From an uncultured virus (IMG/VR IMGVR_UViG_3300042522_000840) (Duplodnaviria > Heunggongvirae > Uroviricota > Caudoviricetes): a DNA stretch of 64,000 nt. Of this stretch, positions 1 to 64,000 are shown one piece after another. Location: IMG/VR virus record IMGVR_UViG_3300042522_000840. One strand, 5' to 3'. The stretch's first letter is position 1, and each line of letters opens with the position of its first letter. The translations under genes and the position numbers were made by a program. Below the pieces are notes generated by a model. That model saw only the letters and a list, made by a program, of their open reading frames with translations. It made no database searches and was not told the origin of the DNA.

Positions 1-680
<680 letters not shown>

Positions 681-693
681 TTTCAATAAAGTT

Positions 694-720
694 AAGGAAC
701 TCTTCGGGGTTCCTTTTTTT
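694..720 (+). terminator. Intrinsic terminator after psbA
   Basis: aaggaactc-ttcg-gggttcctt plus T run. Confidence 0.85.
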
Positions 721-721
721 A

Positions 722-833
722 TATAAATACTAATACCTGTGTGGTTCGCATCTATCAGGTGAAAAGGTGTCTTCGGGCACCTTTTCTAGTATAATGTATT
801 ATAAATATTATTGCGAACCATAACAGAGTAGAA
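722..833 (+). promoter_or_regulatory. Two-late-promoter sRNA/leader cassette, copy 1
   Basis: TATAAATA 722-729, stem-loop 735-760, hairpin 761-786, TATAAATA 800-807, complementary arm 812-826. Confidence 0.75.
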
Positions 834-1496
834 ATGTATTACACTTACGCTTATTTGCGAGAGGATAAAACTCCTTACTATATTGGAAAGGGAAAAGGAA
901 AAAGAATTTATAATAAAACAAATGGTGATATAAGACCACCAAAAGATAAATCTAGAATAATATTTTTGAAGAAAAACTTAACTGAAGAAGAAGCATTCAA
1001 GCACGAAAAGTATATGATTGTGGTATTTGGGAGGAAGGATATAGGAACAGGTGTTCTTCGCAACAGAACTGATGGTGGTGAAGGTGCTTCTGGTGTTTTG
1101 GTAAGTGAAGAGACACGAAAAAAATTAAGTGAAATGAGAGTTGGTGAAAAAAATCCCAACTATGGTAAAGAAATGACTGAAGAACAAAAACAAAAAATAA
1201 GTGAAAAAAGAAAAGGAATGAAATTATCGGAGGAACATAAAGATAAAATAAGACAGAAAATGATGGGAAATACTTGGAATGTTGGTAGAAAACTTTCGGA
1301 TGAAACTAAACAAAAAGTTGGCGAAGCACAAAAAGGTAATCAGAATATGAAAGGTAAAAAATTATCCGATGAAACCAAAATAAAAATGAGTGAAGCACAT
1401 AAAGGCAAAACACCATCAGAAGAAACTAGAAAAAAATTAAGTGAAGCAAAAAAGGGAAATCAAAATTGGAAATATAGAAAACAAAAACACCAATAA
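834..1496 (+). CDS. GIY-YIG-like free-standing homing endonuclease with NUMOD3-type repeats
   Basis: MYYTYAYLREDKTPYYIGKG...R...E..MI...GR..N.TDGGEG followed by repeated SEETRKKLSE motifs. Confidence 0.85.
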   Translation: MYYTYAYLREDKTPYYIGKGKGKRIYNKTNGDIRPPKDKSRIIFLKKNLTEEEAFKHEKYMIVVFGRKDIGTGVLRNRTDGGEGASGVLVSEETRKKLSEMRVGEKNPNYGKEMTEEQKQKISEKRKGMKLSEEHKDKIRQKMMGNTWNVGRKLSDETKQKVGEAQKGNQNMKGKKLSDETKIKMSEAHKGKTPSEETRKKLSEAKKGNQNWKYRKQKHQ

Positions 1497-1497
1497 T

Positions 1498-1617
1498 ATG
1501 AGTCATAATACCCAAAACGAACCTATGCCTAACTGGATAATCTGGGCAGGCATAGGACTTATGATATTCACAATACTTTGCTTTGTCTTACTGACTGTTG
1601 GGATGATTTATGAATGA
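1498..1617 (+). CDS. Small single-TM hypothetical protein (39 aa)
   Basis: Manually translated MSHNTQNEPMPNWIIWAGIGLMIFTILCFVLLTVGMIYE; starts directly after upstream stop. Confidence 0.65.
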   Translation: MSHNTQNEPMPNWIIWAGIGLMIFTILCFVLLTVGMIYE

Positions 1618-1658
1618 TAAAAATATAAAAATATAAATACTTAAAAGGTATTTGTACT

Positions 1659-2069
1659 ATGGACGCACAAGAACTTCGCAATCTTCAAGAAGCATATATG
1701 GAAGTTGTTATTGGTGAAGGAACTAATGATAAAGAATATGATGTTCACGGAAGAAGAAAAAAATTAATGCCAAAAAGAAATCCTGAAAAAGTGGGGCAGG
1801 AAAAACCAACAGTAAGAAAAGCAAAACAAAATCCCTCATTTTTCGGTAATCAAAAATATGGAATGTTAGGTACTACAAATTTTGGTAGTATGTCTGGAAA
1901 AATGACTAAAAGTGAAAGAAATATGAAAAGAACTCAAAAAGAACAAGTAGATATTTACGACATCATTCTTTCACATTTACTTGATGAAGGATATGCCGAA
2001 ACACCAGAAGCAGCAGAAGCAATTATGGTGAATATGAGTGAAGAGTGGAGAGAGAGTATTATTGGTTGA
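1659..2069 (+). CDS. Cyanophage hypothetical protein
   Basis: Late promoter TATAAATA upstream; C-terminal DIILSHLLDEGYAET..AAEAIMVNMSEEW motif seen in cyanomyovirus hypotheticals. Confidence 0.7.
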   Translation: MDAQELRNLQEAYMEVVIGEGTNDKEYDVHGRRKKLMPKRNPEKVGQEKPTVRKAKQNPSFFGNQKYGMLGTTNFGSMSGKMTKSERNMKRTQKEQVDIYDIILSHLLDEGYAETPEAAEAIMVNMSEEWRESIIG

Positions 2070-2091
2070 TTATAATGTGATATAATACGGA

Positions 2092-2117
2092 GGAGACCTG
2101 TGAAGGTCTCTTTTTTT
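2092..2117 (+). terminator. Intrinsic terminator abutting a late promoter
   Basis: ggagacct-gtga-aggtctct plus T run running into TATAAATA. Confidence 0.75.
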
Positions 2118-2153
2118 ATAAATAATAATGTAGTAGAGACAGCAACAGTAAGA

Positions 2154-2732
2154 ATGAAACATAAACATCATATTGTTCCAAGACATATGGGTGGAACTGA
2201 CGACTCATCAAATCTTATTGAACTGACTGTGGAAGAACACGCAGAGGCACACAGAAAGTTGTGGGAGCAATATGGTAATATCAAAGATTATTGTGCTTGG
2301 AAAGGTTTAGAAGGAACTATTGGTAAAGAAGAGATTGTAAGGTTGCTGATGGACCCAACTGGAAGAGTTCATACAGAAGAAACAAAACAAAAAATCAGTC
2401 AATCACATAAAGGTAAGTTGAAGCATACAGAAGAGAGTAAAGAAAAGTTGAGACAGTTTAGAACTGGTATGAAGTTGAGTGAGGAGCATAAGGCAAAAAT
2501 CTCAAAGAGTTTAGAAGGTAATACTCGTATGGTTGGTAAAAAGTTGAGTGAAGAAACAAAACAAAAGTTGAGTGAGGCAGGTAAAGGTAATAAGAATGCT
2601 TCTAAAAATCCAAATATTAGTGAAGAAGAAAGAGAGAGAAGAAGTGAAGCAACAAAAGAGAGATGGAGGAAATATAGAGAGGCAAAGGGACTTGACCCTA
2701 ACAAACCTATTGATAAAAGATACGGTAAGTAG
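2154..2732 (+). CDS. HNH homing endonuclease with NUMOD3-type repeats
   Basis: HKHHIVPRHMGGTDDSSNLIELTVEEHAEAH HNH core plus HTEETKQKIS repeats; ATG 2154 downstream of late promoter. Confidence 0.85.
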   Translation: MKHKHHIVPRHMGGTDDSSNLIELTVEEHAEAHRKLWEQYGNIKDYCAWKGLEGTIGKEEIVRLLMDPTGRVHTEETKQKISQSHKGKLKHTEESKEKLRQFRTGMKLSEEHKAKISKSLEGNTRMVGKKLSEETKQKLSEAGKGNKNASKNPNISEEERERRSEATKERWRKYREAKGLDPNKPIDKRYGK

Positions 2733-2799
2733 AAATCTCTATTGACCTATTTTGTTAAGTATTGTAAACTAAATATGAGAAATACTAAAAGGAGGATTG

Positions 2800-3861
2800 A
2801 TGGTATCTTCATCACTTTCATTGCCAAACCAACAACGAAGTTGGTTTGATTTACTTGATGATTGGTTGAAAAGGGATAGGTTTGTGTTTATTGGATGGAG
2901 TGGTTTACTTTTTATGCCTTGTGCTTACCTAGCATTAGGTGGATGGTTTACTGGAATTACATTCGTCACGAGTTTTTATACACACGGTTTAGCATCCTCA
3001 TTTCTAGAAGGTTGTAATGCGTTGACCGCTGCGGTAAGCACCCCAGCAGATGCTATGGGTCATTCTCTTCTTCTGCTCTGGGGTCCTGAGGCTCAAGGGG
3101 ATATCGTCAGGTGGTTCCAACTTGGAGGGCTTTGGACCTTTGTTGCTCTCCACGGTGCATTTTCCCTAATAGGGTTTATGCTTCGTCAGTTTGAGATTGC
3201 TCGCCTGGTGGGCATCCGTCCTTATAATGCTATTGCTTTTTCTGGTCCTATTGCTGTATTTGTTTCAGTGTTCTTGATGTATCCACTGGGTCAATCCAGT
3301 TGGTTCTTTGCACCATCCTTTGGTGTTGCCGCAATCTTCAGGTTCCTACTGTTTCTTCAGGGTTTCCATAACTGGACCCTTAACCCCTTCCATATGATGG
3401 GAGTTGCTGGTATACTGGGAGGAGCACTACTCTGTGCAATTCATGGAGCAACTGTAGAAAACACTCTATTTGAAGACAGTGGGCAAGCAAATACATTCAA
3501 AGCATTTGAACCTACGCAAGAGGAAGAGACTTACTCAATGGTTACTGCTAACAGATTCTGGTCGCAAATTTTTGGTATTGCTTTCAGTAATAAGCGTTGG
3601 CTTCATTTCTTCATGCTTTTCGTTCCCGTTATGGGTCTCTGGACTTCTTCTATCGGTATTATTGGTCTTGCTCTTAACCTTAGAGCTTACGACTTTGTAA
3701 GTCAGGAGATTCGTGCCGCTGAAGATCCAAGTTACGAAACTTTCTATACAAAGAACGTGCTTTTAAACGAAGGCTTACGTGCTTGGATGGCACCTGTTGA
3801 CCAACCACACGAAAATTTTGTGCTGCCAGAGGAAGTATTGCCCCGGGGAAACGCCTTGTGA
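2800..3861 (+). CDS. psbD: Photosystem II D2 protein
   Basis: [21 protein letters not shown]...[16 protein letters not shown]...[18 protein letters not shown]. Confidence 0.99.
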
Positions 3862-3890
3862 TTAAAATATAATACCCTGCGGAAACGCAC

Positions 3891-3912
3891 AAGACCCTTC
3901 GGGGTCTTTTTT
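3891..3912 (+). terminator. Intrinsic terminator after psbD
   Basis: aagaccc-ttcg-gggtctt plus T run. Confidence 0.85.
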
Positions 3913-3974
3913 ATGTTATAATACCTTCGTTGAGATAAATATTTTTATAAATAATAATAGTAAATGAAGGTATT

Positions 3975-4538
3975 ATGAAACACGGACCAAAAGAGAGTTT
4001 AGTAGGTAAAACATATGGAAGATTAACTATTCTACGAGAATATCAATCTTCCTGTAAAAAATATGTTGCTTGTGAGTGCTCTTGTTCTTGTGGCGGCAGA
4101 ACTACAAAAACTAGAAGACATGACATAGTTTCTGGAAAAATACAATCTTGTGGATGTATTCGCAAAGAGAGATCGATAGAATTTAATAAATCAAGATTTG
4201 ACCCCAACGCAATATCAAAAACAACTGAATATAAGATGTATGCAAGGGCAAAGAGTAGGGCAAAGAAAAACAATCTGCCCTTCAATATTGAACTTGATGA
4301 TATTATTATTCCAGAAAGATGTCCATTGCTTGGTATAGAAATTGAAAGCACGGAAGTTAGAAACTCTCCAAACAATCCTTCACTAGATAAAATTATTCCA
4401 GAAAAAGGATACATAAAAGGTAATGTGTGGGTCATAAGCAATAGAGCAAACACTCTAAAAAACGATGCTTCCCTACAAGAACTTCAAATATTAGTAGAAA
4501 ATCTTAAATCTTATTCACAAAAAGGAAACCCATTATGA
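3975..4538 (+). CDS. Putative His-Me finger (HNH-like) homing endonuclease
   Basis: N-terminal GRLTI..C.CSCG...SCGC module; C-terminal CPLLG..SLDKIIPEKGYIKGNVWVISNRANTLKN. Confidence 0.75.
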   Translation: MKHGPKESLVGKTYGRLTILREYQSSCKKYVACECSCSCGGRTTKTRRHDIVSGKIQSCGCIRKERSIEFNKSRFDPNAISKTTEYKMYARAKSRAKKNNLPFNIELDDIIIPERCPLLGIEIESTEVRNSPNNPSLDKIIPEKGYIKGNVWVISNRANTLKNDASLQELQILVENLKSYSQKGNPL

Positions 4539-4669
4539 CCACACAGTATATTCTATACTTGGTTCTGTTCGTATTTGCCTTAATCGTTATTCTCAATGAG
4601 GATCACGATAATGATGATGATCAAGATGGTGGTATTTTACAACCCGTCTATTCACAAGGACAAACTTAA
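4535..4669 (+). CDS. Small membrane protein (44 aa) with acidic tail
   Basis: MTTQYILYLVLFVFALIVILNEDHDNDDDQDGGILQPVYSQGQT; ATGA overlap with upstream gene. Confidence 0.65.
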   Translation: MTTQYILYLVLFVFALIVILNEDHDNDDDQDGGILQPVYSQGQT

Positions 4670-4680
4670 AAATAAATAAT

Positions 4681-4706
4681 GGAGTTCCATAAGAACTCCT
4701 TTTTTT
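4681..4706 (+). terminator. Intrinsic terminator
   Basis: ggagttc-cataa-gaactcc plus T run. Confidence 0.75.
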
Positions 4707-4809
4707 ATGGCTTTTCTTCTAATCCTTCTTCTCTTTCAACTCTTTGGTGTTATTATGTTTATATTATCCGTAGCACAAGACCTATAATATCTTCAATTCA
4801 TAACAAAAT

Positions 4810-4838
4810 CTGACACACTAATAAGAACTCAGTATAAT
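4810..4838 (+). promoter_or_regulatory. Sigma70-type early promoter for talC-gnd
   Basis: CTGACA-17 nt-TATAAT. Confidence 0.65.
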
Positions 4839-4861
4839 TACTTATGAGTTCTTACTTTTAT

Positions 4862-5527
4862 ATGAAGATCTTTTTAGACACAGCAGATGTTTCAATGATT
4901 AGTCCAGCATATGAGACTGGACTATTAGATGGAGTTACTACAAATCCAACTTTAATTCTTAAGAGTGGTAGGCAACTTCAAGAAGTTATTGAGGAAATAT
5001 CAAATTCTTTTTCAAACCTAGAAAGCATTTCTGCTGAGGTGGTTGCAGATACTGTCGAAGAAATGCTTTCACAGGCACAACAATTTTATTCAATTGCCCC
5101 TGCAGTTACCATTAAAGTTCCTTGTACTGTAGAAGGACTTAAGACTTGTAAGTTTCTTTCTGATAAAGGAATTCAAGTTAATGTAACTCTTGTGTTCTCA
5201 GTCGCTCAGGCAATTCTTGCATCTAAAGCAGGAGCAACATTCATCTCACCTTTCGTTGGTCGTTGGATGGACAATTCTGTAGATGGAATTGAACTTATCA
5301 AAAACATTCGTAAGGCATTTGATTACTCAGGAACATCCACACAAATTCTTGCAGCATCTCTTCGTGATGTAAGACAGGTAGAACAATCTGCTCTTTGTGG
5401 TGCTGATGTAGTTACAATTCCTCCAGTTGTATTCTGGGCAATGTATAAGAACATTATGACTGATAAAGGTTTAGAACTCTTTCAGAAGGATTGGGAATCT
5501 GTTCTAGATAAGAAAGATGAAATCTGA
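4862..5527 (+). CDS. talC: Transaldolase (TalC/FSA family)
   Basis: MKIFLDTAD...GVTTNPTLI...IKVP...NVTLVFS...SPFVGR...ILAASLR. Confidence 0.97.
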   Translation: MKIFLDTADVSMISPAYETGLLDGVTTNPTLILKSGRQLQEVIEEISNSFSNLESISAEVVADTVEEMLSQAQQFYSIAPAVTIKVPCTVEGLKTCKFLSDKGIQVNVTLVFSVAQAILASKAGATFISPFVGRWMDNSVDGIELIKNIRKAFDYSGTSTQILAASLRDVRQVEQSALCGADVVTIPPVVFWAMYKNIMTDKGLELFQKDWESVLDKKDEI

Positions 5528-5723
5528 AGAACAGTGTTGGCATTTTGTGATGTCATCATTTTCTAGATTGTATGGTGTTAAGAGAGTTATAAGTGAAGAA
5601 AAGTTTCATGAGATTGCACTGCAATGGTGTGATGATCATAATTATGTTTGTGATATTCACTTGGATAGTTTAACAAAAGTGGATATGTATTTTAGAAAAA
5701 TTTACGAGGATTGGGAAAAATGA
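5517..5723 (+). CDS. Hypothetical protein
   Basis: 68-aa ORF overlapping talC stop and gnd start. Confidence 0.6.
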   Translation: MKSEEQCWHFVMSSFSRLYGVKRVISEEKFHEIALQWCDDHNYVCDIHLDSLTKVDMYFRKIYEDWEK

Positions 5724-6763
5724 GAGTAGGATTAATTGGTTTAGGGAGAATGGGGGAAGGTATGTCTCGCCGAATGATGAAGGCGGGTATAGAAGTTTGG
5801 GGTTATCGTAGGAACTATGAAAAGGCGCAAGAAGCATACGAAAACGGATATGTTAATGGTGTTACAACTTCTATACAAAGCCTTGCTCAAGTAGTAAAAC
5901 ATACTCAGAGTGGAGTATCAGACAAATACGGACCAGGCATCTTCATGATGGTAGTTCCTGCCGAAACAGTAGAGGAGACGATTAATGAGTTACTACGATA
6001 TTGTGGTGAAGGAGATATTATTATTGATCATGGCAATAGCAATTTTAAGGACAGTCGGAAACGGGCAGAACGACTTGCAAAGCAGGGCATCCAGTATATT
6101 GATTGCGGCACTAGTGGTGGTGTTTACGGTTTGGATCGTGGATACTGTCTTATGGTTGGAGGTGGAGATACTGCAGTCGCCACTTGTTCGCGCATTTTTA
6201 ATGCACTCTCCCCAGGAATTGACGCTGCCCCCAGGACTCAATTTGACTCGGACATAACTTCTGCGGAACATGGTTGGCTTCATTGTGGTGGTCCAGGTGC
6301 AGGACACTTTGTAAAGATGGTGCATAATGGTATTGAGTATGGTATTATGCAGGCATACGCAGAAGGATTTAACATTATTAAGAACGCTAATGCAGGTGCT
6401 CAGTATGTTAGAGAAGGTGACGCAGAGGTTGCCCCAATGGCAGATCCAGAATCCTATTGCTATGATATTGACGTTGCTGAGGTTGCTGAGTTATGGCGTC
6501 GTGGTAGCGTGGTTGGGTCTTGGTTACTCGATCTTACTGCTGATGTGTTACGCAGGGATGGTAGCCTTAAACAGTTCTCTGGAGGTGTATCCGACAGCGG
6601 TGAGGGTCGTTGGACTGTTTCTGCCGCTGTGGATCTGGGGGTTCCCGCTCCTGTCATTACTACTGCCTTATTTGAAAGATTTAACTCACGCAATCTCGGA
6701 TCGTTCGGAGCAAAAATCTTGAACGGAATGAGGTTTATGTTTGGAGGACACCGCGTTAGATAA
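5720..6763 (+). CDS. gnd: 6-phosphogluconate dehydrogenase (short form)
   Basis: GLIGLGRMG Rossmann motif, DCGTSGG, GAGHFVKMVHNGIEYG, DSGEGRW. Confidence 0.97.
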   Translation: MRVGLIGLGRMGEGMSRRMMKAGIEVWGYRRNYEKAQEAYENGYVNGVTTSIQSLAQVVKHTQSGVSDKYGPGIFMMVVPAETVEETINELLRYCGEGDIIIDHGNSNFKDSRKRAERLAKQGIQYIDCGTSGGVYGLDRGYCLMVGGGDTAVATCSRIFNALSPGIDAAPRTQFDSDITSAEHGWLHCGGPGAGHFVKMVHNGIEYGIMQAYAEGFNIIKNANAGAQYVREGDAEVAPMADPESYCYDIDVAEVAELWRRGSVVGSWLLDLTADVLRRDGSLKQFSGGVSDSGEGRWTVSAAVDLGVPAPVITTALFERFNSRNLGSFGAKILNGMRFMFGGHRVR

Positions 6764-6764
6764 A

Positions 6765-6905
6765 ATGATCACTTCAGAAACTTCTTATAAACTCGCAGAA
6801 ATTATTAGAGATACTTGGCCAGGTCTTTACAGAAAACCAGAACCATCCTATAATGTGGAAAAGCAATTAAATGATGAACGAATACTGGATCGTAACGGAA
6901 AATAA
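6765..6905 (+). CDS. Small hypothetical protein (46 aa)
   Basis: Manually translated MITSETSYKLAEIIRDTWPGLYRKPE... Confidence 0.55.
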   Translation: MITSETSYKLAEIIRDTWPGLYRKPEPSYNVEKQLNDERILDRNGK

Positions 6906-7125
6906 GACAGGAAGGATTATCGCTCATTGTGGAGACATTAATGATGCGATTATGATGGTTGCGTTTGAACCCGATAAAAGATCTTATAGTCGTCAACGAT
7001 TTATTCTGGATCAGGTGATTGATATTTCTTCAACCACTGATAAACAACTACCAGGTCAAATTGGATTACCTGCAGTACAAGACTTATGCATTCCACAAGG
7101 TCAAGGAGAACCTGTGGTTGTATGA
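6871..7125 (+). CDS. Hypothetical protein
   Basis: 84-aa ORF in co-directional gene run. Confidence 0.6.
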   Translation: MMNEYWIVTENKTGRIIAHCGDINDAIMMVAFEPDKRSYSRQRFILDQVIDISSTTDKQLPGQIGLPAVQDLCIPQGQGEPVVV

Positions 7126-7313
7126 ACCACCGTAAATATAAACAATTAGAGAATCTTAAAAAGAAAAAAATGTATACACCTGAGGGTTATCTTAAAGATC
7201 CCCCAGATGAAAAATGTCCATACTGTGGGGAATCTAAAAAATCTTGCTCTTATGTGAATAGTCTAAGTCGTGCTTGGGCAAGGAGTGCTTGTAAGAAGAA
7301 GCACAATAAATAA
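7122..7313 (+). CDS. Small Cys-rich (zinc-finger-like) protein
   Basis: CPYCG...CSY...AC. Confidence 0.55.
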   Translation: MNHRKYKQLENLKKKKMYTPEGYLKDPPDEKCPYCGESKKSCSYVNSLSRAWARSACKKKHNK

Positions 7314-7332
7314 ATGTAAGTCGCAGTAACTT

Positions 7333-7704
7333 ATGGGACCTCTACATTCTCCAAAAGAATACTTGTTTAATTTACATACAACAAGTTCTGGGGAGGCAAA
7401 ACGAATGTGGAGGCAAAACATAAAAGAGGAATGGGGACATCAATGTGCCTATTGTGGATCGGAAGAGAATCTCACAATCGACCATGTGATTCCACAATGT
7501 AAAGGTGGATTAGATGTTACAAAAAACGTAGTATGCTGCTGCCACGATTGTAACCAGTCAAAGGGTCATGAGCACTGGAAACTATGGTATGTTCAACAAG
7601 ATTTTTATAGTGAAGAAAGATTTGATAAGATAGAGGAATGGATGAAACCAGATCCTCCAACAAATCTTTATGCTTATCGCCCAAGACGTAATAATGTTAC
7701 TTGA
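7333..7704 (+). CDS. HNH endonuclease
   Basis: CAYCG...LTIDHVIPQCKGG...NVVCCCHDCNQSKG. Confidence 0.9.
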   Translation: MGPLHSPKEYLFNLHTTSSGEAKRMWRQNIKEEWGHQCAYCGSEENLTIDHVIPQCKGGLDVTKNVVCCCHDCNQSKGHEHWKLWYVQQDFYSEERFDKIEEWMKPDPPTNLYAYRPRRNNVT

Positions 7705-7760
7705 ATAAATAAATCAAAGGCAGTAAATACTGTTTTTGTGGTATATACCGAATGTAATAA

Positions 7761-9614
7761 ATGTCAACTCCGATCAGGATTAAACGCTCTGCTGTTCCTG
7801 GTAAAAGACCTACAGTAGATCAATTATTAAATGCAGAATTAGCCTACAACACTTATGATGGTGAGCTGACTGCGAAAAGAGAACGTCCTGGAATCGGCAC
7901 AGATATTATTCGCATCGGTGCAGGAGCAACAGTTACAAATGTCATCTATGTCACAAGAGACGGAAACGATACAAACACAGGACTCAAACTCGGAGACGCA
8001 AAAGCAACCATTGCAGGAGCAGTTGCAATCTCAACAGCAGGTTCCGTTATTAGAGTTAGTGCTGGATCTTATGTAGAAAATAATCCAATTGATATTCCCA
8101 ATCAAGTTAGTATTGTTGGTGATAGTTTAAGAGAGGTTTCAGTTACTCCACAGAATCAAGGAGACCTTTTTTATGTTGGGAATGGAAATTATATTGCCGA
8201 AATGTCATTTGTAGGATCTGCAAACACTGGCGCTATTTTTGCATTCAATCCCAACAAACCAGTTTTTAATAATCAGTCACCTTATATTCAAAACTGTACA
8301 AACTTTATTCCAAACAGTATTGGAATGAAGATTGATGGTAGATATTCTATTGGACCAACCAAGTCAATGGTTCTTGACTCATATACACAATACAATCAGG
8401 GTGGTATTGGAGTTTCAATTACTAATGAAGGATATGCTCAGTTAGTTTCACTTTTCACAATTTGCCCAGACACTGCAGTCTTCTGTGGAACTGGTGCTGC
8501 TTGTGATCTAACAAACTCTAATGCATCATTTGGTAACTATGGTCTTGTTGCTGATGGTGTTGGTCCCAGAAAATATACAGGAATTATAACTCAAGCAGCA
8601 GAAGCAAATAGTGATGTATTTACTTTAAACTTAAATGTACCAACTTATAATGTATCAAATGCTGTTTATGATAACGTAAGTGGTGTTACGACAATCACTA
8701 CTTCTGCAAATCATAACTTTTCTGTTGGTATGGGAGTCACGATTGCTGGACTTGGATTTACTTGTCCATCTGGACCAGGAATTGTTACATATCCAAGTGG
8801 CAATTATGGTTATGTGTTTGAGGTTCAGTCAGTTCCTGCAGCAAATCAACTGGTGGTCAACGTTGGTCCTTCAACGTTGCCTCATACTTATGTTTCTGGA
8901 GGAACTGTAAAGATCAATGTTGTAAGACCTTTTGATGGTCAGGTTGTTTACTTTGATGACTTATATTATACAGTTAATAAAATTAGAGTTAGTGCTGGTG
9001 GAACTGGGTATAATTCAAGTCCAGTTGTTACAATTTCTGCACCTTCAACTGATTGGGGAGTTCAGGCAACAGCAGTCGCAGAAGTTTCAAATGGTTCTGT
9101 AACTGGAATTGAAATTGTCTCAAGTGGAAGAGGTTATGCGACGACACCAACAGTTACAATTGCTGGTCCTGATGTGGGAATAAATACATCAACAGCAACT
9201 TTAGAATTACTTCCAACATATTATTCTGTCATAAGTTCAACTCCAGTTTCTTCTGGTATTTGTACAATTACTGTGAGTGATAATGTTCCTTATGCAGTTG
9301 GTGTTGGTTCGACTGTTCCATTTTTTAAGCAAAGTAGAGTATTAGCATCAGGGCATTCTTTTGAATATATTGGTTCTGGTACAAATATTAATAATGCTCT
9401 TCCTGCTCAAGGTGGTGTTCCAATTCAAGATAATGAAGTTGATATGAGAAATGGTGGTCTTGTAGTTTTCACAAGCACGGACCAATCAGGAAACTTTAGA
9501 ATCGGTGATGGTGTAGTTGTTAATCAAACTACAGGAACAATTTCTGGAACATTTTATTCGAAGAGTTTATTCTCTACAATGACACCATTCATTCTAGCAC
9601 TAGGAGGAGAATAA
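7761..9614 (+). CDS. Virion structural / tail-associated protein
   Basis: IRIKRS..GKRP N-terminus, beta-helix-like region, GGTGY repeats, SGHSFEYIGSG motif similar to that in 57332..62614. Confidence 0.7.
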   Translation: MSTPIRIKRSAVPGKRPTVDQLLNAELAYNTYDGELTAKRERPGIGTDIIRIGAGATVTNVIYVTRDGNDTNTGLKLGDAKATIAGAVAISTAGSVIRVSAGSYVENNPIDIPNQVSIVGDSLREVSVTPQNQGDLFYVGNGNYIAEMSFVGSANTGAIFAFNPNKPVFNNQSPYIQNCTNFIPNSIGMKIDGRYSIGPTKSMVLDSYTQYNQGGIGVSITNEGYAQLVSLFTICPDTAVFCGTGAACDLTNSNASFGNYGLVADGVGPRKYTGIITQAAEANSDVFTLNLNVPTYNVSNAVYDNVSGVTTITTSANHNFSVGMGVTIAGLGFTCPSGPGIVTYPSGNYGYVFEVQSVPAANQLVVNVGPSTLPHTYVSGGTVKINVVRPFDGQVVYFDDLYYTVNKIRVSAGGTGYNSSPVVTISAPSTDWGVQATAVAEVSNGSVTGIEIVSSGRGYATTPTVTIAGPDVGINTSTATLELLPTYYSVISSTPVSSGICTITVSDNVPYAVGVGSTVPFFKQSRVLASGHSFEYIGSGTNINNALPAQGGVPIQDNEVDMRNGGLVVFTSTDQSGNFRIGDGVVVNQTTGTISGTFYSKSLFSTMTPFILALGGE

Positions 9615-9618
9615 TAGA

Positions 9619-9960
9619 ATGGCACTAGCACTTAATGTATTTAAAACAGTCACCAAAGTAGCAACAACAAATGCTGTAGGGATTTATACTGCTCCTGTAG
9701 GATATACTGGCGTAGTTCTTTTAGCGCAGGCAACAAATATTGGTAGTGGAACTCAAACAGTTTCTTTTTCACATCAAAGAACAACTGCAGGAATTGCAGT
9801 TACGACTGAAATTTTGAAAGATTTTCCAATTTCTGCAAGTGATAGTGCAAATCTTCTTTCGGGTAAATTGGTTCTTGAATCTGGTGATGTTCTTGTTTTA
9901 TCTGCAAGTAGTGGAACTGATATTAAATTTTTAGGAAGCATTCTAGAGACACTCAACTAA
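9619..9960 (+). CDS. Small structural protein
   Basis: IYTAP...KLVLESGD motif typical of cyanophage tail-associated small proteins. Confidence 0.65.
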   Translation: MALALNVFKTVTKVATTNAVGIYTAPVGYTGVVLLAQATNIGSGTQTVSFSHQRTTAGIAVTTEILKDFPISASDSANLLSGKLVLESGDVLVLSASSGTDIKFLGSILETLN

Positions 9961-9961
9961 A

Positions 9962-12900
9962 ATGGCAAAGTACACCAGCGGTAGACAGAAAAATTTAAAG
10001 GTTGGACTTACATCTTATAGTGAAAATTTAAGTTCACTTGAGGTTATTGGTGCTGCTGTTTTTACTGGAGAAAGTTCTGGGGAACTTGTAAGAATTAGTC
10101 AAATTGGAACGGGACCTGCTTTTCTTGTAGAAGATAGTGCAAATCCTGATGTAACACCTTTTGTAATTACAAAAGAGGGTAAAGTTGCAATTGGTGTTGC
10201 TGCTGGTGGAATTAGTACTAGTTATAAGTTGGAGGTTGATGGTGGGGATATTAGATTTGTTACTGGAAGTCAAGGTGATTTAATTATTAGTCATTCGAAC
10301 TTAGTATCTAATATTCGATCTGCTGGAACAGTACAACTTGGTTTAGGTGCGAATGGTGGAGATACCATTCGTATCAACTTAGATAATAATGTTGGTATTG
10401 GAACCACAACTCCAACATCAAAACTTTATGTTGTTGGGGATGGATATTTTACGGGTATTATAACTGCCTCTTCATTTGGTGGTAATGCTTTAAGTGCAAC
10501 TTATGCTTCTACTTCTGGTATAGCAACTTACGCTACAACATCAGGAGTATCAACCTTCTCTGGATACGCTAATACCTCTGGATTCTCTACGTTCTCTGGT
10601 TACGCTAATAATTCTGGTTTAAGTACTTATGCTACAACATCAGGATTCTCTACGTTCTCTGGTTACGCTAATAATTCTGGTTTAAGTACTTATGCTACAA
10701 CATCAGGATTCTCTACGTTCTCTGGTTACGCTAATAATTCTGGTTTAAGTACTTATGCTACAACATCAGGTGTTAGTACTTATGCTACAACATCAGGATT
10801 CTCTACGTTCTCTGGATATGCTAATAATGCTGGTTTAAGTACTTATGCTACAACATCAGGTGTTAGTACTTATGCTACAACATCAGGATTCTCTACGTTC
10901 TCTGGTTACGCTAATAATTCTGGTTTAAGTACTTATGCTACAACATCAGGATTCTCTACGTTCTCTGGATATGCTAATAATGCTGGTTTAAGTACTTATG
11001 CTACAACAGCAGGTGTCGCAACGGCACTTCAAAACGCAAGAACATTCCAAATTACTGGAGATATTATTGCATCTCCAATAAGTTTTAATGGTACTGGTAA
11101 TGTATCATTAGCGGCAACCATTCAACCTAATAGCGTTGCTCTTGGAACTGATACATCTGGTGATTATGTAGCAAACATCACTGGAACATCAAACCAAATT
11201 ACAGTTACTTCTGGAACAGGTGAAAGTTCAACACCAACATTAAGTCTTCCAAGTAATTTAGTTGTTCCTCAGGATTTAACAGTTACAAGAGACCTTCAAG
11301 TCAATCGTAACTTAAACGTCACTGGAAATATTACGATTGGTGGAACAACTGCATTTATTAGTGTTCAAGAATTAGTTGTTACTGATCCAGATATTATTCT
11401 TGGATATAGAACTGATGCATTTGGTAATGATATTTCAAATGATACTACTGCCAATCACGGTGGTGTTGCTCTTGCATCCACTGAAGGTAATCCATTAGTT
11501 GATTTGTTTATCACTGGTATTGAAACAGCACCTGCCACATATAAGAAAATTATGTGGTTTAAGTCTGGTACTTTTAGTGGACTTGGTACTGATGCTTGGT
11601 TAGTTAACTATGCAGTTGGTATTGGTAGCACTCAATTCCCAACAGGAACCAGATTAGCAGCAGGATCAGTTCAGTTTACTGAAAATGATTTAGCAGTTGT
11701 AAGAAATATTAATGCTTCTGGTGTTGTTACAGCATCAAGTTTCTCTGGTAATGCTTCAAGTGCTACTTATGCCACTTCAAGTGGTATAGCAACTTATGCT
11801 ACAACATCAGGTGTTAGTACTTATTCTGGAGTATCTGGATTCTCTACGTTCTCTGGATATTCTAATACCTCTGGATTCTCTACCTTCTCTGGATACTCCA
11901 ATGTAGCAGGTATTGCTACTTATGCTACAACATCAGGTGTTAGTACTTATTCTGGAGTATCAGGATTCTCTACCTTCTCTGGATACTCCAATGTAGCAGG
12001 TATAGCAACTTATGCTACAACATCAGGAGTATCAACCTTCTCTGGATACGCTAATACCTCTGGATTCTCTACGTTTTCTGGATACTCCAATGTAGCAGGT
12101 ATAGCAACTTATGCTACAACATCAGGTGTTAGTACTTATTCTGGAGTATCAGGATTCTCTACGTTCTCTGGATATGCTAATAATGCTGGTTTAAGTACTT
12201 ATGCTACAACATCAGGAGTATCAACCTTCTCTGGATACGCTAATACCTCTGGATTCTCTACGTTTTCTGGATATGCTAATAATGCTGGTTTAAGTACTTA
12301 TGCTACAACATCAGGATTTTCTACCTTCTCTGGTTACTCTACAACAGCAGGTGTTAGTACTTATGCGGTTACTGCTGGAGTATCTACAAGTGTCATAGGC
12401 GGCATAGGTTCTATAACACAACTCCAAGTCACTGGGGTTTCTACCTTCACTGACGGACCTGTATTAATTGGTTCTGGAACCTCAACAGGAACTGCAACAC
12501 AAAGACTTCAAGTTACTGGTGGTGCTTATGTTTCCGGTAATACTGGTATAGGAACCACAAATCCAACTTCTAAACTTTATGTTGATGGTGATACTTATAT
12601 TACTGGTATTTTAACTGCGAATAGAATTTTTAGTTCTATCTATGGAGAATTTACTGGAGGATCTATTTCTGGTAGTAATATTGTAGGAACTTCTTTATCT
12701 ATCTCTGGAATTTCTACTTTAGGAACAGTACAAATATCTTCTGGTGTTGTAACCGCAACAACATTCGTAGGTTCTCTTACAGGAACTGCAACATCAACAA
12801 CTAATATTCCAAATCTCACTGGAGATATAACATCTAGTAATACTGCAACAACATTAGCAACTGTTAATAGTAATGTTGGAACTTATGGTGATGTAGGAGC

Positions 12901-14287
12901 AATTCCATCAATTACAGTTAATGCAAAAGGACTTGTAACTGGTGTAACAACTGTTGCTCCAAATAACGGACAACTTTCTCTTGGTGTTTCTGGAACTGGA
13001 CTTTCTGGTTCTGCTACATTTACTGCAAATCAATCAGGTTCTTCTACGTTTACAGTAACTTCTAATGCAACCGATGTAAATACTTCATCAACAATTGTTG
13101 CTCGTGATGCATCTGGTAATTTTAGTGCAGGAACAATTACTGCCAACCTAACAGGAACTGCTACTACTGCAACTAATCTTGCAGATGCTGCAAATATTAC
13201 AACAGGTACTATTAATTCCGCAAGATTAAGTGGAACTTATAGTATTGATATTACTGGTAATGCTACTACTGCTAATTATGCTACTAATGCGGGTATAGCA
13301 ACTTATGCTACTAATGCGGGTATAGCAACTTATGCTACTAATGCGGGTATAGCAACCTATGCTACCTCAAGTGGTATTGCTACTTATGCAACCGCAGCAG
13401 GAGTTTCAACTAACCTAAAAGGTGGAGTTGCTGGCAATGTCCCATATCAGTCAGCAACTGACACAACAACTTTTGTAACAAATGGAACATCTGGTCAAGT
13501 TTTACTCTTTAATGGTTCTGTTCCAATTTGGGGAAATGTAAGTGCTGCTTCTGGGTCCTTTGGTGGTATTTCTGTTCAAGATGAGGGAGTTAATGTAGGA
13601 ACATCAAATAGTATTACGACTCTTAATTTTATTGGTTCTAATGTAAATGTAACTGCAACTTCTGGAGCAAATGGTATTGCTACTGTTACTATTGCAAATA
13701 ACCTTGTTGGAACTGCACTTTCCATCTCTGGTATTTCTACTTTAGGAACAGTAAGAATATCTTCTGGTATTATTACGGCAACTTCTGGTATTGTAACTTA
13801 TTATGGGGACGGTTCTCAATTATCTGGTGTTTCTGGTGGTCTAACTGTAACTGATGATACTTCAACAAATGCAACAAGATATATTCTTTTTGATGATGTT
13901 ACAAGTGGCACAGTAACTGCAGCAAATGTATCTTCAACAAAACTTACATTCAACCCATCAACGGGAAATTTGGTTGCTGGTGGTACTGTAACTGCAAATT
14001 CGGACAAGAAACTGAAGACAAATATTAAAACTATAGAAAATGCTCTACATAAAGTGTTGTCTATTCGTGGGGTTGAATTTGATCGTATAGATACCGGAGA
14101 TCATCAAATCGGTGTGATTGCACAAGAGGTTGAAGAAATTATCCCTGAGGTTGTTTATCCAAAATCAGCACCAGATTATGAGACCAAATCGGTTGCTTAT
14201 GCAAACTTAGTCGGTCTTTTAATTGAAGCAGTTAAGGAACAAAATCAACGAATTGTAGAGTTAGAAAGAAAACTGGAGGAGAAGTGA
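9962..14287 (+). CDS. Long tail fibre with C-terminal intramolecular chaperone (peptidase S74-like)
   Basis: VGIGTTTP motifs, Ser/Thr repeats, C-terminal NSDKKLKTNI...GVIAQEVE...VAYANLVGLLIEAVKE. Confidence 0.85.
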   Translation: MAKYTSGRQKNLKVGLTSYSENLSSLEVIGAAVFTGESSGELVRISQIGTGPAFLVEDSANPDVTPFVITKEGKVAIGVAAGGISTSYKLEVDGGDIRFVTGSQGDLIISHSNLVSNIRSAGTVQLGLGANGGDTIRINLDNNVGIGTTTPTSKLYVVGDGYFTGIITASSFGGNALSATYASTSGIATYATTSGVSTFSGYANTSGFSTFSGYANNSGLSTYATTSGFSTFSGYANNSGLSTYATTSGFSTFSGYANNSGLSTYATTSGVSTYATTSGFSTFSGYANNAGLSTYATTSGVSTYATTSGFSTFSGYANNSGLSTYATTSGFSTFSGYANNAGLSTYATTAGVATALQNARTFQITGDIIASPISFNGTGNVSLAATIQPNSVALGTDTSGDYVANITGTSNQITVTSGTGESSTPTLSLPSNLVVPQDLTVTRDLQVNRNLNVTGNITIGGTTAFISVQELVVTDPDIILGYRTDAFGNDISNDTTANHGGVALASTEGNPLVDLFITGIETAPATYKKIMWFKSGTFSGLGTDAWLVNYAVGIGSTQFPTGTRLAAGSVQFTENDLAVVRNINASGVVTASSFSGNASSATYATSSGIATYATTSGVSTYSGVSGFSTFSGYSNTSGFSTFSGYSNVAGIATYATTSGVSTYSGVSGFSTFSGYSNVAGIATYATTSGVSTFSGYANTSGFSTFSGYSNVAGIATYATTSGVSTYSGVSGFSTFSGYANNAGLSTYATTSGVSTFSGYANTSGFSTFSGYANNAGLSTYATTSGFSTFSGYSTTAGVSTYAVTAGVSTSVIGGIGSITQLQVTGVSTFTDGPVLIGSGTSTGTATQRLQVTGGAYVSGNTGIGTTNPTSKLYVDGDTYITGILTANRIFSSIYGEFTGGSISGSNIVGTSLSISGISTLGTVQISSGVVTATTFVGSLTGTATSTTNIPNLTGDITSSNTATTLATVNSNVGTYGDVGAIPSITVNAKGLVTGVTTVAPNNGQLSLGVSGTGLSGSATFTANQSGSSTFTVTSNATDVNTSSTIVARDASGNFSAGTITANLTGTATTATNLADAANITTGTINSARLSGTYSIDITGNATTANYATNAGIATYATNAGIATYATNAGIATYATSSGIATYATAAGVSTNLKGGVAGNVPYQSATDTTTFVTNGTSGQVLLFNGSVPIWGNVSAASGSFGGISVQDEGVNVGTSNSITTLNFIGSNVNVTATSGANGIATVTIANNLVGTALSISGISTLGTVRISSGIITATSGIVTYYGDGSQLSGVSGGLTVTDDTSTNATRYILFDDVTSGTVTAANVSSTKLTFNPSTGNLVAGGTVTANSDKKLKTNIKTIENALHKVLSIRGVEFDRIDTGDHQIGVIAQEVEEIIPEVVYPKSAPDYETKSVAYANLVGLLIEAVKEQNQRIVELERKLEEK
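10490..11010 (+). repeat. Coding tandem repeats (GFSTFSGYANNSGLSTYATTS, 63-bp units with 27-bp sub-units)
   Basis: Near-identical DNA units ggattctctacgttctctggttacgctaataattctggtttaagtacttatgctacaacatca. Confidence 0.9.
11760..12390 (+). repeat. Second block of the same modular coding repeats
   Basis: Shuffled GIATYATTS / GVSTYSGVS / GFSTFSGY modules. Confidence 0.85.
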
Positions 14288-14288
14288 T

Positions 14289-17200
14289 ATGCCAGTTGTA
14301 GTAGGTTTAAGTTCGATTACTGGACTTTCCACAGTAACAAGTGGAAGTGATGCTGCTTACAAAGAATATGTTGATAATAAACTTGGTGGTTCTATACCAA
14401 GTATCACTGGAAATGAGAATGAATTTTTATTTACTAATGGTAGTAGTGTAAGTTGGGAACCAATTCAAGCAACTCAAGAATATACGGCAGCAGGAACTTA
14501 TACTTTTAATTTACCAACACAAGCAAAGAAGATTACAATCGAAGCAACTGGTGCAGGTGGTGGTGGTGCAAGTGGTGATGCAATGGCATCTGCATATACT
14601 CCTGGTTCTCTATGGGCACTGAGAACTGCAGGAACAACATTGCAGATGAATGCACTTGCATTTAAGGATAATGTATATTTACTTGGTGGAACTGCAGTAA
14701 CACCTATTTATTGGATTCTAAGAACTTCTGGTACTACAAGTGCATTGAATGCTTCGGTGTATATCAGTGATTATGTCTTGGGTGGTGCTTCTGGTGTTTT
14801 AGTTTCTTCAACAGATGCAGTTAGATGGACTTTAAGAACATCAGGAACTGTAGGTTCTATTAATGCTCTTGGAACTTATAGTGGAAATTATATTGCTGGT
14901 GGTACAGGTGCCACTGTGATGTGGACTTTAAGAACTTCTGGTTTTGCTACTAGTGATATTAATGCACTCACCTTTGCAAACAATACTTATGTTGCTGGTG
15001 GTGCTAGTGGAAGATTAAGTACCTCAACAGATTCAATCATCTGGACTGCAAGAACTTTGTCTTTTGGTGCTGGTACTGTTCTAGCACTCACTTTTGGAAA
15101 TACTCCTACTAATACTTATGTTGCTGCTGGTGGTGCTGGAGTCTTAAGAACCTCAACAGATGCGATTGCTTGGACTATAAGAACTGCTAGTTTTGGTGGT
15201 CAAATTCCTTATGCTCTTACTTATGCAAACAATACTTATCTTACTTGTGGTGCTGGTGGAGTCTTAAATACCTCAACAAATGCAATTTCCTGGACTTTAA
15301 GAACTTCTGGTGTTGCCACTAGTACTATTACTTGTCTTACTTTTGGAGATACGCCTGTCAATACTTATGTTGCTGGTGGAGGTACTTCCAGTGTAGTTGG
15401 AAGATTAAGTACTTCAACAGATGCGATTGCTTGGACTATAAGAACTGCTAGTTTTGGTGCAAATTTAATTAATACTCTTACATTTGCCAATAATACTTAT
15501 GTTGCTGGTGGTCAAGGTGGAAGATTAAATACCTCAACAGATGCAATTCATTGGACTTTAAGAACTTATGGTTTTGGTGCTATAGATATTAATGCACTCA
15601 CCTTTGGAAACAATACTTATGTTGCTGGTGGTGCTAGTGGAAACTTAAATATCTCAACAAATGCAATTGTTTGGACTTTAAGAACTTCTGGTTTTGCTGC
15701 TAATGCCATTTATGCACTTACCTTTGCAAACAATACTTATGTTGCTGGTGGTGTTAGTGGAATATTAAATACCTCACCATCCACCACACTAACCTCCACA
15801 GGACTCGGTGCTTATTTTTCAGTTTCAACAGATGAAATTGTTTGGGCTTTAAGAACCACAAATACCAATATAGAAACAATTAACTCTTTTGCAGTTGATA
15901 CATCAAATCGTATCGTTGCTGGATTTACTGACTATGATGGTCTTGTTAGAGACCTTATTACTTCTACTGATGGACTTTCTTGGGAGTTTAGAACTTCTGG
16001 TTTTGGTAATACGACGATTAATGCTTTAATATATGCGAATAGTCTTTATGTTGCTGGTGGTAATATTAGCACTAATGTTCAATGGACTTTAAGAACTTCT
16101 GGTACTACTAACAATCTTTCTGATATTATTTTTGAAAATAATACTTATGTTGCTGGTGGTTTTAATGGAGTCTTAAACACCTCAACAAATGCAATCACTT
16201 GGACTTTAAGAACTTCTGGTTTTGGTACTACTAATATTAATGCTCTTACTTTTGCAAACAATACTTATGTTGCTGGTGGTAATGGAAGATTAAACACCTC
16301 AACAGACGCAATCACTTGGGAATTAAGAACTTCTGGTTTTGGTGCTAATACTATTCGTGCTCTTACTTATTCAACATTTTATGTTGCTAGTAGTGATGGT
16401 GGAAAATTAAATACCTCAACAGATGCAATTGCTTGGACTTTAAGAACTGCAGGTGCTGCAAGTGGAAATCTTTATACTCTCATTTATGCAAACGATACTT
16501 ATGTTGTCGGTGGTGATAATGGAGTATTAAACACTTCAACAAATGCAATTGTATGGACTTTAAGAACTTCTGGTACTACTGCTGGATATGCTGCGCTTAC
16601 TTTTGCAAACAGCACTTATGTTGTTGGTGGTACTGGTGGAATATTAAATACTTCAACAGATGCTATTACTTGGACTTTAAGAACTTCTGGATTTTTTCTA
16701 AGTACTCTTTATGAGTTCATTTATGCAAACAATACTTATGTTGCTGGTGGTGAGGGTGGAAAATTAAATACTTCAACAGATGCAATCACTTGGACTTTAA
16801 GAACTTCTGGTACTGGTAATACTATTAATGCACTAACCTATGCAAATAATACTTATGTTGCTGCTGGTAATAATGGAGTCTTAAACACTGCTACTCAAAC
16901 ATCTCTAACAACTTTAGGTTTTGGACTTTCCACATCTACCGACTCAATCTCTTGGGATGCTAAAATACCTGGATTTGGTACTTCTGCAGTTCGTGCATTA
17001 ACTTATGGAACTGTTTATGTTGCTTCTGGTGATGCTGGTCGTTTAGCAACATCCGCAGATGGAAGTAACTGGACTGTAAGAACTACACCATTCACCACAA
17101 ACGCAATCAACTCATTAGTTTATAATAACGGTGTTTATGTTGCTGGTGGTGTAAGTGCTACTAATAGTGCCAATACAGCAACTTCTACTGATGGAATTGT

Positions 17201-19613
17201 ATGGATTTTAAGAACAACATCTACGACATCGGCAATTAATACAATTGGATTTGGAAATAATACTTATATTTTTGGTGGTGCTTCTGGAGTCACTGGAACA
17301 TCAACTCAAAACATCTTATCTGGTTTTGGAAACGGTGCCTATTTCTCTACATCAACAGACAGCTTATATTGGATACTTCGCACAACAAACTCTGCAATTC
17401 ATACTATTAACTCTATTGGAACCAGTAATGATTATATTGTTGCTGGGTGTAGTAATGCAATTGGTGATGGTGGTTTTATTTCAGTATCTACCGATAATAT
17501 CAACTGGACTTTAAGAACTTCTGGTTTTGGTACTACCACTATTAATGCTATGGTTTATGGTGGTGTTTATGTTGCTGGTGGAAACTCTGGAGTTTTAAGT
17601 TCTTCTACTGATACTATAAATTGGTCTTTAAGAACAGCAAATACTTCACCTATTAATTTTAATGCTCTTATTTATGGAAATAATACTTATATTTTTGCGG
17701 GTAATAGTGGAGTCTTAAATACCTCAACAGACGCAATTACTTGGACTAGAAGAACTTCTGGAATTTCTGCAGCTGTTAATATTCTTTCTCTTACTTATGG
17801 AAATAATATTTATGCTATTTGTGGTGAATCTGGAATATTAAATACTTCAACAGATGCAATTACTTGGACTTTAAGAACCTCAGGTAGAACATCAATTCTT
17901 CGTGGTCTTTCTTATGGTGGTTCGACTTATATTGCAAATGGTGATTCTGGTGTTGTTCTATCATCAACAGACGCAATCACTTGGGTCTTAAGAACTTCAA
18001 ATACCGCACAATCTTTATCGTCTTCTGTTGGTATTGGGAATACTTTTATCACTGCAGGCGCTGCTGGTGCTGTTTCTGCTTCTCCAGTTCGTCTTGGTTC
18101 TGGCGGTTCTGGCGGCGGCGGTGGAGCAACAGTCACTTGGGAATTAGATAAGTCTCAAATTACTGGATCAACACTTTCTGTGACTGTTGGTGCTGGTGGT
18201 ACAACAAGTACAGCAGGTGCAGGAACCACAGTATCTTGGTCGGGACCTGCAGGAACTTATACAATTACTGCAAATGGTGGTTCTGCTGGTACTGCTTATG
18301 TTGTTGGTGCTGGTGGTACGGTTCCAAGTACAACACTTAATTACTTAAGAGCAAGTGCAGGTGGTGCTGGTGCTTCTGGTCTTTATCCAGGTGTAACACC
18401 AACAGCAGCAGCAACAGCAACACTTGCATATCAAACAACTGGTGGTGGTGCTGGTGCTTATTCAATTGGTTATAATTTATTTGGTGGTGTTCTTGGTGGT
18501 CTTGGAGGAACACTGAACTATTATGGAAACACAATTAGTGCAACAAATAATCAAATACCAGGAAGTTCTTCTTTAAGTATTTCTGGACTTTCTTATGGTA
18601 ATGGTGGAAGTGGTGGAGGTGCTGCAAGTAGAGATGCGTTGTTCTGGACTGCAAGAACTGCTAGTTTTAGCACTTCTATTATTAGATCAGTTGCGTTTGC
18701 AAATAATACTTATCTTTCTGGTGGTGCTAGTGGAATCTTAAATACCTCAACAGATGCAATTACTTGGATTTTAAGAACTGCTGGTTTTGGTACTGCTGAT
18801 ATTTATTCTATCATATATGAAACTTTTTATGTTGCGAGTGGTGATAGTGGAAGATTAAATACCTCAACAGATACTATTATTTGGACTTTAAGAACTTCTG
18901 GTTTTACTTCTACTATTAGAGCACTCACTTTTGCAAACAATACTTATGTTGCTGGTGGTGATAGTGGAAGATTAAATACTTCAACAGATTCAATTAGTTG
19001 GATTATAAGAACTTCTGCTTTTGCTACTCTTGCCATTAATGAAATCATTTATGCAAATGGAATTTATGTTGCTGGTGGTAGTAGTGGTTCAAAAATAAAC
19101 ACTTCAACAGATGCAATTACTTGGGAATTAAGAACTTCTGGACTTAATAATACATCTAATTACAACATTCATGGTCTTACTTATGGAAATTCTATCTATG
19201 TCACTATCAATACCTGGGGTGAAACTGCAACTTCAACAGATGCAATTGCTTGGACTTTGAGAACTTCTGGTATTTTTACTGGTAATAGTGTATTTGGACT
19301 CGGTTTCTTTAATAATACTTATGTTACAGGCACATCTGGATTTTTAAGTGTCTCAACAGATGCAATTACTTGGCAATTAAGAACTTCTGCTTTTACTGCT
19401 GGTAATGTACATTCAGTTACTTTTGGAAATAATACTTATGTTGCTGGTGGTTCTAGTGGAATTCTCGTAACATCTCCAATCGCATCAGCAGGCACAGGAG
19501 GTTCTGGAGTCAAAGGTGGTGGAGGTGGTGGAGGTGGTTATGATGAAGTCAGCAACTCTGCAGGTTCTGGTGGAACTGGTGGTGCTGGTTATGTTCGTAT
19601 CAGTTGGGTATAA
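14289..19613 (+). CDS. Large Gly-rich virion protein with WTLRTS beta-propeller-like repeats (paralogue 1)
   Basis: About 39-aa repeat WTLRTSGF..INALTFANNTYVAGG..G.LNTSTDAI; ends GGAGYVRISWV. Confidence 0.75.
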   Translation: MPVVVGLSSITGLSTVTSGSDAAYKEYVDNKLGGSIPSITGNENEFLFTNGSSVSWEPIQATQEYTAAGTYTFNLPTQAKKITIEATGAGGGGASGDAMASAYTPGSLWALRTAGTTLQMNALAFKDNVYLLGGTAVTPIYWILRTSGTTSALNASVYISDYVLGGASGVLVSSTDAVRWTLRTSGTVGSINALGTYSGNYIAGGTGATVMWTLRTSGFATSDINALTFANNTYVAGGASGRLSTSTDSIIWTARTLSFGAGTVLALTFGNTPTNTYVAAGGAGVLRTSTDAIAWTIRTASFGGQIPYALTYANNTYLTCGAGGVLNTSTNAISWTLRTSGVATSTITCLTFGDTPVNTYVAGGGTSSVVGRLSTSTDAIAWTIRTASFGANLINTLTFANNTYVAGGQGGRLNTSTDAIHWTLRTYGFGAIDINALTFGNNTYVAGGASGNLNISTNAIVWTLRTSGFAANAIYALTFANNTYVAGGVSGILNTSPSTTLTSTGLGAYFSVSTDEIVWALRTTNTNIETINSFAVDTSNRIVAGFTDYDGLVRDLITSTDGLSWEFRTSGFGNTTINALIYANSLYVAGGNISTNVQWTLRTSGTTNNLSDIIFENNTYVAGGFNGVLNTSTNAITWTLRTSGFGTTNINALTFANNTYVAGGNGRLNTSTDAITWELRTSGFGANTIRALTYSTFYVASSDGGKLNTSTDAIAWTLRTAGAASGNLYTLIYANDTYVVGGDNGVLNTSTNAIVWTLRTSGTTAGYAALTFANSTYVVGGTGGILNTSTDAITWTLRTSGFFLSTLYEFIYANNTYVAGGEGGKLNTSTDAITWTLRTSGTGNTINALTYANNTYVAAGNNGVLNTATQTSLTTLGFGLSTSTDSISWDAKIPGFGTSAVRALTYGTVYVASGDAGRLATSADGSNWTVRTTPFTTNAINSLVYNNGVYVAGGVSATNSANTATSTDGIVWILRTTSTTSAINTIGFGNNTYIFGGASGVTGTSTQNILSGFGNGAYFSTSTDSLYWILRTTNSAIHTINSIGTSNDYIVAGCSNAIGDGGFISVSTDNINWTLRTSGFGTTTINAMVYGGVYVAGGNSGVLSSSTDTINWSLRTANTSPINFNALIYGNNTYIFAGNSGVLNTSTDAITWTRRTSGISAAVNILSLTYGNNIYAICGESGILNTSTDAITWTLRTSGRTSILRGLSYGGSTYIANGDSGVVLSSTDAITWVLRTSNTAQSLSSSVGIGNTFITAGAAGAVSASPVRLGSGGSGGGGGATVTWELDKSQITGSTLSVTVGAGGTTSTAGAGTTVSWSGPAGTYTITANGGSAGTAYVVGAGGTVPSTTLNYLRASAGGAGASGLYPGVTPTAAATATLAYQTTGGGAGAYSIGYNLFGGVLGGLGGTLNYYGNTISATNNQIPGSSSLSISGLSYGNGGSGGGAASRDALFWTARTASFSTSIIRSVAFANNTYLSGGASGILNTSTDAITWILRTAGFGTADIYSIIYETFYVASGDSGRLNTSTDTIIWTLRTSGFTSTIRALTFANNTYVAGGDSGRLNTSTDSISWIIRTSAFATLAINEIIYANGIYVAGGSSGSKINTSTDAITWELRTSGLNNTSNYNIHGLTYGNSIYVTINTWGETATSTDAIAWTLRTSGIFTGNSVFGLGFFNNTYVTGTSGFLSVSTDAITWQLRTSAFTAGNVHSVTFGNNTYVAGGSSGILVTSPIASAGTGGSGVKGGGGGGGGYDEVSNSAGSGGTGGAGYVRISWV

Positions 19614-19625
19614 GGAGGTAAACAA

Positions 19626-22262
19626 ATGACAACAGCAGGTTCTAATTTTATTTCAGGTATTACTACAACAGTCTTTGCTACAACTGATGTAGTCAACAAG
19701 GACTATGTGGATGCAAATGTTCAACCACTACCATCACAAACTGGAAATGCTGGTAAGTTTCTCACCACGACTGATGGAACGAATATCTCTTGGGATTATG
19801 TTTCTAACTATCAAGAGTTTACAACAACTGGAAGTCAAACTTTTAATGTTCCAAGTTATGCCAATCTCTTATACATTGAAGCAACTGGTGCTGGTGGTGG
19901 AGGAGGTGCGGGGCAGTCTAATGCACAAGTATATCAAGGTGTGACTTGGACTTTAAGAACTTCTGGTACTGTAGAAACACTGTCTTCCATTACTTATGGT
20001 GGGTTATATGTTGTAACTGGAACAACACCACCAGGTGGAATTAGAACTTCAACAAACGCAATCATTTGGACTGCAAGAACTTCTGGTGCTGGTGTAGCAC
20101 TCCAATCTAGTACATATTCATCATTTTATGTTGTTGGTGGTAATAGTGGAGTATTAATTACTTCAACGGACACAATTGCCTGGACTTTAAGAACTTCTGG
20201 TACTGGTAATAATACTACCAAACTTGTTTATTTAAATAATACTTATCTTGCTGGTGGGGGATTTGGAGATTTAAGAACTTCAACAGACGCAATCACTTGG
20301 ACTTTAAGAACTTCTGGGTTTGCTACTAGTATTATTAGATCTTTTTCTTTTGATGGTAGTATTTATCTTGCAGGGGGTTCTAGTGGGGGGTTTATCACTT
20401 CAACAGATGCAATTACTTGGGTATTAAGAACTTCTAGTTTTGCTACTAATGATATTAATGCACTCACCTATGGAAACAATACTTATGTTGCTGGTGGTGC
20501 TAGTGGAGTCTTAAATACTTCAACAGATGCAATTGCTTGGACTTTAAGAACTTCTGGTTTTGCTACTACTAATATTAGAGCACTCACCTTTGCAAACAAT
20601 ACTTATGTTGCTGGTGGTGTTAGTGGAATCTTAAATACCTCAACAGATGCAATCACTTGGACTTTAAGAACTTCTGGTTTTGGTTCTAATGGTATTCTTG
20701 CACTCACCTTTGGAAACAATACTTATGTTTCTGGTGGTGATAGTGGAGTCTTAAATACTTCATACTCACAAGTATCAGGACAAGGTGGTTCATCAGGTTC
20801 TTATACTTCTTGGTACATTCCAAAAAATATTATTTCTTCAAATCTCACAGTTAATCCTGGTGTTGGTGGTGCAGGTGCAACCACAGATGCTGGCACAGGT
20901 TCGGCAGGAGCAGGAACTACAATATCCTGGACTGGACCTGGAGGAACTTATACCATCACTGCAAGTGGTGGAGGTGCTGCAGGTGTCGCAGGAACAGCAC
21001 AAGTAGCATCTCAATCAAGTTTTTATTATACAACTGCTGGAGGTTCTGGAGCACTTCAAACACCAATCGGTGCTGGACTCACAGCAACCACACAAACCAA
21101 TCAATTCCAACCAACAGGAGGTGGAAGTGGTGCTGGTTCTACAGCATCTGCAGGAGGTTCTGGTGGTGTTATTAATGTTTATGGAATCTCTACATCGGCA
21201 TCTGGTGGAAATAATACAGGAACCAATGGTACAAATGCCGTTGTAATCTCTGGACTTCCTTATGGTTCTGGTGGAGGTGGTGGTGGTGCAGGAGTTGGAA
21301 ATTGGTCTTGGACTTTGAGAACTACTGGTACTACTAGTGGTCTTAATGCTCTTACTTATTCAACATTTTATGTTGCTGCTGGTGCTAGTGGAGTTTTAAA
21401 CACTTCAACAGATGCAATCACTTGGACCTTAAGAACTACTGGTACTACCGGTAGTTTTAATGATCTTATTTATACAAATAATCTTTATGTTGGTGGTGGT
21501 GATGGTGCAAGATTATATACCTCAACAGATGTAATCGCTTGGACTGCAAGAACGACCGGTCTTAATCCCTCATATGGAATACAATCTTTAATATTTGATA
21601 ATAGTAATTATTTTACTATCAATGTTTTTAGTGAATTAGCATCTTCAACAGATTCAATCTCCTGGACCCTAAGAACTTCTGGTTTTACCGCTTCTAATGA
21701 ATTACATACTCTTCTGTTCGGTAATAATGTTTATCTTATTGGTACTTCAGGAAGATTAAGTACCTCAACAAATGGAATCCAATGGACTGCAAGAACTGCT
21801 GGAGCTAGTTTTACTCCTACTGATAGTCTTTATGCAAACAATCTTTATATTGTTGTTGGTCGTACTGGAAGATTGATTACTTCAACAGATGCAATCACTT
21901 GGACCTTAAGAACTGGTGGTTCTGGTAGTGCCCCCCAATATACGGATATTACTTATGGGAATAATAATTATGTTCTTAGCGGTACTTCTGGAATCTTAAA
22001 CACTTCAACAGACACAATCACCTGGACTTTAAGAACTTCTGGTTTTGGTGCTAATACTATTGATGGAAGTGTTTTTGGAAACAATACTTATGTTGTTGCT
22101 GGTGCTAGTGGAATATTAGCAACTTCACAAGGAACTGCAATAGCAGCAACTGGTGGTAATGGTGCTCGTGGAGGTGGTGGAGGTGGTGGTGCTTCTATCG
22201 GTTCTACTTTTGGTAATGGTGGTAATGGTGGTGATGGTTATGTGAAGATTACTTGGTGGTAA
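19626..22262 (+). CDS. WTLRTS-repeat Gly-rich virion protein (paralogue 2)
   Basis: Same N-terminal YVD..LPSQTGNAGKFL, QEFTT..IEA.GAGGGG, repeats, ends GGDGYVKITWW. Confidence 0.75.
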   Translation: MTTAGSNFISGITTTVFATTDVVNKDYVDANVQPLPSQTGNAGKFLTTTDGTNISWDYVSNYQEFTTTGSQTFNVPSYANLLYIEATGAGGGGGAGQSNAQVYQGVTWTLRTSGTVETLSSITYGGLYVVTGTTPPGGIRTSTNAIIWTARTSGAGVALQSSTYSSFYVVGGNSGVLITSTDTIAWTLRTSGTGNNTTKLVYLNNTYLAGGGFGDLRTSTDAITWTLRTSGFATSIIRSFSFDGSIYLAGGSSGGFITSTDAITWVLRTSSFATNDINALTYGNNTYVAGGASGVLNTSTDAIAWTLRTSGFATTNIRALTFANNTYVAGGVSGILNTSTDAITWTLRTSGFGSNGILALTFGNNTYVSGGDSGVLNTSYSQVSGQGGSSGSYTSWYIPKNIISSNLTVNPGVGGAGATTDAGTGSAGAGTTISWTGPGGTYTITASGGGAAGVAGTAQVASQSSFYYTTAGGSGALQTPIGAGLTATTQTNQFQPTGGGSGAGSTASAGGSGGVINVYGISTSASGGNNTGTNGTNAVVISGLPYGSGGGGGGAGVGNWSWTLRTTGTTSGLNALTYSTFYVAAGASGVLNTSTDAITWTLRTTGTTGSFNDLIYTNNLYVGGGDGARLYTSTDVIAWTARTTGLNPSYGIQSLIFDNSNYFTINVFSELASSTDSISWTLRTSGFTASNELHTLLFGNNVYLIGTSGRLSTSTNGIQWTARTAGASFTPTDSLYANNLYIVVGRTGRLITSTDAITWTLRTGGSGSAPQYTDITYGNNNYVLSGTSGILNTSTDTITWTLRTSGFGANTIDGSVFGNNTYVVAGASGILATSQGTAIAATGGNGARGGGGGGGASIGSTFGNGGNGGDGYVKITWW

Positions 22263-22290
22263 TAAATACCTTGAAGGAGACTAAAAGTAA

Positions 22291-25200
22291 ATGGCAACAT
22301 TAGACAGCAATAAGGTTATTGATGTAAGTGTAGTATCTTCTGCGACCGATGCTGTAAATCGACAATATATTGATGATAATGCACTTCCAAGTACAACTGG
22401 AAATGCTGGGAAGTTTTTGGCAGTTTATCCTGGTGCTGCTTATTGGATTTTAAGAACTTCTGGTTTTGGTACTTTAATTTATTCTCTTACTTATGCAAAC
22501 AATGCTTATATTGCTAGTGGTAATACTGGAACCTTAAATACTTCAACAGATGCAATTGCTTGGACTTTAAGAACTTCTGGTTTTGCCACTAATGTCATTT
22601 ATGCACTCACCTTTGCAAACAATACTTATGTTGCTGGTGGTCAAAGTGGAACCTTAAATACTTCAACAGATGCAATTGCTTGGATTTCAAGAACTTCTGG
22701 TTTTGGTACTAATCAAATTTATGCACTCACTTACGCAAACAATAATTATATTGTAGGTGGTCAAAATGGAAGATTAAATGTATCAACAAACGCAATTGCT
22801 TGGACTTTAAGAACTTCTGGTTTTGGTTCTAATGCTATTAATACATTCATTTATGTAAATAGTGTTTATATTGCTGCTGGTGATAATGGAAATATAAGAA
22901 CCTCAACAGATGCTATTGTTTGGATTTTAAGAACTTCTGGAACCACCAATACTCTTTATTCTCTTACTTATGCAAACAATATTTATGTTGTTAGTGGAAC
23001 TGCTTCGCTTTTGAATACTTCAACAGATACTATTGCTTGGACTTTAAGAACTTCTGGTTTTGGTCTTAATGTTATTCGTGCGATTACTTATGCAAACAAT
23101 ACTTATCTTGCTGGTGGTGGTACTGGAGTCCTAAACATCTCAACAGATGCAATTGCTTGGACTTTAAGAACCTCATCTACTACATTAGATTTATATTCTC
23201 TCAACTACATTAATAATCAATACATTTATGCTGGTAATAACAGTGTACTCGCAACCTCCCAAGCAACTCAACAAATCTGGGAACCAATAAACTCCACATC
23301 TACAATACCCACAGACCCAGTAACATACAAAGGTTCTCAAGAATTCACAACATCAGGAGCACAAACATTTTTTATTCCTCCAACAGCAACACAGTTTTAT
23401 ATTGAGGCAATCGGTGGTGGTGGTGGTGGAGCATCAGGACGATACACAGGAACAATCGGTTCTGGTGGTGGTGGAGGTTCTGGTGCTTATAATGCCTGGT
23501 TGATTCGTCGTGGAGAACTTGGAAATGCTTCTACGATGACTGCGACTCCTGGTGCTGGTGGTCGTGGTGGAAACAATCGTGGTATGAGTACCAGTACTGA
23601 TGGTATTAACTGGTTTACTGTTCCTGGTGGTTCTAAGTTTGGTACTAGTGATATTAATACTCTTACTTATGGTGGATATCTTTATGTTGCCGGTGGTGCA
23701 TCTTCAGTATTAAGTACTTCTCCTGATGGTACTAACTGGACTTTAAGGACTGCTAGTTTTGCTACTGATACTATAAATGCTCTTACTTATTCGACATTTT
23801 ATGTTGCTGCTGGTGGTGCTGCTGGTCGTGGAAGATTAAACACCTCAACAGACGCAATCACTTGGACTTTAAGAACTTCTGGAGTTGGTTCTAATGCTAT
23901 TCAAACACTTACTTTTGGAAACAATATTTATGTCTTGGGGGGTGCTTTTTCTGGCGGATCTCCAGCAATAAATGTATCAACTGATGCAATTAATTGGACT
24001 TTAAGAACTTCGGGTTTTGGTTCTAATAATATGCTTGCTCTCACTTATGGAAACAATATTTATGTTGCTTCTTCTGGTACTGCAAACCTAAGAACATCAA
24101 CAGACACAATTGTATGGGTTTCAAGAACTTCTGCTGGTTCTGCTAATGCTCTTATTTTTGTAAACAATACTTATATTGCTGGTGGTGTTTCTGGAATCTT
24201 AAACACTTCAACAGACACAATCACCTGGGAATTGAGAACTGCTGGGTTTACTAGTACTATTCGTGCTCTCACCTACACAAACAACCTCTATATAACAGCA
24301 GGAAATTCTGGATTTTTAGCATCTTCCACAGACACAATCACCTGGACTTTAAGAACTTCACTGTTCCAAGCACAAACTATTAATGCTCTCACATACGGAA
24401 CCACCTTTGTTGCTGGTGGTGCTTCTTCTGGTGGTGGTTCTTCTGGTGCTTCTACAACTGTCACTTGGACTGGAAACACTCCAACGGGCACTGCGACTTA
24501 TACACTAACTTCTGCTGCTGGTGGTGGTGCAAGTGATACGGCAACCACAGCAGGAACCGCAGGTGCCGCAGCAGCAGTCACACTCAATCCTCTTTATAAT
24601 ACTGCTGGTCTTGTTGGTGGTGCTGGACTTTCTTCTGGTGTTGGTTCAAATAGCACAATACAAGCAAACTCATTCCAAGTGACTGGTGGTGGAGGAGGAG
24701 CATTTAATTCCTTTACTGGTGGTAATTCAGTTTCTTATTATTATGGAAATACTTATACAAATAATGGTGGAAGTAATACTGGTGGTAGTGGTTCCGATGG
24801 TATTGATGGAACTTATACGGGTTCTTATGGTTCTGGTGGAGGTGGTGGAGGTGCTTTGAGTGAAGGAGTTACGAGTTGGTATTTAAGAACTTCTGGTACT
24901 ACGAATCAATTTAATGCCCTTACTTTTGGAAACAATACTTATGTTGCTGGTGATGATATTGGAAAATTAAATACCTCAACAGATGCAATTGCTTGGACTA
25001 GCAGAACTTCTAGTTTTGGTACTAATTATATTTCTGCACTTACCTTTGCAAACAATACTTATGTTGCCGGCGGTCTTAGTGGAGTCTTAAATACTTCAAC
25101 AGATGCAATTGCTTGGACTTTAAGAACTTCTGGATTTGGTGGTAATTTTATTCCTGCACTCACCTTTGCAAACAATACTTATGTTGCTGGTGGTCAAGGT

Positions 25201-25848
25201 GGTGTATTAAATACCTCAACAGATGCAATTTCTTGGACTTTAAGAACTTCTGGTTTTGGTGGTAGTACTATTAGAACATTTACCTTTGGAAATAATACTT
25301 ATCTTGCTGGTGGTGCTAGTGGAATCTTAAATACCTCAACAGATGCAATTCGTTGGACTTTAAGAACTTCTGCTTTTGGTACTAATCAAATTAATGCACT
25401 CACTTTTGAAAATAATACTTATCTTGCTGGTGGTGCTAGTGGAATCTTAAATACCTCAACAGATGCAATTCGTTGGACTTTAAGAACTTCTGGTTTTGGT
25501 ACTGCTCAAATTAATGCTCTCAATTTTGCAAGCAATCTTTATGTTGCTGGTGGTCAATCTAGTCCTGGAAGAATATTTACTTCTACCGATGGAATTGTTT
25601 GGTCTTCTAGGACTTCTAATGTTGTTAATTCTATTCAAGCACTCATCTATGCAAACAATACTTATGTTGCTGCTTGTGCTGGTGGAGAATTAACATTAGC
25701 ATCATCAACCTCACAATCCGCAGCAGGAAACGGAGGCAACGGCACCAGAGGTGGTGGAGGTGGTGGAGGTGGATACTCTCAAGAGCAAAATCGTTTTGGA
25801 CTTGGTGGTGATGGTGGTAATGGATATGTAAGAATTACTTGGTGGTAA
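22291..25848 (+). CDS. WTLRTS-repeat Gly-rich virion protein (paralogue 3)
   Basis: Same architecture; ends GGNGYVRITWW; late promoter-like ATAAATA upstream. Confidence 0.75.
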   Translation: MATLDSNKVIDVSVVSSATDAVNRQYIDDNALPSTTGNAGKFLAVYPGAAYWILRTSGFGTLIYSLTYANNAYIASGNTGTLNTSTDAIAWTLRTSGFATNVIYALTFANNTYVAGGQSGTLNTSTDAIAWISRTSGFGTNQIYALTYANNNYIVGGQNGRLNVSTNAIAWTLRTSGFGSNAINTFIYVNSVYIAAGDNGNIRTSTDAIVWILRTSGTTNTLYSLTYANNIYVVSGTASLLNTSTDTIAWTLRTSGFGLNVIRAITYANNTYLAGGGTGVLNISTDAIAWTLRTSSTTLDLYSLNYINNQYIYAGNNSVLATSQATQQIWEPINSTSTIPTDPVTYKGSQEFTTSGAQTFFIPPTATQFYIEAIGGGGGGASGRYTGTIGSGGGGGSGAYNAWLIRRGELGNASTMTATPGAGGRGGNNRGMSTSTDGINWFTVPGGSKFGTSDINTLTYGGYLYVAGGASSVLSTSPDGTNWTLRTASFATDTINALTYSTFYVAAGGAAGRGRLNTSTDAITWTLRTSGVGSNAIQTLTFGNNIYVLGGAFSGGSPAINVSTDAINWTLRTSGFGSNNMLALTYGNNIYVASSGTANLRTSTDTIVWVSRTSAGSANALIFVNNTYIAGGVSGILNTSTDTITWELRTAGFTSTIRALTYTNNLYITAGNSGFLASSTDTITWTLRTSLFQAQTINALTYGTTFVAGGASSGGGSSGASTTVTWTGNTPTGTATYTLTSAAGGGASDTATTAGTAGAAAAVTLNPLYNTAGLVGGAGLSSGVGSNSTIQANSFQVTGGGGGAFNSFTGGNSVSYYYGNTYTNNGGSNTGGSGSDGIDGTYTGSYGSGGGGGGALSEGVTSWYLRTSGTTNQFNALTFGNNTYVAGDDIGKLNTSTDAIAWTSRTSSFGTNYISALTFANNTYVAGGLSGVLNTSTDAIAWTLRTSGFGGNFIPALTFANNTYVAGGQGGVLNTSTDAISWTLRTSGFGGSTIRTFTFGNNTYLAGGASGILNTSTDAIRWTLRTSAFGTNQINALTFENNTYLAGGASGILNTSTDAIRWTLRTSGFGTAQINALNFASNLYVAGGQSSPGRIFTSTDGIVWSSRTSNVVNSIQALIYANNTYVAACAGGELTLASSTSQSAAGNGGNGTRGGGGGGGGYSQEQNRFGLGGDGGNGYVRITWW

Positions 25849-25894
25849 AAGACGCATACATATGTTATAATGAATTCTATATTGACTTTGTTGT

Positions 25895-26614
25895 ATGCCC
25901 CTGAATTATACAAATCAACCGAAAAATAATTTTAAAGGTAAAACAATCGCATTTTGTCTTCCAGGATTAATGTATTCTGGAACCTTTATGACGCAGTTTG
26001 TAAGACTGCTGTTTGACCTAAACCAACAAGGAATTAATTTTTATATCTCTCAACAATACAGTTCGATGGTGAATCACGCACGAACTGATTGTCTGCAGGC
26101 AGATAATTATGCAGGAACGATGCTGACTCCTTTTAGGGGGCAGGTTCCTTATGATTATATTATGTGGATTGATAGTGATATTATTTTCAAGACAGAAGAC
26201 CTTTTGGAACTTCTGTTGATGGATAAAGATGTTGCAACGGGTTGGTACGTTCAATCAAACGGAACTCCAGTCGCAAATCAATCAACTGTTGTTGTCAATA
26301 TGGACAGGCAACTTTTGATGACTAAAGGTTCTTATCACTTTGAAACCGTTGAAGAAATGCAACGTCGTCCAGGTCCATTTAAAGTTGAATATTGTGGTTT
26401 TGGATGGGTGTTGATGAAAAAAGGTGTCTTCGAAAAAGTTCCTTATCCTTGGTTTGCACCGAAGAAAGTTCAACTCATCAAAGATGATGGGACTGTTCTT
26501 GAGGATATGTGTTCCGAAGACGTTGCAATGTGTGAAGATTTAAGAGAGTATGGTTTTGAAATCTGGTGCAATCCAAAGGTTCGAGTCGGTCATCAAAAAA
26601 TGGTAATTCTGTAA
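25895..26614 (+). CDS. GT-A fold glycosyltransferase-like protein
   Basis: YDYIMWIDSD (DxD), GFGWVL, SEDVAMC, VGHQK. Confidence 0.8.
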   Translation: MPLNYTNQPKNNFKGKTIAFCLPGLMYSGTFMTQFVRLLFDLNQQGINFYISQQYSSMVNHARTDCLQADNYAGTMLTPFRGQVPYDYIMWIDSDIIFKTEDLLELLLMDKDVATGWYVQSNGTPVANQSTVVVNMDRQLLMTKGSYHFETVEEMQRRPGPFKVEYCGFGWVLMKKGVFEKVPYPWFAPKKVQLIKDDGTVLEDMCSEDVAMCEDLREYGFEIWCNPKVRVGHQKMVIL

Positions 26615-26618
26615 GACT

Positions 26619-27314
26619 ATGTTAAATTATTCTAATTCTCCGCAACAAGCAACAGTACCACACTTTAATGTGGTCATCACAACTCCAGGGCATCATATGT
26701 GTGCCGAGTATGTGAAGTGTCTAATGGCAACAATTCATACTCTTGAGGCAAATAATATTTCTTGGATTTTTCAAAGTGAGTATGCTTCTATCATTACAAA
26801 TGCAAGAGAAGCAACCATCACTGGAAGTCGTAATTTAGAAGTCTTTAATCCTGCACCAGGAAAGGGGCAATACACATACGACAAACTCTTTATGATTGAT
26901 AGTGATATTGTCTGGAATCCAGAGCAGTTCTTACGTCTTTATGCATCCAATAAGGACTTAATTTCTGCTGTGTATTTTGAAGCACAAGGAGCAGATGCAA
27001 TGGTGCATCGTGCAAAGAATGATTTCAAACCAATGAAGAGAGAAGAGATTCAACTTCTTCAGCAACTTGATGAACCGATTGAAGTTTATGGAGTTGGTCT
27101 TGGTTTTATGTGTGTCAAGTCTGGTGTGTTTGAATCACTCAAGAGACCATGGTTTGGTCTTGGTAAGGTGATTCAAGAGGTCGATGGAGTCGTCTATGAA
27201 CTCCCATTAGGTGAAGACCTCTACTTCTGTGAGAAAGTCGCAGAGCAAGGGCATCAAGTTTATCTTGATCCTCAAGTCATCGTGGGGCATGTTAAGAGTA
27301 ATGTTGTTGTATGA
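26619..27314 (+). CDS. GT-A fold glycosyltransferase-like protein, paralogue of upstream gene
   Basis: LFMIDSD, GLGFMCV, GEDLYFC, VGHVK. Confidence 0.8.
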   Translation: MLNYSNSPQQATVPHFNVVITTPGHHMCAEYVKCLMATIHTLEANNISWIFQSEYASIITNAREATITGSRNLEVFNPAPGKGQYTYDKLFMIDSDIVWNPEQFLRLYASNKDLISAVYFEAQGADAMVHRAKNDFKPMKREEIQLLQQLDEPIEVYGVGLGFMCVKSGVFESLKRPWFGLGKVIQEVDGVVYELPLGEDLYFCEKVAEQGHQVYLDPQVIVGHVKSNVVV

Positions 27315-29443
27315 AACTTGCAGTCTTTTATCATTTAGCAGCACTGAATCATCTATGGAAAGACTTTATTGATGAGCAACTAGGACTGATTAAACAAGTT
27401 GGTCTAGCAGATGTGGCAAAGACTTATGTTTGTTATGTTGCTCCTGATGAATATTTTGATGAGGTAAGAGATTATCTCAACAAAGAATATTCATTTGCAA
27501 CTGTTCTATCTTCTAGAAGAAGCACCGAAGATAATTTTTACGAGGGGCAGACACTTAAAGAACTTCAAGAATACTCCAAGAATAATGATGGGTATGTGCT
27601 CTACCTTCATTCAAAAGGAGTATTACATTCAATCAATTCATATCAAACAATTCCTACAAGGGATTGGAGACATTATATGAATTACTGGATGGTTGAACAA
27701 TGGAAGGATTGTGTTAAAAAACTAGAAGATGTAAGTGTTGTAGGAACAAATTATAATCAAGAACCTTACCCACATCTTTCTGGAAACTTCTGGTGGGCAA
27801 CGACAAATTATATTCGTACTCTTCCTGATGTTCTCAACCGAAGTTTATATTATGATGAAAGTCTTACAGAGAAACTAGCAGGGCACACATTTTCTTATGA
27901 GATGTGGGTGTTGTATAATAAACCAAAGGTAGATTCGATACATTACAGTCATACAAATCATTATCTACAACCTTATCCAAGAGAAAAATATGCAAGATTG
28001 GAGAACTCTATGTTAAATTATAGAAACGAAAAGAAAACTGAAAAGACTATCAATGTCTTTTACCATATGTTTATCCCCGACACCAACAATATGTGGGTAT
28101 GGTGGATCGACGAGCAGATGAGTCTGTTGAAAACTGTTGGTCTTGCAGATAAGGCAAAGATTAATATGTGTATGACTCTGCCTTTGGGACTTTATAATTC
28201 CAAGACTGGGCATTCTTATGATGAAATGGTGATTGGTTATATCAAAGACCGTTATCCTTTTGTAAATATTATTGATATTAAACCTGTTGGAGAGCAACCA
28301 AATCTTTATGAAGGGCAGACTCTTGCGAAGATTTACGAACACTGTCTACATGAAGATGGTTATGTCTTCTACTTCCACAACAAAGGTATGAGTTCTTATT
28401 CAACTCACATACCTGGTGCAATCAAAGATTGGAGGCACTATATGCAGTACTTCAATGTTGAGAAGTGGGAAGATTGTGTTGCAAAACTTGATGAAGGTTA
28501 TGATTGCTGTGGTGTTGATTGGGTAGAAAGACACGACATCAAACTTGATTTTGTGGTTCAGCACTATGCTGGAAATTTCTGGTGGGCACGAAACGATTAC
28601 ATTCGTAAACTGAAGCATCCACTCAAGATTGAAGAGTATATGGATGTAGAAGCAATGATGCGAGAACTACAGAACTATCGTTATTGCTTTGAACTATGGA
28701 TGGCAACTGGTATTCCAAAACAACATTGTTTTCATTATCGTCGTCATCATCAGTATGATAATCAAGGTCTTGAAAGATACTTCACCTACTATCCCCCAGA
28801 GATGTATCGTGATGATGTTGAAAGAGATGAGACTGAATACACAAGAAATAATCTTGATATTTTGATGGAAGTTGGAAATAAGAATAATTTCAACTGGAGA
28901 GACCATAGACAATTTGCTGACTGGATTGTTCGTCGCAAACAACCAAGCACAACTGTAGACTTGGGTGTTGATTATGGTTACTCAACATTCTGTTTCGCAA
29001 TTCCTGGAATTGGGGATGTGTATGGTATTGATAGTTTTGAAGGAGATATTTGTGCTGGAGAACGAGATACTTATGAGTATGTGATGGATAAGGTCAAAGA
29101 ACTTGAATTGACTAATGTTTCAATTATCAAGGGATTCTTTGATGATGTTGCAAAGACTTGGACGAAACCAATTGATATTCTTCACATTGATGGTCTGCAT
29201 ACCTATGAAGCAGTTAAGAATGACTTTGAGAAGTGGGCACCATTTCTTAAAGAAGATGGTATAATTCTAATGCACGATACGATGGTTGATGACCCCAAGT
29301 TTGGTGTGAGTAGGTTCTTCAAAGAAATCAATCTACCAAAAACAAACTTCGGTCACTGTAATGGATTAGGAGTTGTTTCTAGAGATATAAATCTTATCAG
29401 TGAAATCAAAAAGAATTTTGGAGAGTTTATCCGTGAAATTTAA
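27311..29443 (+). CDS. Tandem duplicated putative glycosyltransferase domains plus class I SAM methyltransferase
   Basis: Two copies of YEGQTL..Y.HxKG..DWRHYM..GNFWWA; C-terminal VDLGVDYGYS, IDSF, IDILHIDGLHTYEAV. Confidence 0.7.
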   Translation: MKLAVFYHLAALNHLWKDFIDEQLGLIKQVGLADVAKTYVCYVAPDEYFDEVRDYLNKEYSFATVLSSRRSTEDNFYEGQTLKELQEYSKNNDGYVLYLHSKGVLHSINSYQTIPTRDWRHYMNYWMVEQWKDCVKKLEDVSVVGTNYNQEPYPHLSGNFWWATTNYIRTLPDVLNRSLYYDESLTEKLAGHTFSYEMWVLYNKPKVDSIHYSHTNHYLQPYPREKYARLENSMLNYRNEKKTEKTINVFYHMFIPDTNNMWVWWIDEQMSLLKTVGLADKAKINMCMTLPLGLYNSKTGHSYDEMVIGYIKDRYPFVNIIDIKPVGEQPNLYEGQTLAKIYEHCLHEDGYVFYFHNKGMSSYSTHIPGAIKDWRHYMQYFNVEKWEDCVAKLDEGYDCCGVDWVERHDIKLDFVVQHYAGNFWWARNDYIRKLKHPLKIEEYMDVEAMMRELQNYRYCFELWMATGIPKQHCFHYRRHHQYDNQGLERYFTYYPPEMYRDDVERDETEYTRNNLDILMEVGNKNNFNWRDHRQFADWIVRRKQPSTTVDLGVDYGYSTFCFAIPGIGDVYGIDSFEGDICAGERDTYEYVMDKVKELELTNVSIIKGFFDDVAKTWTKPIDILHIDGLHTYEAVKNDFEKWAPFLKEDGIILMHDTMVDDPKFGVSRFFKEINLPKTNFGHCNGLGVVSRDINLISEIKKNFGEFIREI

Positions 29444-30278
29444 TTTAGTACGAATTGTTCCTGACAATGGATTTTATGTTCATTCGCAAGTGTTTCATGA
29501 AATTGAAGCAGCAATGTTTTTTTCTCTTCAATGTTTGGGGCACGATGTAACGAATAGTGTAAATGATTTTGTTCCTGGTAGAAGAAACATTGTCTTTGGA
29601 ATGCATCACTGCCCTGTAGATGTGGTGAGGCACGATATTCCAAAAGATACTATCATCTATTCTTTGGAGCAAATGAAAGATGGTCCAGAGTGTATTCGTT
29701 GGTGTCGTAAGTATCGTGGTTTAGAAGTATGGGACTATTCAATGAGAAATGCTGAAGTTCTTCGCAAAGCAGGAGTGGAGAACATAAAGCATTGTAAGGT
29801 TGGTTATGTTCCAGAAATTACTTACTTTGAACGCAACAAACCACAGGACAGAGACATTGACATTCTTTTCTACGGATGCCCCACAGAAAGAAGAACTCAT
29901 ATCCTAAAGCAGTTTGAGAATAATCCTAAACTTAACTTTGTACATATTCAAAGCACTTATGGTGACGATAGAGATGAGTATATTAAACGAGCAAAACTAG
30001 TCATCAATCTTCATAATATGAATAATCAAATTTTTGAGATTATTCGTGTGTCCCATTTGATTCAAAATAAAGTTCCTGTTCTTACTGAAAGAAATCCAGA
30101 TACTGATTTTCCTGCTTATATGGAAGGCACAGTATTTGAATCGACATACAATCGTTTCGTAGATACTGCATACAAACTTCTCAAGAAACCAGAAGAACTT
30201 GATGCTCAAGCAGAAAAGGGTCTTGAAATCTTTAAGAAATCACCAATGGAAGAATTCTTAAAGGAGGTTCTTGAATGA
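29433..30278 (+). CDS. GT-B-like glycosyltransferase
   Basis: DIDILFYG...RR...AKLVINLH...FEIIR; GTG start with GGAG RBS. Confidence 0.65.
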   Translation: MKFNLVRIVPDNGFYVHSQVFHEIEAAMFFSLQCLGHDVTNSVNDFVPGRRNIVFGMHHCPVDVVRHDIPKDTIIYSLEQMKDGPECIRWCRKYRGLEVWDYSMRNAEVLRKAGVENIKHCKVGYVPEITYFERNKPQDRDIDILFYGCPTERRTHILKQFENNPKLNFVHIQSTYGDDRDEYIKRAKLVINLHNMNNQIFEIIRVSHLIQNKVPVLTERNPDTDFPAYMEGTVFESTYNRFVDTAYKLLKKPEELDAQAEKGLEIFKKSPMEEFLKEVLE

Positions 30279-32131
30279 AAGTTATAGATGGATTTTCATT
30301 CTTTAATGAATTTGATATTCTTAAATTAAGATTAGAATACTTACGAGATACTGTAGATTATTTTATCATTAGTGAATGTAATTACACACACTCTGGTAAA
30401 GAAAAACCATATTATCTTAATCAAATCATTAATGAGTTTGATGAAGAACTTCGTTCTAAAATCATTTCAGTTCATTACGAACCAGATATTAGTGATTATG
30501 ATTTCTCAAATAAAAAAGAATGTAATTTTGAATCTGGGTTCTGGAAACTAGAGAGAGGTCAAAGAAATCACATACTAGAGGGTCTTAAGAACTTCTCTCC
30601 TGATGATTTGTTTATGTTGAGTGATGCTGATGAGATTCCCCGCAAGGAATTGATTCAACATCTCAAACAAAATGGACTTCCCGAGAACAAACTTGCTCTT
30701 GCGAGATGTGATAACTTCTATTATAATTTCTTCACTTACGAGAACAGCACTTGGGGTGGAACTGTATTCACGAATGTTGAGACCGCATCTAAAACTGATG
30801 CAGACTTTTTGAGAGGTCGTTCTTATGAGTTTCCTTTCTTTGAGAATGCTGGATGGCACTTCACATTCTTTGGTGGCATCAAACAAATTCAAGATAAGTT
30901 GAACTCTTATGCACACCAAGAATTTAATAATGGTGAAGTAAATAATCAGCAAAGTATTCAAGATGCTATTCAAAACAAAACTGATATTTTAAATAGAAAG
31001 CACGAAAACAAAAAATTTCACAACTATAACTTTTTAAATTTTCCAGAAGATTTAAGAAGAGTTATAACGAAAACATTTTCACAGGAGTTTTATGAAATGA
31101 CGGAAACAGTAGTTACAAAACCAGAATATTTACATAATAATATGCCTCCTCTTCTGGAAGCAACTTTAAATCCTGATGGAGTTGGTGGTACGGAACTTAT
31201 GGGTCGTGCTTGGCAGGACTTGGTTTTGCCTGCTGCACCAGATCTTGCCGATTGGCATTGGTGTGTTCTTCCAGGTGATAATACTTTGTCCCCAGACAGT
31301 TCAAATCTAGTTTGGGTGCATATGCATCATATGGAAGATGGTCTTGAGACACTACTGGACAAGCAGTTCTTAAAACATTTTAAGGCATATGTATTCGTGT
31401 CTGATTGGCAGTATGAAAGGTTTATGGAAAGGTTCCAACTGCCCGCAGAGAAGTGTTATGTACTTAAGAATGCAACACAACCATTTGAACCTCACAAGAA
31501 ACCAGAAGGAAACAAACTTAACTTGATGTTTCATTCAAATCCCATTCGTGGTCTTGATATTCTTTTGGAATCACTTAGACTTATTCCAGAAGAAGATATT
31601 GAACTTCACGTTTTCCACGAGATTGATCCTGACGAAAGAATCAAACAGTATCATCAAGGTCTACAAACTTATGAATACTCACACGTTAATGAGCAAGAAC
31701 AACAATTCCTTCGTTATTGCTTGAAACTTGCAAATGAGGATAAGAGAGTTGTTCGTCATACTCGCACGAATAATTCTAAAGTGAGAGAGCAACTGATGAA
31801 TACTCACATCTTTGCCTATCCAACATACTTTATGGAAACCTCCTGTATTTCTATGATTGAAGCATTGTGTGCTGGATGTTCTGTTCTTTCTAGTAATCTT
31901 GCTGCACTTCCCGAAACTGGTCTAGGTTTTGCACGACAGTATGGTTTTATTCCTGATCGTCAAAAACATATTGAACGATTTGCAAGAGAACTCAAGAGAA
32001 CGATTACCGAGTATCGTGAAGGTAAGTTTGATAATACTCTTCAGGTAAAAGTATGCAATCAGTATTACAGTTGGGACACCAGAGTTCAAGATTGGGTTCA
32101 ATTCTCAAAACAACTTTGGAGGAAAGGTTGA
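30275..32131 (+). CDS. Fusion of GT17-like (N-terminal) and GT4-like (C-terminal) glycosyltransferases
   Basis: DGFSFFNEFDIL..RL...SDADEIP...GWHFTFFGG; then GGTEL...RGLDIL...YPTYFMETSCISMIEA. Confidence 0.8.
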   Translation: MKVIDGFSFFNEFDILKLRLEYLRDTVDYFIISECNYTHSGKEKPYYLNQIINEFDEELRSKIISVHYEPDISDYDFSNKKECNFESGFWKLERGQRNHILEGLKNFSPDDLFMLSDADEIPRKELIQHLKQNGLPENKLALARCDNFYYNFFTYENSTWGGTVFTNVETASKTDADFLRGRSYEFPFFENAGWHFTFFGGIKQIQDKLNSYAHQEFNNGEVNNQQSIQDAIQNKTDILNRKHENKKFHNYNFLNFPEDLRRVITKTFSQEFYEMTETVVTKPEYLHNNMPPLLEATLNPDGVGGTELMGRAWQDLVLPAAPDLADWHWCVLPGDNTLSPDSSNLVWVHMHHMEDGLETLLDKQFLKHFKAYVFVSDWQYERFMERFQLPAEKCYVLKNATQPFEPHKKPEGNKLNLMFHSNPIRGLDILLESLRLIPEEDIELHVFHEIDPDERIKQYHQGLQTYEYSHVNEQEQQFLRYCLKLANEDKRVVRHTRTNNSKVREQLMNTHIFAYPTYFMETSCISMIEALCAGCSVLSSNLAALPETGLGFARQYGFIPDRQKHIERFARELKRTITEYREGKFDNTLQVKVCNQYYSWDTRVQDWVQFSKQLWRKG

Positions 32132-33217
32132 TTGTATGATTATCTAATTGTTGGTGCTGGATTATTTGGTGTCACATTTGCAAGACTTGCCACTGATTCT
32201 GGCAGGTCTTGTTTAGTGATTGATAAGAGACCTCATATTGGTGGTAATTGCTATACTGAAAATGTAGAAGGAATAAACATTCACAAATATGGTGCTCATA
32301 TTTTTCACACAAACAACAAAGTAGTCTGGAACTTTATCAATCGTTTTACTGAATTCAACAACTATATCAATTCACCTAAAGCATATTCAAAAGGAAAATT
32401 ATATTCACTTCCTTTTAATATGAATACCTTCTATGAGTTGTGGGGTGTTACAACCCCATCCCAGGCAAAAGAAATTATAGAACAACAAAAGTTTCAAGGA
32501 ACTCCAACAAATCTTGAAGAGCAAGCATTATCCCTTGTAGGACAGGACATTTATCAAACTCTTATTAAAGGTTATACCGAAAAGCAGTGGGGTAAATCTG
32601 CAACAGAATTACCATCTTTTATTATCAAAAGACTTCCATTAAGATTTACTTTTAACAATAATTATTTTAACGATACTTATCAGGGAATACCCATCGGTGG
32701 TTACACTTCAATGATACAAAAGATGCTTGATGGTATTGAAGTTCAGTTGAATATCGATTATCTTTCGAATAGAAATCACTTCAATTCACTAGCAAACCAA
32801 GTTGTTTATACTGGTTGTATTGATGAGTTCTTTGATTACGAGTTTGGGAAACTTGAGTATCGTTCATTGAGATTTGAGCATCAAATTAAAGATACTGACA
32901 ATTTTCAAGGCAATGCTGTGATTAATTATTGCGACAGTGAAGTTGCTCACACAAGAATCCTAGAGCACAAGCATTTTGAAAAGACCCAATCATCAAAAAC
33001 TGTGATTACTTATGAGTATCCACAAGAATATCAAGAAGGAATGATTCCTTATTATCCAATTAACGATAAAAGAAATCAAATGATTTATGAAAACTATAAA
33101 AATAAATCATCTTCTTTGACAAACTTTATATTTGGTGGTAGACTTGCTGAGTATAAGTATATGGATATGGACACTGTGATTAAGTCCGCAATGAATAAGT
33201 TTGGAGATTGTAAATGA
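32132..33217 (+). CDS. glf: UDP-galactopyranose mutase
   Basis: YDYLIVGAGLFG, HIGGNCY, HKYGAHIFHT, YTEKQWG, GRLAEYKYMDM. Confidence 0.96.
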   Translation: MYDYLIVGAGLFGVTFARLATDSGRSCLVIDKRPHIGGNCYTENVEGINIHKYGAHIFHTNNKVVWNFINRFTEFNNYINSPKAYSKGKLYSLPFNMNTFYELWGVTTPSQAKEIIEQQKFQGTPTNLEEQALSLVGQDIYQTLIKGYTEKQWGKSATELPSFIIKRLPLRFTFNNNYFNDTYQGIPIGGYTSMIQKMLDGIEVQLNIDYLSNRNHFNSLANQVVYTGCIDEFFDYEFGKLEYRSLRFEHQIKDTDNFQGNAVINYCDSEVAHTRILEHKHFEKTQSSKTVITYEYPQEYQEGMIPYYPINDKRNQMIYENYKNKSSSLTNFIFGGRLAEYKYMDMDTVIKSAMNKFGDCK

Positions 33218-33966
33218 AAAAAAAGTGTGCTGTTTTCACCACAGTTAAAAATGAAAGTATTTTTCTACCAATTTGGTTGAGACACTATCAACAATACTTT
33301 GCGAATGAAGACATTTATGTCCTAGACCATTCTTCTACGGATGGTTCTACATCAAATCTTCCAGTGAATGTTCGTCTGGTTTCAAACGAATATGTCAATG
33401 ACCACGAATGGTTAGTTAAAACCGCACAAGATTTTCAAAGAGAACTTCTTCGAGAATATGAATGTGTAATTTTTGCTGAAAGTGATGAGATTTTATATTC
33501 TCTTGAGAAACCTTTGAATGAAACTCTAAATGATTTTGTTCAAGGTGATGATTTGTATGCGACTTGTAGTGGTTATAGTGTGATTCAAGATACTCAAAAT
33601 GAGTTAGCACTTTCTCCTGGTGATTGTATTTTTGAGAAAAGAAATTTTTGGTACAAGGATGCTGCAGAAGATAAAACCTTAATCAGTAAGGTTCCTCTTG
33701 AATGGAATTGGGGATTTCATAGTCTCAAAGGTAGAAACAATAATTATCATCGGGACTTATACATTGCTCATTTACATCGTTTCGATTTTGAAACAATGGT
33801 GACAAGGCATCAAGAAAGGACGAGTTTCCAACAAAGAAATGATGGTGGTGGGCATCACTGGAAAACAAATCGTAATGATATTTTTGAAGTCTTTCAAAAA
33901 GTTTCTTCACAACCTTTCTTAATTACCGAACAACATAAAGTAGCACTTCAACATCTAACCTATTGA
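33214..33966 (+). CDS. GT2-like glycosyltransferase
   Basis: TTVKNE..FLPIWLRHY...LDHSSTDGS...ESDE...WGFH. Confidence 0.75.
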   Translation: MKKKCAVFTTVKNESIFLPIWLRHYQQYFANEDIYVLDHSSTDGSTSNLPVNVRLVSNEYVNDHEWLVKTAQDFQRELLREYECVIFAESDEILYSLEKPLNETLNDFVQGDDLYATCSGYSVIQDTQNELALSPGDCIFEKRNFWYKDAAEDKTLISKVPLEWNWGFHSLKGRNNNYHRDLYIAHLHRFDFETMVTRHQERTSFQQRNDGGGHHWKTNRNDIFEVFQKVSSQPFLITEQHKVALQHLTY

Positions 33967-33994
33967 TAAATAAATAGAAAAAACATTACGAATT

Positions 33995-34363
33995 ATGGCA
34001 ACTGAAACGACAACACTCACATTACCTTTGGCACATCTTTACTATTTGACTACAGATAGTAATAATCAAACTGGGTATACTCTTGAGGAAGTTGATGCTC
34101 TCATTGCAGAGCACGGAAATGATTATGAGATTGAAGCAACAATTACTCATCCTGTTCCAGATCCTTATACTGTAGAGGGTGACATTGCTGCTCACGAGGC
34201 AAGAATTGCTAATAATAATGAGTATCTTTCACAACTTCAAGAAAACCTTGCAACTCTTGAAGAAGAGACTGAACAGTACACTCAAATTCAAGAGCAAATT
34301 GAAGCATTGGAGGCAGACATTGTTGCTTGTCAAGAGTACATTGCCAGTCTTCAACCTGCTTGA
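33995..34363 (+). CDS. Acidic hypothetical protein with C-terminal coiled coil
   Basis: 122-aa ORF after ATAAATA late promoter-like site. Confidence 0.6.
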   Translation: MATETTTLTLPLAHLYYLTTDSNNQTGYTLEEVDALIAEHGNDYEIEATITHPVPDPYTVEGDIAAHEARIANNNEYLSQLQENLATLEEETEQYTQIQEQIEALEADIVACQEYIASLQPA

Positions 34364-34388
34364 CACCTGACTCAAAATACCTTATAAT
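34360..34388 (+). promoter_or_regulatory. Consensus sigma70 promoter
   Basis: TTGACA-17 nt-TATAAT. Confidence 0.85.
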
Positions 34389-34393
34389 ATTCA

Positions 34394-34493
34394 AGTCTTT
34401 CAAATCTTTGTATCTTTGAGAATGAAAGATCCTCTCTGTGGTGGGAGAGGTAAGTTGGTGGTTAATGGGGAGGGTTTAAACCCTCCTTTTTTT
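34394..34493 (+). ncRNA. Candidate ~100-nt structured small RNA
   Basis: Between consensus promoter and terminator; stems gtctttca/tgaaagat and cctctct/ggagagg; no credible ORF. Confidence 0.55.
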
Positions 34494-34526
34494 CTATTAT
34501 AAATTATTATAAAATTATAACAAACT

Positions 34527-34769
34527 ATGAATTTCACAGTATATTCCAAAGAAAATTGCCCCTATTGCTATAAGGTTAAACAAGTGTTAGAGTTGACAGG
34601 AAGTAACTTTGTGGTTTATAATTTGAATGAGCATTTTACCAAAGATGAGTTTTATGCTGAGTTTGGTAATGACTCTACATTTCCACAAGTTGTCTGTGAT
34701 GATAAAAAATTAGGAGGATCCGTTGACACAATCAAATTCCTCAAGGAACAACAAATCATCAAATCTTGA
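34527..34769 (+). CDS. grx: Glutaredoxin
   Basis: CPYC active site, TFPQV, LGG. Confidence 0.92.
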   Translation: MNFTVYSKENCPYCYKVKQVLELTGSNFVVYNLNEHFTKDEFYAEFGNDSTFPQVVCDDKKLGGSVDTIKFLKEQQIIKS

Positions 34770-34974
34770 CATAAATAAAAAGGAAGACCACAGAAATCGT
34801 GGTATTGAACTTATTCTTCATGGAGGTAAAAGAAAGCAAACTCAGCCCTTCCATATCATCTTTGAAAAGATGGTTTGCTTTCTGAATCGGGAAGTAACCA
34901 TCTATTTTGAATTTTCCTTTATGTCAAGGAAAAGAAAAGTAGTTTCCCGGAGAAAAAGAAATGTTAGCAACTAG
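34723..34974 (+). CDS. Hypothetical protein
   Basis: ORF bridging grx and next gene; start uncertain. Confidence 0.45.
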   Translation: MTQSNSSRNNKSSNLDINKKEDHRNRGIELILHGGKRKQTQPFHIIFEKMVCFLNREVTIYFEFSFMSRKRKVVSRRKRNVSN

Positions 34975-35191
34975 TCTAGTTTTCGGTTGTTTTTTAACCA
35001 TATTGTTTCTTGTAGTGGGGATTGTAACTGGTTGGGTTGCCAGAGAATACATGATGAATTATCAGGATCGTCCAAAACTTCATCCAGAATTCTTTGACAG
35101 CAAAGGTAATGTAATCCCTGATGAAGTTTTAGCAATCAGTTTTAATCCTGATTACTTTGAAGACTATGAAGATGAAGATGAGGAAGAATAA
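34961..35191 (+). CDS. Small membrane protein
   Basis: N-terminal TM helix, HPEFFD.KGN motif, acidic tail. Confidence 0.7.
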   Translation: MLATSLVFGCFLTILFLVVGIVTGWVAREYMMNYQDRPKLHPEFFDSKGNVIPDEVLAISFNPDYFEDYEDEDEEE

Positions 35192-35228
35192 CTAAATACT
35201 GTATAATCATTTTAGATTTTGAATTCAT

Positions 35229-35843
35229 ATGACAACGACAACAACAAAAAAGGCAGCAACAAAAGCAAAAGTAGTTCAGGCAAAGAAAACTACTCCAGCT
35301 ACGGCGGTTGACAATTTACCAAAAAATCCTTTTATTTTTGAAGTATTAGACCTGATTTCGCGCCAAAGGTCTAACGCTAAAAAGGTAGAACTCTTCAAAA
35401 AATATGAGGATCTTTCAATCAAATCGATTATGATTTGGAACTTTGATGAGAGTATAATTTCAATGCTACCTGAAGGACCAGTACCATATTCTGCATTTGA
35501 AGACCAAACTGTCCATTCTGGCAATCTCTCTACAAAGATTACAGAAGAAGTTCGCAGAATGCATGAAACTGGATCCTTCTCTCTAGGGTCTACTGATAAA
35601 CAAGGACACACTACAATTCGTAAAGAATATAAGAACTTCTATCACTTTATCAAAGGTGGTAATGATGGTCTTAACAACATTCGTAGAGAATCAATGTTCA
35701 TCAATCTTCTTCAAGGACTTCATCCACTTGAAGCAGAAATTATTTGTCTTGTAAAAGATAAAAAGCTTGGTGAAAAGTATAAGATTACAAAAGAAGTTGT
35801 TGTAGAAGCATATCCAGATATTTCATGGGGAGGACGTTCGTGA
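35229..35843 (+). CDS. Conserved T4-like hypothetical protein
   Basis: LPEGPVPY...RRESMFINLLQGLHPLEAE. Confidence 0.75.
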   Translation: MTTTTTKKAATKAKVVQAKKTTPATAVDNLPKNPFIFEVLDLISRQRSNAKKVELFKKYEDLSIKSIMIWNFDESIISMLPEGPVPYSAFEDQTVHSGNLSTKITEEVRRMHETGSFSLGSTDKQGHTTIRKEYKNFYHFIKGGNDGLNNIRRESMFINLLQGLHPLEAEIICLVKDKKLGEKYKITKEVVVEAYPDISWGGRS

Positions 35844-36178
35844 GTCAAGTTATTGATAAAACACGGGAAAAGCATATGGACCATTGGACATCAGCAGAGA
35901 GAGAAACCTGTAAGTCACGCTACGGTTGTGAAATTATGATTGAAAATGGTTCGTATGATGATGTTTGTACTAAAGAAGCACCGAACGATGCATATATTAT
36001 TGAATATGTTGTAGATAATAAAATTTGTTTTGACCTTACTAGGGGAACAAAAATTCGTTTGTTTGATATGTACTGGGATAAATTTCGTGAGAACCTGCAG
36101 AGCATGAGTTTTGGGTATGGTAGAATCAACCCAAAACTCTGGGGATATAAATCACCTGAAAAGAAAAAGCGAAAGTGA
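35825..36178 (+). CDS. Cyanophage hypothetical protein
   Basis: GYGRINPKLWG motif; start uncertain. Confidence 0.65.
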   Translation: MGRTFVSQVIDKTREKHMDHWTSAERETCKSRYGCEIMIENGSYDDVCTKEAPNDAYIIEYVVDNKICFDLTRGTKIRLFDMYWDKFRENLQSMSFGYGRINPKLWGYKSPEKKKRK

Positions 36179-36309
36179 TTTCCCAGATCGGGGGAAATTT
36201 TTCCGGCAAAATTTTTGAGGCATTAAGTTTTCTAAAATTATATTGTATTATATAAGTAAAGTTTACTAAATACCCGCGAAAGGGAGTATGATACTCTCAT
36301 CATTCATCT

Positions 36310-36462
36310 ATGGAAGTACTTATTTTAACTTGTCTGCAAGCACAATTGATTTCCAAACGAGTTTTTACAGCAGAGATGCCAAAACAAACTCGTAATGATC
36401 TCATTTGGGAGATTAAACAAATCTCACCAAAAGAGTGTAGAATAGACCCAAAATTCGACTGA
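36310..36462 (+). CDS. Small hypothetical protein (50 aa)
   Basis: Manually translated MEVLILTCLQAQLI...NDLIWEIKQISPKECRIDPKFD. Confidence 0.5.
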   Translation: MEVLILTCLQAQLISKRVFTAEMPKQTRNDLIWEIKQISPKECRIDPKFD

Positions 36463-36548
36463 AGAACTGAATATGGTAAAGATTGATATGAGGAAGGGTT
36501 GATCCCCTCCTTTTTTTATGTTAAAATATCTCAAGAGAATGGTATTTT

Positions 36549-36716
36549 ATGGACAGAGACAAACTAAAACTCATTGTTCGTAATCTAGAACTTTTGCTAG
36601 ACTCTTTGAAGGCAGAGATTTATTCTGATGTTTCTGCATACCCCCACACAGAACCAAATGGAAAAAATAGACAGATTTTAGACTACGACGAAATTTTTGA
36701 GGATGATGATGACTAG
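36549..36716 (+). CDS. Small hypothetical protein (55 aa)
   Basis: MDRDKLKLIVRNLELLLDSLKAEIYSD...DYDEIFEDDDD. Confidence 0.65.
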   Translation: MDRDKLKLIVRNLELLLDSLKAEIYSDVSAYPHTEPNGKNRQILDYDEIFEDDDD

Positions 36717-36876
36717 TAGAGCAAGAGAACTTGTAAAGTTGCTTGAAAGAATGACTAAACAAGACCACTTATATTCAGCAGAGCAACTTATAGAAATGAA
36801 AAAACAACTGCGACTTGTAAAAGAAGAACTCGCAGAACTAGAAGCAAAAACAACAAAAGGATTTGGAAAGAAATGA
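36709..36876 (+). CDS. Small coiled-coil hypothetical protein (55 aa)
   Basis: MTSRARELVKLLERM...KGFGKK; ATGA overlap with thyX. Confidence 0.65.
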   Translation: MTSRARELVKLLERMTKQDHLYSAEQLIEMKKQLRLVKEELAELEAKTTKGFGKK

Positions 36877-37532
36877 CAGTAAAACTCATTAGCGTAACAC
36901 CAGATGCAGAAAAGACAATGGCATTTATTGCACGAGTCTCTAATCCTGCTAATCAGGACAACGAGAACTATGCCAAGTTGCTTGCTTATTGTATTAAGCA
37001 TAATCATTGGTCTGTGTTTGAGCAGTCTACTATGACTTTGGAGATTGAAACTACCCGTGGTATTGCTGCTCAAATTTTGCGTCATCGTTCATTCACATTC
37101 CAGGAATTTTCGCAGCGTTATGCCGATAGTTCTCTGATTTCTGAATATATTCCTATTCCAGAGTTGCGTCGTCAAGACACTAAGAATCGTCAGAACTCGA
37201 TTGATGATGTTCCTGAGTATGAGAAACTGACATTGCAGAGCAAGATCCAAGACCATTTTGCACACTCTATGCGCCTCTACAAAGAACTTCTGGATCACGG
37301 CATTGCCAAAGAGTGTGCTCGCTTTGTACTGCCTCTGGCGACCCCTACGCGCATTTATATGACGGGTTCTTGTCGTAGCTGGATAACATACATTGCTCTC
37401 CGCGAAAAATCGGGAACACAGAAAGAGCATATGGACATTGCTAAGGCGTGTAAAGCAGTTTTTGCCGAACAGTTTCCCACTTGCTATGAAGCATTAGGTG
37501 GTGAAGCAGAATGGTCATTATACGGAAGATAA
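36873..37532 (+). CDS. thyX: Flavin-dependent thymidylate synthase
   Basis: HWSVFEQ, QILRHRSFTFQEFSQRY, KECARFVLP, TQKEH. Confidence 0.96.
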   Translation: MTVKLISVTPDAEKTMAFIARVSNPANQDNENYAKLLAYCIKHNHWSVFEQSTMTLEIETTRGIAAQILRHRSFTFQEFSQRYADSSLISEYIPIPELRRQDTKNRQNSIDDVPEYEKLTLQSKIQDHFAHSMRLYKELLDHGIAKECARFVLPLATPTRIYMTGSCRSWITYIALREKSGTQKEHMDIAKACKAVFAEQFPTCYEALGGEAEWSLYGR

Positions 37533-37638
37533 TTGTGTTCCTTGTTGCAAAATTTGCAACATAATGAAGTGGGATTTAACTATTGAAGAATTTACAAATC
37601 ATATCAATAAAGTATCATTAAACTTAAACAATAAATAA
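37513..37638 (+). pseudogene. C-terminal remnant of an HNH endonuclease
   Basis: Frame reads GHYTEDNCVPCCKICNIMKWDLTIEEF..; in-frame stop at 37495-37497, N-terminal part absent. Confidence 0.65.
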
Positions 37639-37659
37639 ATTATCTTGAAATTATAACTT

Positions 37660-37902
37660 ATGGCAATTTATCCTCTTATTAACAAAGAAACAGGTGAAAC
37701 GAAAGTCATTGAAATGAGTGTCAATGATATTATGCAATGGTATAAGGACAATCCTGACTGGACCAGAGATTGGAGTCAAGGATGTGCTACACCAGGGGAA
37801 GTTGGTGAGTGGAGGAATAAATTAACCTCAAAACACCCTTCGTGGAATACTGTCCTAGAGAAAGCATCAAAAGCACCTGGTTCAACCGTAAAGAAACTCT
37901 AA
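37660..37902 (+). CDS. Conserved cyanophage hypothetical protein
   Basis: MAIYP..NKETGE...WN.VL.KA.KAPGS. Confidence 0.7.
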   Translation: MAIYPLINKETGETKVIEMSVNDIMQWYKDNPDWTRDWSQGCATPGEVGEWRNKLTSKHPSWNTVLEKASKAPGSTVKKL

Positions 37903-37903
37903 T

Positions 37904-38659
37904 ATGGCAAGAAGAAAAAGGACGAATGACCAACCAATCGGTGTTGGTCTTACAACCCGTCAAATGAAAAGAAAGAAGGCACTCGGAAGTGAATATCTGT
38001 TAGATATTGACCCACTCACAGACAATCAAAGAAAACTTTTTGAATCTTATTCAAAACAAAAGCATTTAGTTGCTTATGGATGTGCAGGAACAGGTAAGAC
38101 TTTCATCACTCTTTATAATGCTCTTCGTGAAGTTCTTGATGAAAGAACTCCTTATGAGAAAATCTATCTCGTTCGTTCTTTAGTTGCCACCAGAGAAATT
38201 GGTTTTCTTCCTGGTTCCTATGAGGACAAATCAGATATCTACCAGATTCCTTATAAGAATATGGTGAAGTATATGTTCCAAATGCCTTCTGATGCTGAGT
38301 TCGAGATGCTTTACGGCAACTTAAAGTCTCAAGAAACAATTAAGTTCTGGAGTACTTCATTCTTAAGAGGAACCACGCTTGATAATTCTATCATTATTGT
38401 AGATGAGTTCCAAAACATGTCATATCATGAGCTTGATTCCATTATCACTCGTGTTGGCGAAAACTCAAAAATTATGTTCTGTGGTGACGCTACCCAATCA
38501 GATTTACAAAAGACCAATGAGCGAAATGGTATTGTAGATTTTATGACAGTCTTGCGTAAAATGCCATCTTTTGATATAATTGAGTTTGGTGTTGATGATA
38601 TTGTTCGTTCTGGACTTGTCAAGGAATATATTATTGCAAAACTAGAAGCAGGTTTTTAA
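37904..38659 (+). CDS. phoH: PhoH-family ATPase
   Basis: GCAGTGKT Walker A, REIGFLPG, FLRGTT, VDEFQN, GDATQSD. Confidence 0.95.
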   Translation: MARRKRTNDQPIGVGLTTRQMKRKKALGSEYLLDIDPLTDNQRKLFESYSKQKHLVAYGCAGTGKTFITLYNALREVLDERTPYEKIYLVRSLVATREIGFLPGSYEDKSDIYQIPYKNMVKYMFQMPSDAEFEMLYGNLKSQETIKFWSTSFLRGTTLDNSIIIVDEFQNMSYHELDSIITRVGENSKIMFCGDATQSDLQKTNERNGIVDFMTVLRKMPSFDIIEFGVDDIVRSGLVKEYIIAKLEAGF

Positions 38660-39342
38660 TGTTCAATCACGTTGATTTGATTCTTCCGAAACTTGAACGG
38701 GAGACTATAGATGGTGTTCGATATTATTCAATTCCAGAGGAAGAAGAACTACTCAAACTTGTTTCAATTACTTCTGTTACAAGTCATTTTAACAAAGAAA
38801 TCTTTGTGAAGTGGCGTAAGAAAGTTGGAGATAAGGAAGCAGACCGTATCACAAAACTTGCAACAAGTCGTGGTACGGATATGCATACTCTTACAGAGTA
38901 TTTTCTGAAAAATCAAGATCTTCCTACGGATATTCTTCCAATCTCAGAGTTTCTGTTCAATATTTCTAAGTCAACTCTCAAGAATATAAATAATATTCAC
39001 GCTCTTGAAGGTTCCCTATATAGTAAGCAATTAGGTATTGCGGGAACCGTCGATTGTATTGCAGAATACAATGGCGAATTGGCAATCATAGACTTCAAGA
39101 CTTCTAAAAAACCAAAACCACGCGAGTGGATCGAACATTATTTTGTTCAATGTATGGCATATGGGTGTATGCTTTACGAACTGACTGGTATTTCAGTTAA
39201 AAAACTTGTAATCATTATGGCTTGCGAAAATGGAGAATGCGTCGTCTATGAAGAAAGAGACAAATCAAAGTACATCAAACTACTCACCGAATACATTAGA
39301 GAGTTTGTTAGAGATAAACTGGAATCATATGGAACCAAATAA
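38659..39342 (+). CDS. PD-(D/E)xK exonuclease
   Basis: SITSV...RGTDMH...AGTVDCIAEY...IIDFKTS...QC.AY. Confidence 0.85.
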   Translation: MFNHVDLILPKLERETIDGVRYYSIPEEEELLKLVSITSVTSHFNKEIFVKWRKKVGDKEADRITKLATSRGTDMHTLTEYFLKNQDLPTDILPISEFLFNISKSTLKNINNIHALEGSLYSKQLGIAGTVDCIAEYNGELAIIDFKTSKKPKPREWIEHYFVQCMAYGCMLYELTGISVKKLVIIMACENGECVVYEERDKSKYIKLLTEYIREFVRDKLESYGTK

Positions 39343-39589
39343 AGAATTAGAACAAGTTATAGAAAATAAGTTTCTTACACCTTCCAAGTTTTCTCTTGAA
39401 ATAGAGCACATTGTGTCAAGTGAAAATATGAATTACATTGATGCTATTTGTCATTATTGTGAAATCAATAATCTTGAGGTAGATTCAGTAACAAAACTTA
39501 TTTCAAAACCTCTGAAAGAAAGATTGAAATATGATGCTATCAATCTTAATTTTATGAAAAAAACATCGAGAGCAAAATTGCCTTTGTGA
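39329..39589 (+). CDS. gp33: Late transcription coactivator gp33
   Basis: FSLEIE...YIDAICHYCE...KLISKPLKERLKYDA..LNFMKKTSRAKLPL; synteny with gp59. Confidence 0.85.
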   Translation: MEPNKELEQVIENKFLTPSKFSLEIEHIVSSENMNYIDAICHYCEINNLEVDSVTKLISKPLKERLKYDAINLNFMKKTSRAKLPL

Positions 39590-39595
39590 TTATAA

Positions 39596-39698
39596 CTAAA
39601 TAATGATGCCTGACTTAGGTGACACTTTTCAGGTAGAGGAGGGCACTTGATGCCCTTTTCTTGTATAAATACTTATGTCACCTAAGTTAAGAGCAGAA
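39596..39698 (+). promoter_or_regulatory. Two-late-promoter sRNA/leader cassette, copy 2
   Basis: CTAAATA 39596-39602, stem-loop 39608-39634, hairpin 39636-39660, TATAAATA 39664-39671, complementary arm 39676-39694. Confidence 0.75.
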
Positions 39699-40187
39699 AT
39701 GTATTACGTTTATCTCTATTTGAGAGAGGATATGACTCCTTATTATGTTGGTAAAGGTATTGGTAGAAGGTGCTATAATCCTCATATTAGAGGTGGCGGA
39801 GATATATGCCCTGTCGATAAAGACAGAATTAAGATTATAAAATATTTTGATATTGAAGAAGATGCCTACATATTCGAAGAATGGTTAATCTCTGTCTATG
39901 GTAGAAAATGTGATGGTGGAATACTAATTAATATACACGATGGCGGAAAAAATGGCTCAAGTTTGCCGCTTGACCCTATATTGCGTGAGAAGCATAAGAA
40001 AGAATATATGCGTGAGTATAATAAGAAATATTACCACGCAAACCCAGAGAGGGTGAAAGCGTGGAGAGACAAAAGAATAGAGAGGCGTCGTGAGACAGAG
40101 CGTGCTTGGCGTGCTAAAAATAAAGATAGATTAAATCAACGCAAACGAGAACTTTATCACCAGAAAAAACTTGAAAAGGCAGATTGA
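39699..40187 (+). CDS. GIY-YIG-like endonuclease with basic helical C-terminus
   Basis: MYYVYLYLREDMTPYYVGKG..RR...E..LI..YGRK...N..DGG. Confidence 0.8.
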   Translation: MYYVYLYLREDMTPYYVGKGIGRRCYNPHIRGGGDICPVDKDRIKIIKYFDIEEDAYIFEEWLISVYGRKCDGGILINIHDGGKNGSSLPLDPILREKHKKEYMREYNKKYYHANPERVKAWRDKRIERRRETERAWRAKNKDRLNQRKRELYHQKKLEKAD

Positions 40188-40212
40188 CTTCACTCCAGAA
40201 GCGTGGTATGAT
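40184..40212 (+). promoter_or_regulatory. Sigma70-type promoter for gp59
   Basis: TTGACT-17 nt-TATGAT. Confidence 0.7.
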
Positions 40213-40235
40213 ACATACGATTGTAATGTAATAAA

Positions 40236-40832
40236 TTGAAGGTGTCTCCATATCAAGTTTATTGTGAATACCTTGCTTTGAAATCGCATTTTAGTAATCC
40301 AAAATATGATTACTTCAAATATAATAAAAAAGTCCGTGCGTCTGTAACATCGTTTAACCGTCGAACCGATAAATACTGGTTCGAAAAAACAAGTCGAAAG
40401 TATAAGGACGAAGAGATTGTTAATTTCTTGGTTGCAAACTTTGTAGAATCTACTAGCGTAAATCAAATATGGATTGGAGAAATTATCAACTCTGGAGAAA
40501 GGACTTACGCAGATTGGATGCGGAGACAACAGAGTTTGACTTACTTATTCAAGGAACAAAGCAACGAATTCTTCTTGGAGACCAAATTAGAGGATGCCTT
40601 GAATTGTTCCAAAGGGCATCCACCAGTCCTCAAAAAGTTTCTAAGCGGGCAATTGTCGCTAGAAACCTTAACAATCTACGAAAAAATATTCCATTTCTCA
40701 AAAGATTTTGATAAGAAATTGCTAGATCCAGTGTGGGAAACCGTAAGTTTAAAAATCAAAAAATATACACCATTCCTAAATACGGATGTATTCCAGTTTA
40801 AAAAGATTTTAAGGACAATTATAGATGAGTAA
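40236..40832 (+). CDS. gp59: Helicase loader gp59
   Basis: YLALKSHF...YDYFKY...F..R.DKYWFEK; position between gp33 and gp32. Confidence 0.88.
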   Translation: MKVSPYQVYCEYLALKSHFSNPKYDYFKYNKKVRASVTSFNRRTDKYWFEKTSRKYKDEEIVNFLVANFVESTSVNQIWIGEIINSGERTYADWMRRQQSLTYLFKEQSNEFFLETKLEDALNCSKGHPPVLKKFLSGQLSLETLTIYEKIFHFSKDFDKKLLDPVWETVSLKIKKYTPFLNTDVFQFKKILRTIIDE

Positions 40833-41157
40833 CTTTTTTGACTCCAATATTATTCAGGATGAACTGAAAGAAATTAACAAGTTGCAAGAAGAAATTTACG
40901 GAAGTATTCTTACTTTTGGTGCAATGTCCCGCGAGACCAAACTGGAACACATTGAAAAACTTGAACTCTTGCTAGAAAAGCAAAGAGTGATGTATACTAG
41001 GTTATCTCTTTCAGATGATCCAAAGGCGATTGAAATGAAAGAGAACCTACGCAAATCAGTGGCACTGATGGGATTTCCCCCAGAAACTGATATGAGTATA
41101 TTATTTGGCAGTATGACTAAAACCATTGAGTCTCTCAAGCAATTCATTGACCGCTGA
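40825..41157 (+). CDS. Conserved cyanophage hypothetical protein (DUF1825-like)
   Basis: FFDS.IIQ...LLEKQRVMYTRLSLSDDP. Confidence 0.7.
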   Translation: MSNFFDSNIIQDELKEINKLQEEIYGSILTFGAMSRETKLEHIEKLELLLEKQRVMYTRLSLSDDPKAIEMKENLRKSVALMGFPPETDMSILFGSMTKTIESLKQFIDR

Positions 41158-41175
41158 GGGTATCTTTGCTATAAT
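41147..41175 (+). promoter_or_regulatory. Sigma70-type promoter
   Basis: TTGACC-17 nt-TATAAT. Confidence 0.7.
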
Positions 41176-41218
41176 AATGTCATTTACTAAATAAATATAG
41201 TAAAAGACACTAACTAAT

Positions 41219-41719
41219 ATGTTTAATAAAATAGAAGGATTTTCTAATTATCTTATTGAAGATACTGGAAAGGTATTTTCTTTATCTAAAAAAGATTATA
41301 TAAATTCTTATGAAAATAATTGTGGATATAAGTTTGTATCTATTAAAAGTGATGAAGGAAAATGGGTTTCTTCATATATTCATCGTTTAGTAGCAAAATC
41401 TTTTTTAGAAAATCCAAACAATTATCCAAATGTTCTTCATTTAGATGATAATCCAAAAAATAATAATATTAATAATTTGAAATGGGGAACTCAATCTGAA
41501 AATATTTCTTTGTGCTCCTTACACGGTAGAATATCAAGAAAAAATAAGTACATTAAAAATCCAATTACTTGGAGGTTAAAAGATCCTACTGGAAAAATTC
41601 ATACTACAACAAACTTAAAACAATTTTGTATTGAAAATAATTTAGATCAAGGTGCCATGACTTCTACATTAAGAGGAAAGTATGGCAGAAAACAGCATAA
41701 AGGTTGGACCAGGGCTTGA
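41219..41719 (+). CDS. NUMOD4-HNH homing endonuclease
   Basis: IEGFSNY.I...GKV...HRLVA..F..NP...VLHLDDNP.NN...NL.WGT..EN. Confidence 0.88.
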   Translation: MFNKIEGFSNYLIEDTGKVFSLSKKDYINSYENNCGYKFVSIKSDEGKWVSSYIHRLVAKSFLENPNNYPNVLHLDDNPKNNNINNLKWGTQSENISLCSLHGRISRKNKYIKNPITWRLKDPTGKIHTTTNLKQFCIENNLDQGAMTSTLRGKYGRKQHKGWTRA

Positions 41720-41744
41720 CATCCCTTTATAGGTCTTCTATAAT
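41716..41744 (+). promoter_or_regulatory. Consensus sigma70 promoter for gp32
   Basis: TTGACA-17 nt-TATAAT. Confidence 0.85.
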
Positions 41745-41798
41745 AAAGTTGTCGCAAAACCAAATCCGACAAATCCAATTTATCCAAAGTAATCCAAA

Positions 41799-42725
41799 AT
41801 GAGCTTTCAAAATCTTAAAAAACAATCCAAACTCGGTAATCTTACCGCCAAACTTGTTAAGGAAGTTGAGAAGATGAATTCCTCAAGTTCTTCCTCCGAT
41901 GAACGTGTATGGCGTTTAGAATGTGATAAAGCAGGTAATGGATTCGCTGTTATTCGTTTTCTTCCTGCTCCGAATGGTGAGGACCTACCATTCGTGAAAC
42001 TCTACAGTCACGCATTTCAAGGTCCTGGCGGATGGTATATAGAATCAAGTTTGACTACTCTGGGTCAGAAGGATCCTGTGTCGGAACTGAACTCTGAACT
42101 CTGGAACAACGGCACTGATGCTGGTAAGGAACTTGCCCGCAAGCAGAAGCGTAAACTGACTTATATCTCCAACATTTACGTTGTGAAGGACCCTGCTAAT
42201 CCCTCCAACGAAGGTAAGGTCTTCCTGTATAAGTTTGGTAAGAAGATCTTTGACAAACTGACTGCTGCAATGCAACCTGAGTTTGAAGATGAGGAAGCAA
42301 TTGATCCGTTTGATTTCTGGCAAGGTGCTAACTTCAAACTGAAGGCAAAGAACGTTGCTGGTTATCGCAACTATGATTCCAGTGAGTTTGCCGCACAAGG
42401 TGCTTTGCTGGACGACGATGATGCAATGGAAGCAATCTGGAAGAAGCAATATTCTCTTGCTGAACTTGTTGCTGCTGATCAGTTCAAGTCTTATGATGAA
42501 TTGAAGAAGCGTCTTGACTATGTGTTGGGTTCCAAAGGTTCCCGCCGTGTGGATGAAGAAGTTGCTGAAGAAGAGACCTATTCCCGTGGTCCTGCGAAAG
42601 ATCTTGATGAAGATCTTCGCACCGAACTCAACAATCTTCAACCCACCCGCCGTGCTGCTGCGGTTGAGGAAGATGAGGACGATGATGCGTTGTCGTATTT
42701 CGCAAAATTAGCATCTGATGATTGA
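41799..42725 (+). CDS. gp32: Single-stranded DNA-binding protein gp32
   Basis: AVIRFLPAP, HAFQGPGGWYIE, FGKKIFDK, GANFKLK, YRNYDSS, acidic tail. Confidence 0.96.
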   Translation: MSFQNLKKQSKLGNLTAKLVKEVEKMNSSSSSSDERVWRLECDKAGNGFAVIRFLPAPNGEDLPFVKLYSHAFQGPGGWYIESSLTTLGQKDPVSELNSELWNNGTDAGKELARKQKRKLTYISNIYVVKDPANPSNEGKVFLYKFGKKIFDKLTAAMQPEFEDEEAIDPFDFWQGANFKLKAKNVAGYRNYDSSEFAAQGALLDDDDAMEAIWKKQYSLAELVAADQFKSYDELKKRLDYVLGSKGSRRVDEEVAEEETYSRGPAKDLDEDLRTELNNLQPTRRAAAVEEDEDDDALSYFAKLASDD

Positions 42726-42728
42726 TGT

Positions 42729-42828
42729 CTAAATATTAATGCTCTAATAAGGTCGCACTTTTAGAGAAGGGTGGAGAAATCCACCCTATTTTATTATAAA
42801 TACTATTGCGACCTTAATTTAGAAGCAG
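42729..42828 (+). promoter_or_regulatory. Two-late-promoter sRNA/leader cassette, copy 3
   Basis: CTAAATA 42729-42735, stem-loop 42742-42766, hairpin 42768-42787, TATAAATA 42795-42802, complementary arm 42807-42827. Confidence 0.75.
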
Positions 42829-43500
42829 ATGGAATACTACACTTACGCATACTTGCGTGAAGATGGAACTCCTTACTATATTGGGAAAGGAAAGGGTAGA
42901 AGAGCATTTTTAAAGCATAGTGGTTTTTATCCACCATCAAAAAAGAGAATTTTATTCTTAAAGAAAAATCTTTCCGAAGAAGAGGCATTTAGACACGAAA
43001 TTTATATGATTTCAATCTTTGGTAGAAAAGATTTAGGAACAGGTATTCTTCATAACAAAACTGATGGTGGAAAAGGATGCTCTAAAAAAGTAATGACCGA
43101 ACAAGATATTCAAAACAGAAAAAAAGCAAGACTTGGAAAACCTTTATCCGAATCTCATAAAAGAAAAATTGCAGAAGCAAATAGAGGAACTCCAAAAACT
43201 ATGACCGAAAAAAGAAAGCAATCGGATATAGAAAAAGGTTTAAGGGCAAGAGGAAAATTAGTTGGAGATAAAAATCCGACTAAAAGACCAGAAGTTAGGA
43301 AAAAAATAAGTGATTCTTGTAAGGGAAGAAAACCTTGGAATAATGGTATTCAAAATTCAGATATAATGGGAGGCAAAAATCCAAGAGCGAGAAAACTATG
43401 CTATAATGGTGTAGTATATGATTGCATAAAAGATGCTGTAAAAATGACTGGTAGATCAAAATATTATATTTACAAGTATAGTGTTTTTTATGAAAAGTGA
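42829..43500 (+). CDS. GIY-YIG-like homing endonuclease with NUMOD3-type motifs
   Basis: YYTYAYLREDGTPYYIGKGKG; close paralogue of 834..1496 N-terminus. Confidence 0.85.
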   Translation: MEYYTYAYLREDGTPYYIGKGKGRRAFLKHSGFYPPSKKRILFLKKNLSEEEAFRHEIYMISIFGRKDLGTGILHNKTDGGKGCSKKVMTEQDIQNRKKARLGKPLSESHKRKIAEANRGTPKTMTEKRKQSDIEKGLRARGKLVGDKNPTKRPEVRKKISDSCKGRKPWNNGIQNSDIMGGKNPRARKLCYNGVVYDCIKDAVKMTGRSKYYIYKYSVFYEK

Positions 43501-44080
43501 TTATTATATTCAAAAAGTTCCAAAATCAGAAATAAAAGAATTATTATATAATCATCATTATCTTAAAGATATATCAAAAGATTTCAAAAGCGGATATAAT
43601 TATTCTTTGTATAAAAAATCTTTTACAGATATAATGAATATTGGCGGATCATTAGGTGCCTGCGTTTTTACAAACTTACCAGTACCAGAAATAGCACAAG
43701 GTGCTTTTGGATTAGAACGAAATGAACAACAAGGACTCTTCGAACTCTCAAGACTTTGCATCGAACCTAGTACGCAGTCATGCGAATATAACATCACTTC
43801 TTGGTTTGTGTCACGAGCGATTAGACAACTTCGGAAAGATACTGAAGTTAAAGCAATCATTTCTTATGCTGATTCAGATTACCATTCTGGTACAATTTAT
43901 CGTGCTTGTAACTTTAAGTATGTAGGTCTCACAGACCCTAAAAAAGATTTCTATTATTCAGACGGAACTAAACACTCTCGTGGAAAAGTAAAAGGTGCTG
44001 AAGGAGAATGGAAAGACCGCTCCCGCAAGCACCGATATGTGATGATGTTTGATAAGAATCTAGAATTAAAATGGATTTGA
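43490..44080 (+). CDS. Mom-like (GNAT-fold) putative DNA-modification protein
   Basis: HHYL...ELSRLC...ISYAD..HSGTIYRACNF.Y.G. Confidence 0.7.
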   Translation: MKSDYYIQKVPKSEIKELLYNHHYLKDISKDFKSGYNYSLYKKSFTDIMNIGGSLGACVFTNLPVPEIAQGAFGLERNEQQGLFELSRLCIEPSTQSCEYNITSWFVSRAIRQLRKDTEVKAIISYADSDYHSGTIYRACNFKYVGLTDPKKDFYYSDGTKHSRGKVKGAEGEWKDRSRKHRYVMMFDKNLELKWI

Positions 44081-44716
44081 TGCTTTAGTATTTTCAGTTC
44101 TAATCAATCTATTATCTACATACTGCGATGATTTATCATAAGTCATCGCTTTTCTTGTATCATTGATAATTTGTTGTAGATAGATTGGTTTTAAAACATA
44201 AATTGTTCTTTTTTCTTCATTTTTAGCAACCTCATATTCATAGTTACTTACGCCAGTTACTGGATTTAATGTTGCTGTTGGAAGACTTGGATTTGGAATT
44301 GTAAAGTTGGCATCAACTACTTTACCAGCAGGTAGAATTAGTCTGTTTTGAGAGTCTTTAACTTCGGTAGTTTCATAATGGTGAATTGCATTTAAATCAT
44401 TACCATACTTTTCATAAGAATAATCATAGATATCTTTACTTGATAGTGGCCATTCATCTCTAATACGAGTAATACCAGCACTTACAATGACTACCCAGTC
44501 GTATTGAGTACTTCCATAAAGTTCTTCTGCAACTGTTTCTGGACGAGCGCCATCAACAATTTGGTACTTATCAAAAACTGTAAATACATTTTGTAAATCA
44601 TCGCGAAGTTTAACTCTACGAAAAAGATTTTTTACAGTTAAATACTGATCTGATGATTTGCTATCAGGTAAGAATGATTGATATTCTAGGTTTGGTAATT
44701 CTCTAAAGTAAGTCAT
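44066..44716 (-). CDS. gp53: Baseplate wedge protein gp53
   Basis: YFRELPN...KNLFRR...RPETVAEELYG...WP...HHYET. Confidence 0.88.
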   Translation of the reverse strand: MTYFRELPNLEYQSFLPDSKSSDQYLTVKNLFRRVKLRDDLQNVFTVFDKYQIVDGARPETVAEELYGSTQYDWVVIVSAGITRIRDEWPLSSKDIYDYSYEKYGNDLNAIHHYETTEVKDSQNRLILPAGKVVDANFTIPNPSLPTATLNPVTGVSNYEYEVAKNEEKRTIYVLKPIYLQQIINDTRKAMTYDKSSQYVDNRLIRTENTKASNPF

Positions 44717-45630
44717 TAGTATCCTACTCCATCTCTTCCGATACCAGATTCATAATCTTCTCTGTAAATTGGTGTGAGTTCTTTAAATGTAAGACCCATT
44801 CTCATATGTGTTGGTGTTGCATCTGGGTAAGTTGCGTATGTTCCTGATGCAGCATAGTCAACAGACATTCCAATTAATGCACAAACTTTAAAACGATTTA
44901 GGAATGGATGGTCTCGATTACCACTTCTGTACGTAATTTTGAAAACGTTTGGTGCTTTTAAGAATAACCCAGCACCAGGTCCAAAGGTAGCACTTCCCTT
45001 TTTTGCTGCACTATGATATTTAAATCTTCTGATGATTTGTTTAACCATCTCACTTTCGTCTTTTGACCTAGGAACTAAATCATATGCAAATGAAAATTCT
45101 GGTCTAATTGCAATTCCACTAAAAAGAAGTTCTAAATTCTGATTTGCAACAACACCAGATTGTCTTCTTATAAAAGATGAGACATTATCTACTCCTAATA
45201 ATGCTTGAGCAGCAAAACCAGCAGCACCCGCTGCAATTACATCTTGACCTAATCCAGTTTTAGCAAATTCACCTATATTTGTTGCACCTTTTAGAACTTT
45301 ATCAATAATATTTTTTGTATTTCCTGTAAAGGCGTCTTTAACTACTGCTGAACCTAGACTACCTGCCGCCGCTTGAATAGGATTTAATGAATCAGAACCC
45401 CAGCTTACAGAATTACTATCTTGAAGATTGTCTGGAATAGGAAGAAAAATTGTATCTAAAATATCTTTAACGCCTATATTTGCATAAGTTTGATCTGAAG
45501 TATTCAATGCAAAAGAATCTGGTTGGTTGCTAAAACCAGGGGGTTTATATTCCAAAATATCAATCTTTAAATAATCATCAGAATCGGTAATTTTTTTAAG
45601 TGGATATCTTAAAGCTGGCTTTGCTTCCAT
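44716..45630 (-). CDS. gp48: Baseplate tail-tube cap gp48
   Basis: LRYP...LP.P..LQD...N.ELLF.G...F.F...P.S..E...I...FK. Confidence 0.8.
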   Translation of the reverse strand: MEAKPALRYPLKKITDSDDYLKIDILEYKPPGFSNQPDSFALNTSDQTYANIGVKDILDTIFLPIPDNLQDSNSVSWGSDSLNPIQAAAGSLGSAVVKDAFTGNTKNIIDKVLKGATNIGEFAKTGLGQDVIAAGAAGFAAQALLGVDNVSSFIRRQSGVVANQNLELLFSGIAIRPEFSFAYDLVPRSKDESEMVKQIIRRFKYHSAAKKGSATFGPGAGLFLKAPNVFKITYRSGNRDHPFLNRFKVCALIGMSVDYAASGTYATYPDATPTHMRMGLTFKELTPIYREDYESGIGRDGVGY

Positions 45631-45643
45631 TTATGTTTTCTAA

Positions 45644-46021
45644 TTATTTAGTTCTAATATTACTAAAAGGCAATCTTCTCAAATCTGTAATTTCTTGTTG
45701 ATAAACTTCATATAAACCACCAGCAACCTCATCCCAAGTATATTGTCTAGATTCTCCCCAGTGAAAATTAATACCTTTGAAACCCCATTTATAAACATCA
45801 GTTACAGCTACTAGTGGGTTTTGGTCATACCTTACACCTAGAGTTTTAGCATTATATACAAAAATATAAAACTTTCCTGCAACTGGAGGGTTTCTTGTTT
45901 CTGTTAAGATGCTCATTAGTTCAAGCATTAAATCGTCAGCAGACTCTGTTCCGATTAGTTTTTTAACTAATGGAGCGATACGATTTACTTTTCCTCTATC
46001 TTTAAGAGACTTTCTAGGCAT
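45644..46021 (-). CDS. gp2-like (DNA end protector-like) protein
   Basis: GKFYIFVYNAKT...YDQNPLV...GFKGINFHW; lies between gp4 and gp48. Confidence 0.5.
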   Translation of the reverse strand: MPRKSLKDRGKVNRIAPLVKKLIGTESADDLMLELMSILTETRNPPVAGKFYIFVYNAKTLGVRYDQNPLVAVTDVYKWGFKGINFHWGESRQYTWDEVAGGLYEVYQQEITDLRRLPFSNIRTK

Positions 46022-46030
46022 TATTTATTA

Positions 46031-46462
46031 TTAAAAAAGTTCTTTTTCAGTAATAACTTTAAACTCATACCCCCTATCAGCACACCATTCTCTTGCTGCT
46101 TCCCACTTTGATTGATTTTTAGCATACTCATAAACCTCACTGATATACCTTTTAGTTTGTCGTTGAGGTTTGATTGGAGGTAAAGTCTGCTTTTTTGGTT
46201 TAATTTCAATCATATACTTTTTGATTGTGCCGTTTGATTCTTTAACTTTGATAAGAAAGTCTGGAAAATATCGATGTATCTTACCGTCTATGGGAGAACG
46301 ATATGGAATACATTTTTCTTCTGATGCCCATTCAATAATGTTTTCATTTAAGTCACAATAAACGCAGAACTTACGTTCCCATAAGGAACGGTAGATGATA
46401 TTTGTTGCATCACCTTTATATTTTTGTGGGAATGATGGTTTATATTTTCCTTTATACGACAT
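46031..46462 (-). CDS. gp4: Head completion nuclease gp4
   Basis: YKGD..NIIYRSLWE...RYFPDF...IEIKP..QT...NQSKWEAA. Confidence 0.92.
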   Translation of the reverse strand: MSYKGKYKPSFPQKYKGDATNIIYRSLWERKFCVYCDLNENIIEWASEEKCIPYRSPIDGKIHRYFPDFLIKVKESNGTIKKYMIEIKPKKQTLPPIKPQRQTKRYISEVYEYAKNQSKWEAAREWCADRGYEFKVITEKELF

Positions 46463-46502
46463 CTAAATAACTATACTATAAATCTCATATAGGATATTTA
46501 GA

Positions 46503-47300
46503 GTGGTACAACCCCGCAGGATATCTGATTTTAAACCAATAGTTTCAAATCTAGCACAGACTTCGCATTATCAGATTATTTTTGGTGGGTTGCCTACACC
46601 TTTAAGAACATATCTGGTCCGTAAAGGAATATCTCCCCTATTTGTCACTGAGAATAGTGGTCTTTTATGTTATTCTGCCGCATTACCAACAACAAGTTTG
46701 AGTACGGTATTAATTGATGGTAACTATACTGGGGTTTATGAAAACATTGCTTTTAATCGAGTATACAGCACGATAGCATTAGATTTTTATGTTGACAGTG
46801 ACTACAAGATTGTAAAATTCTTTGAAGGGTGGATGGAGTTTATCGCAAGTGGTTCTTTTAATAATGAAATAGGTGATAATCAAAGAGTAAATCAAAATAA
46901 TCAAGGATATTTTGTTAGAATGCAGTACCCTGAAAATTATAAAACAGATTCAACAAGAATTATTAAATTTGATAGGGATTATGATCAGCAAATTGAATAT
47001 AAATTTATTGGGTTATTTCCATCTGATATAAGTCCAATCTCAGTATCATATGTAAGCTCAGAAATTCTTAAAGTTAGTGTAACTTTTAAATTTGATCGCT
47101 ATATTGCTGGTAGGTCAAATAGTGTAAATGAATTTAGAGGCGATAATAACAATAATGATGTCACACAATCATCTCCTCCACCACCACAACCAGAAAAACC
47201 GATTCTTATTCCAAGATCTCCTGGTTCACTTCCTTCTGGTGGAGTAGAACTCACACCATCAAATCAAACTCTCTACGAATACCTTTACGGAAGGAAATAA
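46503..47300 (+). CDS. Tail tube initiator / tube-fold protein (gp54/gp19-like)
   Basis: Tube-protein-like LC..A.LP...F.VD...FF..W...FP; divergent from gp4. Confidence 0.6.
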   Translation: MVQPRRISDFKPIVSNLAQTSHYQIIFGGLPTPLRTYLVRKGISPLFVTENSGLLCYSAALPTTSLSTVLIDGNYTGVYENIAFNRVYSTIALDFYVDSDYKIVKFFEGWMEFIASGSFNNEIGDNQRVNQNNQGYFVRMQYPENYKTDSTRIIKFDRDYDQQIEYKFIGLFPSDISPISVSYVSSEILKVSVTFKFDRYIAGRSNSVNEFRGDNNNNDVTQSSPPPPQPEKPILIPRSPGSLPSGGVELTPSNQTLYEYLYGRK

Positions 47301-47329
47301 ATACTTTTAACTGAATTTTTTGGGTTATT

Positions 47330-48049
47330 ATGCCTTTACCAACAATCGCTACACCAACGTATGAGTTGGAAATTCCTTCTATAAAAAAGACAATTAAGTA
47401 TCGCCCATTTCTTGTAAAAGAAGAAAAGATTCTAGTAATTGCAATGGAAAGTGAAGATCCAAAGCAAATTGCAGAGGCGGTAAAAACAGTCATTTCAAAT
47501 TGTATTATGTCTAAGGGTATCAAAGTAGATCAATTATCTACTTTTGATATTGAGTATCTTTTTCTAAACATTCGTGGTAAGTCTGTTGGTGAGGATGTTG
47601 AAGTTCTAATTACTTGCCCAGATGATGGAGTAACTCAAGTTCCTGTAAGTATCAATTTGGACGACATTAAAGTTATTGTTAAAGAAGAACATGCTCGCGA
47701 TATTAAACTTGACGCAAAATTAACTCTTCGTATGAGATATCCATCAATGCAAGAGTTTATTAAAACCAACTTTGCTCTGGAATCATCTGTAAGTGTTGAT
47801 GATACTTTTGATATGATTTGTTCTTGTGTTGAGCAGATTTACAGTGAAGATGAGTCCTGGTCTTCTTCTGATGTGACGAAGAAAGAACTTACTGCATTTA
47901 TTGAGCAACTAACTTCTTCACAATTCAAAGAGATTGAAAAGTTCTTTGAGACTATGCCCAAACTTTCTCATAAGTTTAAAGTTACAAATCCAAATACTGG
48001 TGTTGAAAATGAAGTTGTTCTGGAGGGTTTAACATCTTTTTTCGCCTAG
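47330..48049 (+). CDS. gp26: Baseplate hub assembly protein gp26
   Basis: MPLP.I..PTYEL..PS....YRPFLVKEEK...FDIEYLFL.IRGKSVGE...LEGL.SFF. Confidence 0.9.
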   Translation: MPLPTIATPTYELEIPSIKKTIKYRPFLVKEEKILVIAMESEDPKQIAEAVKTVISNCIMSKGIKVDQLSTFDIEYLFLNIRGKSVGEDVEVLITCPDDGVTQVPVSINLDDIKVIVKEEHARDIKLDAKLTLRMRYPSMQEFIKTNFALESSVSVDDTFDMICSCVEQIYSEDESWSSSDVTKKELTAFIEQLTSSQFKEIEKFFETMPKLSHKFKVTNPNTGVENEVVLEGLTSFFA

Positions 48050-48051
48050 CG

Positions 48052-48225
48052 ATGGCGCATGAAGATCTTGCGTCATACTATAAGACCAACTTTGCTCTCA
48101 TTCAGCATCATAAATACTCTTTGACGGAACTAGAAAATATGATTCCGTGGGAGAGAGAAGTTTACGTTTCCTTACTACAACAGTACATTGAAGAAGAAAA
48201 TATGAAGCAAAGCACCAATGGATAA
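48052..48225 (+). CDS. gp51: Baseplate hub assembly protein gp51-like (57 aa)
   Basis: Manually translated YYKTNFALIQHHKYSLTELENMIPWEREVY. Confidence 0.8.
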   Translation: MAHEDLASYYKTNFALIQHHKYSLTELENMIPWEREVYVSLLQQYIEEENMKQSTNG

Positions 48226-49504
48226 CTACAATTCACCTTTAGTTTCTATTCAAGGTCAAATTGATGGTATTCGTTCGGACATTTTTGGACTGAATGCCGG
48301 TCTAACAAATATTGGCAGATTGCTTCAAAATGATAGAGTTGCTGAAAGAATTAGATTACGGGAAGAAGAACAGAAAGAAAGAACATTAACCCAACAACAA
48401 ATTAAAGTTGGTAAGGAAACTGAAATTGAAAGAAGAGTTGCGGAATCAATTGCATCTCCAATTAGAAAAGTTGAAAATAAAATATCAAATACTTTTGGTG
48501 GAATTAGTGAAGCATTAAAGGGATTATTTGGTACAATTTCAACACTTGGTATTGTAGGGTTACGTTCCAGTGTTTCTGTACTAGGTAAAACTATTAATGG
48601 AACTAAATCTCTAATTGCCAATTCACTTCGTTTAGTAATTGGAGCATTATCATCTCTTGGTTCTGGTTTTGGATTTGTTTTTAGATCTGTTACCGGTCTC
48701 ACAAAGAAAGTCTCGGACATTATATTCAAACTTGCTTCTTCACCTTTTAAAGCAATTGCAGATGCTTTTAAGTCGGTTTTTAGTTTAGGAGGTGGGGGTG
48801 CTGCTAAAGCTGCTGGGGCAGCAGTAGCAGTTAGTGGTGCGGCACTATCTACATTTGGAAAACTTTTAAGAGGTATTTCTGGACCAGCAGCGGCAGTTGG
48901 CATAGATATTGCTACTGGAGAAAGTCCTGAGAGAGCAGTTGCTGGCGGTGTCGGAGGCGCTGCCACTGGCGCTTTAACTGGTGCCGCTGCTGGTAGTGTT
49001 TTTGGACCTGCTGGGTCTCTTTTTGGTGGTATTGGTGGTTATTTTCTTGGATCTGCTGGCGCTAAATCTGCTTTTGATGCTACTCAAAAAAGTGGAATGA
49101 CTTTTGCAATGCCTAAAATTGATTTTAATATAGGGCAAACATTTGAACAGTTATCAAAGGGTTCCCAGAATTTTATCAATAATATGGGTGCTTTGATGTC
49201 TGGGTCTACCGAATCCACCAAACCAGTTACTACACCAATAAGTAATGTTTCAAAACCTGAGGTTTCCGCACAACCAAAACCTATTCCACTTCAAGTTCAA
49301 CCATATAATCCACCAACACCTGCAAAAGATTTAACTTTACCAGAACCAAAACCAGATATTGTAATGATGTCTACAGTTTCTGGACAACAAGAACAACAGG
49401 CGCCTGTAATGACTTCACCTGAAGACATTCCTTTCATATCTTCTGCAAATCCTGATAATTTTTATGTTCTATATTCACAACTCAATTATAATGTGGTAAT
49501 GTAA
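48218..49504 (+). CDS. Tail/baseplate structural protein (tape-measure-like Gly/Ala-rich helices)
   Basis: Coiled-coil N-terminus, GAAAG-rich segment, position after gp26/gp51. Confidence 0.5.
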   Translation: MDNYNSPLVSIQGQIDGIRSDIFGLNAGLTNIGRLLQNDRVAERIRLREEEQKERTLTQQQIKVGKETEIERRVAESIASPIRKVENKISNTFGGISEALKGLFGTISTLGIVGLRSSVSVLGKTINGTKSLIANSLRLVIGALSSLGSGFGFVFRSVTGLTKKVSDIIFKLASSPFKAIADAFKSVFSLGGGGAAKAAGAAVAVSGAALSTFGKLLRGISGPAAAVGIDIATGESPERAVAGGVGGAATGALTGAAAGSVFGPAGSLFGGIGGYFLGSAGAKSAFDATQKSGMTFAMPKIDFNIGQTFEQLSKGSQNFINNMGALMSGSTESTKPVTTPISNVSKPEVSAQPKPIPLQVQPYNPPTPAKDLTLPEPKPDIVMMSTVSGQQEQQAPVMTSPEDIPFISSANPDNFYVLYSQLNYNVVM

Positions 49505-49505
49505 G

Positions 49506-51476
49506 ATGGCAATAAATCCACTAGTTCCTATTTCAAAAACACTTGGAGTTGTAAAATATACTGCTGGATTAACTCAAAGAACTTTACGTGGAATGTCTGG
49601 TATTTTGTCTGAAAAAGACAGAGATAGAAAAACTATATCATCAAGTATTAAAATTTTAAAACAAAGAAGAATTCAAGATACTAAAAGAAAAAATACACAA
49701 GAGATAATTTCGGCACCTACTGTTGTTACCAGGTATAGAGGTCCAGCATTACTTGCACAAAGAAGCGATAATACTAGTTTTACAAGTCGTATTATGGGTT
49801 TTCTTGGTTACCTTGCTGCTGGATGGGCACTTAGAAATTTACCAACCTGGGTTGCAATTGGTGATCAACTTATAAGAAGAATTGGAGAAACTGGATCAGT
49901 AATGACTAAATTTGGATCAACTATTCAAAATTTTATTTTTGACATTGGTGGTTTGTTCAATGCTGCTTTTTCAAATCTTAAGCAATTTGATTTCACTGAT
50001 AGTTCTGGAAGATTGAAATCTTCATTAGATGATCTTTCTGGAACCATTATGACGATGGGTAATCAGTTAGAGGAAGCTCTTTCAATTTTAACCAAACCAT
50101 TTCTCGATATTCCACCAATAGGATCTCGTTCACAAAAACCAAGTGCTTATGATAAAAAACCCGAACAACCTACTCCTCCTGGTGGGCAACCAACTGGTGG
50201 TGGACCAGATTTTTGGATACTTTCATTAATTTCACATTATGAAAGCTTAAATCCACAAGGTGCTGCTGATGTAGCACAATCAATTTATAATAGAATGGGA
50301 TATAGTGGGAGAACTGCAAGACAAGAAATTTTGGCGAAGGGACAATATGAACCAGTAACGAAATTTGGTGGATATTCTGCTTGGAATAAAGTTGTAGATA
50401 GAGAAACTGCAATTGCTCATATTAAAAAATATCCAGGTAATGGCACAAGTGTTAGTGGTTTAGATAAAGTTACTTCTGCTTTGACTAATAAATCAATACA
50501 ACAAAGTGCTTCAAAGTTTATTGGTAATAGACCAGACTTCAGAAGTCAAGGGCATGAAAGAAAATATAATGATATGACTAATGATATTACAAGAAATGGG
50601 CAAACGTTTGGTTTTAATAGAGGTAGTTCTTATGTAGGAAAAAGCACTAGTGCTGCTAATGTTCCAGATTTTGGATTAAATCCACCAGTAGCAAAACCCA
50701 AACCAACAACTCCTGGAAAAATCCCAACATCGGTAATTGATGAAATTAATGTTGCTGGACCATCCGGAGGCACTCGTAGAGTTGGTAGAAGTGGTGGAAG
50801 AGGGGAATATCTTGCAAGGGGTGGAAGGCACAAAGGTATTGATATTGGAACATCAGGTCAAAAAGGTTATTATGTATCACTTGGACAAACTGGGAAAGTT
50901 ACTTATTCTGGTTGGAATGATGGTGGTTATGGTTACTTGGTAATTATTCGTTCAGGAAATCTTGAATTCTTTTTTGCACATTTGGCAAAAATATCAGTTA
51001 AGAATGGTGCTCCATATAATGGAGAAACGATAGGTGAAATTGGAAACACAGGTCGTTCTAGTGGTATTCATCTTCATTTTGAAGTTAGAATTGATGGTGG
51101 TGGTCCAATTAATCCAGAACCTTACTTGAAATTTCTTTCGATTGGTACACAATTTACTGCAATTTCTGGCAAACCAACCCAACCACCACAACCATTAACT
51201 CCTCTTGTAGGATCCGATTCAACAACAGTTAGAATTGGTAATGAAGAAATTCAAATTGATTCTGCATCGATTACAACTTTTAGTAAACTTCTAGAAAACT
51301 TAACAACTGAACAGAAAGGTAGAAAAGTTGTAGTGATTGATGATAGAAAACCATCGTCTCCACCAATGATATTTTCTGCTGGTGGTGGTGATATACTTTC
51401 TTCTGGTGTGAGTGAATTTACTTTGGTAAATAACTTTATGAAGAATAAACTTCTCTTAGATTTAACTTACCTATAA
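49506..51476 (+). CDS. Tail-associated protein with putative cell-wall hydrolase and M23 peptidase domains
   Basis: ADVAQSIYNR..GQYEP; HKGIDI...FAHL...GNTGRSSGIHLHFEVR. Confidence 0.8.
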   Translation: MAINPLVPISKTLGVVKYTAGLTQRTLRGMSGILSEKDRDRKTISSSIKILKQRRIQDTKRKNTQEIISAPTVVTRYRGPALLAQRSDNTSFTSRIMGFLGYLAAGWALRNLPTWVAIGDQLIRRIGETGSVMTKFGSTIQNFIFDIGGLFNAAFSNLKQFDFTDSSGRLKSSLDDLSGTIMTMGNQLEEALSILTKPFLDIPPIGSRSQKPSAYDKKPEQPTPPGGQPTGGGPDFWILSLISHYESLNPQGAADVAQSIYNRMGYSGRTARQEILAKGQYEPVTKFGGYSAWNKVVDRETAIAHIKKYPGNGTSVSGLDKVTSALTNKSIQQSASKFIGNRPDFRSQGHERKYNDMTNDITRNGQTFGFNRGSSYVGKSTSAANVPDFGLNPPVAKPKPTTPGKIPTSVIDEINVAGPSGGTRRVGRSGGRGEYLARGGRHKGIDIGTSGQKGYYVSLGQTGKVTYSGWNDGGYGYLVIIRSGNLEFFFAHLAKISVKNGAPYNGETIGEIGNTGRSSGIHLHFEVRIDGGGPINPEPYLKFLSIGTQFTAISGKPTQPPQPLTPLVGSDSTTVRIGNEEIQIDSASITTFSKLLENLTTEQKGRKVVVIDDRKPSSPPMIFSAGGGDILSSGVSEFTLVNNFMKNKLLLDLTYL

Positions 51477-52819
51477 TGTCTATTCAAAGGTCTATATTTG
51501 AAGAACTTATATTACAATCAAACGACGGTAAAAGAACAGTTGATATCAAAACTGGTGCGATTTCTATCGACTATTATGAGGACATTTTCTCACCGACAAT
51601 TACTGCAAGAATTCAAGTTGTAAATGATGGTAATACGATTCCATCAGCAAAAAATCCAGATGGTGAAAGACAATCAATCTATAATGGTTTACCACTAAGA
51701 GGTGGTGAAAGAGTATCTCTTAAGATTGCAGGTAATTCGACAACCAATCCTGGTTTAAATTTCTCAAATAGACCATCTGATTATCTCTATGTTTCAAGTA
51801 TTACTGATGTAATTTCACAATCACTTAGAGAAACTTTTACTCTACATCTAGTTTCAAGAGAAGCAATTACAAATGAAACATCCAGAGTATCAAAAAAATA
51901 TCCAACGAGTTTATCTATCGATCAATCTGTAAATAAGATTCTTACAGATTATCTCAAAGCAAATAATGTAGGAACATTGGATAAGGCATCAAATAAGTAT
52001 GGTTTTATTGGCAATATGAGAAAACCATTTACTGTTTTAGTATGGTTGGCATCAAAAGCAGTTCCAGAATCTTCAGGTGATGCAACTGCTGGTTTTGTAT
52101 TTTATCAAACTCGTGATGGATTTCAATTTAGAGCAATTGATTCATTACTAGACCCAAAAAAGAATCCAAAGAAAGCAGTCTATACTTATTATCAAACGAT
52201 GGTAAGTTATGATAATGATGGTAAGAAAGTAAATAATGACTTTAAGATTCTTAAGTATCTTACAGACAAAAATCAAAATCTAGTAGAGAAATTGCGACTT
52301 GGAACATATGCAAGTCACAGAATGTTTTTCAATCCTTATGACTTCAAGTTTTCAAAGTATGAAGAAGGATTGTTTAGACAAAATGACTATATTAATAAGT
52401 CGCAAAACCTTGGTGAAGATTTAAAATTACCACCACTTGGTGATGGAACTGATAGAACTCTTGGTGATGTTCCATCTAGAATTATTACTGCAATTTATGA
52501 CGTTGGAACTTTAGAAAAAGGTGTTTCAACTTCAATTAACTCAGACCAAAAGAAATATCAATCACAATCTTTAATGCGATACAATACATTAGTTACACAA
52601 ACTCTTAGTATTACAGTTCCATCTAATACTAATTTGAGAGCAGGTGATTTAATTGAATGTAGATTTCCTAAGATTTCTAGATCTGATACAACAGAATATG
52701 ACACCGAAACGAGCGGTCTATATATGATAAAGGAATTGTGTCATCATTTTGATGTTGAGCGTTCTTATACATCGATGAAATTAGTCAGGGATACTTTCGG
52801 AATTAATAAAGCAGCATAA
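51476..52819 (+). CDS. Baseplate hub-like protein
   Basis: YYEDIFSPTITA...LPLRGGE...SGLYMIKELCH; directly upstream of gp5. Confidence 0.65.
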   Translation: MSIQRSIFEELILQSNDGKRTVDIKTGAISIDYYEDIFSPTITARIQVVNDGNTIPSAKNPDGERQSIYNGLPLRGGERVSLKIAGNSTTNPGLNFSNRPSDYLYVSSITDVISQSLRETFTLHLVSREAITNETSRVSKKYPTSLSIDQSVNKILTDYLKANNVGTLDKASNKYGFIGNMRKPFTVLVWLASKAVPESSGDATAGFVFYQTRDGFQFRAIDSLLDPKKNPKKAVYTYYQTMVSYDNDGKKVNNDFKILKYLTDKNQNLVEKLRLGTYASHRMFFNPYDFKFSKYEEGLFRQNDYINKSQNLGEDLKLPPLGDGTDRTLGDVPSRIITAIYDVGTLEKGVSTSINSDQKKYQSQSLMRYNTLVTQTLSITVPSNTNLRAGDLIECRFPKISRSDTTEYDTETSGLYMIKELCHHFDVERSYTSMKLVRDTFGINKAA

Positions 52820-54733
52820 ATGTTAGATCAATCATTACTTAAAAGTCATTTTATTGGTAGAGATGGATTCCGTTGGTGGATAGGGCAAATTGCCCCCATC
52901 GATGCTTGGAAACAGCAAGTTGAAGGTGGTGGGTGGTCATATCGATATAAGGTTAGAATACTTGGTTACCATCCTTATAGTGTTGCGGAACTTTCAAATG
53001 AGGATCTACCCTGGGCACAGGCACTTCTTCCCACCACTGCTGGAACTGGTTCTGCAAACTGTACAACGGGAGTCCAACTTCAACCAGGTGATGTCGTTGT
53101 TGGTTTCTTTTTAGATGGTGATGATGCCCAGATACCAGTTATTCTTGCAGCGTTTGCAAATACGACTCAAAGACCAGATACTCTATATACTTCGCCATTT
53201 GTTCCTTTTACTGGGTTTAATGAATTTATTGAAAAGAATAACAAAACAACTCCAAGTCAAGCATCTCAACCAACATCAGATGCTCAACGTTCACCTGCAG
53301 ATTTAACAGACGAGCAAGCGAAGAAGTTATCTCAACAAGTTGGTCAACAAGTTGTTCCAACTAACTCTGCAATTGGGGATGTTGTTCATTTAGCAAATAC
53401 AGTTAGAAATAAACAGATTGATAAAATTCAAGGAACAGTAAGGAATCTTCTGAAAAAAATTGGAAAATTTCAAGGTGATGCCGATAAAATTAAAGATGAG
53501 ATTGATAAGGTAGTTGATAAGATAGTATCTTATTGTAATGAATTTATTGGTGGTCTTTTCGATTCTTTGACTGTAAAACTTCTTGAGATTTTAAAAAAAG
53601 GTTTGAATTTATTATACAAATTGGTTTATGCTCAGGTTTTGGCAGCAACTGGTAATCCAGCAGCAGCACACCTTGCTGGAGTTGCGGCACAGCAAGCAAT
53701 GGTGATTCCAGTAAAGAAACTTGAAGAAGCGTTTAGTTGTATTGCTGGTTCAGTGATTGATAACTTAAAGTCTGCTGTTGCTGACATTTTGAACTCTGTT
53801 GTATCGAATGTTGATCGATTTGTGACTTGTGCAGCAGAACAATTTACTGGTTCTCTATTAAACACAATCATCGATACAATTGAGGTATTTGTTGAGGGAC
53901 CTCTAGAAGGAGTTCAAAAACTATTACAATTCTTCTCCGACTTTAATGTTGGAAATATGCTGAGAGATGGTATAGGATTGCTTACAGATCTTGGAGTTAC
54001 ATTTGCTTGTAATCAAAATACTGATAACTTTAGGGGACTTGTAAATAATTGGGTTCTTGGTTATGGACCTGCTTCTGATTCAAAGGCAGCATATGACATT
54101 GTTCAAGAAATGACAAATTACATAGCATCTGGTCAAGCTTTGAATAACATTGTCGAATGCTTCACTGACGCATTAGACTTTGCAAGTCCACCAACGATTA
54201 ATATTTTTGGTGGTTTGGGTTCTGGTGCAACAGCAGTTCCAATTTTTGGTAATGTGACTACAGATTCTTCAGGAAACACTACAGCAAGTGTAATTGGTGT
54301 TCAAGTTACAAACCCTGGTTCTGGATATAAATACCCACCTTTCATTGAAATTGTAGATGATGCAGACCAAGGATATGGTGCAGTAGCCAGGACAAAAATT
54401 AAAAATGGTCAAGTAAGTTCCATTTATATGGTATCAGAGGGTGAAAATTACTCTGTTGGTGATATTTCGCAATACTCAGTTCTAGATGTTTTTGTTGAAA
54501 ATGGTGGTGGTGGATATGAAGACGCAATTGTAACTGATAACCTTGGCAACACTTACAATTCCCAAATTGTTGATGGTCGTATCTATCAGGTTGAACCTCT
54601 AAATAATGTTGTGGATTCTTTTCCAACTCTCAAAGTTACATCCAATACAGGAACAGGGGCAATTCTTAGACCACTACTTGGCGATCCGAAGTTTACTGGT
54701 GAAGTAGAAACAGTTGTAAATTGTGTAGTGTAA
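52820..54733 (+). CDS. gp5: Baseplate hub / spike protein gp5-like, N-terminal OB-fold part
   Basis: GRDGFRWWIGQ...RYKVRILGYH...LPWA...VVGFFLDG...QIPVI. Confidence 0.8.
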   Translation: MLDQSLLKSHFIGRDGFRWWIGQIAPIDAWKQQVEGGGWSYRYKVRILGYHPYSVAELSNEDLPWAQALLPTTAGTGSANCTTGVQLQPGDVVVGFFLDGDDAQIPVILAAFANTTQRPDTLYTSPFVPFTGFNEFIEKNNKTTPSQASQPTSDAQRSPADLTDEQAKKLSQQVGQQVVPTNSAIGDVVHLANTVRNKQIDKIQGTVRNLLKKIGKFQGDADKIKDEIDKVVDKIVSYCNEFIGGLFDSLTVKLLEILKKGLNLLYKLVYAQVLAATGNPAAAHLAGVAAQQAMVIPVKKLEEAFSCIAGSVIDNLKSAVADILNSVVSNVDRFVTCAAEQFTGSLLNTIIDTIEVFVEGPLEGVQKLLQFFSDFNVGNMLRDGIGLLTDLGVTFACNQNTDNFRGLVNNWVLGYGPASDSKAAYDIVQEMTNYIASGQALNNIVECFTDALDFASPPTINIFGGLGSGATAVPIFGNVTTDSSGNTTASVIGVQVTNPGSGYKYPPFIEIVDDADQGYGAVARTKIKNGQVSSIYMVSEGENYSVGDISQYSVLDVFVENGGGGYEDAIVTDNLGNTYNSQIVDGRIYQVEPLNNVVDSFPTLKVTSNTGTGAILRPLLGDPKFTGEVETVVNCVV

Positions 54734-54734
54734 A

Positions 54735-55304
54735 ATGGCAGCAAGAAAGAAAAACTTATACAAGAGACAACTAATTAGTTTTAATCCAAACTTCAGGATT
54801 GATACTGCAAATCCTGAAATGGGTGGATCGGGAACAGATGTTTATAAGATTTATGGCGTAACTGATAATGGAGATAATCAATCATCAATCAGTCTAAGTA
54901 GTGGTGGTTTATTTTCGATCTACAATGATCATACAATTCAAATATCTGGTGGAACTAATAATGAAAAAGGTAGAGAAGATGTAGTTATCATCGGTAAAAA
55001 TGGAAATGTTTCAGTCTCTGCTGACGGAACAGTTCGCATTTATGCCACAAACATTATGCTTGAGGCAGAAGAAGATATTCATTTGAAGGCAGGTAGAAAT
55101 ATTAATTTGAAAGCAGGTTCTGGCAGATTAATGCTAGATGGAAAAAGAGTAGATGTTAAAGGTATGAGTGGCAATTTAATTTCTTTACTTGGAATGGATT
55201 TTACTAAAAAAGTTTTCGAAGGTAGTTTTGTTGGTATTGATGCAATTGATGGTCTGGTTGGGGATATTGTTGGTAGTGTAGTTAATAACTTAGTTGGTGG
55301 TTAA
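54735..55304 (+). CDS. gp5 C-terminal-like beta-helical spike protein
   Basis: Repetitive beta-strand pattern NVSVSADG..IMLEAEEDIHLKAGRNINLKAG. Confidence 0.55.
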   Translation: MAARKKNLYKRQLISFNPNFRIDTANPEMGGSGTDVYKIYGVTDNGDNQSSISLSSGGLFSIYNDHTIQISGGTNNEKGREDVVIIGKNGNVSVSADGTVRIYATNIMLEAEEDIHLKAGRNINLKAGSGRLMLDGKRVDVKGMSGNLISLLGMDFTKKVFEGSFVGIDAIDGLVGDIVGSVVNNLVGG

Positions 55305-55305
55305 A

Positions 55306-55989
55306 ATGGCAGAAATTAAGTATTATGGTTTAGAGTCTCATTTTAACGAGAATGTGACTTTTTATAAGGACGTCAATATTCAGGGCAATTTAAATTACGA
55401 TTCTTTAACTGTTAGAAATCTTACTGTTAATGAGAAATCAATTCTTGGAACAGTTAAAGTATCTTCGGGCATTGTAACGGCAACTTCTGGTATTACAACT
55501 TATTATGGTGATGCTGCTAATATGACTGTTAATGGGTCAACTTTGGCATCTGCAATTACTGGAATAGGTGCCATTGTTCCATCTGGGGTAATTGTAATGT
55601 GGTCTGGAACCATTACAAATATCCCAACAGGATGGGCACTTTGCAATGGTTCTAATGGAACACCAGACTTAAGAAGTAAATTTATTGTAGGTGCAACCAG
55701 TGATGCTTCTACTGGAGTCACATTTAATGCTGATACTGGTGCTGTAAGTGGAGCATATGCGCCTGGAAATACTGGTGGTTCAGTTGCACATCAATTGACA
55801 ACTGCTGAAATGCCCGCACACACACATACTACAGAAAGCAATAATGCAACTGGTGGTAATTATAGTGGTGGTGGAAATAGTAGTAATTTAGGTCCTTATT
55901 ATTCAACAACCACTGGTTCTGCGGGCGCAAGTGATTTTCATGAAAACCGACCTCCATACTATGCTCTAGCATTTATCATGAAAACCTAA
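55306..55989 (+). CDS. Tail collar domain / short fibre protein
   Basis: VPSGVIVMWSG...IPTGWALCNGSNGTPDLR.KFIVGA...HENRPPYYALAFIMK. Confidence 0.85.
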   Translation: MAEIKYYGLESHFNENVTFYKDVNIQGNLNYDSLTVRNLTVNEKSILGTVKVSSGIVTATSGITTYYGDAANMTVNGSTLASAITGIGAIVPSGVIVMWSGTITNIPTGWALCNGSNGTPDLRSKFIVGATSDASTGVTFNADTGAVSGAYAPGNTGGSVAHQLTTAEMPAHTHTTESNNATGGNYSGGGNSSNLGPYYSTTTGSAGASDFHENRPPYYALAFIMKT

Positions 55990-56010
55990 CCACTTTTAAA
56001 ATTGGCACAC

Positions 56011-56039
56011 TTGACACCCCCACCCATCTGCCCTATAAT
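56011..56039 (+). promoter_or_regulatory. Consensus sigma70 promoter
   Basis: TTGACA-17 nt-TATAAT. Confidence 0.85.
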
Positions 56040-56064
56040 ATGGGGGTAATCAACGGAACACCAC

Positions 56065-56265
56065 ATGACCGCCGCACAAGAGATCGTCCAAGGCATTGTG
56101 ATTGATATCTGCACCCGCACCTTTCTTCTTCTCAGCGATCACGGCAGCGAGCGTCGAGTGGAGTGTGATACTGTTGAAGAGTTTATGAACGTACTGGAAG
56201 TTGTCACCGCACAACTTGATCCTGAGCAGATTGAGTATGCTGATCTTGCGATTTACGGCGAGTGA
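56065..56265 (+). CDS. Hypothetical protein
   Basis: 66-aa ORF right after promoter. Confidence 0.7.
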   Translation: MTAAQEIVQGIVIDICTRTFLLLSDHGSERRVECDTVEEFMNVLEVVTAQLDPEQIEYADLAIYGE

Positions 56266-56295
56266 TGCGATAATATAAATATCGAAAAGAAACGA

Positions 56296-56469
56296 ATGGA
56301 AGTTTTTACGGTGGAAGAGTTTCAAGAAAAGTTTGATGAACTTATGGAACGAGTTGAAAATGGTGAAAGTTTAGGTATAATCAATGAGAATGGACAGGCA
56401 GCGGTTATGATACCTGCTGATGATGACTTTGTACGAATACACACTGAGTGTAATAACGAAGCATCATGA
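56296..56469 (+). CDS. Phd/YefM antitoxin-like small protein (57 aa)
   Basis: Manually translated MEVFTVEEFQEKFDELMERVENGESLGIINENGQAAVMIP. Confidence 0.55.
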   Translation: MEVFTVEEFQEKFDELMERVENGESLGIINENGQAAVMIPADDDFVRIHTECNNEAS

Positions 56470-56475
56470 ACGCAC

Positions 56476-56547
56476 GGGGGTATAGCTTAATGGTTAGAGC
56501 GGGCTCCTTATAAGGGCTTAGTCTGGGTTCAACTCCCAGTATCCCCA
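56476..56547 (+). tRNA. trnI: tRNA-Ile(UAU)
   Basis: Acceptor gggggta/tatcccc, anticodon loop cttataa, T arm ctggg-ttcaact-cccag. Confidence 0.88.
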
Positions 56548-56570
56548 TTCGCTATTCGCAAATAGCGAAT

Positions 56571-56642
56571 GCTCGTTTAGCAATCTGGGAATGCAATCGT
56601 CTCATAAACGATAGAAGGTCGGATCGTAACCGACAACGAGCA
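56571..56642 (+). tRNA. trnM: tRNA with CAU anticodon (elongator Met, or Ile2)
   Basis: Acceptor gctcgtt/aacgagc, anticodon arm atcgt-ctcataa-acgat, T arm gtcgg-atcgtaa-ccgac. Confidence 0.82.
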
Positions 56643-56643
56643 C

Positions 56644-56672
56644 TTGACTATTATGATTCTTTGAGTTATAAT
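56644..56672 (+). promoter_or_regulatory. Sigma70 promoter for trnL
   Basis: TTGACT-17 nt-TATAAT. Confidence 0.8.
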
Positions 56673-56684
56673 GGTCTCATACAC

Positions 56685-56956
56685 GCCCGTGTAGCCCAGC
56701 GGAAGAGGCAAGAGACTTATGTAAAATTGAGCCTCATTTGGGAAACCTTATGAGTGTAATTCCTCAAATTCGGTGAAACCTGTAAAATGGCAATACCGAG
56801 CCAAGCATCGCAAGATGAAGGTGTAGAGACTAGACGGGGAACACCTAAACCGAAAGGTATGGTGAAGGTATAGTCCAGACCACAAACTGAAAAGGCAACG
56901 AAAGTTGTAGTGGTAAGAAAATCTCTCAAGCGGTGGTTCGAATCCACTCACGGGTA
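56685..56956 (+). tRNA. trnL: tRNA-Leu(UAA), exons 56685-56718 and 56918-56956
   Basis: Spliced 73 nt: acceptor gcccgtg/cacgggt, anticodon arm agaga-cttaaaa-tctct, T arm ggtgg-ttcgaat-ccact. Confidence 0.9.
56719..56917 (+). mobile_element. Group I intron (IC3/trnL-like), 199 nt, no ORF
   Basis: Follows exon U, ends in G; P aaattcggtgaaac, Q aataccgagcc, R gtagagactagacgg, S gaaggtatagtcc; IGS ttgagcc. Confidence 0.92.
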
Positions 56957-56990
56957 TTAAAAATAAATATAAGATATTAGGCACACCCCT

Positions 56991-57293
56991 ATGTCTTATC
57001 GTATCGATCACGCATACTGCTGGTACAATAATGGCAGTATGATTGTGAAGATGTATTTTATCAATCATATTCCCTTCACGTTCGATGAACTTCCAGACGG
57101 GCACTTATACGATCAAGACCTTTGTAGATTAGCAGACAAAGAGAGAACCTTTGAACCAGAAGACTTATATAAAACCTCATTCTATCTTATAGACGAAGAG
57201 GCACATCCATGCTTCTTTCCAGTGGACTTAGAAAACCCTGAAGACCTTCCAGATGACCTCGAATTTGAATATGATGGGGAAGATTTGACTTGA
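56991..57293 (+). CDS. Conserved cyanophage hypothetical protein
   Basis: IVKMYFIN.IPFTFDE...YLIDEEAHP. Confidence 0.7.
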   Translation: MSYRIDHAYCWYNNGSMIVKMYFINHIPFTFDELPDGHLYDQDLCRLADKERTFEPEDLYKTSFYLIDEEAHPCFFPVDLENPEDLPDDLEFEYDGEDLT

Positions 57294-57331
57294 TAAATAA
57301 AGAATAGAAATAATCTAGAAGAAGTAATACG

Positions 57332-60300
57332 ATGCCTCTTAACAAACTTGATAATTTCATAAAGAATACCGAAGGTCGCATTCTTTATGTAAATCCAAAT
57401 GACCTAGATTCGACTGATTCTATTGAAAATGAAGGTAATTCTCTTGCTCGCCCATTCAAAACAGTTCAAAGAGCACTGTTAGAGTCGGCAAGATTTTCTT
57501 ATGTAAAAGGAAACAATAACGACTTAGTAGAAAAAACTACAATTCTACTATTTCCTGGCGAACATTTAATTGATAATAGACCTGGTTATGCAATTTATGA
57601 TAATGGTGGAGATGCTTATGCAGTTTCTAGAGCAGGTGGCATAGGGGTTTCAGCGTCTTCAGTATTATCTTTAGGTCTTGATTCCAATTTTGACTTAACA
57701 CAAGAAGATAATATTCTCTATAAGTTTAATAGTTATTATGGTGGAGTTATTATTCCAAGAGGCACCTCAATTGTTGGTCTCGATTTAAGAAAGACTAAAA
57801 TTCGTCCAAAGTATGTTCCCAATCCAACTGATTCGGCAGTAACAAAATCAGCAATCTTTAGAATCACGGGTGCTTGCTATTTCTGGCAATTTTCTCTATT
57901 TGATGGTGACGAAACTGGTTTGGTTTATACAAATCCAGATAATTTTGGTGCGACTTATCAATCAACTCCATCATTCTCTCACCACAAACTGACTTGTTTT
58001 GAATTTGCAGATGGTGTAAACAATATTGGGTCTTATGGTCTTACAGACCTTGATATGTATTATAGTAAGGTATCTAATGCTTATAATTCAGTTCGTGATA
58101 TTGATCAAAAGTTCCCAACAAATGAACTAGGATTTGCTAAGCAACGCTCGGAGTGGGAAATTGTTGGGGCATTTGCTAGCGATCCTATAACTGTTTCATC
58201 TATCATTTCTGGTAACGGATCCGTTGCAAGTTCTATTGTTACAGTTATAACTACTTCGGAGCATGGGTTAAATGCTGGTACACCAATTAAAATTAAAGGT
58301 GTATCAGGTTCTGGAGTAACGTCACCTTATAATATTTCTACCAAAGTTCAGAATGTTTTAAGTAGCACTCAGTTTACTTATTTACTACCTGGACTTGCTT
58401 CTTATCCAAACATCAATCCAAGTCCAAGTGCTGGATCGGCAACAGTAACAATTGAGACTGATACTGTTTCTGGTGCATCTCCATATATCTTTAATATCTC
58501 TATGCGTTCCGTATGGGGTATGAACGGTCTTCATGCTGATGGTAGCAAAGCATCTGGTTTCCGAAGCACCGTTGTTGCTCAGTTTACTGCAGTATCTCTA
58601 CAAAAAGATGATCGTGCTTTTGTAAAATATAACAAGTCTTCAAGAACTTATCAGGGAGTTAATATAACTCCAGTTTATGGTGCATCACTTCCAGAAGGTG
58701 CTTCACAAACAAATTCAGATCAAATTTACCATTTAGATCCTGATGCAGTTTATCGTCAGGGTTGGGAAACAAGTCATGTTAAAATTTCCAATGATGCGTT
58801 TATTCAAATCGTTTCTGTATTTGCGATTGGATTTAATAAACATTTTGATGCCGAGTCTGGTGGTGATGGTTCAATCACCAACTCTAACTCAAACTTTGGT
58901 CAAATTTCTCTAAACTCTTCTGGATTTAAAAGAGAGGCATTTAATAAAGACAATAATGCCTTCATTACCTCAATTATTCCCCCAAGAGCAGTTGATACTA
59001 CTCAAGAAGACACAATAGAGTGGTTATCTCTGAATGTCGGATTGACAACTCAGGTTGGCATTTCAAGTCATCTTTATCTTTATGGGTTTACATCTGCAGA
59101 CTCTGCACCATCTTCACTTACACAAGGATATCGAATTGGTGCAAGACTAAATGATAATCTATATTTGGTGGGTGCTGGTGCAACTTACTCAGCGTCTATC
59201 TATATGTGCGATAATTTAATCAGCACTAGTGGACTTACTACAGCATTGGGAACAACAAGTTCCGTCAAGTCTTATGATGTAACTTCTGGTCCAACATCAA
59301 ATTCATTTACAATTGGAGCAAATAAACTTTTAACGGGTGAAAAAGTTATAATTATTAGTGATGATGGAGATCTTCCAGAAAATATTGAAGCTCACCAAAT
59401 TTATTATGCAATTAACAACGGCGACAACAATACGGTTAAGTTGGCATCATCATATACAAATGCAACTCAATCACAAGCAATTACAGTTTATGGTGGAACT
59501 AATCTTCATATTTTAAGTCGAGTTTCTGATAGAAACTCTGGAGAACTTGGTTCACCAATTCAATTTGATGCCCAAAATAATAATTGGTTTATTCATGTTA
59601 ATGCAGGTAACGGCATCTACAATGCATTTGCATCAGGTGGCACGGCGACATATGGAACCACGACTGACCTTGCTTATGTAAATCGTATTTCTGATGAAAG
59701 AAGTCTTGATGAAAAACTGTATAAGTTTAGAGTTGTTATACCAAAAGAACTTGCAAACGCAAAAGATCCTGAAAATGGATTTGTAATTCAAACTTCAAGT
59801 TCAACTGGATCTAGAGATAATTTTGATTTTACAAGACCTAGTATTACTAGTGCTGATTATGGATACAATAAGAACCCAAGATTCATTAGCAATTGCTCAG
59901 TAAGTTCTAATCGTGTTACAGTCACATCCGAACTTCCACATAACTTACAAACTGGTGACATCGTTGCTATTAGAAAAGTAACAAGCACTGATAATTCAAT
60001 TGGCGAAGATAATGTTGGATATAATGGTATTTTTGAAGTTGTAGTTACAGATGATGTAACATTCAACTATTCAACTACCGATATTTTTGATGTTGCACAT
60101 ACTCCAGGAACATTTACAAACAATGTAAATGTAAGAGATATGAATCTTCCAAGATTTGAAAGAAATGACCTTAAAGGAAATCTCTATATTTACAGAAATG
60201 AAGTTATTTCTCCATACATCTATAACACTCAGGATGGTATCTATCATCTCTATGTTCTGAATGCAAGTAATACGATTCCTATAGAGTTTACAAATCTAGA

Positions 60301-62614
60301 GTATAGTCAGCTTCCAGTAGATCTTTATCCACAACTGGATAGAGATAATGCAAATGATAACCCATTTGCTGCAAAATCGTTCGCTAAGCGTTTTCCAATT
60401 GGTGATGTTGTAACAAACGATCTTAAGAGGAGTATTACTAGAGAATCTGCCGACTTATTGCTCAAGGATGTTGGTATTGGTTTAACTATTTCTTCAGTCT
60501 TATCACCATCAACATCTGGTATTGCAACAATTACCTTTGGTAGGAATCATGGTCTTGCTGGTATTGTAACTTATAGCACTCTTACCGGTGGTTCTGGGCA
60601 CACTAGCGGAACATTCTATAATGTTAAATTATACAATGAAGTAGGTCTATCTAACTGGGATGGTGCAACTGCTAAGGTTGTAGTATCTGCTAGTGGTGTT
60701 GTTGTTGGTGTTGATATTCAGGCAGGTGGTTCTGGATATACCAATGATGAAACACTCTATTTTGATACTGCGAAGATTGGTGGAACCGCAAATGCTTATG
60801 TTACAATTGCAACCGCTGGTATTTCTACAAATATCGGTGATGTTGTTCAGTTCACTGGGGCTGGAACAACTGCTGACGGATACTACCGCATCACTTCAGT
60901 TTCTGCAAAGAATCAAATTGCAATTGCTAAGACTGCTGGAGACCCAACAATCCTATCAAGTCAATATGCCTTTGTAGTTGGTCCTTCATCTAGAATTACT
61001 GGAACGACTTATAGTTCTACAACAGGTATTACCACATTCACAACTTCTTCTTCTCACGGACTGGTTTCTGGTAATAAGTTTAGAGTTATTGATTCGAGCA
61101 ATAACAATCTAGGAGACTATCTAGTTCTGGAAAGAACCAATGTAACACAATTTACTGCAATTACGAACAAATCTATTTCAGCAACAGATGGATTTATTCT
61201 CAAGCACGGTCTTTCGGCAAATGATGCAATTTCTGATGCTGGTGGAGAAAGTATTGGAACAAGAACAGTTCCTTTCTATAATAATGAAATCTTTACATTA
61301 ACTTCTGCAATTACCAATGAAACTACACTCAATATTAGCGCAATTGGTCCAATAACAAATCGTATTCCTCTTGGTTCATATATTCAAGTAGACAATGAAA
61401 TTATGAGGGTGACAAGTAGTGCAAATACTACTCAAATCAATGTCATTCGCGGTGCTTTTGGAACTCGTCAAGAAAATCATGATGCCAATTCACTTATTCG
61501 TAAGATTAACCCAATTGCCATAGAATTCCGCAGACCATCCATTCTAAGAGCATCTGGACATACTTTTGAATATCTTGGTTATGGTCCTGGAAACTACTCA
61601 ACTGGTCTGCCACAAGTTCAAGTTAAGACTCTTACTGAAAGAGAGGACTTCTTATCACAGTCTCAGGAGCGCTCTTGTGGCGTTGTTGTTTACACTGCTA
61701 TGAACAGCAATGGTGATGTTTTTAATGGCAATACAAAGACTTCTGCGACCAGTGGAGAGACTATTTCATACGATATTCCAACACCTACTGTTACAGGTCA
61801 AGATGTATCCAGATTAAGTGCTGTATTTGATGAGGTTACTATCAAAGAAAGACTTCTTGTTGAAGGAGGTGATTCGGGTCAAGTATTATCTCAGTTTGAT
61901 GGTCCAGTTAATTTCAATAAAGACCTTAGAATTAGAGCTCAATCCACGTTTAGCAATACTGTAAGATTAACCCAAGGAACTCAGTCAACTTCTACAACAA
62001 CTGGAGATTTGATTGTTTCTGGTGGTGTTGGTATTGGCAACAATCTAAATGTTGGTGGAACCTTAGGAGTTACTGGTGCTACTACGCTTTCAAGCACATT
62101 AGGAGTTACTGGAAACACAACTCTAACAGGAATTCTAACAATTAATGGTGGAAGTGGTGGAACAGCACTACGATTGAATAATGGTGGTGATATTGTTCTT
62201 TACAACGCAGCAAATACTGGTCTTACATCTATTTTCTGCGATACAGATAATGAGTTAAAAACTAACGGTAATGTTCTTATTGGCGGAGCACTGAATGTTG
62301 TCGGTGATATCACAGCATTCTATACTTCCGACCAAAGACTAAAAGATAATATTGTTGCGATTGAGGACCCACTTGCTAAAGTTCTCTCAATCAGTGGTAA
62401 CACTTATACTTGGAATGAGAAGTCTGGTAAAGAAGGTAATGATGTTGGTGTAATCGCACAAGAAATCCTTGAGGTTCTTCCAGAAGCAGTTACAACTAGA
62501 GATAATGGATACCTTGCAGTTGACTATCATAAGATTGTTCCACTGTTGGTTGAGGCAATTAAAGAACTTTCTGCGAAGGTTGAAAACCTTGAGCAGAAAC
62601 TTACAGATAAATAA
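57332..62614 (+). CDS. Large virion structural/tail-fibre protein with C-terminal peptidase S74-like chaperone
   Basis: MPLNKLDNFIKN..GRILYV...PFKTVQRAL; ends TSDQRLKDNI...GVIAQE...VDYHKIVPLLVEAIKEL. Confidence 0.82.
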   Translation: MPLNKLDNFIKNTEGRILYVNPNDLDSTDSIENEGNSLARPFKTVQRALLESARFSYVKGNNNDLVEKTTILLFPGEHLIDNRPGYAIYDNGGDAYAVSRAGGIGVSASSVLSLGLDSNFDLTQEDNILYKFNSYYGGVIIPRGTSIVGLDLRKTKIRPKYVPNPTDSAVTKSAIFRITGACYFWQFSLFDGDETGLVYTNPDNFGATYQSTPSFSHHKLTCFEFADGVNNIGSYGLTDLDMYYSKVSNAYNSVRDIDQKFPTNELGFAKQRSEWEIVGAFASDPITVSSIISGNGSVASSIVTVITTSEHGLNAGTPIKIKGVSGSGVTSPYNISTKVQNVLSSTQFTYLLPGLASYPNINPSPSAGSATVTIETDTVSGASPYIFNISMRSVWGMNGLHADGSKASGFRSTVVAQFTAVSLQKDDRAFVKYNKSSRTYQGVNITPVYGASLPEGASQTNSDQIYHLDPDAVYRQGWETSHVKISNDAFIQIVSVFAIGFNKHFDAESGGDGSITNSNSNFGQISLNSSGFKREAFNKDNNAFITSIIPPRAVDTTQEDTIEWLSLNVGLTTQVGISSHLYLYGFTSADSAPSSLTQGYRIGARLNDNLYLVGAGATYSASIYMCDNLISTSGLTTALGTTSSVKSYDVTSGPTSNSFTIGANKLLTGEKVIIISDDGDLPENIEAHQIYYAINNGDNNTVKLASSYTNATQSQAITVYGGTNLHILSRVSDRNSGELGSPIQFDAQNNNWFIHVNAGNGIYNAFASGGTATYGTTTDLAYVNRISDERSLDEKLYKFRVVIPKELANAKDPENGFVIQTSSSTGSRDNFDFTRPSITSADYGYNKNPRFISNCSVSSNRVTVTSELPHNLQTGDIVAIRKVTSTDNSIGEDNVGYNGIFEVVVTDDVTFNYSTTDIFDVAHTPGTFTNNVNVRDMNLPRFERNDLKGNLYIYRNEVISPYIYNTQDGIYHLYVLNASNTIPIEFTNLEYSQLPVDLYPQLDRDNANDNPFAAKSFAKRFPIGDVVTNDLKRSITRESADLLLKDVGIGLTISSVLSPSTSGIATITFGRNHGLAGIVTYSTLTGGSGHTSGTFYNVKLYNEVGLSNWDGATAKVVVSASGVVVGVDIQAGGSGYTNDETLYFDTAKIGGTANAYVTIATAGISTNIGDVVQFTGAGTTADGYYRITSVSAKNQIAIAKTAGDPTILSSQYAFVVGPSSRITGTTYSSTTGITTFTTSSSHGLVSGNKFRVIDSSNNNLGDYLVLERTNVTQFTAITNKSISATDGFILKHGLSANDAISDAGGESIGTRTVPFYNNEIFTLTSAITNETTLNISAIGPITNRIPLGSYIQVDNEIMRVTSSANTTQINVIRGAFGTRQENHDANSLIRKINPIAIEFRRPSILRASGHTFEYLGYGPGNYSTGLPQVQVKTLTEREDFLSQSQERSCGVVVYTAMNSNGDVFNGNTKTSATSGETISYDIPTPTVTGQDVSRLSAVFDEVTIKERLLVEGGDSGQVLSQFDGPVNFNKDLRIRAQSTFSNTVRLTQGTQSTSTTTGDLIVSGGVGIGNNLNVGGTLGVTGATTLSSTLGVTGNTTLTGILTINGGSGGTALRLNNGGDIVLYNAANTGLTSIFCDTDNELKTNGNVLIGGALNVVGDITAFYTSDQRLKDNIVAIEDPLAKVLSISGNTYTWNEKSGKEGNDVGVIAQEILEVLPEAVTTRDNGYLAVDYHKIVPLLVEAIKELSAKVENLEQKLTDK

Positions 62615-62630
62615 CTAGAAACCATATAAG

Positions 62631-64000
62631 ATGGCAAATTATAGAAAGTCATTTAACCTTAGGAATGGTGTTCAGGTTGACGATGATAACTTTATCGTAA
62701 ACGCTAATGGTCTGGTGGGAATTGGAACTTCAATTCCCACTGAGTTCTTGGATGTTCGAGGTAATGTTAAAGTTGTTGGATTAGTTACTGCTTCAAGGGT
62801 AAGTACTCCTAATTTGCAGGTTACTGGAGTTGGAACATTTACAACTTTAACAGACGGAACTGTTAGAATTAGTTCTGGTATTGTAACGGCATCTTCTGGA
62901 ATTGTAACTTACTATGGTGATGGTAAAGGGCTAACTAATATTCCAACTTCACAATGGGTTGATGTAAATACTGGAACTGGATATTCGAGCATATATGCTG
63001 CCGGAACGGTCGGTATTGCTAATACAATGCCCAATTATTTCCTTCAAGTGGGAGGAAATCCGGACACAGTATCTGGTGTAGGTATTAACTCTACTGGCGA
63101 TATCAAATTAACGGGAATTATAACTGCTTCTTCTTTTGTTGGTTCTGGTATTGGAATTACTCAAATTAATGCTTCGAATATTTCTTCAGGAACTTTATCA
63201 AACTCAATACTTCCATCAAATATCAATGTTTCTGGAGTCATAACCGCGACTTCTGGATTTAGTGGTAATGTCGTAGGCAATGTAACTGGCACTGCAACTA
63301 CTGCACAATCACTCACAGGAACTCCAAATATTACTGTTGGTGTTGTAACTGCAACGAAGATTATTGCTGATAGTATTGAAGTTAATGCATTTCCATCAGG
63401 TATCACAACAATTTCCAAGTTACTTCATGTTGGAACTGGTGGAACTGCATTTGCCGCATTAGAATCTGGAAGAATTGGTGTTGGAACCGCAGCACCAACA
63501 TCAGAACTTCAAATCAGAAAATCTGATAATACTCTTGTAGAAGTTATTAGTGATACTTCACAAGCAAGAATTAGCATTGGTCAATCTGTTGGTGTTGGTA
63601 AAAGTACCGCAGTATTGAGATTTGGAAATGAATCAAAGACTTTTGATATTGTTAATAATGACACTGGAAATATTAATACATATCTACACGCTGGTCCTGC
63701 TGGCGTAGGAACTGGTAGATTTGCTTGGTTGTATGGTCAGTCAAATGCCGAACTAGTTTCACTAACTTATAATGGCAATTTTGGCATAGGAATTACAAAT
63801 CCAACAAACAAGCTGCACGTTGTTGGTACATCTACTGTTACAGGTAACGCTAATTTTGGAAGTAATGTAACTATTAATGGAAACTTAACTGCTGGAAGTC
63901 TTACTTTACCACCAGTTTTAACAAACGTAAACTTAAATAATTCCTCAGGAATTTCTACATTTAATGACATAAAATCATCTCGAATTTTATCTATAGTACA
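62631..64000 (+). CDS. Tail fibre-like protein, 3'-truncated by window edge
   Basis: MANYRKSFNLRNGVQVD...VGIGTSIP...TYYGDG; appears open to end of window. Confidence 0.78.
   Translation, partial: MANYRKSFNLRNGVQVDDDNFIVNANGLVGIGTSIPTEFLDVRGNVKVVGLVTASRVSTPNLQVTGVGTFTTLTDGTVRISSGIVTASSGIVTYYGDGKGLTNIPTSQWVDVNTGTGYSSIYAAGTVGIANTMPNYFLQVGGNPDTVSGVGINSTGDIKLTGIITASSFVGSGIGITQINASNISSGTLSNSILPSNINVSGVITATSGFSGNVVGNVTGTATTAQSLTGTPNITVGVVTATKIIADSIEVNAFPSGITTISKLLHVGTGGTAFAALESGRIGVGTAAPTSELQIRKSDNTLVEVISDTSQARISIGQSVGVGKSTAVLRFGNESKTFDIVNNDTGNINTYLHAGPAGVGTGRFAWLYGQSNAELVSLTYNGNFGIGITNPTNKLHVVGTSTVTGNANFGSNVTINGNLTAGSLTLPPVLTNVNLNNSSGISTFNDIKSSRILSIV

Follow-up and report, generated by a model that had tools for sequence, protein, structure and literature searches.

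Free-standing homing endonuclease genes (HEGs) of T4-like cyanophages appear to travel with a portable 5' control cassette that acts in two layers, a reading that we hold at about even confidence. The structure of this cassette is real and under selection. By analogy, its core is the device known from T4 and Aeh1, a helix that masks the ribosome-binding site (RBS) and has a late promoter nested inside it; added to that device are an upstream promoter box, a short hairpin and a terminator-like hairpin.

Three cassettes of about 105 nt each were found on the + strand of the stretch of viral DNA analysed (64,000 nucleotides, hereafter the window), at 722-836, 39595-39701 and 42728-42833. All three copies share one order of parts. 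A late-promoter box (P1) comes first, then a short hairpin (H1) and a GC-rich hairpin resembling a terminator (T); a consensus late promoter (P2) follows, and last comes a leader arm (arm 2), which pairs with the H1 region (arm 1) and stops 1-4 nt 5' of the ATG. The parts of each copy, with the evidence for them, are as follows.

694-715: psbA terminator (terminator scan)
722..729, + strand: copy 1 P1, late-promoter box TATAAATA, directly 3' of the psbA terminator (sequence)
735..760, + strand: copy 1 H1, ACCTG and CAGGT around a 16-nt loop (sequence, folding, stem covariation)
734-750, + strand: copy 1 arm 1 of the long-range helix, i.e. the H1 5' strand plus loop (folding)
761..786, + strand: copy 1 T, GC-rich, with a UUCG-type loop and a U-run (folding, -15.1 kcal/mol; covariation)
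800..807, + strand: copy 1 P2, TATAAATA, within the loop of the long-range helix (sequence)
812..830, + strand: copy 1 arm 2, mRNA leader complementary to arm 1, 3 nt 5' of the ATG (duplex -23.3 kcal/mol)
834..1496, + strand: copy 1 homing endonuclease gene 1, 220 aa, ATG at 834 (open reading frame and profile matches)
39590..40235, + strand: inserted unit at the gp33/gp59 junction, comprising P1, H1, T, P2, leader and HEG (comparison with S-SRM01, S-SKS1 and Syn9)
39595..39602, + strand: copy 2 P1, ACTAAATA, 5 nt 3' of the gp33 stop codon (sequence)
39608..39634, + strand: copy 2 H1 hairpin, with arm 1 at 39607-39624 (sequence, folding)
39635..39661, + strand: copy 2 T hairpin, then TTTTCTTG (folding, -15.0 kcal/mol)
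39664..39671, + strand: copy 2 P2, TATAAATA (sequence)
39676..39695, + strand: copy 2 arm 2, the leader (folding; duplex -24.8 kcal/mol)
39699..40187, + strand: copy 2 homing endonuclease gene 2, 162 aa (profile matches)
40184-40212, + strand: sigma-70-like promoter near the 3' end of the gp33/gp59 insert (promoter scan)
42728..42735, + strand: copy 3 P1, TCTAAATA, 3 nt 3' of the gp32 stop codon (sequence)
42741..42766, + strand: copy 3 H1 hairpin, with arm 1 at 42740-42757 (sequence, folding)
42768..42787, + strand: copy 3 T hairpin, then ATTTTATT (flagged by the terminator scan; -13.8 kcal/mol)
42795..42802, + strand: copy 3 P2, TATAAATA (sequence)
42807..42827, + strand: copy 3 arm 2, the leader, 1 nt 5' of the ATG (folding; duplex -23.2 kcal/mol)
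42829..43500, + strand: copy 3 homing endonuclease gene 3, 223 aa (open reading frame and profile matches)

The start of gene 2 (ATG 39699) was picked by alignment with copies 1 and 3; an alternative in-frame ATG lies at 39675, within arm 2. The 3' end of gene 3 overlaps the start of a Mom-like gene (43481).

The minimum-free-energy fold of each stretch of about 122 nt is a 17-18-bp long-range helix around T, with energies of -41.5, -39.1 and -37.8 kcal/mol and z-scores of -5.58, -5.42 and -5.77 for copies 1, 2 and 3, respectively, and none of the 200 shuffled controls per copy was as stable as the native fold. When a covariance model built from relatives of the window copies was run against the window, exactly the three sites were matched (89.6, 87.5 and 74.5 bits); the sole further match, at 2051-2153, was weak (22.2 bits, E 0.19) and is merely a terminator followed by a late promoter. 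Searches of related viral DNA with the covariance model returned 84 distinct cassette copies, across which the long-range helix, T and the H1 stem each covary strongly. In the R1-fitted alignment (61 distinct rows), 91.4% of cells were paired against 68.7% in shuffles, a percentage inflated by the fitting of the alignment to the structure under test, and 29 of 30 pairs had changes on both sides. The covariation score was 0.634, compared with 0.229 for shuffled alignments (0 of 500 reaching the native value) and 0.07-0.13 with partners slid. Sequence, folding and covariance model together confirm the parts, order and sites of the layout that a preliminary description of this DNA had claimed for the three copies, and both pairings that it took to be kept, the local stem and the loop-to-leader duplex, covary across homologous cassettes. 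The spacing that it gave needs correction: both arms begin not 5-7 nt after their promoter box but at the fifth nucleotide, after a 4-nt spacer, in each window copy.

Because G·U outnumbers A·C, the structure is placed in RNA of the gene strand; the long-range helix has 57 G·U to 19 A·C, and T has 150 to 22. This + strand asymmetry bears on whether the inverted arms are protein operators, or recombination or cruciform sites, rather than RNA partners. Each arm does adjoin a promoter, and according to the available part of PMC2988022 I-TevI acts on an operator resembling its homing site to repress its own late promoter. Double-stranded DNA would be expected to show no such asymmetry, however, and the design is common to unrelated DNA-binding proteins, with the energy of the helix tightly conserved (SD 1.7 kcal/mol) although its sequence varies freely. 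We therefore regard a DNA-level element as very unlikely.

The lock half of the cassette is highly regular. P2 is TATAAATA in 81 of the 84 cassettes, arm 2 begins 3-5 nt 3' of P2, and the helix stops 1-4 nt short of the ATG in 63 cassettes, with the ATG past the aligned end in the other 21. The leaders of copies 1 and 3 are unpaired when the P2 mRNA is folded alone. This geometry fits a lock with a nested promoter. Locks of T-even HEGs with the late promoter inside a hairpin were reportedly described by Gibb and Edgell in 2007 and 2009. In I-TevI, I-TevII, I-TevIII and segB of T4 and mobE of Aeh1, a hairpin masks the RBS, and the position of a late promoter allows late transcripts to avoid it (PMC2988022, in the part available). 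As in those locks, a stable helix masks the ribosome-binding region on upstream transcripts, TATAAATA is positioned so that late transcripts would be without the 5' arm, and the device stands before selfish nuclease genes of T4-like phages. Unlike them, the cassette has a long-range helix that encloses a terminator-like hairpin, has a second late-promoter box exactly 4 nt before arm 1, holds arm 1 also in a covarying hairpin of its own, and forms a conserved, portable module.

For this first layer the structure is observed and the mechanism is proposed from the T4 and Aeh1 precedent, with transcript starts predicted from the rule that holds for start positions at T4 late promoters. Upstream RNA entering the cassette would stop at T or read through. 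On read-through RNA the two arms would form a helix of about 19 bp and about -22 kcal/mol; because this helix would bury the leader up to 1-4 nt from the AUG, the nuclease would go untranslated. P2, lying between the arms, would start a transcript close to the second nucleotide of arm 2. Such a transcript would therefore be without arm 1, its leader of about 21 nt open and translatable late in infection.

The upstream half is equally constrained. Of the 84 distinct cassettes, 83 retain the TAAATA of P1 despite complete divergence of the arms, and in 83 a gap of 4 nt separates P1 from the helix; when P1 was left out of the cassette definition, it was still present in 66 of 67 type-A cassettes. 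P1 variants NATAAATA and NCTAAATA are also found 20-35 nt upstream of ordinary genes of the same phage, which has 27 copies of ATAAATA on its + strand and 10 on its - strand. The copy 2 8-mer ACTAAATA likewise precedes other genes of this phage. P1 may be weak, because the full T4 consensus is matched in only 13 of 84 cassettes. The 5-bp stem of H1 is 92.9% paired (a value again inflated, the alignment having been fitted to this stem), and four of its five pairs change on both sides; the two inner pairs of model R2, a model of the P1-H1-T half alone, are only 52.3% paired, and H1 is for that reason supported solely as a 5-bp stem. All but one of the 84 cassettes have a closed 5' end in their minimum-free-energy fold, and H1 is more stable with its cognate strands (-6.0 kcal/mol) than in chimeras (-3.4 kcal/mol). 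T has a mean energy of -14.6 ± 1.9 kcal/mol and a short U-tract, typically UUUUCUUG, which is partly paired with an upstream A-run; a simple terminator scan flags it in one of the three window copies (copy 3, not copies 1 or 2), and in about seven cassettes the P2 box follows T directly.

A separate late RNA of about 55 nt directed against the leader of the P2 mRNA is argued from the near-invariance of P1 at this fixed spacing. The upstream half most likely yields, judging from its sequence, a compact late RNA with two hairpins that is predicted to start at the base of H1, to present arm 1 in the loop of that hairpin and to end at T. Such an RNA would pair in trans with the first 19 or so nucleotides of the cognate P2 mRNA and so limit the nuclease dose; cofolding of the P1-to-T RNA with the cognate P2 mRNA gains -13 to -15 kcal/mol. 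P1, H1 and T may then be a promoter-to-terminator small-RNA gene within the mobile HEG unit, its product a tandem antisense RNA from the same strand that caps nuclease dose, a proposal to which we give slightly less than even weight. The separate late small RNA of the preliminary description thus holds up as a reasonable deduction from P1 and its spacing together with the terminator, and it is kept here as a deduction. Homing endonucleases need a very low and late dose, or else the carrier phage is damaged, and in T4 this dose is controlled gene by gene, through hairpins and protein autorepression. A governor that does not depend on a protein would explain how unrelated nucleases could be served. 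A repressor RNA made alongside its target mRNA needs some such dose-limiting rationale, which is hypothetical.

The cassette may instead be only a lock in cis, i.e. T, the RBS-masking helix and the nested P2 as a T4-type device, with a functionless short product from P1 to T; we consider this a serious possibility, though short of an even chance. H1 might then be a co-transcriptional holding fold for arm 1, and P1 might provide short homology for recombination into regions with late promoters or, alternatively, be a source of locked read-through RNA for downstream genes. The preliminary description had listed a cis switch merely as the alternative, and the known T4/Aeh1 core in fact explains most of the anatomy: the cis mechanism is established experimentally in T4 and Aeh1 (PMC2988022, in the accessible portion), which achieve the same control without a small RNA, and it accounts for T, P2, both arms and the linkage to HEGs. 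A second type of cassette (type B) was also seen in 7 of 86 HEG 5' regions; it has no P1 box and has arm 1 located inside the terminator hairpin, from which it follows that the lock can operate without P1. What the cis-only lock leaves unexplained is a nearly invariant P1 at rigid spacing while the arms diverge freely, and the covariation of the H1 3' strand, which is a competitor of the lock.

Two further candidates were rejected. An ATG is often found at the start of arm 1, as for a leader peptide, but there is no conserved leader reading frame, because copy 1 has ATA and copy 3 has ATG-CTC-TAA. Nor did inspection by eye show H1 pairing in a conserved way with the 5' strand of T, as for an antiterminator or attenuator; attenuation would be pointless, because P2 is downstream of T.

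The insertion sites bear on P1 in both directions. Insertion boundaries were mapped at gp33/gp59, where the two genes overlap by 4 nt in S-SRM01, S-SKS1 and Syn9; because there is no intergenic space in these phages, the whole unit including P1 is an insertion. P1 here arrived with the insertion and was not a resident promoter, which counts against the cis-only lock. At the psbA site, in favour of that lock, P1 of copy 1 occupies the position at which S-PM2 has a native late promoter, immediately 3' of the homologous psbA terminator, and intergenic regions of this phage commonly pair a terminator with a late promoter directly behind it (e.g. 694-729 and 2051-2153). The nearest record, G001, was used for comparison with the window and gave no psbA-site boundaries, its third nuclease gene lying in a different context with no flank homology. 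With model R1, no cassette was found in Syn9, P-SSM2, P-HM2, S-RSM4 or S-PM2, which we take to be the cyanophages with published transcriptomes; the same search route finds cassettes in S-SRM01, six in number. S-B68, a phage that grows on Synechococcus WH7803, has a single copy at 44327-44428 of MK016664.

In five genomes, all 26 cassettes precede open reading frames of 146-298 aa, 22 of which are recognisable homing endonucleases of several families. At least six unrelated kinds of reading frame are served, including HNH, endonuclease VII-like and GIY-YIG proteins with NUMOD DNA-binding repeats of their own. The cassette is thus better read as a generic control module for HEGs than as a companion of the nuclease family with the YLRED..PYYIGKG motif, to which the preliminary description had tied it. 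Within the window, PHROG families labelled 'homing endonuclease' match all three genes. Pfam PF01541 (the GIY-YIG domain) matches none of them, and the matches of a three-gene profile to solved 'GIY-YIG domain-containing protein' chains, over the YxY...YxGKGxGxR segment, were weak (E 0.002-0.003). Gene 1 has a GIY-YIG-like N terminus and, after it, five NUMOD3 repeats (92.4 bits); gene 3 matches NUMOD3 at 28.9 bits, and gene 2 not at all.

The same spread over unrelated reading frames argues against an RNA-partnered nuclease, which had been suggested earlier alongside a module resembling a type I antitoxin. A pair of the type I toxin-antitoxin kind, or a nuclease that uses the small RNA as partner or guide, would suit an RNA that is gene-specific: the duplex of arm 1 with its leader is -22.4 ± 1.7 kcal/mol for cognate and -9.3 ± 4.1 kcal/mol for non-cognate combinations, a difference of about 13 kcal/mol, and the arm pairs of cassettes inside one genome are mostly mutually orthogonal. 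Against this, the only complement of the RNA is its own leader, two cassettes of one genome (L103 and L108) have identical arms, and no P1-H1-T half was found away from a full cassette in 320 kb searched with model R2. The label of type I toxin-antitoxin is unfit, because the target, in the window a protein of 162-223 aa, is a nuclease and not a small (membrane) toxin peptide. Both versions are considered highly improbable.

Type I antitoxins of the tisB/istR-1 kind are antisense or small-RNA repressors of toxic genes, acting through short, imperfect complementarity to the 5' UTR. Like istR-1, the candidate RNA would have its own promoter and terminator beside its target, and would pair with about 19 nt of the leader and block initiation. 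Unlike istR-1, it would be transcribed in tandem on the same strand, with complementarity arising from an inverted repeat and with the same arm predicted to act in cis as well.

In ocean metagenomes, 'fractured gene' loci have been reported to have hairpins 5' of their free-standing HEGs, often with TATAAATA inside, and these were interpreted as Aeh1-like translational control (Dassa et al. 2009, PMC2677866, in the part available). Those loci are likewise cyanophage-like, with the 5'-UTR hairpin often enclosing TATAAATA and common to GIY-YIG and another endonuclease family, as several families share the cassette here. The hairpins of its Figure S4, unlike the cassette, are simple, about 55 nt long and without an internal terminator or upstream promoter box, and the accessible text of that report mentions no second promoter, terminator or small RNA. 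The antisense RNA CfrI (Millard et al. 2010, as related in the available part of PMC2984593), which in cyanophage S-PM2 connects psbA with the endonuclease gene F-CphI, is also a non-coding RNA at a psbA/homing-endonuclease junction of a T4-like cyanophage, as is predicted for the cassette RNA. In contrast to the cassette, whose structure is assigned to the gene strand by its G·U to A·C ratio, CfrI is about 225 nt long and lies on the opposite strand (PMC2984593, same portion, and the S-PM2 annotation), in a phage without the cassette. Lambdoid late promoters give short, terminated regulatory RNAs, the PR'-tR' RNA and StxS (PMC7547250, in the portion consulted), and the arrangement of a phage late promoter directly before a terminator, predicted to give a short RNA, recurs in the cassette. 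As far as that portion goes, those RNAs differ from it in being governed by Q antitermination and in having targets elsewhere, with neither a second promoter nor a self-complementary leader. No description of a two-promoter cassette or of a small RNA at cyanophage endonuclease genes was found in the literature searched, which consisted largely of journals outside subscription.

Control here takes the form of a single mobile RNA module for at least six unrelated families of reading frames, mostly recognisable nucleases. The module arrives with its gene at new sites, which helps to explain how HEGs spread through cyanophages while leaving essential neighbours (gp33/gp59, gp32 and psbA, for example) undisturbed. 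If the small RNA from P1 to T is real, a trans-acting RNA layer has been added to T4-type gene control, and the RNA would be the first to regulate homing endonucleases in trans in T4-like phages, as a protein-independent governor that can be swapped between unrelated endonuclease families. The cassettes would then also form a natural library of dozens of mutually orthogonal pairs of small RNA and leader. The cassette is absent from Rfam, with no match at the three sites either at gathering scores or at E ≤ 1, and the only Rfam hit, to TarB, was below threshold and covered the psbA terminator. The cassette also goes unrecognised in genome annotations. One downstream nuclease is labelled 'translation initiation factor 2' in S-SRM01, and its homologues in Sf-CH5 and B23 carry the same label.

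The source of the window is a T4-like cyanomyovirus in which three paralogous nuclease genes lie among the following genes.

15-680, psbA
834-1496, nuclease gene, copy 1
39230-39589, gp33
39699-40187, nuclease gene, copy 2
40236-40832, gp59
41799-42725, gp32
42829-43500, nuclease gene, copy 3
43481-44080, Mom-like protein gene

Identity to nuclease copy 1 is 39% for copy 2 and 53% for copy 3. On the basis of a common N-terminus (YxYxYLRED..PYYxGKG), NUMOD3 repeats in two of the three (Pfam), matches of all three to PHROG families labelled 'homing endonuclease', and a weak match of their joint profile to solved GIY-YIG chains (E 0.002), they are named here as putative GIY-YIG-like free-standing homing endonuclease genes (HEGs). 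Relatives in S-SRM01 (L085 1587-2345), Sf-CH5 (L121), and B23 (L122) are annotated as 'translation initiation factor 2', labels that presumably stem from the lysine-rich NUMOD3 repeats. Directly 3' of nuclease gene 1 lies a small ORF (1500-1617) for a peptide of ~38 amino acids whose core is hydrophobic; a late-promoter box (1632-1639) comes after it.

The order of parts claimed in the preliminary description was found upstream of all three nuclease genes. An upstream late-promoter box (P1; TATAAATA, ACTAAATA, or TCTAAATA) is followed by a 4-nt spacer and a hairpin with a 13-16-nt loop (H1), 3' of which lies a GC-rich, terminator-like hairpin with a U-run (T). The second late promoter (P2) is TATAAATA in all three copies and, after a further 4-nt spacer, leads into arm 2, which is complementary to arm 1 (the H1 5' strand together with its loop) and ends 1-3 nt before the ATG. 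When folded as a single RNA, each copy forms a 17-18-bp long-range helix enclosing T; z-scores lie between -5.4 and -5.8, and 200 shuffles of each copy yielded no equally good fold. No Rfam family matched the cassette at the three window sites.

At least 577 relatives of the nucleases are present in IMG/VR, of which the best 80 loci were kept; three further loci came from the viral record nearest to the window, and two of these have cassettes identical to window copies 2 and 3. Among the 86 HEG 5' regions surveyed in all, 78 contained a late-promoter box no more than 75 nt from the start and 8 had no promoter box. A TAAATA box was found 40-110 nt further upstream in 67 of those 78, the remaining 11 comprising 7 copies of a second architecture (type B), 3 regions without a cassette, and 1 cassette with GATATATA as P1. 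A covariance model of the whole cassette (R1) matched exactly the three cassette sites in the window, 69 sites across the window and 83 loci, and 90 sites (84 distinct) once loci from five larger genomes were added. Covariation was scored on the first R1-fitted alignment (61 distinct rows). Paired cells amounted to 91.4% versus 68.7% in shuffles, a comparison in which fitting to the model favours pairing, and both sides changed in 29 of 30 pairs. The covariation score was 0.634 versus 0.229 in shuffles (0 of 500 reached 0.634), with slid partners at 0.07-0.13. Even in a model-fitted alignment, the types of pair leave no ambiguity; the counts in one column pair, for instance, are GC 27, UA 13, AU 12, and CG 5. 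The covariance search and covariation scores reveal a widespread, covarying module (61 rows, 84 distinct copies).

Across the 84 distinct rows, G·U is in excess over A·C, at 57:19 for the long-range helix and 150:22 for T. Double-stranded DNA would give no such asymmetry and an RNA of the opposite strand would reverse it; the cassette structure is therefore RNA of the gene strand. The same excess speaks against the arms being a DNA-level operator or cruciform, and its direction speaks against a CfrI-like antisense transcript.

In 81 of 84 cassettes P2 matches the consensus in full, with arm 2 starting 3-5 nt downstream. At T4 late promoters, the first transcribed base is the sixth nucleotide past the box. 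By this rule, the P2 mRNA would begin with nucleotide 2 of arm 2 and place its AUG at +22 or +23, and this leader is predicted by folding to be unpaired in copies 1 and 3. For T4 I-TevI, I-TevII, I-TevIII, segB, and Aeh1 mobE, a helix is described that masks the ribosome-binding site on upstream transcripts, with a late promoter so positioned that late transcripts escape the mask (PMC2988022). The core of the cassette matches this device and, by analogy, most likely works as the same type of translational lock, of which the cassette is a new, elaborated, portable variant. In ocean metagenomes, Dassa et al. (PMC2677866) described TATAAATA-containing hairpins 5' of free-standing endonuclease genes; unlike the cassette, those in their supplementary Figure S4 are simple, ~55 nt long, and without an internal terminator or upstream box. 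The type-B architecture is seen before relatives of the window's nucleases, ~100 nt upstream of their starts, at eight loci (L007, L008, L011, L018, L020, L059, L060, and L070). Here a compound terminator-like hairpin (GGGC...GCCC) contains arm 1 and is followed by a late promoter and complementary leader; folds alternate between this hairpin and the long-range helix.

In a model of the P1-H1-T half (R2), the 5-bp H1 stem was 92.9% paired with both-side changes in 4 of 5 pairs, and two inner H1 pairs were without support (52.3% paired). When arm 1 is folded together with its spacer, the minimum-energy structure has a closed 5' end in 83 of 84 cassettes, and H1 mean energy is -6.0 kcal/mol for cognate sequences versus -3.4 kcal/mol for chimeras with another cassette's spacer. 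Covariation therefore ties the 5' strand of arm 1 both to the H1 3' strand and to the 3' end of arm 2, and two of the three cassette helices are mutually exclusive. Duplexes between arm 1 and the leader have energies of -22.4 ± 1.7 (cognate) and -9.3 ± 4.1 kcal/mol (non-cognate); most copies are orthogonal within genomes, with exceptions such as L103/L108, whose arms are identical.

The arms have diverged beyond recognition, and the TAAATA of P1 is kept in 83 of 84 distinct cassettes, as is the 4-nt spacing from P1 to the helix. The P1 variants NATAAATA (58) and NCTAAATA (25) also occur as 8-mers 20-35 nt before ordinary genes of the window phage, and ATAAATA favours the coding strand by 27:10. 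P1, its fixed spacing, and H1 go beyond the known T4/Aeh1 device. A lock acting only in cis needs none of the three, and a two-layer model, in which the cis lock is joined by a putative ~55-nt small RNA (sRNA) running from P1 to T, is therefore placed slightly ahead. The predicted product is 54-55 nt in the window (family median 57 nt, range 49-72, measured to the P2 box) and folds as a pair of neighbouring hairpins, the H1 loop holding arm 1; when it is cofolded with the P2 mRNA, the energy gain is -13 to -15 kcal/mol. Such an sRNA could plausibly act as a protein-independent dose limiter, paralleling the autorepression of I-TevI at its own late promoter (PMC2988022) but transferable between nucleases. 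Against it, T has a short U-tract that is partly paired, a simple terminator scan flags T in one of three window copies, just 13 of 84 P1 boxes have the full T4 consensus, and type-B cassettes dispense with the P1 box and hold arm 1 within the terminator hairpin. The sRNA is a well-motivated but unproven addition to the lock; the type I antitoxin and RNA-partnered nuclease readings first suggested were not supported.

In S-SRM01 plus four large IMG/VR records, R1 matched 26 cassettes, each of which ends where an ORF of 146-298 amino acids begins. Fifteen ORFs were run on Pfam and six on PHROGs, and family mates were assigned by their N-termini.

ORF families behind the 26 cassettes
Window's nuclease family, 11
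HNH-like family with NUMOD3, 4
YVYYSY..GRGY family with NUMOD3, 4
MTSQSPRIY... family, no match, 4
Pfam GIY-YIG protein, 1
HNH_3 + NUMOD4 protein, 1
Endonuclease VII/HNH-like protein, 1

The cassette is not specific to the window's nuclease, since in these five genomes it serves other ORF families as well. R2 found no P1-H1-T half outside full cassettes in 320 kb, and R1 found no cassette in five marine model phages.

Cassettes in cultured phages
S-SRM01, 6
B23, 3 (two weak)
S-B68, 1
S-N03, 1 (weak match, elsewhere than its nuclease relative)
ACG-2014f, 0, nuclease present
Sf-CH5, 0, nuclease present

In ACG-2014f (L119), S-N03 (L120), and Sf-CH5 (L121), the nuclease relative starts 15-63 nt after the preceding gene without a cassette, which resembles promoter-less insertion as for T4 seg genes.

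In S-SRM01 (~80% identical at the locus), S-SKS1, and Syn9, gp33 and gp59 overlap by 4 nt, whereas in the window a 646-nt insert (39590-40235) separates the gp33 stop codon from gp59, which starts with TTG rather than the ATG overlapping the gp33 stop codon in nuclease-free relatives. The P1 of copy 2 starts 5 nt inside the left junction. Because P1 lies within the insert and gp33 and gp59 overlap in nuclease-free relatives, P1 arrived with the element and is not a resident promoter, and the cassette, judged from these junctions, belongs to the mobile unit. At the 3' end of the insert, just ahead of gp59, a sigma-70-like promoter (40184-40212; TTGACT-17-TATGAT, with TG) resembles the promoters for downstream genes embedded in T4 seg and mob genes. 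The picture is less clean at psbA, as the position of the window's P1 is taken in S-PM2 by a late promoter immediately 3' of the homologous terminator. The terminator and adjoining box are conserved between window 693-729 and S-PM2 (L084 2862-2903); the S-PM2 endonuclease is a different one (F-CphI, endonuclease VII-like), and S-PM2 has no cassette.

Elsewhere in the window, a group I intron match at 56709-56899 (62.6 bits) comes directly after two tRNA genes (56476-56547 and 56571-56642). By motif listing, about 30 copies of a ~120-nt periodic repeat (...TTAAATAC[CT]TCAACAGATGCAATT..TGGACTTTAAGAACTTCTGG...) lie at about 15260-25450, within giant ORFs (14289-19613, 19626-22262, and 22291-25848), implying ~40-amino acid repeats in large proteins that are probably structural.
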